DNA of 64,000 nucleotides from Dendrobates tinctorius (Eukaryota). Both the position numbers and the translations under genes were made by a program. The stretch is from positions 7,564,001 through 7,628,000 of the forward strand of contig NW_027361709.1 of assembly GCF_039654945.1 (NCBI RefSeq), in the 5' to 3' direction. Positions 1-64,000 of this stretch are shown piece by piece. Within the stretch, counting starts at the first letter, position 1. Every line of letters begins with the position of its first letter. The notes beneath the pieces were generated by a model that saw only the letters and a program-made list of their open reading frames with translations, was not told where the DNA came from and ran no database searches.

Positions 1-388
1 CCTGTCCAATTGACGCAGGTGCAGGACTTGTTTCAGAACTTGCGTATGCAGAAAATGTGTCACGTGGGAAAAAATGGCGCAATACAGCGCTGTGGATTTA
101 GACAAATGGCGTGTACAAGCAAAATACCATGAAATAATGTTTTTACTCCTCTATAAACCACATGGACAAAAACTGCAGCACAATACCTGCTTGTGTGAAT
201 CGTCCTTTGGCAATGTTCAGATGAATGTTACAATTATCGGTTCAGTTGCGTGTAACTGGGTGAGTGTGTAGCTCCATGTCCTCATCTACACCATGGGTGG
301 ATGCAGCAGCTGCCGACCACAAGCTCTGTCTTGTCTGTAAATGGATGAGACCAATGCAGGTCAATGTGGAAAATCACAGTGTAGAACA

Positions 389-958
389 TTGCTGCTAAGC
401 GCGCGGGCCCTACACACACTGCTGCTAAGCACGCGGGTCCTACACACACTGCTGCTAAGCGCGCGGGCCCTACACACATTGCTGCTAAGCGCGCGGGCCC
501 TACACACATTGCTGCTAAGCGCCCGGGCCCTACACACATTGCTGCTAAGCGCCCGGGCCCTACACACATTGCTGCTAAGCGCCCGGGCCCTACACACATT
601 GCTGCTAAGCGCCCGGGCCCTCCACACATTGCTGCTAAGCGCCCGGGCCCTCCACACATTGCTGCTAAGCGCCCGGGCCCTCCACACATTGCTGCTAAGC
701 GCCCGGGCCCTACACACATTGCTGCTAAGCGCCCGGGCCCTACACACATTGCTGCTAAGCGCCCGGGCCCTACACACATTGCTGCTAAGCGCTCGGGCCC
801 TCCACACATTGCTGCTAAGCGCGCGGGCCCTACACACATTGCTGCTAAGCGCGCGGGCCCTACACACATTGCTGCTAAGCGCCCGGGCCCTACACACATT
901 GCTGCTAAGCGCCCGGGCCCTACACACATTGCTGCTAAGCGCCCGGGCCCTACACACA
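389..958. repeat. 30-bp GC-rich minisatellite, about 19 copies, in an SLC26A6 intron
   Basis: Tandem unit TTGCTGCTAAGCGC(C/G)CGGGCCCTACACACA read directly; it explains the periodic ORFs 282-1298, 341-961 and 361-1032. Confidence 0.97.
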
Positions 959-1107
959 TAGCACAGCTGTCTGGCACACAGCTGCTTTGCACCTTGGCAC
1001 TGTATATAGTAGCAGAACTGCCTGATTGGCACACAGAGGTGCTAATGAATGGGATAATGAACAGGTGAGGCACACGGCTGATGTCTGTGTCCATATCTCC
1101 TATATAG

Positions 1108-1224
1108 TGCGGAGTAGACATGGAAAAGATGATCGAGAAGAAGAGGAAAGCGATAAAGAAAAAAATAAAAAGGGCACTTAAAGCAATGAAAAAAGCCAAG
1201 AAGGAGAATGAGGCCAGGAAGGAG
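1108..1224 (+). CDS. slc26a6: SLC26A6-like anion exchanger, internal exon (STAS region, CGVDMEKMIEKKRK...RKE)
   Basis: tatatag acceptor and gtgagg donor, 117 nt, phase 0-0; resembles human SLC26A6 CGVDVDFLISQKKK. Upstream exons lie outside the window. SLC26A6 versus a 6-like paralogue is not resolvable here. Confidence 0.85.
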
Positions 1225-1460
1225 GTGAGGATGAGACTATCCCTGCACTGCGTTCCTTTCATTCCCCGGATCAATGAGATATACAGATATACCGTCACAT
1301 TAAGAGAGAGAATGCCCCTTTAAGGCAAGAATCTGCCCATGCAGTGTCACTACTGCTGCACGACAACTGAGTAAAATTCACTAAAAACGGCAAATTTCTA
1401 TTTTCTGGTGAATATGACATCTTCTCTTACCATAAACCTGTTTCATTGTCTGTCTCATAG

Positions 1461-1529
1461 ATCACAGGACATGACAACATCGCCTTTGACCGCCTGGATC
1501 TTGGAAAACTGGAATATGAGATAGAAAAG
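1461..1529 (+). CDS. slc26a6: SLC26A6-like exon (STAS variable loop, ITGHDNIAFDRLDLGKLEYEIEK)
   Basis: ctcatag acceptor, gtaagt donor, 69 nt, open and in phase with its neighbours. Confidence 0.75.
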
Positions 1530-1691
1530 GTAAGTTTGTTAATTTTGCTTTCATTTATGTCCCTAATGCAAAATAAAAAGTTGCATTTTAGACAGCTGAA
1601 TGCTGGGAGTTGTAGTTTTACAATGATGTAAGACTCTATAAATAAGGTGAGGAATGCCACCGAATAAATCATTGATTGTATCTCCCAATAG

Positions 1692-1877
1692 GACAAGGAG
1701 CAGGATATGACTGAGGGATCCATCATAGTTGTACCGGTCAATGCTGCCAATGAAGAGACCTCTGCGAAGAACACCCTGAAGTCGCTGGGGCTGGAGAAAC
1801 CCGATTTTGACTCGTTAATATTGGATTTCGCTTCGGTTAATTTTGTGGACACCGTCTGTGTCAGCGTTTTACGAAAA
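1692..1877 (+). CDS. slc26a6: SLC26A6-like exon (TLKSLGLEKPDFDSLILDFASVNFVDTVCVSVLRK)
   Basis: STAS signature LILDxxxVNFVDTVC; caatag acceptor and gtaagt donor; 186 nt, phase 0-0. Confidence 0.92.
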
Positions 1878-1975
1878 GTAAGTACCATATATTGACTTTA
1901 TGTAAAAAATAAATAAAATGACAGGCTTTACTATACAGTGGGAGAGGCTGCCGGGGTTGGTGGTGGTCTTTTCTA

Positions 1976-4204
1976 GAATTACAAAAATACATTATTTGAA
2001 AGGTAACTCACCAAACCCTGACTAATGCACTGGCAGGATGCAGCAGAGCCCCATTGATAAAGGCTGGGGCAGCACAGGTGCATTCCACTGATGCAGGGCC
2101 GGCTCCAGGTTTTTGAGGGCCCCGGGCGAAATAGTCTCAGTGGGCCCCCCCTTGAACACATACCACGATTCATGATGCACAGATACAGCAGAGAAATATA
2201 GGTATAGTACAATGCCAGATTTCACTTCTTACATGAGTGATAGCCATTGTAAATTCTACAATACCATACAGCAGAGGGGCTTTATACAAGCCAACCCCTT
2301 ATATGCCAATTTTTGTGATGGGTGCTGCAGCATTTTTTTGTGTGGCGAAAAAAGCCGGACATGGCCGGATGAGGCCCTCCCGGCTCAGCGGGACAATAGT
2401 ACTCAATGGAAAGTTCCGTCCGCCGGATCAGGCTTCTACCTGATCCGGTCACCGGATGGACGTTTTTGGCATGCGCATGTCCGGATCTCTCTCTCCATAC
2501 CTTCGTCCCAGTTAAAGCCATGTCTCCTAAAGCCGGATCCCCATTTCAGGTGCCGTAAGGTGCGCCGCATCTACTTACGGCACCTCCGTTTCAGGCCGGT
2601 TCCGGCACTACATCATTTCGCCACACATGGCCGGAATGAGAAAACCGGATGTGTGAAACTTGCCTTAGATCAGTTTTAATTGTAAGAAAATTCTAGTGAT
2701 GATTAAGACTAATGTAACATATATATATATAGCGCATAAACGTTATCAAAATATAACTTCATAGCTTGTAACCCTATGAGAAAGCTGAAAAGGTAAAATT
2801 CAGAAATGATTGGTCCACCATATCATTCTTTTCCAATTGTTTTGAATGTTTTCTATAATTATTTAGAGCGTATTTAATACTCGTTTTATATTTCGTATGC
2901 CCTCTAATTTTCTGGCTTTGAACACTTTGCAGACTTTTGAAACAATCTGTGATCCAGTTTTCCACACCATATATTTTGCTCGGCGGGAATAAAAAAGTGT
3001 TACTTGCTAGATTGCTTTTTTTTTTTTTTGCCTTCGCTTGGTTTAATTTGCACTGTTGTTCAGGTCTGAAATAGGACCACAGCTTGTAGTCGCTGTTGAC
3101 TGTCTCAAGGAGTATGAACCCTGGCTCATTGCACAGATAAAATGCACACTATTTTTCTGACCTGTATCAGGAGATCAGCTGCCAGTGTCGGGTGCGGCAG
3201 TCAGTGGATTGGAAGCTGCTGCAGCAGGAGCCGCCGGAGCGAGGAGCCTCACTGAGCGCCTGGGCCCGGGTGCCACTGCCAGCTGGAGCTGCCGCAGCAG
3301 GAGCCGCCGGCACCACCACTCACTGTCTTGGAGTTGGAGCAAGGACTCCACTGAGCCTCACTCAGCGAGCCGCAGCGCCAGCCACTCACTAGGTGTCAGG
3401 ACTCAGGTCAGGAGATGTGCGACAGTGCGCCGCCCGTCGCTGATGTCCGGTCACCGCCCGGTCCCTCCATGTCCAGAGAGAGGCGCGCAGCACGCTTCAC
3501 AAGCTCCTGCTTCCTCCTTCCGCCCCGTCCTGTCTCCGCCTCGTCACTTCCTCCCTGCGTCGCACACGTGACAAGAGACAGGGGAGGGGAGCTCTCCACG
3601 GTCTCCACCAATCAAACGACACTCCTGGGCTGCTGCTGGACTGCGATTGGCTAATGGCACGCGTCTCCTGCCGGCGCCACTGATTCAGATTCAAGGTCGC
3701 ATTCCCCAGCAGTCAGACAGTGTGTCACCGTGTGTGGGCCCTTCCGTCACGCCAGGGCCCCGGCACTTGCCCGGGTACGCCGGGTGCTGACGCCGGGCCT
3801 GCACTGATGAGCACAGCCAGTAACCCAATATGGTCTGGCTGCCTAGTGGAAAAAATGCACACAGATAAGGCTTGCATAAGACATAAGTCACACTGATAGG
3901 TACGATGCAAAAGTGTCTGAGCAGCCTATTGATGACGCCCATAGTATTAGCAGGCGGGCTGCTCCGCACTGTATACATGCATCACACACAAAAAAAAAAA
4001 ATTAAACATTTTTTCTTATGAGCACTGTTTAGATTTAGTGTTAGGGACTCACGATATCTGGGGACCCTTGACGTTGGGTTGTGAGCTTATCTGCTTTGGC
4101 CAAAATAAGTGGGGTTCTGCTGCATCCTGCCAAGTGCATTAGTCAGGGTTTGGTGAGTTACCTTTCAAATGATGTATTTTTGTAATTCTGAAAAAAAATT
4201 TTTC
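1976..4204. mobile_element. Hairpin-type insertion (about 80-bp terminal inverted arms, 15-bp TSD), probably a non-autonomous Penelope-like derivative; hosts a hAT MITE
   Basis: Direct repeat TGGTGGTCTTTTCTA at 1961-1975 and 4205-4219; about 1975-2053 is the near reverse complement of about 4110-4189. The Penelope assignment is inference. Confidence 0.6.
2094..3801. mobile_element. Non-autonomous hAT element
   Basis: 8-bp TSD CACTGATG (2086-2093, 3802-3809); TIRs CAGGGCCGGC...GCCGGGCCTG. Confidence 0.88.
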
Positions 4205-4305
4205 TGGTGGTCTTTTCTACCTCAATGAGAGCGAAGCGTTGTCAGATGACATCCAAATCCCTTTTTTTTTTATATATAGATTTTTTTTATTTTTATGTTT
4301 TTCAG

Positions 4306-4360
4306 ATCTTCAAAAACTTTGCAGAGATTGAAGTGGACGTCTACCTGGCCAACTGCAATG
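4306..4360 (+). CDS. slc26a6: SLC26A6-like exon (IFKNFAEIEVDVYLANCN)
   Basis: ttttcag acceptor, gtaaag donor, 55 nt, phase 0-1; resembles human IFHDFREIEVEVYMAAC. Confidence 0.92.
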
Positions 4361-4552
4361 GTAAAGGCATAATAATAATAACAACAACAGTAATTTAATT
4401 TGCACTTTACAAATCTGATTATGGGGTAGTCATGGGTGGCAGTTATGGAGGGGATCCATCCATCACTGAGAACCTGTACAGATAAGTAATTTTGCGGTCT
4501 GGAAAAGTCGGATGGAAATCCCTATTTCTAAATAAAATGTTTATTCCATCAG

Positions 4553-4689
4553 CGACCGTGATGAAGGGACTGGAGGACGGGAATCTATTTAATGAAAATT
4601 TCACCAAGTTTCAAATCTTCCCCTCTATCCACGATGCCGTTACTTATCTCACAATGGACCACGATCAGATTGCCATTCATGAAGCCAAC
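4553..4689 (+). CDS. slc26a6: SLC26A6-like exon (TVMKGLEDGNLFNENFTKFQIFPSIHDAVTYL...)
   Basis: Conserved SLC26 F-x-S-(I/V)-HDAV motif; catcag acceptor and gtgagt donor; phase 1-0. Confidence 0.92.
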
Positions 4690-5010
4690 GTGAGTGAGGG
4701 AATGGGGCTTCAACTGTCTGTATGTGTGCTGTATATAACGCCACTCTGGGAAGCTGAGATATGAGGTGCTGTTTGCAGAGTCCTGACACTGTACAGCTGC
4801 TTTGGTTATTATTGTCCTATGGAAGGCAAACTAATCACAGGGAAAGCTCTATTTTCCCACACTAGTACATTGGCAAAGTTGCTTCTTTGTTTAAATTCTG
4901 AGTGCAATGGTTTTAAAAGTCTACATACCCTGCTTGTTAGGATCAAGTGCATTCACCCTGTGGGGTCTGATGATTAATATCATTATTATTAACCACCCTC
5001 TTTCTTACAG

Positions 5011-5034
5011 ATATCTCCAGATACAAGGCTATAA
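5011..5034 (+). CDS. slc26a6: SLC26A6-like terminal coding exon ISPDTRL* (class I PDZ-binding TRL)
   Basis: ttcttacag acceptor; ends T-R-L-stop as human SLC26A6 does; AATAAA at 5215-5220. Confidence 0.85.
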   Translation: MSPDTRL

Positions 5035-5214
5035 TCCATACGCCTGATGAATGAAGCGAGCACTGTGTGTTCTCAGCCTATAATCTACAATGGTTCAGTT
5101 TTCTACAGATAATGATTGTGCATTAATGTTTGAAATATCTCTGGACATAAATATTGTATATATTGGGCGTGCATTTATCTGGTCGTGTGTCTTGACGACA
5201 TGTATAGATCTGTA

Positions 5215-5220
5215 AATAAA
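5215..5220 (+). terminator. Polyadenylation signal of the SLC26A6-like gene
   Basis: AATAAA about 180 nt after the stop, followed by T/GT-rich sequence. Confidence 0.7.
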
Positions 5221-5519
5221 GTCTGTTCTTTTATTCTTACTCCCGGTTACTGTTTTATGTTCTCATTTCCTGATGCTGCAGTTTGAAGATCTTGGGCCTC
5301 GTCACTAACATTACGACATAACAGGGGGTTCTCTTCCAATATGTGTATTTATGGCTTTTCATTAAGCTTAAAAATGTAGGATTGCACTGGTGCCCATCAG
5401 AGGCTTAGCTAGGGGTTCAGCTCAGCGGGGCAAAACATCTAAGTGGATCCTTAACCGGTAATCCAGTATTCTGCACTCCTATTGTCCTCCATACAGTAAC
5501 AATCCTTTCCAGGCTGCGG

Positions 5520-6340
5520 TTATCCCGGTTGCTTGTGCACCTTTTTCAACCACACTTTTTCCCTCCACTCCACTCCATTATTATGCTTTGATACAGCACT
5601 GTGTGAACAGCCGGCTTCTTTAGCAATGACCTTTTGTGGCTTCCCCTCCTTGTGGAGCGTGTCAGTGACTGCCTTCTGGACATCTGTCAGGTCAGCAGTC
5701 TTCCCCATGTGTCACGGTTCCACCCCTCAGTGTGTCTGGGATGCAGGTACTGACAGCTCGGCCATCCAATCTGGTATAGGGGTCTGCTGAAGCTGTCAGT
5801 ACTTTGGTTGCCAGCTTGGCCATCCAATCTGAGACTGAGGAGTCGGCAGTCTCCATGTGTTCATTATTCCAGTTAATGGCCATGCTTCTTAACTGAGCTG
5901 TGTCTCCCAGAACTTCACTCAGTGTGTGAGGTTTGTGTTCTCCTGTGCCTTGAGTTCTGTATGCTTGATCTGTTGCCTGACTTTGTTCTGAGCATCCGTC
6001 TGTTTAACCCCTTCAGCTCTGATCCGTTATCCTCCCGATAATCTGACCCTGGAACGATACCTGACTACGCTTTTGTGTCTTCCTTCTGTTTATGACATAC
6101 CCTCCTGGCTTCTGACCTTGGACTCCTTGAACACTCTGATGTGTGGCTAGCATCACACCATGATCATGGAGCTACTGAAACTAAGGGACCTTTATAAATG
6201 CTTCGCAAGCCTTTTCAGGTGTTTGTTTATTCTAATTTACTGAGATAATGACTTTTGGGTTTTCATTGGCTGTAAGCCATAATCATCAACATTACCAGAA
6301 ATAAACAAGTGAAATAGATCACTCTGATTGTAATGACTTT
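5520..6340 (-). mobile_element. Degenerate Tc1/mariner 5' fragment, interrupted by a solo LTR
   Basis: ORF 5520-5708 MGKTADLTDVQKAVTDTLHKEGKPQKVIAKEAGCSHSAVSKH resembles a Tc1 N-terminal HTH; boundaries are approximate. Confidence 0.7.
5710..6157. mobile_element. Solo LTR (TG...CA, 5-bp TSD)
   Basis: Starts TGTCACGG, ends ATCACA, flanked by CCATG at 5705-5709 and 6158-6162. Confidence 0.75.
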
Positions 6341-6597
6341 GTGAGACTCACCTGTACCTGTTTTGACCGGACAACCCCCTTTAAGGGCAGGTGCCCATAC
6401 ACAGATGCGCAAGGCTGGCTGGGATGACAAATCTTTCCACAAAAGGGTTTCTCCATCCTTTTTTCTCACGTTTGTAAAACTGGTCTCATTGTGTTTGCTT
6501 TGGAGTTTTGCGTTGTTTTTTTTTCAGTAAAGAACAATGCCCAAAACTGCTTCAATGGGTGGATGTGTCCCAAAACTGTGGTTGAGAACAACCACAA

Positions 6598-6635
<38 letters not shown>

Positions 6636-7919
6636 CTTTCACTGTGTATTTATTCAGCATGGATGTACACTTAGGTTACGCTCCCATGATGAGATTTCTA
6701 TACATTCCATTTACTTTTTTGTGCAGCGTCAAAAACTCATGTCCACAGTGCTTTTCTTTTTATACTGTGTAAACTGACCTGAGGAGCGTTTTTGAAACCG
6801 CAACATGTCATACTCTCTTGTGCTGAGTTGTTCAGATGTGAAAGATGTACTGGTAACAAAACTGCATGTAAAATCACACGACTGGATAAGCAAAGTTTTG
6901 TCAAAGCCAAATTACAAAGAAGCATCAAAAACAAAGCAGCATCATTTAGAACATGAATAGTCAAAAAGAGACAAAAACCGCAGCTTCAAAAATATGATAA
7001 AAAAAATTAGCAAATAGCTGCAGAAATCCTGTAGAAAGTCTACTACCTATATTTGATATCATCGTGTCTGTAAGTTCACCTTATCAATATATACAAAAGA
7101 AACATTTTCGCAATTCCACCAATCCAAAATGCAATAAATAAATTAGCTCTGCGTGCAAAAACATCCCCCAAAGCCCTCACAGCTCCATCGATGGAAATGT
7201 TACAGTTCCCAAAAAAAATGACCTTTTTTTTTCTACAGAGTTCGAAAAAGTGTTTTAAATTTCTTTTTAAAAAATGTTACATCGCCATGATTGCCCCGAC
7301 CTGGAGAATCGTCACGTTTCGGGTCATTTTACCGCACAAAATGCCATAAAAATATACAAATACAAGTGCTGGAATCACTTTTTCATCATTGTGTCCCATT
7401 TTAATTTTTTTGGCCTATTTTCCACTATATTATATGGTAAAATGAGTGGAGTCACTCAAGCTACAACCCGTCCTGAACAAAACAAACCTGATACGGTGAC
7501 GCGGAGGGAAAAATAAAACCGAATTGGATCTTTCGACAAGAGGACATAAAAGAAAAAAAAAAGGAAAACTAAACAGAAAACTGCTCCATCAAGAAAGGGT
7601 TAAATAAATGATCAACGCCATAAAGTTCTATTACAATGCAGCCATGAAACCTCAGACTTGGTGCACCGCTGTGATCAGTGACTCCAGCTTTTTTAGTAAG
7701 ATTCAGGCTGCTGAGCCTATAATTTCCCCCCATGCTTTACACTGCAGCACAGACTGTTCACTTTAGCAGCTGTAAACTGCAAATAACTAAACAGTCAGTG
7801 AGGAATTTCCGGCACACGCCACATAGTCACTCAGTCCGGGAAAGAGCCTCAGTAATCACGCGTGATTTCCCACTATACACACACATTACTACTAGCATTG
7901 GGAAATCACAGGGTTCTGC

Positions 7920-8125
7920 AAGTCACGTGCTCCCCGCACCTCATCACCTAGCAACTGCTGCTGGGGCCTGGGCATTCTTTACGGCATGGCCACCAAGCAT
8001 CCAATCAGCATTCAGCTTACGTTCTTGGAGGCTGAAGTATTCTGTTTTGTGATAGGCTGGAAGGATTCAGCGGAAACACGTGACAGACCCGGAAGTGCAG
8101 CTGTGAAGAAAGAAAACGTGTGAGT
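7920..8125 (+). promoter_or_regulatory. Probable WDR6 promoter and non-coding first exon
   Basis: E-boxes CACGTG near 7924 and 8077, CCAAT at 8001, ETS/GABP site CCGGAAGTG at 8089-8097, donor gtgagt at 8120 pairing with the acceptor before 8684. Confidence 0.55.
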
Positions 8126-8742
8126 ATGACTGACAGGCAGCTCAGTGGTCAGATGACAAAGTGGATGTGGAACATCGGACGATATTTGTATCATGGTAGA
8201 AGAGAGGCAGAGGATTAGTAACAGTACGGCACGGAGCAGTGGGGTAGCTCGTGTCTCTACAGGACATGCTGTGACTTGTGGTTCCTCCACCTGATCTACC
8301 TTTCCTAATGGCCACATAATAGTCATAAAGTTGTACTTGAGGTCTGCATGTTGTGCAGTAGTGAGCAATCTGGCTACAAAACTACAGCTCCCAGCAGGGC
8401 AGGGTTGGAAATGTATTTTTTTCCCAAAAGCCTCAAGTTAATGATCAACAAATACATATTATAAATAAATATAGGGGTTATAACAGCCTGACGGCTTCTA
8501 TAAACAGCGCCACCTCTGTCCACAGGATGTGTGTGACATTACAGCTCCACTCACATCAAGAGAACTGAGCTACACAACCCACAGCCTCTGAGCAATGTGA
8601 AGAGGAGACGCGCATCTGATTATAGATACAATTTTTGATTGAGGCATTGATGTTGATATTTGTTTTTTTTTTTTATCATCTAGATTAATGGAGGCATCTG
8701 GGGGAGACCTCTCTGGATGAGGCATCACACGGCAACACCAAG

Positions 8743-8812
8743 ATGGAGTCACAGCTGCTGGTGGCTCCCATTACTGCACTGGAGTTTGTGGGCCACCATC
8801 ATCTCCTGGCTG
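8743..8812 (+). CDS. wdr6: WDR6 first coding exon (MESQLLVAPITALEFVGHHHLLAG)
   Basis: Kozak AAGATGG; resembles human LILLPVTGLECVGDRLLAG; donor gtaagt in phase 1 joins GEGP in the next exon. Confidence 0.9.
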
Positions 8813-8856
8813 GTAAGTTCTAGAGGATAATGTTTGCATGATACATGCTGTATGTC

Positions 8857-8907
<51 letters not shown>

Positions 8908-9135
8908 CACAGTGGATCAGTGGTTAGCACTGTTGCTTTGCAGCACTGGGAACCCAAATTCATATCCAGCAAATGGCCACATCTGCAGGGAGCTTGTATG
9001 TCTTTCCCTTGTTGGCATGGACTTCCTCCCACTCCAAAGACATTCTGTGAATCCAGATTGTGAGCCTCAATGGTGACATTGATGATGTCTGTAAAGAGCT
9101 GTGGGATTAATGGTGCTATGAGTGCGTAAAATAAT
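8908..9135 (+). mobile_element. tRNA-headed SINE with L2-like tail (amphibian SINE2/V-SINE type), degenerate
   Basis: A-box-like TGGATCAGTGGTTAGCAC head; tail CTGTAAAGAGCTGTGG...GGTGCTAT resembles the L2 3' end at 56713-56770. Confidence 0.65.
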
Positions 9136-9178
9136 TATCTATCTCTATATATATATAATATATATACACACACAGACA

Positions 9179-10659
9179 CAGTGAGAAAAATAAGTATTTG
9201 ATATACTGCCGATTTTGCAAGTTGTTCCCACTTACAAAGAATCTAGAGTCTGTAATTCTTATCGTAGGTACACTTCTACTGAGAGAGACAGTCTAAAACC
9301 AGAAAATCACATTGTATGATTGTTACATAATTTGCGTTTTATTGCATGAAATAAGTATTTGATACAATAGAAAAACAGAACTTAATATTTGGTCCAGAAA
9401 CATTTGTTTGCAGTTGCAGAGGTCAGACGTTTTCTGTAGTTCTTGACCAAGTTTTCACACATTGCAGCAGGGATTTTGGCCCCCTCCTCCATACAGATCT
9501 TCTCCAGATCTTTTCAGGTTTCGGGGCTGTTGCTAGTCAACTTTGAGTTTCAGCTCCCTCCAAAGATTTTCTATTGGGTTCAGGTCTGGAGACTGGCTAA
9601 GACACTCCAGGACCTTGAAATGCTTCGTACAGAGCCTCTCCTTAGCTGCCTTGGCTGTGTGTTTCGGGTCATTGTCATGCTGGAAGACGCAGCCACAACC
9701 CATCTTTATTGGTCTTACTGAGGGGAGGTTATTGGCCAAAATCTCACTATACATGACCCCATTCACATCCTCCCTTCAATATGGTGCAGTCATCATGTCC
9801 CCTTTGCAGAAAAGCACCCCCCAAAGTATGTTTTCCCCACCATGCTTCACGGTTGGGACGGTGTTCTTGGGGTTGTACTCATCCTTCTTCCACAAAACAC
9901 AGCAAGTAGAGTTGATACCAAAAAGTTCTATTTTGGTCTCATCTAACCACATGATCTTCTCCCATGCCTCCTCTGGATCATCCAGATGGTCATTGGCGAA
10001 CTTCAAGTGCTGGTGTGAGCAGGAGGACCTTGCATGCCCTGCAGGATTTTATTCCATGACAGTGTAGTGTGTTACTAATGGTAATATTTGAGACTGTGGT
10101 CCCAGCTCTCTTCAGGTCATTGACCAGGACCTCCTGTGTAGTTCTGGGCTGATTTCTGACCTTTCTCAGAATCATCCTTACCCCATGAGGCGAGATCTTG
10201 CATGGAGCCCCTGACTGAGGAAAATTGGCAGTTATTTTGTGTTTCTTCCATTTTCTAATAATTGTGCCAACAGTTGTTGCCTTCTCACCAAGCTGCTTGC
10301 CTTGTGTCCTGTAGTGCATCCCAGCCTTGTGCAGCTCTTTGATCTTGGCCATGGTGGAGAGGTTGGAGTGTGTGGACAGGTGTCTTTTATACAGGTGCAA
10401 TTAATACACGTAATGAGTGCAGAGTAGAAGGGCTTGTTAAAGAAAACTTAACAGGTCTTTGAGAGCCAGAATTCTTGCTGGTTGGTCTGTGATCAAATAC
10501 TTATTTCATGCAATAAAATGCAATTTAATTATGTAAAAACCATACAATTGTCTCTCACAGGTGAGGTGTACCTAAGATAAAAATAACAGACCTCTCCATT
10601 CTTTGTAGGTGGGAAAACTAGCAAAATCGGCAGTGTATCAAATACTTTTTCCCCCATTG
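9179..10659 (-). mobile_element. Tc1/mariner DNA transposon with long TIRs and frameshifted transposase
   Basis: TIRs CAGTGAGAAAAATAAGTATTTGAT / ATCAAATACTTTTTCCCCCATTG; fragments [23 protein letters not shown] and [11 protein letters not shown] (DD34E) on the minus strand. Confidence 0.93.
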
Positions 10660-11298
10660 TTTATTGGTTTCACTTCAGCCACATCTTGGTTTTAGGAAAC
10701 CTTTGTGACAAATATGGCTGCCAATGAAGCTTCTGCTTTCAAGAGTCAAATGAATGCAATATGTTTTCAGCTAAACAGAAATATGTCTAATGTTTTTTCT
10801 GAACATGTAAATGACAATACAGCATACAAAGCAGCAATGTCAGTGCATTATACATTTATCCCAGGAATATGTTAGACACTAGGCTCAAGTACCATAGCAC
10901 TTGAAATGCACATTTGGTAGTTATTAGCAAACATGAAAATATCAAGTCATATAAATAACAAATGCATAAGATAGTGTGCAAAGGTCAATCACAAGTGCTA
11001 ACATAAGTAATTATGCTATTATCAAAGTCTCAGAAACTATTACATTAAATAGCTAAACATCGTTAAAGGGAACCTGGCTTATGATTTATGCTGCCCACAT
11101 CGCTGGCTGCATTAATCATACTTTGGCTGCATAATTGCATTCTTGTATTTTGTTTCTCTGAAATGCCCCAGCTTACTGTGTAAGCTGAAATGACAGCCAT
11201 CTATGTTATCACTTCCCTTTCCCTAAATCATCTTATCACCTATCTTTCCCAGAGTCCTAATTTGTAACTATACAATCCAACTCTATTATTGATGTATA

Positions 11299-11669
11299 GA
11301 GTCCAGTGGATGTTTCTCACGCACCAAAGACCCCTCTGTGCACAAGGTGCAAAGCAGCAGAAAAATCCAAAGTACTCGAAGCACCAGAAACTTCTCATGG
11401 GGATAAAATATAACTTTTATTATTCTGTCTTTAAAAGCATATGGCAGTGGTTACAAATGAGGTAGATGGAAAAAATTATGTTTCGGTTATAATAGGCCTT
11501 TTTCAAGCCAAAATTACAAGTTTCAAAAAACAGCCATAACTTGTTCTTTTGAAACTTTTTTTTCCCATCTACCTCATTTGTGACCACTGCCAAATGCTTT
11601 TAAAAACAAAAGTTATATTTTATCCCTATGAGAAGTTTCTGGTGCCTCGGATACTTTGGATTTTGATCC
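11299..11669. mobile_element. Hairpin insertion with 14-bp TSD and variant hammerhead-like motif (Penelope-like remnant)
   Basis: TSD ATTATTGATGTATA (11285-11298, 11670-11683); arms about 11363-11474 and 11557-11664; minus-strand TTGAAAAA-GG..CC-GAAAC at 11477-11507. Confidence 0.65.
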
Positions 11670-11786
11670 ATTATTGATGTATAACCAGCTGGGCTATGGA
11701 GTCGGTGTCCATATTAGTGGAGTTGGTGTCGGTATAAAATGGACTGACTCCTAAAATATATAATAAATTGGGTTCAGTAGTTCAGT

Positions 11787-12647
11787 AAATACTGCAAAAG
11801 AATGCCAATTTTTGTCAAAAATGACACATATATCTCACCCCAAAACTTAATATATCTATACAGCAGTAAGTGAGGTTAAAAAATAACTTTTAATATATAA
11901 CTTAAAAGCTCCAAAACAATAGGAACAATCTCACCGGTTTTTGCAGACGGCCAGGAGTCTCCAGGGATACTCTGTATACACACAGGGAGGTAGCGATAGG
12001 AAGACAATACCCTGTCAAATCCCTCAAAAACTAACCATCATCTGATCCCCAGACTCCTGCCCTTACAAGGGCAGTCCACAGCTCACCCTATATTGCACAT
12101 GCCCTGCACTTTCCCTTAGAAGAGCGTCCCAACGCGTTTCATCCAAGTAAATCTTCAGGGGACTAACTTGTTGCAAAGTGCCATAGTGCTAAAGCTCAAA
12201 ACATGGATCCTTCCACTATAAATGCTGTCTGCCTATCGCTACCTCCCTGTGTGTATACAGAGTATCCCTGGAGACTCCTGGCCGTCTGCAAAAACCGGTG
12301 AGATTGTTCCTATTTTATATATCTCACCTTCTTATATCTTGTGGCTATAAACCTTTTTTGGTTTAGCCAAATACAATATACATATATGCAATTGGTTATG
12401 GCATTGTGTGCTAACTGTTAAATGCTGTATCCTTTATACAAACTGTTGCCTGACATGATACATTAGCAACGTTTTATATCCTGATTGATGCGGTTGGGTG
12501 GTTCCCATCTTTTTCTAGGGATTACCCATCAAATGGCATCCTTTTAATCACTATTGGTGACATTGTTTTGGAGCTTTTAAGTTATATATTAAAAGTTATT
12601 TTTTAACCTCACTTACTGCTGTATAGATAGATAGATAGATAGATAGA
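11787..12647. mobile_element. Hairpin insertion with 14-bp TSD, nested inverted arms and a minimal hammerhead (Penelope-like remnant)
   Basis: TSD TTCAGTAGTTCAGT (11773-11786, 12648-12661); arms about 11856-11920 vs 12563-12627 and 11918-12000 vs 12232-12314; (GATA)n tail. Confidence 0.75.
12126..12163 (-). ncRNA. Minimal type I hammerhead ribozyme motif (stem II degenerate)
   Basis: Minus strand reads GUCCC-CUGAAGA-UUUACUUGGAU-GAAAC-GC-GUU-GGGAC: perfect 5-bp stem I, both core boxes and palindromic ACGCGU stem III. Confidence 0.65.
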
Positions 12648-12669
12648 TTCAGTAGTTCAGTGCAGGAAG

Positions 12670-13319
12670 CAGGGCTGTGGAGTCGGAGTCGTGGAGTCGG
12701 AGTCGGTGCTCATTTTGGTGGAGTCGGAGTTGGAGTCGGTATAAAATGGACCGACTCCTAAAATATATAATAAATTGGGTACAGTAATTCAATGCAGGAT
12801 GTGCTGAATATTTTTTCCTAGGAATTTGGGAAAGTTATGAAATGTCCTATAAATGGCTGTTCTATTCCTGATCTAAGGCTACATTCACACACAGCGTTTT
12901 TCCTGTGTTTTTTGAGGATACGTTTTTCAGCTGCAAAAGCTGATCATCTTTTTAAAAAACCGCATCACCTGAAAGGTTTTTGAGCTCATAGATAATGTTT
13001 TCAATAGCAAAAGCAGATTAGAAATCTGCTCTATCTATCCATTTATCCATATCTGTCTATCCATATCGTATCTGTACCAAAAAGAATGAAAACCGGGTAG
13101 TACACCAATATATATTCTGTTCTATCTAAATATCTTGATTATGGGATCATAAAAATGATTAAATGTCTGAGGTTCACATTGTACTACAATAAATTTTTCA
13201 CTTAAATATAAGCAATATGTGTGGGAGTCGGAGTCGGAGTTGGAGTCGGAGTCGGTGTAAGAGAAATTGAGGAGTCTGAGTCGGAGTTGCAGGTTTGGCT
13301 TACCGACTCCACAGCCCTG
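12670..13319. mobile_element. hAT MITE, inner copy of the same family as 11689-13511
   Basis: TIRs CAGGGCTGTGGAGTCGG...CCGACTCCACAGCCCTG; TSD GCAGGAAG/GCAGGATG (7 of 8 match). Confidence 0.85.
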
Positions 13320-13613
13320 GCAGGATGTGCAATACATTTTTTCATAAGAATTTGATAAAGTTATGAAATGTCCTATAAATGTCTGTTCTATTCCTGATCT
13401 AAGGATCTCAGCTTTTAATTGACATGAATCTGTGCTGCACTTTATGTACATGCTCAGCATTGAGGTCGTGCTGTGGAGTCGGAGGTTTGGCTTACCGACT
13501 CCACAGTCCTGATAACCAGAGAGGTTTGCTGTTTAGGGACCTGTGCAAGTCATAATAATGACCATATAATATAAAGTTGTATTACAATAGAGTTTGTGTG
13601 TTTTATTTCCTAG

Positions 13614-15942
13614 GTGAAGGTCCTAATTTGACCATTTATAGCTTGAGAAGCAGCAGTTTGACCCCTTGGAAGCTTAAGGAGACTGTACTCAATGGTTACG
13701 TCATTCATGGAATAAAGACCTTCAGTACAGAAAACTCAGACTGTGCCATCTTGTGTGTTTTTGGAAGTAAGGGTCTTATTGTCCTGAATTTCTGCAGCAG
13801 AGATCAAGGAATAAGCCTGTCCAGAGTCTGTGAGCTCCGAGAGCTGCATGATTGGATCTGGGACATTCAGTGGCTTGGAGATGACTCGCAGTCCACTGCT
13901 TATCTCGGCATAGCCTTAGGTCACAATTCTGTAGCTTGCTATGACTACAGGAAAGGAAAAGTCCTGAAAGAAATTCACTGCTCAGAAAAATGTATCTTGT
14001 ATTCTGCTCATTTTGTGGGGAGAACCTGGAAAGAGCTTACGTTGATCTCTGGGACTGTGTTCAACCAGCTTGTCATATGGGGAATGTGTGACCAAACCAA
14101 TGAAGAGGGAAGAGTAGAACCTCGGAGGAGAATAAGTGGGCACAATGGTGTAATTTTCAGCATTTACTATGAAGCACAAAGGGGCATTTTGGCTTCGGCC
14201 TCTGATGACCGCAGCCTCAGGGTGTGGAAAGTGGGCAGCCTTACTAGCTGCGATCCAGAAGTCCAGTGTCTTCTCGAATTGTATGGGCACCAAGCTAGAG
14301 TGTGGTCAGTCAGACTATTCTCAGACAACATAATCAGTATCGGAGAGGACTCGGCTTGTATCGTGTGGAGCGGCAGTGGTGATATCATCCATAACTTCAA
14401 AGGTCACAGAGGTCGAGGCATAAGAGCTGTCGCCATCCAAGATCAGCTTAGTTTGGTGGCAACTGGTGGAGCAGACTGTGGTATCCGTCTTTGGCAAATT
14501 AAAGAAAAATCTTCCCCCTCTTGTAACATATTAAATTTAAATTTTGATGCCTCCAAATATGTTGGGACCCCCAAGGCAGTCATATTGGCGGATATCAATT
14601 GTCTTATGATCATGACGGACTTGGGTTTTATTTACACACATGATTTTATCAGCAAGGAATGGACCTTGGTACTGGAGGATAGGAACTATAAATCTTACGG
14701 TCTCCTAGAAGTAGTCAGATTGGGCGATTTCACCTTATGTTCCATAGGTAACATAACCGGCAGTGTTAAGATCTTCTCACTTTCATCTTCTCGGACTTGC
14801 CAGGAGTTCAAGCACCATGAAGGTAAAGTACACAGTCTTACATGGGTTGCCCCGTCTCCATCTTTAGACACTTGCAGCCTGTTTTCTTCTGGTCCTAATG
14901 GAATAATGGTTTGGCTGGAGGTCACCTGTGTGTCTGGAGATATCACATCTGTCACAGAGAACTGTAGGTTTCTTCTACCCATCTGCAAGCAAAGGTGGCA
15001 CACCAGCATTGCACTTGTACCTGAAGAAGGTTTGATTGTCTGTGGTGACCGTAGAGGATCATTAATGCTTTTTCAGAATTTGCAAAGCGCCCACAACCCT
15101 CCACAAGGACATGAAAAAGAGCCAGTCCATGTTCTGTTTGGCCTTCATGGCAAATTAGGTGTCACATCAGTGGAGTACCATAATGGCTTTGTGTACAGCA
15201 GTGGTCGAGATGGTTTTTGCCGCCAGTTGAAGGTGGAAGGACACCAGTTGGTCCTGCTCCGAAAATTCAAGTCTTGCAAAGGGATGGAGTGGATCGAAAG
15301 CGTGTCCTTTGTCCCCGACGGAGATTTACACATCCTTGGTTTCCACTCTACAGACTTTGTGGTGTGGAGTACAAGAACTAATGAGAAGCTGCTTTGTGTT
15401 TCTTGCGGTGGAGGACACAGGTCTTGGAGCTACAAGAAGGACGGTACAAAGGAAGTTTTCACCTACATTAAATCTGGTGATGTGTTCGCCCACCATGGTC
15501 AACAGGTTGAAAGAATCCAGAATGTAGTAAAGGAACCCTTACATGGCAGGGAACTGACAAGTGTTAAGTATGTCGGGAGTGTTAACAATTGTAGCGAGGA
15601 TTGTATTGACATCCTTATCACAGGCAGTGAAGACACCACCGTTAATATCTGGGCCTTCTGTTCCAAACACTTTTATTGCCTTTCAACCATACATGACCAT
15701 CTCTCCAGTGTGAAAACTTTGGCTTTAGCAGGGACTGAATATAAAGATGGTGTCCTCTCTACTCTCCTGTTCACCGCCGGGGGCAGAGCTCAGATTGAGG
15801 TTTATCGGTTGTTGATTCAAGCGAAAGAGATTAATAGCAGCGTTACCTGTCAAGTCACCCACTTAGCTTCCCACCGACTGGGCGAACACTGGGATAGAAT
15901 CAAGAATAAACACCGGATGCTAAAGATGGATCCGGAAACCAG
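13614..15942 (+). CDS. wdr6: WDR6 large coding exon (WD40 repeats; Trm734/FTSJ1 cofactor)
   Basis: 2329-nt open exon with WD40 motifs (GHNGVIFS..ASASDDRSLRVW, GHQARVW, CGGGHRSW, LHGRE, DPETR); cctag acceptor and gtaatg donor. Confidence 0.97.
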
Positions 15943-16262
15943 GTAATGCTCTTGTAACAGGGGGCCTGTCATCGGCAGGGAATGGTGGGAGCTGTTGGTT
16001 ATACTTACTGTAAATTTAAGGGGATTTTCCAAGATTGAAAGTCATCCCCTATTCATAGGACAGGTGATAACTTCCTAAATGCTGGGAACCCACCCAATCC
16101 CAATAATGCAGCAAAAGGCGAGCATGTGCAACTTTGCTTTATGCGACTTCTGTGGGACTGATAGCATTTAATACTATACAGCCTTTCACTGTTTCCTGCA
16201 GTGTATGTGCAGATTCTCAACTATTTTTAACATCCCATATTTTCCTATTGTCTTTTTGTCAG

Positions 16263-16361
16263 ATACATGTCAGTCACAACAGTGGACCAGATTCCAGAAA
16301 GCATGAAACCTGCGTCTTCCTACGTGTATCTAGCCGCTGCCTGCAGTGATGGATCTGTCAG
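16263..16361 (+). CDS. wdr6: WDR6 exon (YMSVTTVDQ...LAAACSDGSVR)
   Basis: tgtcag acceptor, gtgtga donor, phase 2-2; conserved AAACSDG motif. Confidence 0.92.
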
Positions 16362-17218
16362 GTGTGAGCATATGAGCCAGTGAATTAATGATGTTCCCTT
16401 TAATTGATGAGTATTTAAAGGGCAACTTTTAATCATTAAAAGTCATCACCTATCAAAGGATAGGTAGTTTATTTGTGAAGATGTGTGTGCACCAAGCCTA
16501 GAAAGATGGTCTAGAGGAATGGAACGACTGCTGCACATGTGGGACGTTCGTTCTTTATGGAACTGCTGGAGAGTACAGCATTTGGGTCTTTCCGGTAGTC
16601 CCAAAGACCTTCAGTGGCGCACATGCATGTGCTTTTTATCCTATTCTAGCTATTGATGGGTGCCATTTGCCAGACCCCAGCGATCCTCAGAGTATCATGA
16701 TGGGTATCATTTATTTATGGAATGATCCTTAAGATGCTTTACCTTCAGCCACCACTAGAGGGAGCTCACTGAAGACAGACTTATTGAGTTCTATGAAAGC
16801 TGTTTAAGGGGTCGGCCACATCATAATCAGATTTCCTAAATGGCCCTAAAGTGTGTTGTTGTGGCACATAGATTGGTAAAGCTCCTGATACGTCATCTAC
16901 CAGGATGCCTATGTAAAGACTATGTAGAAAGTGCCCTCCCCGCTTCCATAGCTGTCAGTTTGGATGCAGTCACTAGATTTGCCCACATGGTCGCTTTTTC
17001 GGCTGCATTCTCTCATGTGCAGAACTGTGACTGACAAATGGGTATCGGCACAAACGCTGGACACGCTAGGCCGCTGTTCTGCTCCTGCAAAGAGGACAAG
17101 CATAATAAAGCGGTTATGTGGCTTTATGTTGTGCCCACTGCCATCTTGTTTGCTTTGGACCCAGGGTCTAACGTCTTGTCATTTAGGTCACTTGATGTTG
17201 TTTTTTATGTTTCTGTAG

Positions 17219-17335
17219 ATTCTTTGTGATGAGCAAGAGCTCTCGGCAGATGGTATTGATAGCCGAGTCCTTTTACCACCAGCGCTGTGTACTGAAAGTA
17301 GAGATGTTCGTCCATAATTCTGGCAACGAATCAAG
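17219..17335 (+). CDS. wdr6: WDR6 exon (FFVMSKSSRQMVLIAESFYHQRCVLKV...)
   Basis: ctgtag acceptor, gtaaaa donor, phase 2-2; conserved HxRCVLKV. Confidence 0.92.
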
Positions 17336-17728
17336 GTAAAATTCCAGAAAAAGATGTTGTATGTCTTACATCAATGTCTGTTTGTTTTTTTTTACCCTTT
17401 CTGGCAGATGAAATCCCTGGTGATCAACTGGGAAAGCTGCGGACAGTCAAATATCCTACCCTGTAGCGACCTCTACAGGAGAAATGTAGTATTACATGGC
17501 CCCCATTGAAATGAATTAGCGATTAGATTTTGAAGTTGGATGTTCTCCACTGTGGCTAATAGATGAGGTTCCAGCATCATTTATTATGTCTCTGTGCCCT
17601 ATTAGGGCTGTCCTCATTGATGCATGTGGACACCTGAGGATGTCAGGATGTGCATTATTCCCCATTACTCCATGTTGTATCTTTATTATAGCCCGGCACC
17701 AGATAAATATGTTTTCCCTTTATCTTAG

Positions 17729-17844
17729 AGTCATGCTATGCAGTGGTGCTACTGATGGTCGCATTGTATTATGGGATGTATCTGGCATGGTATCCGGTGC
17801 TGAGATGATGCTGGAGAATGGGAAAACAGATTGTCCTCTGCAGG
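17729..17844 (+). CDS. wdr6: WDR6 exon (VMLCSGATDGRIVLWDVSG...)
   Basis: cttag acceptor, gtgagt donor, phase 2-1; WD motif SxATDG..WD. Confidence 0.92.
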
Positions 17845-18294
17845 GTGAGTCTGTATATCTTATGCAATATGGTGCTTCATTTGTGGCTGCCACTAGCTTT
17901 AAAATCCAAGTGCTGCAATCTTTACAAATATTTTCTATGGTATTTGTTTCCTAAATTAAAAGTTGCACCACTTTTTAACTAGTCTTCATTAAAAATTTCC
18001 CATCATTTTTCTGTTGCAAAGTGTCTGTAACTCCTTTAATCCAGCTTATTGTTCTGCAGAAGTGTAACAAATCCATCAGACCTCCTGCTCCTCCTGACTC
18101 CATCTGTTCTACCCTTATTTCAAAGTTAGAGATAGCAGCAGAGAAGGGGGTTGTATAGGGATCTGCAGTGGAGAGGTGAGGAAGCATGCACAGTGCCAGG
18201 GAGGGCAGAGAAAACAGGCTACAGCTAAAGAGGAAAAAGTGCAGGATAGAAGATGTGTTAATGTGCTAATGAAAACATCAGCAGTCTGGATAAA

Positions 18295-20140
18295 CACACA
18301 CAGCTCACATCCAGCCTAATATTATTGAGAGAAACACACAGACCTCAAATCCAGTCTATATTACTGGGTGGGACACATAGACCTCATGTCTAGCTTATAT
18401 TACTGGGAGGAAAACACAGACCTCTTATCCACCCTATATTTTTTTTTTAATCAGATACATTTTTATTTATGATAACAATTACATCATATACATGACATCA
18501 AGCAATTGTTCACATATAAACATGTTTTTATAAACAAAAACAAAACTCCTCCCTCCCTTTTCCCCCCCTATCCCCCCTCCGAGATCCCTTCAGTGCCTTC
18601 CCCGTTCCTCGTCCAGTACTCTTTCCAACATCCATATATAGTTATGTAATGTGAATATCTTCCATATCCCAATACGTCCCTCCCACCCCTCTAACTCCAT
18701 TCTACCCATGGCTGCCATATCTTGTGAAACACCTCAAGTTTATTTCTCTTAGTGTAAATACTTTTTTCCAATGAAATTATATGCTCCGCCTGCGCAAGAA
18801 AGTCCCGTCTAGTCGGAGGCTCCTCTCTGATCCAAAACCGGGCAATCAATTTCCTTGCTATGAACAACAGTCTTGCAATCGCCAGTTTGACCATAGCCGC
18901 CGCTGCCAATTCTTCCACAAAGCCTAAAATACAGATCAAAGGGTCTCTGGGGATTACACATTTATATATCCATTCGATCCGATTCAGTACAACTGTCCAG
19001 TATGTAGACAATCTAGGGCAACACCACAACATGTGCATCATATCTGCCCGTTCCTGCGAACACCGTGGACAATCGGAATCAGACCTCAAACCCATCTTGA
19101 ACAATCTATCAGGAGTTCTGTAAGCTCTATGAATTACGTACAGCTGAGACATCCTCCCAGGTTCGCTCATAGAAATCTTAGGCACATATTCTAAAATAGA
19201 TTCCCATCTATCATCACTTATTTCTCCCAATTCAGCCTCCCATTTCACTCTAGCCTTGATGGGATGACTGACTAGAAATGTAAATAATAAATCTCTATAC
19301 AGTTCTGAGATTGCCCCCTTCGTCTCGCTGTTCCCCAAAATGGAGGCCAGCGTGACATCAATCTGGACCTCAACAGGCCTCCTCCGACATTGCGACCGAT
19401 ACGCATGCTGAATTCTTTTATAATGATACATATTTGAGTGTGGAAGCTGGAACTCTGATTGTAGCTCCATGAATGATTTAAGTCTCCCCTGACCCACAAG
19501 CTGACCCATCCGTCTGATTCCTGCCTCTCTCCAAAGCCCAAATCCCTCCATTCGCTGGAATTCTTGTAAATTTATGTTATCCCACACTGGAGAGTATTTA
19601 GTAAGGCCCGTGACACCCCTAATCTGTTTAACTTTCTCCCATACCTTATGAATAAGGAGAACCGTAGGAAACCTAGAGCCAAATTTTAAAAACTGCCCCC
19701 CTTTCAGGCTCTCTCCCAAAGGCCATTTCCCAAACAGCTTTCTCAAACTACTGGGCGATTGTTCCTGTCCCGTCTCCTCTCCCCATCCTCCCATATGTTG
19801 ACATTGTGCTGCTAAAAAATATACCCAGGGATTAGGAAGCGCCATCCACCCTATATTACTGGGAGAGAAACGCAGCTCATATTCAGCCTATATTACTGGG
19901 AAGAAAATGCAGACCTTGTATCCAGCCTATAGTACTGAGAGAGAGACACAGATCTTGCTTCCAGCCTATATTACTGGAAGAAATATACAGCCCATATAAA
20001 GCTTACATTACTGGGTGGAATGCACAGACCTCGCATCCAACTAATATTACCGAAAGATACACACAGACCTCGCATTCAGCCTATAATACTGAAAGAGAAA
20101 ATAGACATTGAATCCAGCCTATAATACTGGGAGAGACACT
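18295..20140. repeat. Diverged minisatellite of about 38-40 bp, split by an L1 insertion
   Basis: Units like CACAGACCTC..ATCCAGCCTATATTACTGGGAGAGAA at about 18295-18440 and 19844-20140. Confidence 0.75.
18441..19843 (-). mobile_element. 5'-truncated L1-clade LINE (ORF2 C-terminus, 3' UTR, polyA)
   Basis: ORF 18691-19845 with CPRC-x8-H-x4-C zinc knuckle; G-rich 3' UTR and polyA (T run from 18439); 14-bp TSD ATCCACCCTATATT (18427-18440, 19844-19857). Confidence 0.92.
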
Positions 20141-21470
20141 CCCATAAGATAAAAAGCTGAAACTTGGTTCGAGCGACAAATGGCATAACGGGGAGTCTGA
20201 GAATGAATGAAGAAATGAAGATTGCAAACCTAAAACTAGCGGAATTTTATTGTCTAAAGGTAAATAGTTACATAGGTAAAACTCCTTTTTTTTTGCCATG
20301 TCAAAGGTGTCCATACCTTAAGGGTTGTGAAACATGATATATAAAACCATAAGTTCTAAAATAACAGTCACTGTGAAACATTTACGCATTTGTTGGTGTC
20401 TGTCGGCAGGGGGCTGCATTCTTTTCTGAGGAGGGCAGGTTGTACTGCGCTGGCCTACAATAGTTATTCTGGTGCACGCTTGTTCTCATAGGGGAGGTAG
20501 TGAGAGCGCATTAGTACTAGCATACACTAAACAGGCTCATTATACATTTATTAAGTGCTGAGTGATTTCCCCAGAGATCATTTGATCCATGATACACAAA
20601 CAACATATGGCTTAGGTACGGGGGTTTCTGTGCAGCCAAAATCCTGGCTGTTTAATTAGGAAGATGGCACTTTCAATGTGGACTGTAGTGTGGTTTAGCA
20701 GATTGAGGTGTGACACTGCCAGGTATAAAATACTGCAATACAGTCGTATAGCAATATATTACAAAAGCAATCAGAGGATTGCATGTTCAAGTCAGCTACT
20801 GGGACTATAAACAAAAAAAGGGGACAAAAAATCCTCTCTGCATCTGGAAAGTACAGCATAATATAAACATTATTCTGCATGCTAAATCACCATAATTATA
20901 AGAACCTACAAAATAAAGCTAGAAAGTCAGTAGTGAAGTCGCCTTTTTTTATAAATGCACATTCCCCCAAAAAATATTGAATATATCATATCTACGCCCC
21001 CAAAAGGGGCACCCACTGATCCTGAGAATGGGGATCTGAAATGCCTTGTTGGTATAGGGCTGTGGCACCGCCATTCTGTACATTGTTTATGAGGCTGCTA
21101 GATACCAGAGTACAGCGCTCAGCGATATATGACAGTCCTATAGGACGTCAGCGGAGAGGCGGCACACACGGGCATTTCAGAGCACCATTCTCAGGATCCA
21201 TGGGACGCACAGTGAGCTGCAAATTGTCACCCATCCTGTCCTGTTGATATTATATGATCATTTGCTTAATTAGGTGTTACCCTTCAACCTTTTTCTTTAA
21301 TTAGAGGAAGACTCTAGACAAAACTGATGATGTGTTATAGTCATTGCCAGCACTCGGGGTGGAGCATGATGCACAGATTTGGAGAAAACTGCACTTGGTA
21401 GAATGCTGTGTCTACAATTTTCCTGGGGTAATTGATAATGAATCGTAACAAGAACCTCTGTTCCTTACAG

Positions 21471-21904
21471 ATTTGGGATATGTTTGCTTTACTTTCTCTG
21501 CTCACCAATGTGGGATCAACAGTCTCTGTGTCCAGAGGACTAGAGATGGACAATATCTGGTCGCCAGCGGTGGAGATGACAATTCTATCCATGTGTGTTG
21601 GTTATTATTGAATCATGAAGGTCCCAGAGGACGAGGTGCACAACTTCTCCAGTCAGTCTCTGCCAACTCCGCTCATGCTGCACATGTCACCGGACTGCGC
21701 ATCCTCCGAGATGACCTCCTGGTATCAGTGTCTGTGGATCAGCGTCTGACTCTATGGAATATTGGGGACACTGATCTTAAACATGTGGCCACCAGATTCT
21801 GTCACGTGGCCGACGTTTCAGAATTAGACTTCTGGACACGTGATGAAAGGCATCTATGTGTACTCTGCGGGCAAGGCCTGGAGATTGTGAAATATGAACA
21901 CTAA
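21471..21904 (+). CDS. wdr6: WDR6 last coding exon
   Basis: cttacag acceptor, phase 1; AHQCGINSL, VASGGDDNSI, SAHAAHVTG, SVDQRLTLW, GQGLEIV; TAA ends at 21904; AATAAA at 21956 and 21997. Confidence 0.95.
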
Positions 21905-22079
21905 ATATCTCTGACATATTATATCTACTAAAGAAGGACAGCACGTGAGGGAAAAAATAAAACATCTATATTTTTATGAATTGTCTGTAAAGTTTTAATA
22001 AAAACAGTCTTCATGAGAAAAGCTATTAACATGAAATACTATTAGCAATCTACATCCTTACTCTGCACAGTGGGTAATG

Positions 22080-23970
22080 GTATAGTAGTTATATTCTTGT
22101 ACATAGGGGCAGTATTATAGTAGTTATATTCTTGTACATAGGGGCAGTATTATAGTAGTTATATTCTTGTATATAGGGGCAGTATTATAGTAGTTATATT
22201 GTATATAGGGGCAGTATTATAGTAGTTATATTCTTGTACATAGGAGCAGTATTATAGTAGTTATATTCTTGTACATAGGGGCAGTATTATAGTAGTTACA
22301 TTCTTGTACATAAAGGGCAGTATTATAGTAGTTATATTCTTGTACATAGGGGGCAGTATTATAGTAGTTATAATCTTGTACATAGGGGCAGTATTATAGT
22401 AGTTACATTCTTGTACATAGGGGGCAGTATTATAGTAGTTACATTCTTGTACATAAAGGGCAGTATTATAGTAGTTATATTCTTGTACATAGGGGCAGTA
22501 TTATAGTAGTTACATTCTTGTATATAGGGGCAGTATTATAGTAGTTATATTCTTGTACATAGGGGGCGGTATCATAGTAGTTATATTCTTGTACATAGGA
22601 GCAGTATTATAGTAGTCATATTCTTGTATATAGGGGCAGTATTATAGTAGTTATATTCTTGTATATAGGGGCAGTATTATAGTAGTTATATTCTTGTACA
22701 TAGGGGGCAGTATTATAGTAGATATATTCTTGCACATAGGAGCAGTATTATAGTAGTTATATTGTACATAGGGGCAGTATTATAGTAGATATATTCTTGT
22801 ACATAGGGGCAGTATTATAGTAGATATATTCTTGTACATAGGGGCAGTATTATAGTAGTTATATTCTTGTACATAGGGGCAGTATTATAGTAGTTATATT
22901 CTTGTACATAGGGGGCAGTATTATAGTAGTTATATTCTTGTACATAGGGGCAGTATTATAGTAATTATATTCTTGTATATAGGGGCAGTATTATAGTAGT
23001 TATATTCTTGTACATAGGAGGCAGTATTATAGTAGTTACATTCTTGTACATAAAGGGCAGTATTATAGTAGTTATATTCTTATACATAGGGGCAGTATTA
23101 TAGTAGTTATATTCTTGTATATAGGGGCAGTATTATAGTAGTTATATTCTTGTACATAGGGGGCGGTATTATAGTAGTTATATTCTTGTACATAGGGGGC
23201 GGTATTATAGTAGTTATATTCTTGTACATAGGAGCAGTATTATAGTAGTTATATTCTTGTATATAGGGGCAGTATTATAGTAGTTATATTCTTGTACATA
23301 GGGGGCAGTATTATTGTAGTTATATTCTTGTACATAGGGGCAGTATTATAGTAGTTATATTCTTGTACATAGGAGCAGTATTATAGTAGTTATATTCTTG
23401 TACATAGGGGGCGGTATTATAGTAGTTATATTCTTGTACATAGGAGCAGTATTATAGTAGTTATATTCTTGTATATAGGGGCAGTATTATAGTAGTTATA
23501 TTCTTGTACATAGGAGCAGTATTATAGTAGTTATATTCTTGTACATAGGAGCAGTATTATAGTAGTTATATTCTTGTATATAGGGGCAGTATTATAGTAG
23601 TTATATTCTTGTACATAGGGGCAGTATTATAGTAGATATATTCTTGTATATAGGGGCAGTATTATAGTAGATATATTCTTGTATATAGGGGCAGTATTAT
23701 AGTAGATATATTCTTGTGCATAGGGAGAAGTATTATAGTAGTTATATTCTTGTACATAGGGGCAGTATTATAGTAGTTATGTTCTTGTATATAGGGGCAG
23801 TATTATAGTAGTTATATTCTTGTACATAGGGGCAGTATTATAGTAGTTATATTCTTGTACATAGGGGGCAGTATTATAGTAGTTATATTTTTGAACATAG
23901 GGGGCAGTATTATAGTAGTTATATTTTTGAACATAGGGGGCAGTATTATAGTAGTTATTTTCTTGTATAT
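22080..23970. repeat. 35-36 bp AT-rich satellite array A, about 54 copies
   Basis: Unit ATAGGGGCAGTATTATAGTAGTTATATTCTTGTAC read directly. Confidence 0.97.
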
Positions 23971-24449
23971 AGTGCTACCTTTGGTACTTAAGAAGTGTCT
24001 GGATTGTCAGAATTCTATAGTACTTTCCATATTCTGGAGATTTTATGGAAACGGGTATGTGACCTTTATAGTAGGAACGCCCTGAGCTTGTCTTTGTATG
24101 TGGAACTGAATCTGATCCTCTGGTTCCCATTCACTGGCTGTTGCTCTCTTGACAGCTTTTATAATGGATACAAATGTGCATTGTCAATGCCAGCCTGAAT
24201 TATTGAGTATTTGCCACCCATGAAAGGCTGATCTACTCCCAACCCAAGAGGCTTAATGAATAATTCATTTCTGTTGATATGAGCCCTCAGCAGAAACCTC
24301 CATGGTTCACCAGTGACACTTGGACAATGAACTTGGATAGTTGTCCATGCAGAGCATTGGACAAACTTTTCTTAGCAATGACCCCAAAATGCTGAACTAT
24401 TTGCTTGGGTCGTCTGAAGACCAAAACAGACCAGAATCCACCTTCTGCA

Positions 24450-24671
24450 ATGCACCAAAATAATATCTCCAAGAAATGGAGGTCAGATAGAGGGAACTCT
24501 AAGAGGGTGACAGTGATGGTGCCAGGTCATGAGGCTGAAGGGGGTACACGTGTGGCACCGTTGACCCCCAGGCTTTGCCTAAAGACAGAACATTCTCCAG
24601 CTTTGTCTCCAAAAAGCCTGAGTGATTGGAAGAACAACAGAGGAGCTCAGCATGAAAACTCGCTACAGAAG
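24450..24671 (+). CDS. Uncharacterised gene, putative coding exon 1 (MHQNNISKKWRSD...ENSLQK)
   Basis: First in-frame ATG after TGA at 24393; strong donor AAG|gtaaat in phase 0. Confidence 0.55.
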
Positions 24672-25361
24672 GTAAATGCATTTTTCTTGTGTAATTTTAT
24701 ATTAAGCTTGATTGGTGGTAGTCCCCTGTAATGGAGGAGAGAAGGGTGATGGCGGAGTCGCCCTCTACTGTCATGCCGTTTCCTAGTTTGTTGGAGGTAA
24801 TCCTGGATGAAGACTAATACGGCCGCGCGCTTATCATTGCCCAGGTAGGTCTGACCCAGATTTCCTTAGTATTTGGGTGGCATAATCGTCTATAGAGGTT
24901 GTCTCAGGATCCTATTTTCATGATTGCACCTTTACCTTGCCTCCTGGATTCTTGCTTGCCAAGAGGCAATGCCCTCCTGATGATTGACAGTTCAGAGCAG
25001 TGGCATGGATGAGCGGCTAGTCCAGACTGTGCGCTTTCTGATGCTGCTAGCAGAGGCAGCCTTACCTCTGCTGCATGGGAGCAGTGCTGGGCAATGAAGC
25101 TGTCAGGATCCCGCCATCTATCCTCAAGCTTCAGAGCAGTGTTTGCAAGCTACATCTAGCAACCACCTTACAAGAGCGCGCACCGTGTCTAGAATACCTA
25201 GGCAATGAGCAGTAACCTAAAGAGGTAAACTGCAAAGTTGTTTGTTGTTACAAGCACTTTGCAAATTTACCCATTAAATAAGAAGAGACATCCCCTTTAA
25301 GAAGTTGCAATGTGATAAGTTACATGGACTGATTCACACTCAGTCTTATCTTCTATCCCAG

Positions 25362-25470
25362 ATACCAGCTGATGCCAGACGCCCGGACATTGCATTAAAA
25401 GAACATGTGGCTGACAGAGGAAGAGTATGTGCTTTGCCGTTAATCAAGAAAGGAGCAGGAAAGGTTACAG
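25362..25470 (+). CDS. Uncharacterised gene, putative exon 2 (IPADARRPDIALKEHVADRGRVCALPLIKKGAGKVT)
   Basis: ttctatcccag acceptor and CAG|gtatgg donor; 109 nt, which converts phase 0 to the phase 1 required by exon 3. Confidence 0.55.
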
Positions 25471-28042
25471 GTATGGGCTGTGCAGGTGGCATATGGGTCG
25501 GGCGGACATCTTAGCCTATGACACGCTTCCGTGGGGAGATGTTGGGCTTTTAAATGCAGCTGTTGGGGGCATGGAGATGTATCCAGTCAAGCGTGACTTC
25601 GCGCCACTCAAAAAAGGCTTGTCTGGCTCCGACCACAATTGCGCCCTCATTAGGGTGTGCCAGGCACCGCCAGCTGTGATCTTCCATCTGCCGCGTAAGA
25701 AAATCACTGGCACTTGCCAATACCTTTAAGTGACAAGTTCATGTAATGAAGGGGGGCGTCCAGTACAAAGCCTGGCTTCCACTGCACTTGGCATGTTACG
25801 GTGGGTGTCAGTCTCGCCCCTTAGTGCGATGGTTTACATATTATATGTCAAGGGGCGGTAATCGCGCTGCCCCTCTTATTATAAGGGAATCTACTAAAAA
25901 TACATGAAAGGTGCCTACACCTGATGCCAGGTTTATAGTCTAATTTATGCACATTAAATCCGCGTTTCGCCACCTGCTCTTTTATCACCGGCCGTAATGC
26001 TGGAGGCTTCACTGATCTCGTGGCTGCTGCCGGTGTCAGGTATCGGATAGAATTCTGTATTCTAAGAATAGGAAATGAATGAAGGTTAACCTAGAAAATA
26101 TAAGTTGCCATCCTTATTAATAGTGACGGGTAGAAGAAACTTTATTTTTTCTCACGATACTGCCTAAAATAACCCAATTTTTGATACTTTTTTTTTCAGT
26201 GGCAACAGTTTGTAATTGCACATTTTTTCAGGTCTACGAATACGACTGGAAATAAACCATGGAGCTATAAATATATATTTTACCTTATTAAAGGGGATGT
26301 CCAAGACGTTCATACTGATGGACTATCCTTAGAATAGGTCAATATGAGATTCAGGGGTGTCCCACGCTTGGCACCCTCACGATAAACTGCATGTCCTGTA
26401 TCGTCCTGAAATACAAGGTGTATAGAGCCAGAACAGCAGACCAATGTACACGGTGTATTGGCCGCTCTCAGGTGCTGCAGCTCACTTCTCACTTCCCATT
26501 GAAGCGAATGTGATGTAAACTGCAGCACCTGAGAACGAGCACTACATCGTGTGTATGGTGCTGTGCTTCTCAGGGGCTCTACACTGTGTATTTCAGGCTG
26601 CAGCGATACCTGGTAAAAAGATGACCAGTAAGGGTGTCAGACTCTCACTAATCTCATATTGATGTATTATCCTAATTACAGTCCTCAACATTGAAATTGC
26701 AATACCAAGAAGGAAACCTTGTGGAATCATCAAAATCCACTGCTGGCAGCGCCCTTTAAAATTGCCAACAAATCCTGTCCCGGATATGCTCCTTACGAGA
26801 CAAGTCTGGAAACGCTGCAGCCATAGTGCCACGTTTAGGCCATGCAGGCTGCTCACAGTAACACCAGCATCATGTAGCCTGGTGTCGTGTCGAGAATCAG
26901 CTCCTGGGACACTGGAGAAATGGCTGAACCACTGGTTCCACAATTCATCCATTTGTGTATTGCCAATGAAATTAGATGTCACATGCCAAGACTAATGCTT
27001 CAGACAGCAAACAGTCAGGAGGCATGTACACGGATGTGGATGATTTGTCTGCGTGCATTCAGCACAGAACATCCCTCAATCATTAATAACCTAATAGCAG
27101 CAGAGACTGGAAGTGCCGGGATTTCTGTACAAGTCACTTTCTTATCATTTGCAGGTCAGTAACCTGTCCATCTTGTGACTTCCATAACCTCACAAGTTTT
27201 CCTTCATGGTGTTGCAGTTTCAAAGTTAAGGAGTGTAGAAAAATAAAAACACATCTCTTTTGCCCGTTGCAATTTACCTCCATTACATTTATCTATCTTT
27301 GATCATTAAATCCCCTCCCTCTCATTAGGGCTTCTTTTCGCAAAGAAACATCACGGGAATTCTTAGAAAATCCTGAATGTCTGGACATGCTCTTAGATGT
27401 CTCTCATCAAGGCTGCTCCATCATCAGTGTTATTGTGTAGATCAGCATGGTCTCACTGCACTTACCCCCCCCCCTTCAAGTAAAAACGGATTTTTGGTGG
27501 ATATACCAGTCTAATATGTCCAGGAACTAGCCTCATGCTCTGCTGCCAGTTACTTTTTTGCAGTGGGCGGGTTCCTCATAATCAGCATTCTGCCAGGACC
27601 ATGGGTGCTTTAAATTCCTTTCCCCTCGCTTCCCTGCGTACTTTGCTTCTGCCTTTATCAACTGGTTTGCCTGTCCGAAACTAAATGCTTGCCTGTAGAC
27701 AGGGATGCAGGCGCAGAAAAAGACCCCCTCTACTTCACATCCACAGATAAAGATCCACCTCCTCTTACTGCAGCGATAAATACCCGCCACTACCTATAAT
27801 CCTGCAGTTACAGACAGATTACACCTAACAGGCTCAGGACTGCAAGTTAAAGAGAAAAGAGACCTTCCTGTGGCCAGCGTGAGGAATTGGTTTTTCTAGG
27901 GTCATTTTTAAGATTTGGGTCCTCTGCTGTGCGCCACAGGGCAGTGTCCATCTATTATGGGATCTTATATAATGGCGGATATAGACATACAAATCTGAAT
28001 GTTATTTCTTGTTCTTTGACCTAATATCACTCTATCCTCCAG

Positions 28043-28554
28043 CCGTAAGTGTCCGAGATACTGGCAAGAATACGATCCTTACTCCCGCTCTGAAGGCGTC
28101 ACCAACCAGGGGGAAGCAGAAACCTCAGCCCATCCTTGCCAGTGATATGACACCATGGGTCAGAGCATCTCCTTCAGAGACCTCGCTGACATGTCTCCTT
28201 CACAGCATCCCATCTCCAAAGACGTGCCCTGACAACATGGCTAACTGTCCGCAAAGTCAGAAGGAGTCTGCCAACAAGGACAACTGGAGCCCAAAGGCAA
28301 GCCCTTCTGAACAGCCACCATCCAAAGACAAGGGTAATGGCAGAGCTAAACTCAGAGGTCGAAATGGAGTGACCAAGAGACGGTCCTTTAATAAATTCCA
28401 TAATATAAAATTACCTCCGGTCCCTGCAGTCACCGAGCTCAACTTCAGCCGCAACTTCAGCTTTTCATTCTTTGAGTTACCTCAACATCAGGGTCCTCAA
28501 CACTGGCTCCAGCGGCAGAAACACGTGTATATGGTAATGAGACAACTGCAATAA
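28043..28554 (+). CDS. Uncharacterised gene, putative last exon (S/P/K-rich, C-terminal LPPVPAVTELNFSRNFSFSFFELP...MRQLQ*)
   Basis: ctatcctccag acceptor, 512 nt open non-repetitive frame; AATAAA at 28550-28555 overlaps the TAA stop. Confidence 0.65.
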
Positions 28555-28611
28555 ACTGCGGCTATAAATGTGTCCTGCGATGAATTCATGAACAATGTCA
28601 CTTCATTTAAT

Positions 28612-30355
28612 GGGGCAGTATTATAGTAGTTTCCTTCCTGTACATAGGGAGCAGTATTATAGTAGTTATATTCTTGTACATAGGGGGCAGTGTTATAGCA
28701 GTTATATTCTTGTACATAGGAGCAGTATTATAGTAGTTATATTCTTGTACATATGGGACAGTATTATAGTAGTTATATTCTTGTACATAGGAGCAGTATT
28801 ATAGTAGTTATATTCTTGTACATAGGGGCAGTATTATAGTAGTTATATTCTTGTACATAGGGAGCAGTATTATAGTAGTTATATTCTTGTACATAGGGGC
28901 AATATTATAGTAGTTATATTCTTGTACATAGGGGCAGTATTATAGTAGTTATATTCTTGTACATAGGGGCAGTATTATAGTAGTTATATTCTTGTACATA
29001 GGGGCAGTATTATAGTAGTTATATTCTTGTACATAGGGGCAGTATTATAGTAGTAGTTATATTCTTGTACATAGGAGCAGTATTATAGTAGTAGTTATAT
29101 TCTTGTACATAGGGGCAGTATTATAGTAGCTTCATTCCTGTACATAGGGGCAGTGTTATAGTAGTTATATTCCTGTACATAAGGAGCAGTATTATAGTAG
29201 TAATATTCTTGAACATAGGGGCAGTATTATAGTAGCTATATTCTTGTACATAGGGGGCAGTATTATAGTAGTAATATTCTTGTACATAGGAGCAGTATTA
29301 TAGTAGCTATATTCTTGTACATAGGGGGCAGTATTATATTAGTAATATTCTTGTAAATAGGAGCAGTATTATAGTAGCTATATTCTTGAACATAGGGGCA
29401 GTATTATAGTAGTTATTTTCTTGTACATAGGAGCAGTATTATAGTAGTTATATTCTTATAGATAGGAGCAGTATTATAGTAGTTTCATTCCTGTACATGG
29501 GGAGCAGTATTATAGTAGTTATATTCTTGTACATAGGGGCAGTATTATAGTAGTTATATTCGTGTACATAGGGGCAGTATTATAGTAGTTATATTCGTGT
29601 ACATAGGGGCAGTATTATAGTAGTTATATTCGTGTACATAGGGGCAGTATTATAGTAGTTATATTCGTGTACATAGGGGCAGTATTATAGTAGTTATATT
29701 CGTGTACATAGGGGCAGTATTATAGTAGTTATATTCGTGTACATAGGGGGCAGTATTATAGTAGTTATATTCTTGTATATAGGGGCAGTATTATAGTAGT
29801 TATATTCTTGTACATAGGAGCAGTATTATAGTAGTTATATTCTTGTATATAGGGGCAGTATTATAGTAGTTATATTCTTGTACATAGGAGCAGTATTATA
29901 GTAGTTATATTCTTGTACATAGGAGCAGTATTATAGTAGTTATATTCTTGTATATAGGGGCAGTATTACAGTAGTTATATTCTTGTACATAGGAGCAGTA
30001 TTATAGTAGTTATATTCTTGTATATAGGGGCAGTATTACAGTAGTTATATTCTTGCACATAGGAGGCAGTATTATAGTAGTTATATTCTTGTACATATCA
30101 GCAGTATTATAGTAGTTATATTCTTGTATATAGGGGCAGTATTATAGTAGTTATATTCCTGTACATAGGGGGCAGTATTATAGCAGGTATATTCTTGTAC
30201 ATAGGGGGCAGTATTATAGTAGTTATATTCCTGTACATAGAGGGCAGTATTATAGTAGTTCTATTCTTGTACATAGAGGGCAGTATTATAGTAGTAATAT
30301 TCTTGTACATAGGAGAAGTATTACAGTTTTTTCTTGTATATAGGGGGAAGTATTA
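28612..30355. repeat. 35-36 bp AT-rich satellite array B, about 49 copies, same unit and orientation as array A
   Basis: Same unit as 22080-23970. Confidence 0.97.
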
Positions 30356-30500
30356 TAATACTTAAACTGTTGAATAACTTTTGATTCTTAATCCTTAGAG
30401 GTTAATAGTCCCTACATTGTATGATGTATACTTCATGCATACATTACATTTATCAGCTATCCAAGTAAAGTAAGACCACATCTTTCTTAAATAAATGCAC

Positions 30501-30506
30501 TTTATT
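30501..30506 (-). terminator. Probable DALRD3 polyadenylation signal
   Basis: TTTATT on + equals AATAAA on -, about 405 nt past the stop codon. Confidence 0.55.
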
Positions 30507-30910
30507 ATCTTTGAGGTAAAGTGCATTTTACCAGCTTTTGCCATTAATGCAGGGTTATCATGGATGATAACTCACAATATGTTAAATCTGGGATATTGAC
30601 AATATTTACATTTTTCTCCCCAATCAGCCATAGTCTCTAACTACGCTCCACATTAGATAGATTTCTGGAATGTTTCAGTAAGATAAGTATCTGGCAAACT
30701 TATTTGGAGCTGCTTATTTCCAGGGGAACATTGGATGAGTATTTTGGTGTCACCCCTGACCCCAGTTGCTGGTGTTGTTTACAACAATTCTTTCAATGTC
30801 TGTGTCTTATTCCTCATCATAAGATCACTTGTTCCCCAGATGTACAGGCTAAAGACATAACCATTGATTGTCCATGAATGCATCAACTCCATGTTGTCTG
30901 ATCTTCAGTC

Positions 30911-31030
30911 CTATATCTGGGTTAGTGGTAAAATGTGAAGAGTCTTTAATGCAGAATGCAGAACACTCTGAACAGCTTTCATCAGCTGCAAGCGAGCAAA
31001 CATCTGACTGAAGAGATGAGGTAGCGGCTC
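30911..31030 (-). CDS. dalrd3: DALRD3 exon 13, last (EPLPHLFSQMFARLQLMKAVQSVLHSALKTLHILPLTQI*)
   Basis: tttgcag acceptor; resembles human [20 protein letters not shown]. Confidence 0.93.
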   Translation of the reverse strand, partial: EPLPHLFSQMFARLQLMKAVQSVLHSALKTLHILPLTQI

Positions 31031-31114
31031 CTGCAAAAATCATGAAACTTGTTTTATTTAGTTGCAAACCAGAAAAAATGCAATCTGTAGATAAAGCAGT
31101 GTGATCTCACTCAC

Positions 31115-31183
31115 CCCTAAAATGTGCACCCTGTTGTAGTAACAGCTGAAGTCCATACTGAGGCTGACAAGGAATTTACACAC
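31115..31183 (-). CDS. dalrd3: DALRD3 exon 12 (VCKFLVSLSMDFSCYYNRVHILG)
   Basis: tttcag acceptor, gtgagt donor, 69 nt; DALR-domain motif FSxYYNRVHILG. Confidence 0.95.
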
Positions 31184-31573
31184 CTGAAATAAAACCAATA
31201 GTAATTGTATAATACATTGGCCCTGACAACTGGGAGGCCAGGAGTGAGATGTTGTGCAGCAGTTGGGATGCTCTGATGTAGTCAGTGCCAATTCAGGCTT
31301 AGTAGCTATTGCAATAATATAACATTTCCATCACGCCCTGATGGTGCGACAGTCCCAGTAACAAGGCTCATGCAGACGTCTGTGACACTCATCCAAGCAT
31401 GGACTGTGTGCAGATCTCCCGATATATATGCCTACGAGGCTGTCACGCACGAGTCGGGAGACCCACAGACAGTCCGTGCTCGGGCCAAATTTCACAAACA
31501 TCTGCATGAGCCCTTAGGAGGTGACTGTACGTATGCAGCCATCTCCATTCACTTTTATGGAACATGTAATTAA

Positions 31574-31985
31574 AGGGTTATTCCTGAAATTGTAAGTTAT
31601 CCCCCTGTTCTATGGATTTGGGGATAACTTACCAGTCTTTGTGGTTCCAATCTCAGAGCCCTCCAAAGGTTACAAAAACAGGGATCTAAATTATTCCAGG
31701 AGCCAGACTTTGCAGAGCCCATTTCTGAATGGAGTGAGGATGGTACAGTCTTAATCTCTTCTCTATTCACTGTCTATGGGACTTCCAAAAAAGAAAAAGG
31801 GGAGAGCTGTACACCACTTTCCTAGCTGACCATAAGCACCTTAGATCCATTCAAGACAGGGCCTTGCAGAATGCTATTCTGGGATCCACAGCCCCATTCG
31901 GGGGTCCCACAGGTCAGAGCTGCAGCAACCAGTAATTAATCCCTTATCCTACATACAGGGGATAACAATTTGGGGGAATTAACCT
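31574..31985. mobile_element. TTAA-flanked MITE (T2/Kolobok type)
   Basis: TTAA on both sides; imperfect TIRs AGGGTTATTCC / GGAATTAACCT and subterminal inverted similarity (AAGTTATCCCC / GGGGATAAC). Confidence 0.6.
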
Positions 31986-32369
31986 TTAAGGCCTGTTTCA
32001 CACATCAGTTTTTGTCCATCAGTCAAAATCCGCCGTTTTGCAAAAAGAACGGATCCGCCATTTTTTTGGGCTGATCCGTTTTTTTTCCCATCGAGTTGCA
32101 TTACCGGCGGATCTTGTCGGATGGCCATCTGTTTTTTTGCGGATCCGCCAAAATTTTGACGTCCGCCGACATGCCCGAACGGTCCATGCAGCGTTTTTTC
32201 AGGCGGCAGGATCCGCACTTCTCACAGCGCATGGCTGAAAGACTTCACTCAGCCGAAAATTTAACCCTAAACTCTGTTCTGGCGGCTGGAAAATCTCTCT
32301 CCCTAGTGTATAATTGGGGGGGGGGGCTGGAAGTTTCACCAGTGTGGGCATATCTGTAATACTGTCTAG

Positions 32370-33195
32370 TGTGATACTACCTGCTGAGCCGCGTATCTAA
32401 TCCTCTCCTGTGTGATACTGCCTGCTGAGCCGCGTATCTAATCCTCTCCCGTGTGATACTGCCTGCTGAGCCGTGTATCTAATCCTCTCCCGTGTGATAC
32501 TGACTGCTGAGCCGTGTATCTAATCCTCTCCCGTGTGATACTGTCTGCTGAGCCGTGTATCTAATCCTCTCCCGTGTGATACTGTCTGCTGAGCCGTGTA
32601 TCTAATCCTCTCCCGTGTGATACTGACTGCAGAGCCGTGTATCTAATCCTCTCCCGTGTGATACTGACTGCAGAGCCGTGTATCTAATCCTCTCCCGTGT
32701 GATACTGACTGCTGAGCCGTGTATCTAATCCTCTCCCGTGTGATACTGACTGCTGAGCCCTGTATCTAATCCTCTCCCGTGTGATACTGACTGCAGACCC
32801 GTGTATCTAATCCTCTCCCGTGTGATACTGACTGCTGAGCCGTGTATCTAATCCTCTCCCGTGTGATACTGTCTGCTGAGCCGTGTATCTAATCCTCTCC
32901 CGTGTGATACTGTCTGCTGAGCCGTGTGTCTAATCCTCTCCCGTGTGATACTGTCTGCTGAGCCGTGTATCCAATCCTCTCGTGTGATACTGACTGCTGA
33001 ACCGTGTATCCAATCCTCTCGTGTGATACTGACTGCTGAACCGTGTATCTATTCCTATCCTGTGTGATACTGTCTGCTGAGCCGTGTATCTAATCCTCTC
33101 CTGCGTGATACTGTCTGCTGAGCCGTGTATCTAATCCTCTCCTGCGTGATACTGTCTGCTGAGCCGTGTATCTAATTCTCTGCCGTGTGATACTG
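32370..33195. repeat. 41-bp minisatellite, about 20 copies
   Basis: Unit GTGTGATACTG(T/A)CTGCTGAGCCGTGTATCTAATCCTCTCCC. Confidence 0.95.
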
Positions 33196-33551
33196 CTCTC
33201 CTGAAATACTCTGTGCTGCTGTCACCCTGCTGGTTTTATGTGTGATCTACATGGTGGTATTGTGTATGATCTATATGGCGGCATTGTGTGTGAAGTATAT
33301 GGCGGTATTATTTGTGATCTGCTAAAAGGGGACCCATTCTAGGGTGGTTCTGACTAAGCACCTGCACACGGGTCAGGGGTAATAGGTGAAGTCAGAGGAG
33401 AGCTGGGGAGGCAGCTGAAGAGAGGGGTCTCATTTTTATCGTTACTGTATGGCTATATTTCCCCCCGGCCTGCTTCCCAGCGTCACCCCGGACTGCGCCT
33501 GTCGCCTCGCTTTCACACATCGCCAGGACAGAATCTGAGAGGGGAATGGGG

Positions 33552-35357
33552 TCTTTGCATGCAAAGTCTGGATCAGAACAGGCCATCAATCAGCAGAAAT
33601 GTTTCCTGGATTTCTGTGCTGCTGTCTCCCTGCTCCTCCCCCATATATCTCCCTCTGTGCCCCCCATAGACCAGCGCACTGCTTTCCTGAAATACTGTGT
33701 GCTGCTGTCACTGCTCCCTCTACCATATATCTCTCTGTGTGCCCCCCATAGACCAGCACACTGCTCTCCTGAAATACTCTGTGCTGCTGTCACCCTGCTC
33801 CTCCACCATATATCTCTCTGTGTGCCCCCCATAGACCAGCGCACTGCTTTCCTGAAATACTGTGTGCTGCTGTCACTCTGCTCCCTCTACCATATATCTG
33901 TGTGCCCCCCATAGACCAGCACACTGCTCTCCTGAAATACTCTGTGCTGCTGTCACCCTGCTCCTCCACCATATATCTCTCTGTGTGCCCCCCATAGACC
34001 AGCACACTGCTCTCCTGAAATACTCTGTGCTGCTGTCACCCTGTTCCTCCACCATATATCTGTGTGCCCCCCATAGACCAGCACACTGCTCTCCTGAAAT
34101 ACTCTGGCTGCTGTCACCCTGCTCCTCCTCCACCATATATCTCCCTCTGTGCCCCCCATAGACCAGCACACTGCTCTCCTGAAATACTCTGTGCTGCTGT
34201 CACCCTGCTCCTCCACCATATATCTCCCTCTGTGCCCCCCATAGACCAGCACACTGCTCTCCTGAAATACTGTGCTGCTGTCACCCTGCTCCCTCCACCA
34301 TATATCTCTCTCTGTGCCCCCCATAGACCAGCACACTACTCTCCTGAAATACTGTGTGCTGCTGTCACCCTGCTCCTCCACCATATATCTTTGTGTGCCC
34401 CCCATAGACCAGCACACTGCTCTCCTGAAATACTCTGTGCTGCTGTCACCCTGCTCCCTCCACCATATATCTCTCTGTGACCCCCCATAGACCAGCACAC
34501 TGCTCTCCTGAAATACTGTGTGCTGCTGTCACTCTGCTCCTTCTACCATATATCTCTCTGTGTGCCCCCATAGACCAGCGCACTGCTCTCCTGAAATACT
34601 GTGTGCTGCTGTCACTCTGCTCCCTCTACCATATATCTCTCTGTGTGCCCCCCATAGACCAGCACACTGCTCTCCTGAAATACTCTGTGCTGCTGTCACC
34701 CTGCTCCCTCCACCATATATCTCCCTCTGTGCCCCCCATAGACCAGCGCACTGCTCTCCTGAAATACTGTGTGCTGCTGTCACTCTGCTCCCTCTACCAT
34801 ATATCTCTCTGTGTGACACCCCATAGACCAGCACACTGCTCTCCTGAAATACTGTGCTGCTGTCTCCCTGCTCCTCCCCCACACATCTCCCTCTGTGCCC
34901 CCCATAGACCAGCACACTGCTCTCCTGAAATACTGTGTGCTGCTGTCACTCTGCTCCCTCTACCATATATCTCTCTGTGTGCCCCCCATAGACCAGCACA
35001 CTGCTCTCCTGAAATACTCTGTGCTGCTGCCACCCTGCTTCCAGAATCCTTGCTGCCTGCCATCCTCGGTGACCGGAGACCCCATTCCTCTCCTCAGATC
35101 CTGTCCTGGCGATGTGTGAAAGCGAGGCGACAGGGGCCTGATATATGGAGGAAGGAGCAGGGTGACAGCAGCACAGAGTATTTCAGGAGAGCAGTGTGCT
35201 GGTCTGTGGGGGGCGCCCTGTTCGGTGCCAGGGATTGTACATAGAGCGCTGTGTTTTATACACATGGATGGACCGTCTTCTTGTCTGCTCCACAGAAATC
35301 CAGGAAACATTTCTGCTGATTGATGACCTGTTCTGATCCAGACTTTACATGAAAAGA
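33552..35357. repeat. Tandem repeat of about 80-83 bp (about 17 copies) enclosed by about 66-bp inverted arms
   Basis: Unit CCCCCATAGACCAGCACACTGCTCTCCTGAAATACT...; 33552-33618 is the near reverse complement of 35291-35357; one inverted unit at about 35140-35212. Confidence 0.88.
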
Positions 35358-35943
35358 CAGTGAGTAACTTTGCAGGCCCCATCAAAATGTCTGCTCACTG
35401 TGTTCCTAGATGTCATCCTCTCTTTTCCCTTAGCAAACACCCAGTAGGGGAGGAGAGGAGTGACACCACACCCATGTCAGCAGACTCCGCCCATACAGTG
35501 TCCAATTTAGGGCATGATCATATATCAAAATCAATCATGGACACTGTACGCCCATAATTACTGCAGGACAGTAATGTGAGCTAGTTGTACACTAGGTTTT
35601 TGTGCCAAATTTCAGTATCTGCTCCCCCTAGTGTTAACAAGTGGAAATGCCAAACTTTCTAAAATTATTTTTCATATTTTACAAAATTAAAAACAAATAA
35701 TATTTTTTAAGAAAATGTAAACATTAATTCTTTACATTTTTTCAAGTGCTGAAAATTTTTTTTGGGGATGGCACCTTCCCTTTAAAGAATATGTTTGAAA
35801 ATCTTTTGTGAAAGTAATTTTAGGTCTCAACACAAGACACACATATAGCAGAGCCAGATTCATATGACAAGTTCAGCTCCACTACATCTCAATGTAGTAG
35901 TCTTGGTCTCTTTCATAGTAAACCAGGCCAGGAGATATCTTAC

Positions 35944-36057
35944 CGCCTCGGTGTTGGCTGTGACCCGGATCCCGGGGGAGGTCACTGACATCTGTGCCGA
36001 CTGACTGAGCACCTCTGGGAACATCATGATATAATTAAAGAGAAGGAGCCATTCTCC
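35944..36057 (-). CDS. dalrd3: DALRD3 exon 11 (GEWLLLFNYIMMFPEVLSQSAQ...ANTEA)
   Basis: acacag acceptor, gtaaga donor, 114 nt; conserved GEWLLLFN. Confidence 0.95.
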
Positions 36058-36230
36058 CTGTGTGATGAAACAGAAGTTGTGTTCAAGCCCTAACAGGCAA
36101 ACGTCCAAAACAGAACATGATCTTTGCTTCACAACTTCTGGTTTCTATAAATGATTTGTCAGACAAATAATAAACACCAGGGGGCGTCACTCTCTTTAAT
36201 GTGATGGGACACGGAGCAGCGCTCTCTCAC

Positions 36231-36289
36231 CTCTTCACGTAGACTGGAGTAGTTGAGATCTGCGGCTGGTGGGAACTCTGGATAGGTGC
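36231..36289 (-). CDS. dalrd3: DALRD3 exon 10 (TYPEFPPAADLNYSSLREE)
   Basis: ttgtcag acceptor, gtgaga donor, phase 1-0. Confidence 0.9.
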
Positions 36290-36366
36290 CTGACAAAAGG
36301 AGGATATCTTTTACGGCCTGTACAGTCACTCACTTGCTTCCCACAAGTAGCTAACAGATATAGTAC

Positions 36367-36490
36367 CTTGACTGACAGCACCTTTATAGCTGTCAAACAT
36401 GGTGGCCAGACGGGCGCAGTTATACATTACAAATGCTCCACTTTTCGTTCCCTTGGTTGTGATGTTGGCCTCCTCCAAGTTCAGGGTCAC
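36367..36490 (-). CDS. dalrd3: DALRD3 exon 9 ([35 protein letters not shown]...)
   Basis: [16 protein letters not shown] marks the start of the DALR anticodon-binding domain; phase 0-1. Confidence 0.95.
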
Positions 36491-37108
36491 CTTCATGGTA
36501 AAGGATATAAAAAAAAAAAAGTGCAGTTGTAATTTAAGACTACGGCTTGTCCCACTTATTTCTGTTCACTTTGGTCACCCCCAATCAGGTACATAGAGAG
36601 GGCTCATGGGTGAGGAATGTCCACATACACCACTATGGAGGTATTCCTCGGCCATGGATGCACTGTATGTAGCTGTAGTCACCATTTTTGCAATCTCTAA
36701 CAAGTCTCAAGTGCTTAAATTTAATACAGGCGTCATTATGAAGTGCGACCCCTGCTCTCTTTTCATAAGACATAAACACTTTCAAGAACTCCTTTTTATT
36801 ATTTTCCTAATGCATCTTAAAAAAAAAAAAACAATGAAGCAACTTTGCAAATCGTCTTGCACTTTGGGAATACAGCTCTTAGTCAGATCTGTGTGTCTCC
36901 ATAGATACAGACTACAATCAAACACTGTGTAGTCTGATCCTGCTCCATCTTCCTGTGTCAAAACTGTGACTTTCCAGGGACAACTCCAAGGATGCCCTGA
37001 CAGCAGCAGAATAATAGGCAGAGCAGAACTCTCCACTGGCATATTATTTCTACGGTATATATATTTATTATACACACATACATATAATGCTTTCCAGGAC
37101 TATATTAC

Positions 37109-37191
37109 CTGGGAGCGATGAGGAGTTGCCATTAACTCAAACTTGATTGCAGCAGAGGTCAGAGAGTTGATCATTTCCTCCCAGCTCTCTC
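37109..37191 (-). CDS. dalrd3: DALRD3 exon 8 (ESWEEMINSLTSAAIKFELMATPHRSQ)
   Basis: gtccag acceptor, gtaata donor, phase 1-0; resembles human ATIKFEMLSTAPQSQ. Confidence 0.92.
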
Positions 37192-37756
37192 CTGGACATA
37201 AAGCAAAGACATGAGCCGTGACATCACACATCGCCCCACACCGACAGATGACATCAGCAGTAAACATCTCCTCTCAGATTGCTGGAAGTTACAGGCCTGT
37301 CACCTGCAGAGCTAATGTTTCCAATCCGTGAGACTCGGAGCGTGTCCTATTCTCATCAGTTTTGTGAATCAGACTCGGCCACTAAATTCTATGAGGCTCC
37401 GTATAAAACGAATGAAGCACAAAAGAAACTTTGTACTACAGTGACACATCTGTGTTTCATCCGAATTAACTAATCCAATGCGAGTCAATGAATAAAAGAA
37501 AGTTTACACAGTTTACACCTCCTTCAGTTTTTTAAAAAGTATGAGGAAAAACAGATGGAACATTGTTGACACGAGAGAAGAACTGTCTGTTTTTGATGGA
37601 TTTAACCCCTTCATGACCCAGCCTATTTGACCTTAATGACCTGGCCATTTTTTGCAATTCTGACCAGTGTCCCTTTATGAGGTAGAAAAATATTCAGGAT
37701 TGAGAGTCCTCAGTAGTTGATACCTTTTAATGGCTAACTGAAAAGATGGTAATACA

Positions 37757-37797
37757 TTGCAAGCTTTCGAGACTACTCAGGTCTCTTCATCAGGCTA
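37757..37797 (-). ncRNA. Minimal hammerhead ribozyme motif within a Penelope-like fragment of about 210 bp (about 37685-37898)
   Basis: Minus strand UAGC-CUGAUGA-A-GAGAC-CUGAGUA-GUCUC-GAAAG-CUU-GCAA: both core boxes, perfect 5-bp stem II, palindromic AAGCUU stem III; stem I is short. Confidence 0.7.
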
Positions 37798-39483
37798 GAC
37801 TAATACAAAATCTGAAGTCACATATTTATGCACAATACAGCCTAGAAAAAATGCAATAGATAAGACAAGTGACGTGAAGCAGAACTATCAATATGGGAGA
37901 TAACTCAGGAACGCTTCAACGGATCCTAGCGATTCTGAGACTGTTTTTTCGTGACATATTGGGCTTCATGTTAGTGGTAAATTTAGGTTGATAATTTTTG
38001 CATTTATTTGTGAAAAAAACGGAAATTTGGCGAAAATTTCACAATTTTCACATTTTGAATTTTTATTCCGTTAAACCAGAGAGTTATGTGACACAAAATA
38101 GTTAATAAATAACATTTCCCACATGTCTACTTTACATCAGCACAATTTTGGAAACAAAATTTTTTTTGTTAGGAAGTTATAAGGGTTAAAAGTTGACCAG
38201 CGATTTCTCATTTTTACAACAAAATTTACAAAACCATTTTTTTTTAGGGACGACCTCACATTTGAAGTCACTTTGAGGGGTCTATATGGCAGAAAATACC
38301 CAAAATTGACACCATTCTAAAAACTGCACCCCTCAAGCTACTCAAAACTACATTCAAGAAGATTATTAACCCTTCAGGTGCTTCACTGCAGCTAAAGCAA
38401 TGTGGAAGGAAAAAATGGACATTTTATTTTTTCCAACAAAAATTTTCTTTTAGCATCAATTTTTTCATTTTCACATGGGTAACAGGATAAAATGGATTCT
38501 AAAATTTGTTGGGCAATTTCTCCTGAGTACACCGATACCTCATACGTGGTTATAAACCACTGTTTGGGCGCACGGCAGGGCCCGGAAGGGAAGGAGCACC
38601 ATTTGACTTTTTGAATGGAAAATTAGCTCCAATCGTTAGCGGACACCATGTCGTGTTTGGAGAGCTCCTGTGTACCTAAACATTGGAGCTCCCCCACAAG
38701 TGACCCCATTTTGGAAACTAGACACCCCAAAGAGCTTATCTAGATGTGTAGTGAGCACTTTGAACCCCCAAGTGCTTCACAGAAGTTTAAAACGCAGAGC
38801 CATGAAAATAAAAAAATCATTTTTTTTCCTCAAAAATGATTTTTTAGCCCGTTATTTTTTATTTTCACAAGGGTAACAGGATAAATTGGACCCCAAAATT
38901 TGTTGTCCAGTTTGTCCTGAGTACGCTGGTACCCCATATGTGGGGGGGAACCACTGTTTGGGCACACGTCGGGGCTCGGAAGGGAAGTAGTGACGTTTTT
39001 AAATACCGACTTGATGGAATGGTCTGCGTGCGTCATGTTACATTTGCAGAGCCTCTGATGTGCCTAAACAGTGGAAACCCCTCCACAAGTGACCCCATTT
39101 TGGAAACTAGACCCACCAAGGAACTTATCTAGATGTGTGGTGAGCACTTTGAACCTCCAAGTGCTTCACAGAAGTTTATAACGCAGAACCGTGAAAATAA
39201 AAAAAAAAATTTTCACAAAATTTTTTTTTTTAGCCCCAATATTTTATTTTCTCAAGGGTAACCAGAGAAATTAGACCCCCAAAGTTGTTGTGCAATTTTT
39301 CCCGAGTACGCTGATACCCCATATGTGGGGGTAAACCACTGTTTGGGCACACGTCGGGGCTCGGAATGGAGGGAGCGCTGTTTGACTTTTTGAACGCAAA
39401 ATTGGCTGGAATAAATCATGGCGCCATGTCGCGTTGAGACCCCGTGATGTGCCTAAACAGTCGAAACCCCTCAATTCCAACTC

Positions 39484-39712
39484 TAACCCCAACACACCAC
39501 TAACCCTACCCTAATCATAACCCTAACTACAACCCTAACCCCCCAACACACCCCTAAACCTAATCCCAACTAACCCTAACCACAAGCCTAACCCTAAGCC
39601 TAACCCTAATCCCAACCCACCCCTAACCTTCATCTTAACCCTAATTCCAGCCCTAACCCTATTTCTAATTCTAACCCCAATTCCAACCCTAATTCCAACC
39701 GTAACCCTAATT
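39484..39712. repeat. Degenerate telomere-like (CCCTAA)n tract inside the piggyBac-type element
   Basis: Many CCCTAA/CCCTAAT/CCCAA variants. Confidence 0.85.
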
Positions 39713-40272
39713 GGAAAAAAAAATTTTCTTTTTATTTTGTTTGTGCCTGGCTATGGGGGTGATAAACGGGGGGTGCATTTACTTTTTTTTTTCATTTTGA
39801 TCACTGTGAGAGTTTATCACAGTGATCAAAATGAAAAATGAATGGGAGGCCGGCAAATTCATGGGCACCGCCATCTTGGAAATCGGAAGGTGGGGGGGGA
39901 ACAGATGATGATGGCGGCGCGCGTGTGTGTGTGTGGTGTCGGTGTCCAGCCATGTCCGATGCTATTACAGCATCGGCCATGGCTGGATTGTAATATTTCA
40001 CTAAATTTCATTGGTGAAATATTACAAATCGCTCTGATTGGCTGTTAAAAATTAAACAGCCAATCAGAGCGATCGTAGGCACGTGGGATTAACCATAGAG
40101 TGTCCTCTGTGTGCGGGTTGGGTGACCTTTCAGTGACCTCGGTCACCCGACCCAGAGGAGGGCGATTTATAGCATGACGCCTACGTAGGCGTCATGGGTC
40201 GTGAAGGGGTTAAGCACAGAAATGGATGTGTGACTGCAGCCTTACAAAGAGGAAAAATGCAGAATTTACAAC

Positions 40273-40331
40273 CTTGAACACTTTCTCCATATTTCATGAC
40301 TGAGGCTTCCAGCATCTGAGATTTCCGCAGC
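40273..40331 (-). CDS. dalrd3: DALRD3 exon 7 (LRKSQMLEASVMKYGESVQ)
   Basis: ttccccag acceptor, gttgta donor, phase 2-1; resembles human LRHTQVCKASALKHG. Confidence 0.9.
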
Positions 40332-41654
40332 CTGGGGAAAACAATTGGAAATAATTACCATAAGATACAGCAATGAGTGGCCATGTGAGTAATATATATC
40401 TGAAAAAAACAGGATTTTTGGTTGCTTACCGTAAAATATGTTTCTCGGAGCCTTCATTGGGGGACACAGGAACCATGGGTGTATGCTGCTGCCACTAGGA
40501 GGCTGACACTATGCAAATAAAAAAGTTAGCTCCTCCTCTGCAGTATACACCCCACCAACTGGCGCTCGATTAATCAGTTAGTGAGAAAGCAGTAGGAGAA
40601 GCAACAGAATAGAGAACAGGCAGGCAACTCAACTAGAACTATATTACACAGAACAAAGTACGGAAGTTGAAACATGGGAGGGTGCTGTGTCCCCCAATGA
40701 AGGCTCCGAGAAACAGATTTTACGGTAAGCAACCAGAAATCCTGTTTTCTCTATCGCTTCATTGGGGGACACAGGAACCATGGGACGTCCTAAAGCAGTC
40801 CCTGGGGTGGGAAACAAACTTCCATTAGGTCAGCGGACTCACCACCGCCGCCCGTAAGATCCTTCTTCCTAGGCTGGCATCCGCCGAAGCGTAGGAGTGG
40901 ACCTTGTAAAATTTTGCAAACGTGTGAACAGAGGACCAGATTGCAGCCTTACAAAGCTGCAGCGCAAAAGCCCTGTGGTGTACCGCCCAGGAGGCGCCCA
41001 CTGCCCGGGTGGAGTGAGCCTTAATCCCAGAAGGGGGCACTCTGGTCTTGATCCGGTAAGCCTCTAAGATTGCCGATCTAATCCAGTGAGCAATAGTCGC
41101 CTTGGAGGCCGGCAAGCCTTTTCGTGCACCATCTGGGATGACGAAAAGGGAGTCTGTCTTCCAGAATGCATCAGTTCTAGCCAAATAGACCGTCGTCGCC
41201 CTGACCAGGTCTAGTCTGTTCAAGGAGCATTCCCGGGGAATGAACTGGAGCTGGGCAGAAAGAAGGTAGAACAATGTCTTAATTCAGGTGGAAAGCAGAT
41301 ACCACCTTGGGGAGGAAGGACGGTGGAGCCCGTAGAACCACTTTATCTTGGTGAATCACCAAAAAAGGAGGTCGACAAGAAAGAGCCGCCAACTCTGAGA
41401 TACGACGGATGGAAGTAATGGCCACGAGAAAGGCCACTTTCCAACAGAGAAAGGACAGAGAAACATCCTTGAGAGGCTCAAAGGGGGGGAACCTTGCAGA
41501 GACTCTAGGACTAGATTGAGATCCCAGGGATCCACTGGAGACCGATAGGGCAGAAATGCTTGGGCTGCCCCTTGCAAAAAGGTTTTGACCTGCGGCCGAG
41601 AGGATAGCGTCTTCTCGAAAAGAATTGAAAACGCCAAAACTTGACCCTTTAGAG

Positions 41655-43709
41655 CAGTGGTCTCCAACCTTTTTTGCACCAGGGACCGGTTTCAAGCAAG
41701 ACCATTCTTCCATGGCCCGGCAGGGCGGGGCTTTGGTCATAAGGGGGCGAGGCTATGGACGCAGTTGTAGTGTAGCAGTGCATACTTATAATTAAATAAC
41801 TTTTATAATGTGACTCAACTCACCATAGGTTTTGAATGAGTGCTCCATCACCCCCTTCTCCCCATCATTGCCTTCACCCCATCACTGCCATCTCTCCATC
41901 ATTGCCTTCAATCCATCACTGCTGTCTCCCCATCATTGCCTTCACCCCATCACTCCCCTCTCCCCATCATTGCCTTCACCCCATCACTGCTGTCTCCCCA
42001 TCATTGCCTTCACCCCATCACTGCTGTCTCCCCATCATTGCCTTCACCCCATCACTGCTGTCACCCCATCACTGCTGTCTCCCCATCATTGCCTTCACCC
42101 CATCACTCCTCTCCCCATCATTGCCTTCACCCCATCACTCCCTTCTCCCCATCATTGCCTTCACCCCATCACTCCCCTCTCCCCATCATTGCCTTTACCC
42201 CATCATTGCCTTCACCCCATCACTGCCGTCTCTCCATCATTGCCTTCACCCCATCACTGCTGTCTCCCCATCATTGCCTTCACCCCATCACTGCTGTCTC
42301 CCCATCATTGCCTTCACCCCATCACTCCCCTCTCCCCATCATTGCCTTCACCCCATCACTGCTGTCTCCCCATCATTGCCTTCTCCCCATCACTCCCTTC
42401 TCCCCATCATTGCCTTCACCCCATCACTGCTGTCTCCCCATCATTGCCTTCACCCCATCACTCCCCTCTCCCCATCATTGCCTTTACCCCATCATTGCCT
42501 TCACCCCATCACTGCCGTCTGTCCATCATTGCCTTCACCCCATCACTGCCGTCTGTCCATCATTGCCTTCACCCCATCACTGCCGTCTCCCCATCATTGA
42601 CTTCACCCCATCACTGCCGTCTCCCCATCATTGCCTTCACCCCATCACTCCCTTCTCCCCATCATTGCCTTCACCCCATCACTGCTGTCTCCCCATCATT
42701 GCCTTCACCCCATCACTGCTGTCTCCCCATCATTGCATTCACCCCATCACTGCTGTCTCCTCATCATTGCCTTCATCCCATCACTCCCCTCTCCCCATCA
42801 TTGCCTTCACCCCATCACTGCTGTCTCCCCATCATTGCCTTCACCCCATCACTCCCCTCTCCCCATCATTGCCTTCACCCCATCACTGCTGTCTCCCCAT
42901 CATTGCCTTCACCCCATCACTGCTGTCTCCCCATCATTGCCTTCACCCCATCACTCCCCTCTCCCCATCATTGCCTTCACCCCATCACTGCTGTCTCCCC
43001 ATCATTGCCTTCACCCCATCACTCCCCTCTCCCCATCATTGCCTTCACCCCATCACTGCTGTCTCCCCATCATTGCCTTCATCCCATCACTCCCCTCTCC
43101 CCATCATTGCCTTCACCCCATCACTGCTGTCTCCCCATCATTGCCTTCACCCCATCACTCCCGTCTCTCCATCACTCCCCTCATGGTCTTCTCCTCATGT
43201 CCCCATCTCCTCCAGGGCCAGGCTACACAAACACAGACCAACGCACACACACACACACACACAAAACACACACACACACGGCCAGGCTACACACACACAA
43301 AAAACACACACACACACAGGGCCAGGCTACCTACACACACACACACACACACACACACGGCCAGGCTACACACACAGACACCACCTCTCTCCTCTCACCT
43401 GTCGCAGCATCGCCCGCGCTTCCTCGCTCTGACACAGCAGCGGCGCGCTCCTCTCTGTGTCAGTCAGAGACAGGAAGCGCGGGCGGCGGGCAGGAAGCTG
43501 GACGGGTCCTTGCAGCTCCGCTCCTGCTATTCCCTCTTGCAGGCAGCGGAGCTGCTTGATCGCTCCCTGGCCGCCGCTATGAACTGCTGCGCGCCGCCCC
43601 AGCCCCCACTACGCCACTGACCGCCCCTGGCTCCCCTTGTGTCCGCGGACCGGCAAGGGCACTGCAGCGGCCCGGTGCTGGGCCGCGGACCGGCGGTTGG
43701 GGACCCCTG
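41655..43709. mobile_element. hAT (Charlie-like) MITE carrying a minisatellite and (CA)n
   Basis: 8-bp TSD CTTTAGAG (41647-41654, 43710-43717); TIR CAGTGGTCTCCAACC / GGTTGGGGACCCCTG. Confidence 0.92.
41846..43183. repeat. 34-bp (2 x 17-bp) C-rich minisatellite
   Basis: Alternating CCCCATCATTGCCTTCA and CCCCATCACTGCTGTCT subunits. Confidence 0.95.
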
Positions 43710-43912
43710 CTTTAGAGAACTAAGGGCCAGACCAGCGTCCAGGCCTACCTGGAGGAATGCTAAAATTAAAGGGAGCAAGAAAGACATTGGCGGAATGCGA
43801 TTGGACCCGCACCAACGAAAATACGCCTTCCATGTTCGATAGTATATTCTGGAAGATGAAGGCTTCCTAGCCCGGATGATTGTGTGAATTACCCGATCTG
43901 AAAAACCTGACT

Positions 43913-45783
43913 TCAGCACCGCGGTCTCAATGGCCACGCCGTCAAATTGAGCGACCGAGAATTGGGGTGGTAAATTGGACCCTGAGACAGCAGATCTGGT
44001 CTGTCTGGAAGTGTCCAAGGAGCGTTAGCGAGAAGGTTGACTATGTCCGCGAACCAAGACCTTCTGGGCCAATCCAGCGCGATGAGGATGACTGGTACCC
44101 CTTCTGCCTTGATCTTCAACAGCTTGGGGAGAAGAGGAAGGGGAGGGAACAGATAGGGGAGTGCGAACTGTGACCAAGCAATGGTCAGAGCATCTGCGCC
44201 CACCGTGAGGGGGTTGCGGGCCCTGGATACGAACCGTGGAACTTTCCTGTTCAGACGGGACACCATCAGATCCACGTCCGGAGTACCCCATCGAAGGCAA
44301 ATCCGATGGAAGACTTCCTGATGCAGAGACCATTCCCCTGCTGCGAGGCGCTTGCGGCTGAGAAAATCGGCGGCCTCGTTTTCCACGCCAGGAATGTGTA
44401 CGGCGGATATCGCTGGGACTGACATTTCTGCCCAATGAAGTATCTTGGATACCTCGGCCAACGCCAAGGAACTCCGAGTCCCTCCCTGGTGTGTGACATA
44501 TGCCACCGCTGTGGCATTGTCCATCTGAATCCGAATTGGCAGACCCTTGAGCAGCTTGTCCCAATGAATCAGGGACAGGAAAATAGCCTGTATCTCTAGG
44601 ACGTTGATCGGAAATGTCGCTTCTTGCGTCAACCAACGGCCCTGTACTGTGAGATGGCGAAACACTGCGACCCAGCCGAGAAGGCTGGCGTCTGTCGTCA
44701 CCCCTTGCCAATGTACCGGAAGGAACGACCGGCCTTGGGTGATGAGAGGAGATGTTAGCCACCAATTGAGGGACATTTTGACACGAAATGAGTCGAATCG
44801 GACGATCCAGGGAGGAGACAGACCTGTTCCACTGAGACAGAATGGCCCGCTGAAGCGGTCTTGAGTGGAATTGGGCAAAGGGAATCGCCTCCGACGTTGC
44901 AACCATCCTCCCTAGGACTCTCATGGCTGATTGGAGAGAAGTGAGTTGGGGGCCCTGAAGCAAGGGAACATCCCGCCGACGAGTTACTCTCTTGTCCTCG
45001 GGAAGGAAGGCCTTTGCCTGACGGGTGTCGAAAAGTATGCCTAGAAACACAAGGCGTTGTGTTGGAACCAGGCAGTACTTTTTTGTGTTGATGATCCACC
45101 CGAATCGGGCGAGAGTGTCGCAGACAATGGTCAGACTTTCGAGAGCCTGGGGCAAGGATGGAGCTTTGATGAGGATGTCGTCGAGGTACGGAAAGAGCAC
45201 GAGACCTCTGATCCTCAAAATGGCCATCAACGCTGCCATGATTTTTTGTAAAAACCCTGGGGGCGGTGGCGAGACCGAACGGCAACGCGACAAACTGGAA
45301 GTGATCCTGATGTATCGCGAACCGCAGGAATTTCTGATGACCCAAGAACATTGGGACATGTAGATAGGCGTCCTGAATGTCTATGGAGCACAGGAATTCT
45401 TGTGCCTCCATGGAAGCGATTACTGAACGAAGGGACTCCATCCTGAAATGTCGCAGACGGACCCTTTTGTTCAGTACTTTTAAATCCAGAATGGGCCGAA
45501 CCGTGCCGCCTTTTTTCGGTACTACAAACCGGTTTGAATAGAAACCTGTGAAGCACTCTTTTTCTGGTACGTGAACAGTCACTCCCGACCTGAGAAGAGA
45601 GGTGAACGCTGTAAAGAAACCCGGAACCAAGGCGGGGTCTTTCGGGGGCCGGGATTCGAAGAATCGATCCCGAGGATGAGAAACAAATTCTGTTTTGTAT
45701 CCCGAAGATACAACTTCCCTGACCCAAGCGTCTTCCACCGAGGCAAGCCAGACGTCCCTGAAGGCAAGAAGACGGCCACCCAC
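43913..45783 (-). pseudogene. DIRS1 pol (RT, RNase H, methyltransferase-like), frameshifted
   Basis: VPKKGGTVRPILDLK, SIDIQDAYLH, LPFGLATAPRVF, PYLDDILI, TTDAS, INVLE, DNATAVAY, PDVDLM, YLFPP across three ORFs. Confidence 0.92.
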
Positions 45784-45814
45784 CTGGGGGGATGCGCCGG
45801 TGTTTTGATGCCAG

Positions 45815-47273
45815 TCATGCGGAGGAAGATCTTCCAGGTCTGGCCCTGGTAGATCTACCCTGGGAAGAATGAGATCGCCAGGAAGAAGAGAGCCTAAAGG
45901 AGACTCTTTTCCTATCTTGGCGCGCTTGAGGCCTCTGCTGGTGGGAAGACGTTTCTGCTGTCGAGAAGCAACGAAAAGGCCGAAAGGGTCGAAACTGACG
46001 TTTCGGAGGAGGCCAACGAGGTTTTGACTGGGGAAGAATGGAGCTTGTGCCCCTGGTGGCGTCCTTAATAATCTGGTCCAGCCTATCGCCGAAGAGGCGC
46101 GATCCCTGAAACAGTAAGCTGGTGAGGGACTTCGTTGACGATAAATCCGCTTGCCAAGCCTTAAGCCAAACTGTGCGCCTAATAGCCACCAAGTTGCTCA
46201 GTGCCTGAGCTGCGCAAGATGCGGCATCCAGGGAGGCAGAGACCAAATATTTACCTGCGTGCGAAACTTGGTCGGCGAGGTCCGCCAGCTGCTCTGGCTG
46301 GTCTCCAGCTAGAATGCCTTGGCGGAGGTCCTTAGCCCATTTTGCTATGGCCTTAGAAGCCCAAGTAGAAGCGAATGCCGAGCTTAGAACAGATGCCGCC
46401 GCTTCGAAAGCTGACTTCGCAAAAGATTCTAGGACTCTGTCATTAGGGTCTCCTAGAGATGCTCCCCCAGAAATCGGAAGGACCGTGTTGTTAGATAGTC
46501 TTGAAACCGGCGGGTCCACGGCCGGTGAAGCTGACCAGTCTGCAATGAGTTCCGGCAAGAAAGGATATAACACACCAAGGCGTTTTCCTCTTTGGAAGCG
46601 CCTGGTCGGATTTTCTCTCTCTCTGGAAAGAATGTTCTGGAACTCCGAATGATGAGCGAAGACCTTGGAAGGTGGTTTAGACAGTCTGAAGGAAACCTCC
46701 TGGTCCGTGGGTGAATCTTTGATATTGAAGGACTGGTTAATCGCTGTAAAGAGGCTCTGAACCATATCCCTCATATCAGCGATTTGGTCCGAATCCAACT
46801 CCAAAACATTCTCAGAGGGCACATCCGAGAAAGCCTCGCCTCGCCTGGCTCAGGGGAGGAAGATCGTGATAAGGGATGCCGCTGGGATGGACTATGGGGC
46901 GATGCGGAACGGGAAGAGGAACCAGACCGGTGCTCCCGTCTGGCTGTTTTGCGGCTAATATTAGCAGGCTCGATTGGAGCTTCCTGTGACCTGCTGGGTT
47001 CTGCCAAAGACTGCAGTGGCAACTTATCCAGTACGGACACTAAGGTCTGAGACACCTTGGTGAGGTCCGCCACAGATTGTGACAGAGAGGAAGCCCACCC
47101 TGGGATAGGGGCCTCAACCTCACTCGGGACGACCGGGGGCTCCTGGGTGGTGGGTTCAATGGGCTTTCTGCAGTCCTGACAGAGGGGAGAAATTTGCGTT
47201 TGCAAGAAGAACATGCAAAATGACTGACTACCACGGAGGAAGAAGCAGAGCGGAGTGGTTTAGAATTTGACAT
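45815..47273 (-). pseudogene. DIRS1 ORF1 (gag-like), frameshifted
   Basis: N-terminal CxxC pairs, PAVDPPVSRL, AIRRTVWLKAW, LFGDRLDQII; position upstream of pol. Confidence 0.8.
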
Positions 47274-48398
47274 GGTGAGCTAACCCACTAACAGTGCCAG
47301 ACGGTTAGGGGACGGAGAGCTGAGGAGGGTGTCAGTCTGCAGTGCAGAGCTACTCACGGAACCGGTGTCCTGAAGCGACTTCCAGTAAGGGACTGCACAG
47401 CACTCTGGAAATGCAGACTGAAGAGAAGACGAGCAGCTGACAGGCTGAGGGGAATGGAGCTGTGAGAGAAAAGCACGCGCTCCTGAAAATGGTGGGCGGT
47501 AATTAGCTCACGAGAGGGGGGCGGAGCTAACCGCTCTCAGGAGCACAAAGATGGCACTACTCCCTGCCTATAGGATGACTGGGAGGAGTGGGCGGGGCCA
47601 TGCTTCGCCTCTAGCCCTTAATGAAGCGGTGGGCGGCGCAAGACGGGCGGGAATGTCCTCTCGGAAGAAAAACCCGCCCGAAAAAAGGGGCGTGGCCTCT
47701 CAGAACTAGGCCCGAACAGAAGCCGGGGCCTGAATTAGAAACGGCGGCCGCCGGAGGGCGTGGAGGCCTTACAAGGAACGCAGTTCCGTGCACTAGCAGC
47801 CTGATATGCGGTGAAATTAGGTAACGTCCTAATGGTGAGGTACTGATGCCCGTTTCCCACCGCCCAGGTTGAGAATGCTACTGCCAGGAGGAAGGGAGAG
47901 GGGCTCAGACTGCCGATACTTACCTTCTGCAGTCCTGACCTACCTCATTATCCAGTGGGAAATTATGCAGACCGTGTCTCCATCGACCGACAGGCTCTGG
48001 TGGGCGAGAGACAGATGGGAAGCCCAAACTCGCATCCGTGTTCCTGCCCGGTAGACATGAGGATACAGGGTGGCAGTACACGCCGTACTCATAGTCTCTT
48101 TGTATGAATACAGATGTGACTATTCACTCTGTATCCCTCCGGAAACCTGTAAAGGAACGACGCACACTGAGGTAGATAAGGGTCTAATGAAAGACCCGTG
48201 TCCACCTCCTACTGACACTAAGCTAAACTGATTAATCGAGCGCCAGTCAGTGGGGTGTATACTGCGGAGGAGGATCTAACTTTATTTGCATAGTGTCAGC
48301 AGCATACACCCATGGTTCCTGTGTCCCCCAATGAAGCGATAGAGAAAACAGCATTTTGAATAATGTGCAGCACTCTGTTCTGATCCCCAACGCATATA

Positions 48399-48812
48399 CA
48401 TTATATGGAGAAAAGTATAGGACCATATGTCTTAACCACTGAATTCCGTTTTCAACATCAGCACAAACACTGCTCCTCCAACGGGAGCTTCTTGGCCGAG
48501 CAGCTGCATGCAGCTGTACATCACCAAGCACAATGCAGAGCATCAGATGGAGTGGTGTCGGATGGAGTGGTGTAAAGATGCTACCACTGGAGTCGAGGAG
48601 ACGTGTTCTGTGCATTGACTGTTCACACTTCTCTATTTGGCATCTGGTAGATGAGCCTGGTTTTGGTGAATGTCAGGAGGACGTTACCCCCTGATTGCAT
48701 TGTGCCCGCAGTACAGATGGTGGAGGAGGATAATGCTATGGGCTGTAATCAGGGGGTTGGTCAGAAAAGCTTCTGGATGGGGGGGGGGGCACATACTTTT
48801 CTCCATATAGTG
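48399..48812 (+). mobile_element. Short degenerate Tc1-derived element
   Basis: TIR CATTATATGGAGAAAAGTAT / ATACTTTTCTCCATATAGTG with TA flanks. Confidence 0.65.
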
Positions 48813-48983
48813 TACCTGTGAAAATCTGAACAACTTTTTGCCACCACTAGAGGGCAGTCTGTATACATTTGTCGCAGCCATAGATGGATCATCCCCTTGC
48901 GATCTAAACAGACAGGAGAGGTGAGGTAGTTACTGTTGTGTAATGATAGTGTGTCCTCAACACATCACCTAAGAAGAACTTAC

Positions 48984-49054
48984 TGAAGGTACTGAGCACA
49001 GCCGATGGGTGTTGCAGAGTGGAGAGCTTTTACAGGACCACATATCAGATGCTT
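48984..49054 (-). CDS. dalrd3: DALRD3 exon 6 (KHLICGPVKALHSATPIGCAQYLQ)
   Basis: tttacag acceptor, gtaagt donor; conserved KHLICGPVK. Confidence 0.95.
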
Positions 49055-49968
49055 CTGTAAAATGAGCAACAATAACATCAGATCTATAATACACAGGGGC
49101 CACCGAAACCTGATGCCTGTTATTGAGTTTGTACTAATTTGCAGATGCAGAGCTGCAGTGTAAAGCATGACGGATGGACAGTGCAGTCTGACACAGGGTT
49201 ATTTGAAACAGCCTGAGGACAATAGTAGACACTGCAGCTGTGCAAAGAGCAATGACCATCATTGTGACTGCGAGACCCCCTCCTAGTGCACGCTATCCCT
49301 CTTTATGGGCATTCCCTGTATACCAGGTCCTGGTAATGTGCAGTAACATTTGTACAAATCCTTACAATACACATTAGCTGATCTGCTCTACTACAGTATT
49401 ATACAGGGCCGGACCCGACTCAGGAAACTGAGCCCCCCCGTAATCTCAGAGCAGGATCAGGAGCTGTAACTGCAGGAAGTGTCTCATCCCGCAGCTCAAA
49501 TTAACCCCGTGCCTCCAGAATAGACATTTCTATATAGTCAGAACACACAAATACTGCTCACGTCTCTAGTGCATTGCAAACTGTGGCTGAACTACAACTC
49601 CCAGCACAACAGCAAGTTTCATTTTTTTCTGTATTTCATCTGGATGGAAAACAAATTACAAAAGGGACACTTAGGTAGTGCAGAATATAAAACACGACAC
49701 AACAGCCCTCCGGGTGACCAGATGAACGCCACCTTGATAATCTAGACTCTCTTTAATACTTTCAGACGAAACCTTGTGAGAATCGGGCATCAACATATCA
49801 CACATAGCAAAATCTTGGATAAAGTTGTGCTGGCACTTATGGGGGCATTGTACCCAGCACTCAAACTGTGGCTGGATATATGGGGCCTCTTGAGGTGCAA
49901 GTGAAAAACCTGCTGCAACATCCATGTTGTGCATCTTTAGAGGGAAATAATGTTTGATTTGTGAGTAC

Positions 49969-50079
49969 CTGAGTGACATCTCCATTGCCGGGGACAATCA
50001 ACCTCCAGAGAAGGTCCAGTTTCTGCTGATGGAACTCCTCCTCGCAGCTGACTACGTGTAACACCATAACAGGGGACGT
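49969..50079 (-). CDS. dalrd3: DALRD3 exon 5 ([28 protein letters not shown]...)
   Basis: ttaacag acceptor, gtactc donor; conserved [18 protein letters not shown]. Confidence 0.95.
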
Positions 50080-50169
50080 CTGTTAAAAATGTGAAAAAAA
50101 ATCTTAATTATGAGAATATTCAGAATGGTAAAAACAGGGCATCTAGAGGAAGCTTGTATCATTACTTAC

Positions 50170-50228
50170 CATTGCCTCCTGGACTGATCTCTGCAGCCTT
50201 GCCACATGCTGTAGATCATCTTCATGCA
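50170..50228 (-). CDS. dalrd3: DALRD3 exon 4 (VHEDDLQHVARLQRSVQEAM)
   Basis: tatgtag acceptor, gtaagt donor, phase 1-0 fits both neighbours. Confidence 0.85.
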
Positions 50229-50582
50229 CTACATAAGGAAAATATTGTGTGAGGGGGTTTGACAGTGAGACATACTGGATTGTAAGAGATTATATATGTG
50301 TGTGCGTATATTATATATATTTATTACACACATAATGGTGCTTATTACGTTGATGGTTGTGGTTGCAGTACTCTATACGACCAGCAGATGTCACAGCGGC
50401 ATAAAGTTCAATATGGACTGAACTAAATAGGGAGACAGCTACTGGTAGTGCCCGGTACTGCAATCACAGCTAAAAAAAAAACCAAAACATTATTGTTCTA
50501 TTAGGTGATAAAGCAATATAGAGCACATTTTAATAAAGTGATGAAGTCCCGCTTATGAATCTCTAATGTGATTCTGGTTTAC

Positions 50583-50848
50583 CAATAAAGAAGTCTAGAT
50601 TCGGGTCATATCCTTGCAGGCATACGTTGTGCTTATCTGCAAAGGTTTTGAGTTGCACACTGAGTACACCAGGTGTAGAGTCCACAGGTCTACTATCTTG
50701 GATATAGTCTCTTAAGAAGTCCTTAAAACTTGAAACAGTGTCTTCCAGAGATGCTGCATCGTCTGGACAAGGCCAGGAGATCCCCAGTTGTCTCAGGAAT
50801 TCATCCACCTCCTTACAGAGCCTGGCGGGGACCAGGGATACTTGTTTT
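50583..50848 (-). CDS. dalrd3: DALRD3 exon 3 (KQVSLVPARLCKEVDEFLRQLGISWP...YDPNLDFFI)
   Basis: ctttag acceptor, gtaaac donor, phase 2-1; conserved YDPNLD. Confidence 0.92.
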
Positions 50849-50951
50849 CTAAAGAAGCAAAAATAAATAAATAAAAATGCAGGTTATGAGCTCCTGCAGG
50901 TGGAAAACCAGTGCTGACTTTAGCTCTAGATGTGAATGGAGTATAACTGAC

Positions 50952-51256
50952 CCCTTTAAGGTGAGGACCTTAGCCAGGTGATCGGCTACTAGAACAGCTC
51001 TCAGGTGGCTCAGTCGCAGTGTGTCCAGGCTCCTACAGCCGTGCAGCGGAGCGCAGTTCAGGATGACAATGTCCTGTCCATCATCTACAGAGGGAAGAGG
51101 TTTCAGATATGGAGAGAAGTCTTGGAGAACGCGACGGAAAACTGCAGGTCTGTCCAACTGAACGATGAGCCCGGCCTCAGACTGCAGACAAGTCTTCACC
51201 GGTGGGAGACCCGGGGCGGCCAGAGATGTCAGCGTCTGTACAAGATCCGCAGGCAC
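50952..51256 (-). CDS. dalrd3: DALRD3 exon 2 (VPADLVQTL...LRLSHLRAVLVADHLAKVLTLKG)
   Basis: ttccag acceptor, gtcagt donor; conserved LRAVLVADHLA. Confidence 0.95.
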
Positions 51257-51344
51257 CTGGAAAATCCAAGAAACTAAGTAACGGACAAGTCTCATTACAA
51301 GGACTGCCACTACAAGCGCAGATACACAGCACTGCATGCCATGG

Positions 51345-52372
51345 GCTTATATACACACACGATAGGCTTAGATACACTGGAGCAGCATTATATAGGATAG
51401 GCTTAGATACAATGGCACAGCTGTATCCTAGGATAGGCTTAGATACATTAGTGCTGCGGTATGATATAGGATAGGCTTAGATACACTGGTGCAGCAGTAT
51501 CACAAAGGATTAGATACACTGTTGAAGCAGTATCAGGTTAGGCTTAGATACACTGGTGCGGCGGTATCATAGGATAATCTTAGATACACTGGTGCAGCGG
51601 TATCATAGGATAATCTTAGATACACTGGCACAGCAGTATCATATGATAAGCTTAGATACGCTGGTGCAGCGGTATATATAAGCTTAGATACACTGGTGCA
51701 GCGGTGTCATAGGATAAGCTTAGATACACTGGCACAGCGGTGTCATATGATAGGATTAGATACACTGGCACAGCGGTGTCATATGATAGGATTAGATACA
51801 CTGGCACAGTGGCATCATATAAGATAGGCTTAGATACACTGGCACAGCGGTATCATATAGGATAGGATTAGATACACTGGTGCAGCGGTATCATAGGATT
51901 AGATACACTGGCGCAGCGGTATCATAGGATAGGATTAGGTACACTGGCGCAGCGGTATCATAGGATAGGATTAGATACATTGGCGCAGCAGTATCATAGG
52001 ATAGGATTAGATACACTGGCGCAGCGGTATCATAGGATAGGATTAGATACACTGGAGCAGCGGTATCATAGGATAGGATTAGATACACTGGCGCAGCGGT
52101 ATCATAGGATAGGATTAGATACATTGGCGCAGCGGTATCATAGGATAGGATTAGATACACTGGCGCAGCGGTATCATAGGATAGGATTAGATACACTGGC
52201 GCAGCGTTATCATAGGATAGGATTAGATACACTGGCGCAGCGTTATCATAGGATAGGATTAGATACACTGGCGCAGCGGTATCACATAGGATTAGATACA
52301 CTGGCGCAGCGGTATCACATAGGATAGGATTAGATACACTAGCGCAGCGGTATCACTTATGCTGGGTTTAGA
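51345..52372. repeat. 36-bp minisatellite in DALRD3 intron 1
   Basis: Unit ATAGGATAGGATTAGATACACTGGCGCAGCGGTATC; shares the GTGTATCTAATCCT core with the 41-bp array at 32370-33195. Confidence 0.95.
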
Positions 52373-52657
52373 TGTAAGGTCTCCCTCTCCATGGTGGGAT
52401 TAGATGCACCGGCAGACTCAGCAGACAACACAACACATTACAATAAGGTGGAGACAGATCTGGTCAGGTTCCTACAATCTCATGAAGTCTTTCCCCTCCA
52501 CAGAAGTTAGTTTTAAATTCCAAAACGTTTAACGACTTTCAGTGCAAAGTGCAACTCTGATCACACAAACATGGCCTCCTGTGACACTGACATCCATCTG
52601 CATTCACCAGCAACTGAACAGCTGATCGCAGCCCTGTGACCCGCGCCCTGCACGCAC

Positions 52658-52846
52658 CTCTCCATCCGGGAAGCTTTTCTTCAGCGCTCCCCTGGGTACT
52701 AAGAAGTCTCTGCTCCTCAGGTTCTTCTGGCTGCTTTCTTTGAACCATACAGTGGGGGGCGCACAGGAGCCCAGCAGCGCGTGTCCCAGGATCCGCAGGG
52801 CCTCCGATACCCACACTGCTCCGGAACCGCAGGGCTCAGCCTCCAT
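52658..52846 (-). CDS. dalrd3: DALRD3 exon 1 (MEAEPCGSG...VWFKESSQKNLRSRDFLVPRGALKKSFPDGE)
   Basis: Kozak GCCATGG; resembles human VWIKETRTRHLRSRDFLAP; donor gtgcgt. The 13 exons sum to 1629 nt (542 aa plus stop). Confidence 0.93.
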
Positions 52847-52929
52847 GGCGGAATGAAAGACAGCGGAACCTTTCTTGTCTTAGCAATTTGTAAGACGGAA
52901 CAAAATATCTGTAGAACCAAAGGCCTGTG

Positions 52930-53045
52930 GCAGGATGTGACGTCAGTAGATAGGCTGCTGTTTAAGAAGCCATTTTGGTTGTGGCATTTTTTTTTTACTA
53001 TCAAATCTGTTGTAGACATTTGGACTCCACAGTGCGCATGTCAGC
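52930..53045. promoter_or_regulatory. DALRD3 promoter, possibly bidirectional
   Basis: CRE TGACGTCA at 52938-52945, YY1-like GCCATTTT near 52970, NRF1-like TGCGCATG near 53033. Confidence 0.5.
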
Positions 53046-53050
53046 CAGAG

Positions 53051-53099
53051 ATGGTGCAGAAAGAATACAACAACAACAACAAGCCCATGTGGCATACAG
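53051..53099 (+). CDS. Candidate first coding exon of a divergent gene (MVQKEYNNNNKPMWHT)
   Basis: GAGATGG Kozak and CAG|gtagga donor, about 200 bp from the DALRD3 ATG; no convincing downstream exon found. Confidence 0.3.
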
Positions 53100-53769
53100 G
53101 TAGGACTAGAGTAACTTTCTATTACCTGTATGCCTATATTGATAGGTCATATACCTCCCAGGGGGTGACTGGTTCCCTTTAAGAATAAAGGGGACTCAGC
53201 TGTTCTGTCAGTTCTCATTTTATTTTCTCTACAGCGCCACCCTTGCCACAGGCTGTGCAGGGAACTGCAGCATGGCCACAGACTAGTGAATAAAGTTAAA
53301 TTTCATAAAATAAGAACACCAGCGCTTCCCCAACAAAAAAGGTTCTAATCTGTAAAACAAAGCCGCACCGGCTAAAGGCACAATCTGCCTCTGTGCTTGT
53401 GATAGTGTAAGAATGCAAAAACTTGTATCGCTTCGCGCATTGGAACCGATATGAATCTAGGTCAAAATTACAAAACTGAACTAGAGATATGTGGCAATAA
53501 CAATCCTGCTCCACTTTGAAGATGAGATTTATTAGTATGCAGTAAATGTCTTGAATTCAATGGTGGTAGGAGGTGATCACTAGGTCCCATCGCCTCCCCA
53601 AAAACTATAATAAGATCAGAAAGTCATATGGACCCCAAAATGGCGATGACAAAAACAGCTCATCCCGGAAAACAATATATCCTGATACAAGTATTGACTA
53701 AAAAAAGGAAAAGTTATAGATCTTTGATGGTGAGGTGGAAAAAGCAAACAGAAGAGGAGCCCACTGGGA

Positions 53770-55126
53770 CGCTCACACAAGGGCCACATAGCCCCGGAGC
53801 CGGCCCTGCTCTCACCCAAGGATCACATAACCCTGGAGCCGGCCCTGCTCTCAGCCAAGGGCCACATAGCCCTGGAGCCGGACCTGCTCTCACCCAAGGG
53901 CCACATATCCCTGGAGCCGGCCCTGCTCTCAGCCAAGGGCCACATATCCCTGGAGCCGGCCCTGCTCTCAGCCAAGGGCCACATATCCCTGGAGCCGGCC
54001 CTGCTCTCAGCCAAGGGCCACATATCCCTGGAGCCGGCCCTGCTCTCAGCCAAGGGCCACATATCCCTGGAGCCGGCCCTGCTCTCAGCCAAGGGCCACA
54101 TATCCCTGGAGCCGGCCCTGCTCTCAGCCAAGGGCCACATATCCCTGGAGCCGGCCCTGCTCTCACCCAAGGGCCACATATCCCTGGAGCCGGCCCTGCT
54201 CTCACACAAGGACCACATAACCCTGGAGCCGGCCCTGCTCTCAGCCAAGGGCCACATAACCCTGGAGCCGGCCCTGCTCTCAGCCAAGGGCCACATAACC
54301 CTGGAGCCGGCCCTGCTCTCAGCCAAGGGCCACATAACCCTGGAGCCGGCCCTGCTCTCAGCCAAGGGCCACATAACCCTGGAGCCGGCCCTGCTCTCAG
54401 CCAAGGGCCACATAACCCTGGAGCCGGCCCTGCTCTCAGCCAAGGGCCACATAACCCTGGAGCCGGCCCTGCTCTCAGCCAAGGGCCACATAACCCTGGA
54501 GCCGGCCCTGCTCTCAGCCAAGGGCCACATATCCCTGGAGCCGGCCCTGCTCTCACCCAAGGGCCACATATCCCTGGAGCCGGCCCTGCTCTCACCCAAG
54601 GGCCACATAACCCTGGAGCCGGCCCTGCTCTCACACAAGGGCCACATAGCCCCGGAGCCGGACTTGCTCTCAGCCAAGGGCCACATAGCCCCGGAGCCGG
54701 CCTTACTCTCAGCCAAGGGCCACATAGCCCCGGAGCCGGCCCTGCTCTCACCCAAGGGCCACATAACCCCGGAGCCGGCCCTGCTCTCACCCAAGGGCCA
54801 CATAACCCTGGAGCCGGCCCTGCTCTCAGCCAAGCGCCACATAGCCCCGGAGCCGGCCCTGCCCTCACACAAGGGCCACATAGCCCCGGAGCCGGCCCTG
54901 CTCTCACACAAGGGCCACATTGCCCTGGAGCCGGCCCTGCTCTCACACAAGGACCACATAGCCCCGGAGCCGGCCCTGCTCTCACACAAGGGCCACATAG
55001 CCCCGGAGCCGGCCCTGCTCTCACACAAGGGCCACATTGCCCTGGAGCCGGCCCTGCTCTCACACAAGGACCACATAGCCCCGGAGCCGGCCCTGCTCTC
55101 ACACAAGGGCCACATAGCCCTGGAGC
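53770..55126. repeat. 39-bp GC-rich minisatellite, about 35 copies
   Basis: Unit CTCTCAGCCAAGGGCCACAT(AT/AA/AG)CCCTGGAGCCGGCCCTG. Confidence 0.97.
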
Positions 55127-56710
55127 GGTCTTTGTTTAAGAAGTGGATAATGCATCATGCCTCAAAAATAACTAGGGGCTGAGCAAATCCTCCCCATCCC
55201 TCGGATAAACCCCCTACGTTTCATACATAGCGTTTCCAATTCAATATCTCAATAGCACAAGGAGTGGCAATAATAGCGAATTGATTCACTTGGTCGGCCA
55301 CCTTATTTTCACAATCAGTGGGGTCAAATTTAGTGGGACCCCTCCAATCAGACATTCATGGGGTATACTAATGTAAGCAGCCTTTCTGTATGCTAATGAT
55401 TTCTTCCAGGCTCTGAGGCGTGCAGTGCCTGGAAGAAATCCCTGCCTCCTGTCTTCATTGTAATACTAACCCTGTCCCATGCATGGCAGTTATGGTGCCA
55501 GAATCCCACACCTGCACTCCCTCAAAAATCCATACCTCTTCCTCCCTTTTTTTGGGCTCTTCATTCATTGATCTCTTGTGCAGGCGGCTTCCACTCCATT
55601 GACCTCTGGTGTGTGCGCCAATAAGTTCCTCTCCCCACTTCCTCCCTGCATAGTCATCGCATCGTACACATGGTTCCTAGCGATGGCTATAGGTCATATA
55701 TTTTCGGGGGGGGGGGGACAGATTCCCTTTAAGATCAGGTTTCCCATATTCCACAATTGCTAGTAAAAAAGTTCTCTCTACAGTTTTATGCAATCAGTCA
55801 TTGCTCTAGACTCTAGAGCAAGTGATTACCAATATTGGAGGGACTTTTACCACCTGCTCACAAATATAGAAAATTCCCCTCCAGTTATATATTCTATTTT
55901 TTTTTAATCAAATTTAGCAGTTTAGTTTAGAGAATGTTATGCTGTTTGCTCACACGTTTAATTTCACAGAGATATTTTTTTGAATTGTTGGCACCTACTG
56001 TATATTAACGTTTATCAGCGTATATCATCTGCTCACATGTGAGGTTATGTGGGGACAGAATGCAAATACGTCTTCACCTTAGGGCTTGTGCACACAGTTG
56101 AGAAGTACGAAGATGTAAAATGTTCATGTGCAGCCAAATAGATCACAAGGAAGTCACAGTCTCTCGTGATTTACATTGCACGGTTTGAGGCAGACCCGCA
56201 ACCAAAGATCCATCAGATTTACATTATTGCTGACAGATTCGTTATGATCTTATATGTTTCCTGCCACATTCAATAGTTGCAAAGTCGCAGTGCAACATTA
56301 CAGTCGTCAAGTCTCTTTATAGCTCCTGTCTTAAATGGTAATTCCCAAGTTAGTAATTTATTTATCCCTTATGCATAGATTCGAGGATAACTTACTGTTC
56401 ACCGGATCTGAATGCAATTAGTGGAAACCTCCATCAATTTTGATAATGGAAACATAAAACCTGGGAACCGGATTGTGCAGAACTCTGTCTTGAATGGAGC
56501 AGAGGTTCGCATGCTCAACGGTCTCATCGACCGTGCCATTAACAATGAATGGAGCGGAGATTGGACATGTCTGCCCCATTATAGTGGGAATGCTCAGTTC
56601 CAGAACCATACTTTTGGGAATGCAGCAGGATCCCCAGTGATAAGTAAGTTCCCTCCGATCATATGGATAAGAGATAACGTGCTATCTTGGGAATTAAGCC
56701 CTGATCACCG

Positions 56711-57270
56711 ATAATAATAATAATCTTTATTTATATAGCGCCAACATATTCCGCAGCGCTTTACAGTTTAACAGTTTCAAAACACAAGTCATAAGTAACA
56801 ACGTTAACAATACAACAAATAAAGTAAAATAAGACGAAATAAGCCGCCCCTGCTGCTGAGAGCTTACAATCTACAATGAGGTGGGGGAGATACAGAGTAC
56901 AGGGGTGTATTTACAATGATGTATTTACAATGAAGGTCCAGCCATCTCGAAGGAGTGGGGGATAGAGATAGTGAATGGGCTACACACTACACTTACACAT
57001 AGAATGACTTTGATTAGTGAACGTGATAGGCTGCTCTGAACAGATGTGTTTTGAGAGAGCGCCTAAAACTATGCAAATTGTGGATAGTCCTAATTTCTTG
57101 GGGTAGAGCATTCCAGAGGATTGGCGCAGCGCAGGAGAAGTCTTGGAGTCGGGAGTGGGAGGTGCGGATTAGTGCAGAGGTTAGTCAAAAGTCTTTTTTG
57201 CAGACTGCAGCGGTCGGCTAGGCTGCTAGACAGAAATGAGGGAGGAGATGTAGAGGGGGGGCTGCATGGA
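56711..57270 (-). mobile_element. L2/CR1-clade LINE 3' fragment
   Basis: (ATT)n tail and terminal TGTAAAGCGCTGCGGAATATGTTGGCGCTATATAAATAAAG; degenerate L2-type C-terminal coding sequence (RLQDFSCAAPILWNALP). Confidence 0.8.
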
Positions 57271-57567
57271 TAATGTTGGCTCCTAATAAAAGACAATGTG
57301 TTTAACCTTATTCACATCTGTCAGATCATATTGAATTTGTTTTTACTCTTGGCTGTGAGCAGTGATCTCTCAGCACAGGACTGTGATTTAAGAATACGTT
57401 CACACAGAGGTTTTTACACGGGAAACACCAATAAACAAATTTTCCACGGAATCTGCTGCTGAAATCAGTGGCCTGCACTTTCTGCCATGGATTTGCAGAT
57501 TGATCTACTCTGGGTTGTTTTTTTTAATAACACTGTAGTATTGCTGATGATCTGTTGAGCAGAATAA

Positions 57568-58023
57568 GGCTAGTTTCACATTAGTGTTTTTTTGCGCAGC
57601 GCATCGTGCGCGTACATGCGCATGCGCTATGCGCCCCTATGTTTAACATAGGTGCGCATGGTCTAGCGTTTGTACGCGTTTTTGTGCGCATGCGTTTTTT
57701 GCAGTGTGCGCCTATGCGCGCCAGACGCACCCTGTTGCATTTTTTGTGTGCCCAACCTGTGTCAAAAAAACGCATGCGCACAAAAGCGCACGGAATGCAC
57801 AAAAAAAACACATTACAGTCTATGGCAACGCTGGCGTGTGCATAGACATGCGCACGTCAGCGTTACAAATCGCATGCGTTTTAAGAGGTCACATGGCAAG
57901 AAACTGGTTAAAACGCATGCGCATAAAATAAGCAAGCGCATGCAAAACGCTAGATGCGTTTTTTGTATGCGTTTGGACTGCGCACGATGCGCTGCGCAAA
58001 AAAACGCTAATGTGAAACTAGCC
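57568..58023. mobile_element. PIF/Harbinger MITE
   Basis: TAA TSD; long TIRs GGCTAGTTTCACATTAG...CTAATGTGAAACTAGCC; internal TGCGCATGCG repeats. Confidence 0.9.
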
Positions 58024-58606
58024 TAAGCCCTGGGCAAGTAATGGGCCAATGCAACTGGGGCACTTATTCAGCCAAGTGCACACTGCATGTATGGGGTTGT
58101 GCTCTGGGGCTCAGCCTGCTCCATACAGCACCGGTGCTGCCTGGGTTGTACAGATGGCACCTGAGTCTAAGTTCTATGCATCAGCGCTAGCTCTCATTGC
58201 ATCAGTTTAACCCTTTAGATGATGACAGCAGCATTTAAGATGTTGGAGTTCTGATGACATTGACATGGCAGCCATAGGCCAACTGAAGCCCCTATGTCTG
58301 ACTGTCTGACCCGTCTCCCATAACGTCAATAAAAAGAACTTATTTGGTATCATCGCATGCATAACTGTCCAATCTAATATTTATCCTATACAGTGAAATT
58401 CAAAACAGAATTAAAAAAAAAAATCGAAGTGGCAGAATTGCTTTTTTTTGTCAGTTTGACTCCCCAAAAAATGAATGATTGGAGATCAGAAAGTCGTATG
58501 GACCCCAAAAGGGTAATGAAAACAAATACAGGTTGTACTGCAAAAAAACAAACCCTAATACAACTCTACTGACCAAAAATAAAAGTGCTATAGTTCTAGG
58601 GAAACA

Positions 58607-58911
58607 AGAGAAAACAAAAAGCAAAAAACACAAATATCCTGAACTAAAAGTAAAAAATATACTGCAAATAATGCATAAAGGTAATAATAATAATAAGGGT
58701 ATTTAGTAAACATAATTTTGATCAAAATAATGAACAAGCCATCCCGCCACGTCACGGCAACCGTGACGTGGCGGGATGGCTTGTTCATTATTTTGATCAA
58801 AATTATGTTTACTAAATACCCTTATTATTATTATTACCTTTATGCATTATTTGCAGTATATTTTTTACTTTTAGTTCAGGATATTTGTGTTTTTTGCTTT
58901 TTGTTTTCTCT
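58607..58911. repeat. Perfect palindrome, 151-bp arms with 3-nt loop (CAA)
   Basis: 58607-58757 is the reverse complement of 58761-58911; no mismatch seen by eye. Confidence 0.93.
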
Positions 58912-59190
58912 GGTTAATGGTCATGTGTTAATATGCACTTACATTGTGCATACACATTAACTTACTTTTCTCAGTTCAGATTTGTTTTGTATTCATTTCA
59001 TTGTGCATTCAGTGCATATATGGGTGTGACCGCCCTCTTTCTGAGCTGGGAAAGCCATCCAGTCTGGCCTAAGCTGTTACAAGTGGTTCAGCCGCTCGAC
59101 CCTTATTCACATTCACGCCACTTGGCAAGTGAAAAGGTTTTAAATACTAGAGTAGGGACTGAGTAGGAAAAATTAAAGAGAAGAGAGCCC

Positions 59191-59318
59191 NNNNNNNNNN
59201 NNNNNNNNNNNNNNNNNNNNNNNNNNNNNNNNNNNNNNNNNNNNNNNNNNNNNNNNNNNNNNNNNNNNNNNNNNNNNNNNNNNNNNNNNNNNNNNNNNNN
59301 NNNNNNNNNNNNNNNNNN
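59191..59318. other. Assembly gap (128 N)
   Basis: Run of N. Confidence 0.99.
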
Positions 59319-60228
59319 TGACACACCTCATTCAAAGAGTTTTCTTTATTTTCATGACTATGAAAATTGTAGATTCACTCTGAAGGCATCAATACTATGA
59401 ATTAACACATGTGGAATTATATCATTAACAAAAAAGTGTGAAACAACTGAAAATATGTCTTATATTCTAGATTCTTCAAAGTAGCCACCTTTTACTTTGA
59501 TTGCTGCTTTGCACACTCTTGGCATTCTCTTGATGAGCTTCAAGAGGTAGTCACCGGAAATGGTCTTCCAACAGTCTTGAAGGAGTTCCCAGAGATGCTT
59601 AGCACTTGTTGGCCCTTTTACCTTCACTCTGCGGTCCAGCTCAGCCCTAACCATCTTGATTGAGTTCAGGTCTGGTGACTGTGGAGGCCAGGTCATCTGG
59701 CGTAGCACCCCATCACTCTCCTTCTTGGTCAAATAGCCCTTACACAGCAGACCAAAGCACAGATTTCCAATGGTCTAATGTCCATTTCTTGTGTTCCTTA
59801 ACCAGAACAAGTCTCTTCTGCTTGTGGCCTGTCCTTAGCAGTGGTTTCCTAGCAGCTATTTTACCATGAAGGCCTGCTGCACAAAGTCTCTTCTTAACAG
59901 TTGTTGTAGAGATGTGTCTGCTGCTAAAACTCTGTGTGGCATTGACCTGGTCTCTAATCTGAGCTGCTGTTAACCTGCGTTTTCTGAGGCTGGTGACTCT
60001 GATGAACTTATCCTCCGCAGCAGAGGTGACTCTTGGTCTTCCTTTCCTGGGGCCGTCCTCATGTGAGCCAGTTTCTTTGTTGCGCTTGATAGTTTTTGCC
60101 AATGCACTTGGGGACACTTTCAAAGTTTTCCCAATTTTTCGGGCTGACTAACCTTCATTTGTTAAAGTAATGATGGCCACTCGTTTTTCTTTACTTAGCT
60201 GCTTTTTTCTTGCCATAATACAAATTCT
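59319..60228 (-). mobile_element. Internally deleted Tc1 (transposase remnant plus 3' TIR), left arm of the large palindrome
   Basis: ORFs 59740-60123 (HTH, AARKPLL, WKSVLWS) and 59460-59732 (WPPQSPDLN); the middle of the DDE domain is missing. Confidence 0.92.
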
Positions 60229-60626
60229 AGAATAATTAAGGTTCACCGCACACTCTGGTGGATTATCTTTCAAAAGTAGCTTAAATTTTATTTTGCAAGT
60301 AGTAAGGGATCAAATCAGAATAATGCAGTGGAAGCGATAACAAAATAATGTTTCAGCTCCACCGGAGCATTTGTCACAAATCGCTGAAAAATAAAAGAAA
60401 AATATCAAGATACATCGCAGGAATTAAACAGACGAAGGATAACACAATGAAAAAATAAAAATAACATCCCAAAATATTAAAGCCATATACCAAACATAAA
60501 GATACAAAAAAACAGCAAGATGGCAAGACATAAAAACATCAGTAATGACTGGCAATAGATGGGTAACTCATAGGTATATAAAAAGAACACAGTTACCGTA
60601 GGCCTGTTAATACCATCAATGTGTAA

Positions 60627-61002
60627 AGGTACTGTCACACTAAGCGATATCGCTAGCAATATCGCTATAACTTGTGACGTTATAGCGATATTGCTAGCGA
60701 CATCGCTGTGTTTGATACTTACCTCTGACCGCTCCCCCGCTGGTTATCGCTGATCGCGCGAGAACGTTCAGGACTGCTTCTCGTCGTCAGCTTCCTGCGG
60801 CGCTTCCTGTGCAGAAACGAGCGTTGAGCCGGGCGGGAGGACGCAGGATCGCCTAGTGTGACAGGTAAGTAGCGATCCCCGTCCCCAGCGATGTCGCTGG
60901 TGAGATCTGCCTGTGTGGCAGCTCACTAGCGACCACTTAGCGATGTACCAGCGATCCTGACCGCGTCATATCGCTGGTACATCGCTAAGTGTGACAGTAC
61001 CT
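60627..61002. mobile_element. PIF/Harbinger MITE inside the palindrome core
   Basis: TIR AGGTACTGTCACACT / AGTGTGACAGTACCT; TAA/TTA flanks; the empty site is visible in the mirror copy near 61450-61465. Confidence 0.85.
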
Positions 61003-61780
61003 TTAGAAAAGAGGAGGGGAGGGAGGATAAGACCTAAGATACCGATATACAATGAATCTCCCTGTGAGGAGTAGGTAAACATGAGGACGCTTGGTAAGTT
61101 ATGAATGGTATGGCTGGAGAGTGGCGCTAGCCCTCAGGTTGGGGGAGGTCATTACCTTAGGTAGTAAATAGATGCAGCAGTGCTCAGCTGTTGTGCCGGC
61201 TGCTGCTGTATGCTCAATGGGAGCTTTTCTAGTGTCGGATGGACACAGCCAGACAGGAAGTCAGTGAGATAAACCGGATGTGACATAGTGCTAATCCTAG
61301 ATGTGTACTGCGCATGTGTTCCCGATGTTAGGGTCGCTCTGAGCATGGCAACCTATCCATATAATGGCAGAAGCGGCCAGATAGTATGTCTACTAAAGCA
61401 CTCATATTTAAAAGGGACATAAGGTATCTTATGTCTCATCCTCCCTCCCCTTTTCTAACACATTGATGGTATTAACAATGTCAGCATTCCGTGCAGCCTC
61501 TGCTGGGCACTACATGGATTCTTATCCTTTCACCCTGCATCCTTTCTGTTTATGGCATGTGATTAAGGTAACTGTGTTCTTTTTATATACCTATGAGTTA
61601 CCCATCTATTGCCAGTCATTACTGATGTTTTTATGTCTTGCCATCTTGCTGTTTTTTTGTATCTTTATGTTTGGTATATGGCTTTAATATTTTGGGATGT
61701 TATTTTTATTTTTTCATTGTGTTATCCTTTGTCTGTTTAATTCCTGCGATGTATCTTGATATTTTTCTTTTATTTTTCAG

Positions 61781-61820
61781 CGATTTGTGACAAAGGCTCC
61801 GGTGGAGCCGAAACATTATT
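61781..61820 (+). ncRNA. Variant hammerhead-like motif (GUGACAAA-stem II-GAAAC)
   Basis: GTGACAAA-GGCTCC-GGT-GGAGCC-GAAAC-ATT; mutated mirror copy near 60345-60385. The first box is non-canonical and activity is unknown. Confidence 0.4.
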
Positions 61821-61936
61821 TTGTTATCGCTTCCACTGCATTATTCTGATTTGATCCCTTACTACTTGCAAAATAAAATTTAAGCTACTTTTGAAAGATA
61901 ATCCACCAGAGTGTGCGGTGAACCTTAATTATTCTA

Positions 61937-62860
61937 GAATTTGTATTATGGCAAGAAAAAAGCAGCTAAGTAAAGAAAAACGAGTGGCCATCATTTAACA
62001 AATGAAGGTCAGTCAGTCCGAAAAATTGGGAAAACTTTGAAAGTGTCCCCAAGTGCAGTGGCAAAAACTATCAAGCGCTACAAAGAAACTGGCTCACGTG
62101 AGGACCGCCCCAGGAAAGGAAGACCAAGAGTCACCTCTGCTGCAGAGGATAAGTTCATCCGAATCACCAGCCTCAGAAATCGCAGGTTAACAGCAGCTCA
62201 GGTTAGAGACCAGGTCAACGCCACACAGAGTTCTAGCAGCAGACACATCTCTACAACAACTGTCAAGAGGAGACTTTGTGCAGCAGGCCTTCATGGTAAA
62301 ATAGCTGCTAGGAAACCACTGCTAAGGACAGGCAACAAGCAGGAGAGACTTGTTTGGGCTAAAGAACACAATGAATGGACATTAGACCAGTGGAAATCTG
62401 TGCTTTGGTCTGCTGTGTAAGGGCTATTTGACCGAGAGGGAGAGTGATGGGGTGCTACGCCAGATGACTGGGCCTCCACAATCACCAGTCCTGAACCCAA
62501 TCGAGATGGTTTGGGGTGAGCTGGACCGCAGAGTGAAGGCAAAAGGGCCAACAAGTGCTAAGCATCTCTGGGAACTACTTCAAGACTGTTGGAAGACCAT
62601 TTCCGGTGACTACCTCTTGAAGCTCATCAAGAGAATGCCAAGAGTGTGCAAAGCAGTAATCAAAGCAAAAGGTGGCTACTTTGAAGAACCTAGAATATAA
62701 GACATATTTTCAGTTATTTCACACTTTTTTGTTAATTATATAATTCCACATGTGGAAATTCATAGTTTTGATGCCTTCTGAGTGAATCTACAGTTTTCAT
62801 AGTCATGAAAATAAAGAAAACTCTTTGAATGAGGTGTGTCCAAACTTTTGGTCTTTACTG
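61937..62860 (+). mobile_element. Internally deleted Tc1, right arm of the large palindrome
   Basis: ORFs 62037-62420 and 62428-62700 carry the same deletion junction (TGGTCTGCTGTGTAAGGG) as the left arm; the TIR ends ...CAAACTTTTGGTCTTTACTG. Confidence 0.92.
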
Positions 62861-63132
62861 TGTGTGTATGTGTGTATATACTGTGATATATATATTTATT
62901 TTTTGTACACGGATATATAGTGGCATTTGGGCGTGAGCAACCCTGGTAGAAACCACTGTCAATGTAAACAGTTAAGCAAGTTGAAGATAATTTCATCTCT
63001 AAAAAGGCTCAAGTTAAAGGTGATATATTTGTATTTTAGATTAAAAAATATACGTTTTTACATGTTAAAAATTTCAAAAAGGAAAAAATAGACTTTTTTT
63101 CATTCTAAAAATTACAAAAAAGAAAATGGGCT

Positions 63133-64000
63133 AATGCAAAAGTTTGGGCACCGTTGGATATTTGTATGCTCAGATAATTTTGACCAAGATGTCAGTCATT
63201 AATTAGCCTGTTAGGGTTATGGCTTGTTCACCATCATCGTTAGGAAAGGCCAAGTCATGCAAGTTTCCCAGCTTTATAAAAACTCAGCCTCCTCTAACCT
63301 TTTGCCAAAAACTGCAGCCGTGGGTCCTTCTACGCCGCTGCCTAGCACTCTGAAAATGGTGGCGGCCGACAAAGCAAGAGAAGGCTATAGCAAGATAACA
63401 AAGCGCTTTCCTCAGTTTGAAATATAACTAATAAATGACCGTTAACAGGAACAGAGGCGGTCAAGATAAGTTCCAGAAGACCAAGCAGAATTTCAGTGAG
63501 AGCTGCACGTAGGATTGCTAGAGAGGCAAATTAGAAACTCCACCTGACTGCAAAAGACCTTCAGAAACATTTAGCAGACTTTGAAGTTGTGGTACATTGT
63601 TCTACTATTCAGAGTCACGGCACAAATATGGCCTTCATATGGAAGAGTCATCAGAAGAAAACCTCTCCTTCATCTTCACCGTAAAAGTCAGCATCAGAAG
63701 TATGCAAAAGAACATCTAAACAATCCTGATGCATTTTGGAAACAAGTCCTGTGGAAAAGCGAGGTTAAAATAGAACTCCTTGGCCACAATAATCAAAGGT
63801 ACATGTGGAGAAAAAAGGGCACAGAATTTCAGGAAAAGAACATCTCGCCAACCATTAAGCATGGGGGTGGATCAATGATGCTTTGAGGTCGTGTTGCAGC
63901 CAATGGCACGGGGAAAATTTCACGGGAAGACGGAAGAATTGATTCAATGAAATTTCAACAAATTCTTGATGCAAACATAACACCATCTGCATAAAAGCTG
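63133..64000 (+). mobile_element. Degenerate Tc1 element of another family, cut by the window end
   Basis: TGCAAAAGTTTGGGCACC TIR-like start; fragments RRKPLL, WKQVLW..EVKIELLG, PTIKHGGGSMML. Confidence 0.85.

What the first reader, a model, noticed from the sequence alone, without database searches (positions are those of the whole stretch)
24450..28555. Unrecognised 3-exon, about 280-aa gene between WDR6 and DALRD3
Seen: three non-repetitive open segments (24450-24671, 25362-25470, 28043-28554) have canonical splice sites with interlocking phases (0, then 1) and total 843 nt. Exons 1 and 3 cannot be joined directly, and the 109-nt middle exon corrects the frame. The product is basic, S/P-rich and probably disordered, but ends in an aromatic-rich tail (KLPPVPAVTELNFSRNFSFSFFELPQHQGPQHWLQRQKHVYMVMRQLQ) that looks constrained. 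Known: human WDR6 and DALRD3 lie directly tail-to-tail with no protein gene between them. Inference: a lineage-restricted gene, or one lost in mammals, of a family I do not recognise.
Basis: partly seen in the sequence, partly recalled or inferred. Interest (0 to 1): 0.75.

Follow-up and report, generated by a model that had tools for sequence, protein, structure and literature searches.

The report
Unstudied ancient gene beside WDR6
The three-exon gene between WDR6 and DALRD3 is real and already sits in public annotation as an "uncharacterized protein", and it belongs to an unnamed, unstudied family that runs from lamprey and sharks to frogs and lizards but was not found in mammals or birds.

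Summary
Exons 24450-24671, 25362-25470 and 28043-28554 (+ strand, phases 0 then 1, 843 nt) encode a 280-aa protein. It is identical to an NCBI/UniRef entry, "uncharacterized protein [Dendrobates tinctorius]", so annotation pipelines already recognise the gene.

It is not lineage-restricted. Relatives occur in at least 17 frogs, a salamander, many squamates, lungfish, coelacanth, sturgeon, gar, teleosts including zebrafish, sharks, a ray and a lamprey. The order WDR6 > gene > DALRD3 and the 3-exon, phase 0/1 structure hold from catshark to lizard.

Purifying selection is clear. Omega is 0.14-0.39 among poison frogs. In the C-terminal motif, synonymous sites are saturated while the residues are kept out to shark. 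A ranid transcript contig shows the three exons spliced.

No mammal, bird, turtle or crocodilian protein was found. No Pfam, NCBIfam or PDB match and no paper was found. AlphaFold2 predicts a disordered protein ending in one confident helix.

Most likely it is a basic, disordered linear-motif adaptor whose active part is the C-terminal 48 residues. The partner and function are unknown.

The scan did not report this gene on other DNA.

The parts
24450..24671 (+). Coding exon 1 (74 codons, ATG at 24450, ends in phase 0). It encodes a basic, poorly conserved N-terminal region.
   Evidence: It is identical to residues 1-74 of P0001. Omega is 0.16-0.30 against two other poison frogs.
25362..25470 (+). 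Coding exon 2 (109 nt, phase 0 to phase 1). It carries the conserved LPLI(K/R)K island at 25428-25457.
   Evidence: A middle exon with the same phases exists in frogs, lizard, catshark and gar. The L-P-x-I island is seen across the family.
28043..28554 (+). Coding exon 3 (512 nt including the TAA stop at 28552-28554). It encodes residues 111-280.
   Evidence: Exon 3 alone finds 18 proteins at E-values down to 2e-109.
28147..28200 (+). Conserved island M-T-P-W-V-x-x-S-P-S-E-x-S-L (residues 146-163). P148 and W149 are invariant in 37 vertebrate sequences.
28342..28401 (+). Basic patch (residues 211-230, including TKRR). This is a candidate nuclear-localisation or charge-dependent binding stretch.
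   Evidence: K213, R217, K222, R223 and K228 are invariant in frogs. The functional reading is inference only.
28408..28551 (+). C-terminal module (residues 233-280). It consists of LPPxP, the aromatic stretch L-x-F-S-R-x-F-x-F-S-F-F-E-L-P, and an amphipathic helix (262-279, at 28495-28548).
   Evidence: L243, F245, F249, F251, S252, F254, L256 and P257 are invariant in 46 sequences from lamprey to frog. The helix has pLDDT 90-95. Synonymous sites are saturated while pN stays at 0.04-0.22.
28550..28555 (+). AATAAA overlapping the stop codon. This is a candidate polyadenylation signal giving a very short 3' UTR ahead of the satellite.
   Evidence: Its use was not tested.
22081..23972 (.). Upstream 35-bp satellite array between the WDR6 stop and this gene.
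   Evidence: It is also present upstream of the gene in Ranitomeya and Anomaloglossus.
28612..30364 (.). Downstream array of the same 35-bp satellite, starting 57 nt after the stop codon.

Best explanation
This is an intact, selectively maintained protein-coding gene of Dendrobates tinctorius, already annotated as an uncharacterized 280-aa protein. It is the frog orthologue of an unnamed single-copy vertebrate gene that has sat directly downstream of WDR6, on the same strand, since at least the jawed-vertebrate ancestor. A lamprey relative lies next to an NDUFAF3-like gene. The family was not found in mammals, birds, turtles or crocodilians.

Shown: the exon structure, the identity to the deposited model, the orthologues, the synteny, the conserved intron phases, purifying selection, and a spliced transcript in a ranid frog.

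Inferred (about 40% confidence for this mechanistic part): the product is a strongly basic, Ser/Pro-rich, intrinsically disordered protein that acts as a linear-motif adaptor or regulator. Four short conserved islands would dock onto partners. The functional core would be the C-terminal 48 residues: a polyproline LPPxP, an alternating-aromatic stretch FSRxFxFSFFELP that would form a strand only on a partner or in self-association, and an amphipathic helix. The near-invariant R-x-F-[S/T] inside that stretch fits a basophilic-kinase site, so binding may be phospho-regulated.
For: Gene model and annotation
- The exons and phases are as described and are reproduced from the deposited protein.
- P0001 is 100% identical, 280 aa, and named 'uncharacterized protein [Dendrobates tinctorius]'. 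The window equals GCA_039654945.1 contig JAYMGB010000118.1.

Distribution and synteny
- Relatives were found and named: frogs down to Ascaphus, Pleurodeles, squamates, lungfish, coelacanth, sturgeon, paddlefish, gar, zebrafish and other teleosts, sharks, a ray and a river lamprey.
- The order WDR6 > gene > DALRD3 holds in Dendrobates, Xenopus, Ranitomeya, Zootoca and catshark.
- The order is WDR6 > gene > SLC26A in gar and zebrafish.
- Three exons with phases 0 and 1 occur in eight species, from catshark to frogs.

Selection and expression
- Omega is 0.39 against Ranitomeya and 0.14 against Anomaloglossus.
- In the 24-codon motif block, pS is 0.56-0.79 and pN is 0.04-0.22 for the five deeper comparisons, Lithobates to catshark and gar.
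- Transcript contig L004 (1193 bp, uninterrupted ORF) maps onto the Lithobates pipiens genome as three coding exons across introns of about 18 kb and 5 kb. Its own 5' UTR is contiguous with exon 1.

Structure and composition
- The whole-protein AlphaFold2 model has mean pLDDT 54. It is disordered apart from a confident helix at 262-279, with only a 4-residue low-confidence helix at 160-163 besides.
- The C-terminal 66 residues alone give pLDDT 73 with the same helix.
- The protein has 47 K+R against 20 D+E, and 24% S+P+T.
Against:
- The mechanism rests on composition, conservation pattern and a low-confidence structure model only. No partner, localisation or phenotype is known, and no known motif class was matched by a test.
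- Absence from mammals and archosaurs rests on predicted proteomes. An unannotated or very divergent copy would be missed.
- The lamprey model has different intron phases, and its neighbours are not WDR6 and DALRD3.
Confidence: 0.85

Rival explanations
1. The gene is a very divergent orthologue of a named mammalian gene that has moved or changed beyond recognition, so it is neither lost in mammals nor unnamed.
For: Most of the protein is disordered and evolves fast: about 25% mean column identity across vertebrates. Some sources give spurious names to family members, such as formin-like, WIPF3 and synapsin-2, which shows how little anchors the sequence outside the tail.
Against: The C-terminal motif is nearly invariant from lamprey to frog, so a mammalian copy should be detectable. 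None appeared at E<=1e-3 among 1.84 billion representatives with no length limit. There was also no Pfam, NCBIfam or PDB hit.
Confidence: 0.08
2. The three exons are alternative 3'-terminal exons of WDR6 (a read-through isoform), not an independent gene.
For: The gene lies on the same strand, directly downstream of WDR6, in every jawed vertebrate examined. One eel gene model fuses the two (P0046).
Against: A conserved ATG and N-terminus (MHQN...) exist in most frogs. The ranid transcript contig has its own 166-nt 5' UTR contiguous with exon 1, about 5.3 kb past the WDR6 model, and carries no WDR6 sequence. NCBI pipelines model the genes separately in more than 30 species. In this window a 1.9-kb satellite array lies between them.
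Confidence: 0.04
3. The gene is frog-restricted or otherwise lineage-restricted.
For: The first word search, with exon 3 alone, returned only frogs.
Against: Profile searches find a salamander, squamates, lungfish, coelacanth, ray-finned fishes, sharks and a lamprey, in conserved synteny and with the same exon phases.
Confidence: 0.01
4. These are chance open frames, or a conserved non-coding element that only looks coding.
For: None found. The composition is low-complexity in places.
Against: Omega is well below 1. Third codon positions diverge while the first and second are kept in the motif block. The ORFs are intact in dozens of species. A spliced transcript exists.
Confidence: 0.01

Closest known systems
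NCBI/UniRef predicted 'uncharacterized protein' entries. Examples: the Dendrobates tinctorius 280-aa model, Xenopus laevis LOC121403124, X. tropicalis XENTR_v10012809, Anolis LOC103277983, Latimeria LOC106706539, and a Danio rerio 205-aa uncharacterized protein.
   Same: They are the same gene and its orthologues. The Dendrobates entry is 100% identical, and the others share the C-terminal module, the exon phases and the position next to WDR6.
   Different: Nothing differs. These entries are computational predictions with no name, no curated family and no paper found.
WIPF3, formin-like and synapsin-2 names that some sources attach to fish members
   Same: Proline-rich, low-complexity stretches in the teleost proteins.
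   Different: No WH2, FH2 or synapsin domain, and no other Pfam domain, is detected in the members scanned. The fish members that carry these names were not themselves scanned against Pfam. I take the names to be composition artefacts, not homology.
Disordered linear-motif adaptors and regulators in general: short conserved islands in a fast-evolving chain, with a terminal helix that folds on a partner
   Same: This is what the gene works like. About 90% of the chain is predicted disordered, there are four narrow conservation islands, and there is one confident C-terminal helix.
   Different: This is a resemblance of architecture only. No specific motif class (SH3 ligand, FFAT, LIR, 14-3-3) was tested or matched. 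I recalled these from memory as leads.

Membership tests
Unnamed WDR6-adjacent vertebrate family (orthologues of X. laevis LOC121403124 and Anolis LOC103277983) | C-terminal module LPPx..L-x-F-S-R-x-F-x-F-S-F-F-E-L-P followed by an amphipathic helix | tested here: met
   Residues 233-280 of the window's product. These columns are invariant in 46 sequences.
Unnamed WDR6-adjacent vertebrate family (orthologues of X. laevis LOC121403124 and Anolis LOC103277983) | Three coding exons with intron phases 0 then 1 | tested here: met
   The same phases occur in the window, four other frogs, Zootoca, catshark and gar. The lamprey model differs.
Unnamed WDR6-adjacent vertebrate family (orthologues of X. 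laevis LOC121403124 and Anolis LOC103277983) | Position directly downstream of WDR6 on the same strand | tested here: met
Any curated protein family (Pfam-A 2025, NCBIfam 20.0) or solved structure | A profile match at or near the curated threshold | tested here: not met
   There were no Pfam hits for the exons or for P0001 and P0014. Only sub-threshold noise appeared for two other members. NCBIfam gave no hits. PDB profile searches gave only E of about 1-2 to viral capsid chains.
WIP/WASP-interacting or formin families (names given to fish members by some sources) | WH2 or FH2 domain | tested here: not met
   No such Pfam domain was found in the members scanned.
INKA/FAM212 (considered from memory because INKA1 lies in the same human chromosome band) | Match to the FAM212/Inka-box Pfam family | tested here: not met
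   There was no Pfam match of any kind at E<=10.

The most novel reading that the evidence does not exclude
The gene is a founding member of an undescribed, single-copy, vertebrate-wide protein family more than 450 million years old. It stays beside WDR6 and carries a new, almost invariant C-terminal interaction module (LPPxP, FSRxFxFSFFELP, helix). It was lost independently, or once in a stem lineage with later retention, in mammals and in the archosaur and turtle lines, while amphibians, squamates and fishes keep it under purifying selection. This implies a conserved cellular partner whose regulation differs in mammals.
Probability: 0.6. Interest if true: 0.5.

Novelty: already known. Interest (0 to 1): 0.4.

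Why it matters
The gene's existence is not news, because public annotation holds the identical model. What remains open is the family. It is an ancient vertebrate gene with a 24-residue stretch almost unchanged from lamprey to frog. It has no name, no curated domain, no structure and no paper that I could find, and I saw no copy in mammals or birds. Zebrafish and Xenopus both carry it, so its function is directly testable by knock-out and by pull-down with the C-terminal peptide. It adds one clean, synteny-anchored case to the list of old vertebrate genes missing from mammals, and a candidate new linear-motif module.

Tried and rejected
- **RNA-seq junction test in Dendrobates:** I used a ranid transcript contig instead.
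- **Joined spliced model:** I did not type or join it. Searches used the exons by reference and then the database protein P0001, which is the same sequence under its own id.
- **Family and structure libraries:** Pfam, NCBIfam and PDB sequence searches gave nothing.
- **Fold search:** not run. The models consist of one helix plus disorder, and matches to such models are meaningless.
- **Literature:** searches for the motif string, for six LOC identifiers and for WDR6+DALRD3+synteny found no papers.
- **Non-coding RNA and intronic ORFs:** Rfam on the whole window gave no family. Four intronic ORFs had no Pfam match.
- **Motif ideas from memory:** class I SH3 ligand at LPPVP, FFAT-like SFFELPE, LIR FFEL, 14-3-3 or basophilic-kinase site RxF[ST], PP1 RVxF at KRVTV, WH2-like LIKK. 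None could be tested, and several fit the consensus poorly, so they are kept as leads only.
- **Contigs L007 and L008:** these proved to be genomic, not spliced, so they are not counted as transcript evidence.
Full report
**Observation**

- Exon 1 is 222 nt, exon 2 is 109 nt, and exon 3 is 512 nt including the TAA stop at 28552-28554. The total is 843 nt.
- Read in the frame that a direct exon 1 to exon 3 join would give, exon 3 is full of stops.
- An exon solver given the deposited protein returns exactly 24450-24671, 25362-25470 and 28043-28554, with phases 0 and 1.

**Identity**

A word search with exon 3, given by reference, returned a 280-aa NCBI/UniRef protein named "uncharacterized protein [Dendrobates tinctorius]" at 100% identity.
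- The contig that encodes it, GCA_039654945.1 JAYMGB010000118.1, is identical to the window over 24 kb.
- The gene is therefore already in public annotation and is not "unrecognised".
- I did not type or join the spliced model for any search. The exons were searched by reference, and after that the database protein id was used.

**Surroundings**
- A WDR6-type beta-propeller gene ends at about 21904 on the + strand. A DALR-domain gene (DALRD3) begins at about 30911 on the - strand.
- The gene is bracketed by two arrays of one 35-bp satellite, at 22081-23972 and 28612-30364.
- An AATAAA overlaps the stop codon.

**Distribution**

Three searches were run: a profile of 14 frog proteins, an exhaustive HMM search of 1.84 billion representative proteins with no length limit, and a third word search with a 37-sequence profile. 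Names came from the cluster look-ups.
- The family is present in frogs down to Ascaphus, and in Pleurodeles.
- It is present in squamates: Podarcis, Zootoca, Hemicordylus, Pogona, Phrynocephalus, Anolis, Varanus, a gecko and a skink.
- It is present in lungfish, coelacanth, paddlefish, sturgeon, gar and many teleosts including Danio rerio.
- It is present in two sharks, a ray and the river lamprey.
- Every entry is "uncharacterized" or "hypothetical", or carries a name that is plainly a proline-richness artefact (formin-like, WIPF3, synapsin-2).
- No mammal, bird, turtle or crocodilian appeared. A few representatives come from unlabelled assembled runs. By sequence they look teleost.

**Synteny and gene structure**
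- The order WDR6(+) > gene(+) > DALRD3(-) holds in Dendrobates, Xenopus tropicalis, Ranitomeya, the lizard Zootoca and the catshark Scyliorhinus.
- Lithobates has WDR6 upstream.
- Gar and zebrafish have WDR6 > gene > an SLC26A transporter.
- The lamprey relative lies beside a DUF498 (NDUFAF3-type) gene. In mammals, NDUFAF3 is the next neighbour of DALRD3; that point is from my own knowledge.
- Three coding exons with phases 0 and 1 recur in all eight jawed vertebrates solved. The lamprey model differs.

**Selection and expression**
- I computed Nei-Gojobori estimates exon by exon, leaving out the split codon. They give omega 0.39 against Ranitomeya (dS 0.14) and 0.14 against Anomaloglossus (dS 0.43).
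- The 24-codon block LPP...FFELP is identical in Ranitomeya and shows only silent changes in Anomaloglossus. In the five deeper comparisons (Lithobates, Xenopus, lizard, catshark, gar) the proportion of synonymous differences is 0.56-0.79 and the non-synonymous proportion is 0.04-0.22. The constraint is therefore on the protein, not on the DNA.
- A 1193-bp contig assembled from run SRR13833756 carries the uninterrupted ORF. It maps to the Lithobates pipiens genome as three coding exons separated by about 18 kb and 5 kb. Its own 5' UTR is contiguous with exon 1 and holds no WDR6 sequence.

**The protein**
- It is basic, with 47 K+R against 20 D+E, and 24% of it is S+P+T.
- Across 37 vertebrate sequences, mean column identity is only 25%. 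Conservation is concentrated in four islands:
  - L-P-L-I in exon 2;
  - M-T-P-W...S-x-S-E-S-S;
  - a basic patch;
  - the C-terminal module.
- In the C-terminal module, L243, F245, F249, F251, S252, F254, L256 and P257 are invariant in 46 sequences. L234, P235, P236, S246, R247, F253, E255, H259 and R268 are nearly invariant.
- The whole-protein AlphaFold2 model has mean pLDDT 54. It is disordered apart from a confident helix at 262-279 (pLDDT 90-95), with only a 4-residue low-confidence helix at 160-163 besides.
- The last 66 residues alone give pLDDT 73 with the same helix and no regular structure in the aromatic stretch.
- There is no Pfam, NCBIfam or PDB relative. No paper was found by motif string, gene identifier or locus.

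**Mechanism (inference)**

The most likely reading is a disordered linear-motif adaptor or regulator. The conserved islands would dock onto partners. The C-terminal 48 residues would be the functional core: a polyproline turn, an alternating-aromatic segment that becomes a strand only against a partner or another copy, and an amphipathic helix.
- The near-invariant R-x-F-[S/T] within that segment fits a basophilic-kinase site.
- The basic patch may serve nuclear import.
- None of this was tested. I give it about 40%.

**Rivals**
- A hidden mammalian orthologue under another name is unlikely, given how invariant the tail is and that the search was exhaustive. It cannot be excluded without genome-level searches.
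- A WDR6 read-through isoform is contradicted by the independent 5' UTR in the ranid transcript and by the separate models in more than 30 species.
- The frog-restricted reading and the chance-ORF reading are refuted.

**Verdict**
The gene is real, of no described family, and apparently absent from mammals. It is not lineage-restricted, and it is not unannotated.
- I rate the gene model as already known, because the identical model is public. The family is unnamed and unstudied, which is where the remaining interest lies.
- The scan's own notes hold nothing on this gene elsewhere.

Noticed in passing
window 22081-23972 and 28612-30364; L005 about 2540-9528 and 13907-15479; L006 about 7383-9294 and 19893-20563; L007 970-1013: Arrays of the same 35-bp satellite, in the same orientation, bracket the gene on both sides. 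The bracket is shared by Ranitomeya and Anomaloglossus. A similar unit follows the stop codon in a more distant hyloid genomic contig. Its origin, and any role such as a boundary or a recombination product, is unexplained.
   Followed up: partly
window 28550-28555: AATAAA overlaps the TAA stop codon (28552-28554). This would give a 3' UTR of only about 20-40 nt ahead of the satellite. The ranid transcript has a 3' UTR of at least 220 nt.
   Followed up: no
window 24405-24449: An in-frame TTG at 24405 lies where the Anomaloglossus model (P0003) has an ATG and 15 extra N-terminal residues. The upstream frame is still open in Dendrobates.
   Followed up: no
L012 11177-13138 (spotted gar): A tandem array with a period of about 37 bp starts inside the last codons of the annotated gar ORF, and the model's odd C-terminal extension runs into it. 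So another species also has a satellite directly 3' of this gene.
   Followed up: no
P0012 (Bufo gargarizans), P0046 (Anguilla anguilla), P0038 (Pleuronectes platessa): The Bufo model loses the C-terminal motif through a frame change. The eel model is fused to WDR6, and the plaice model is fused to an SLC26A transporter. These are probably annotation artefacts, though the Bufo case could be a real disruption.
   Followed up: no
L002 10001-10027 (Xenopus tropicalis) and P0016/P0017: The Xenopus models are about 217 aa, with a 9-codon first exon in place of the 74-89-codon first exon seen in the other frogs, lizard and catshark solved. This could be an alternative first exon or a real N-terminal shortening in pipids.
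   Followed up: no
window 1-64000: No Rfam family reaches its gathering score anywhere in the window, including the DALRD3 region. From memory, mammals host miR-191 and miR-425 in DALRD3. The window also holds many other minisatellite arrays: 386-959, 32369-33195, 33613-35039, 41854-43176, 51361-52355 and 53778-55126.
   Followed up: no
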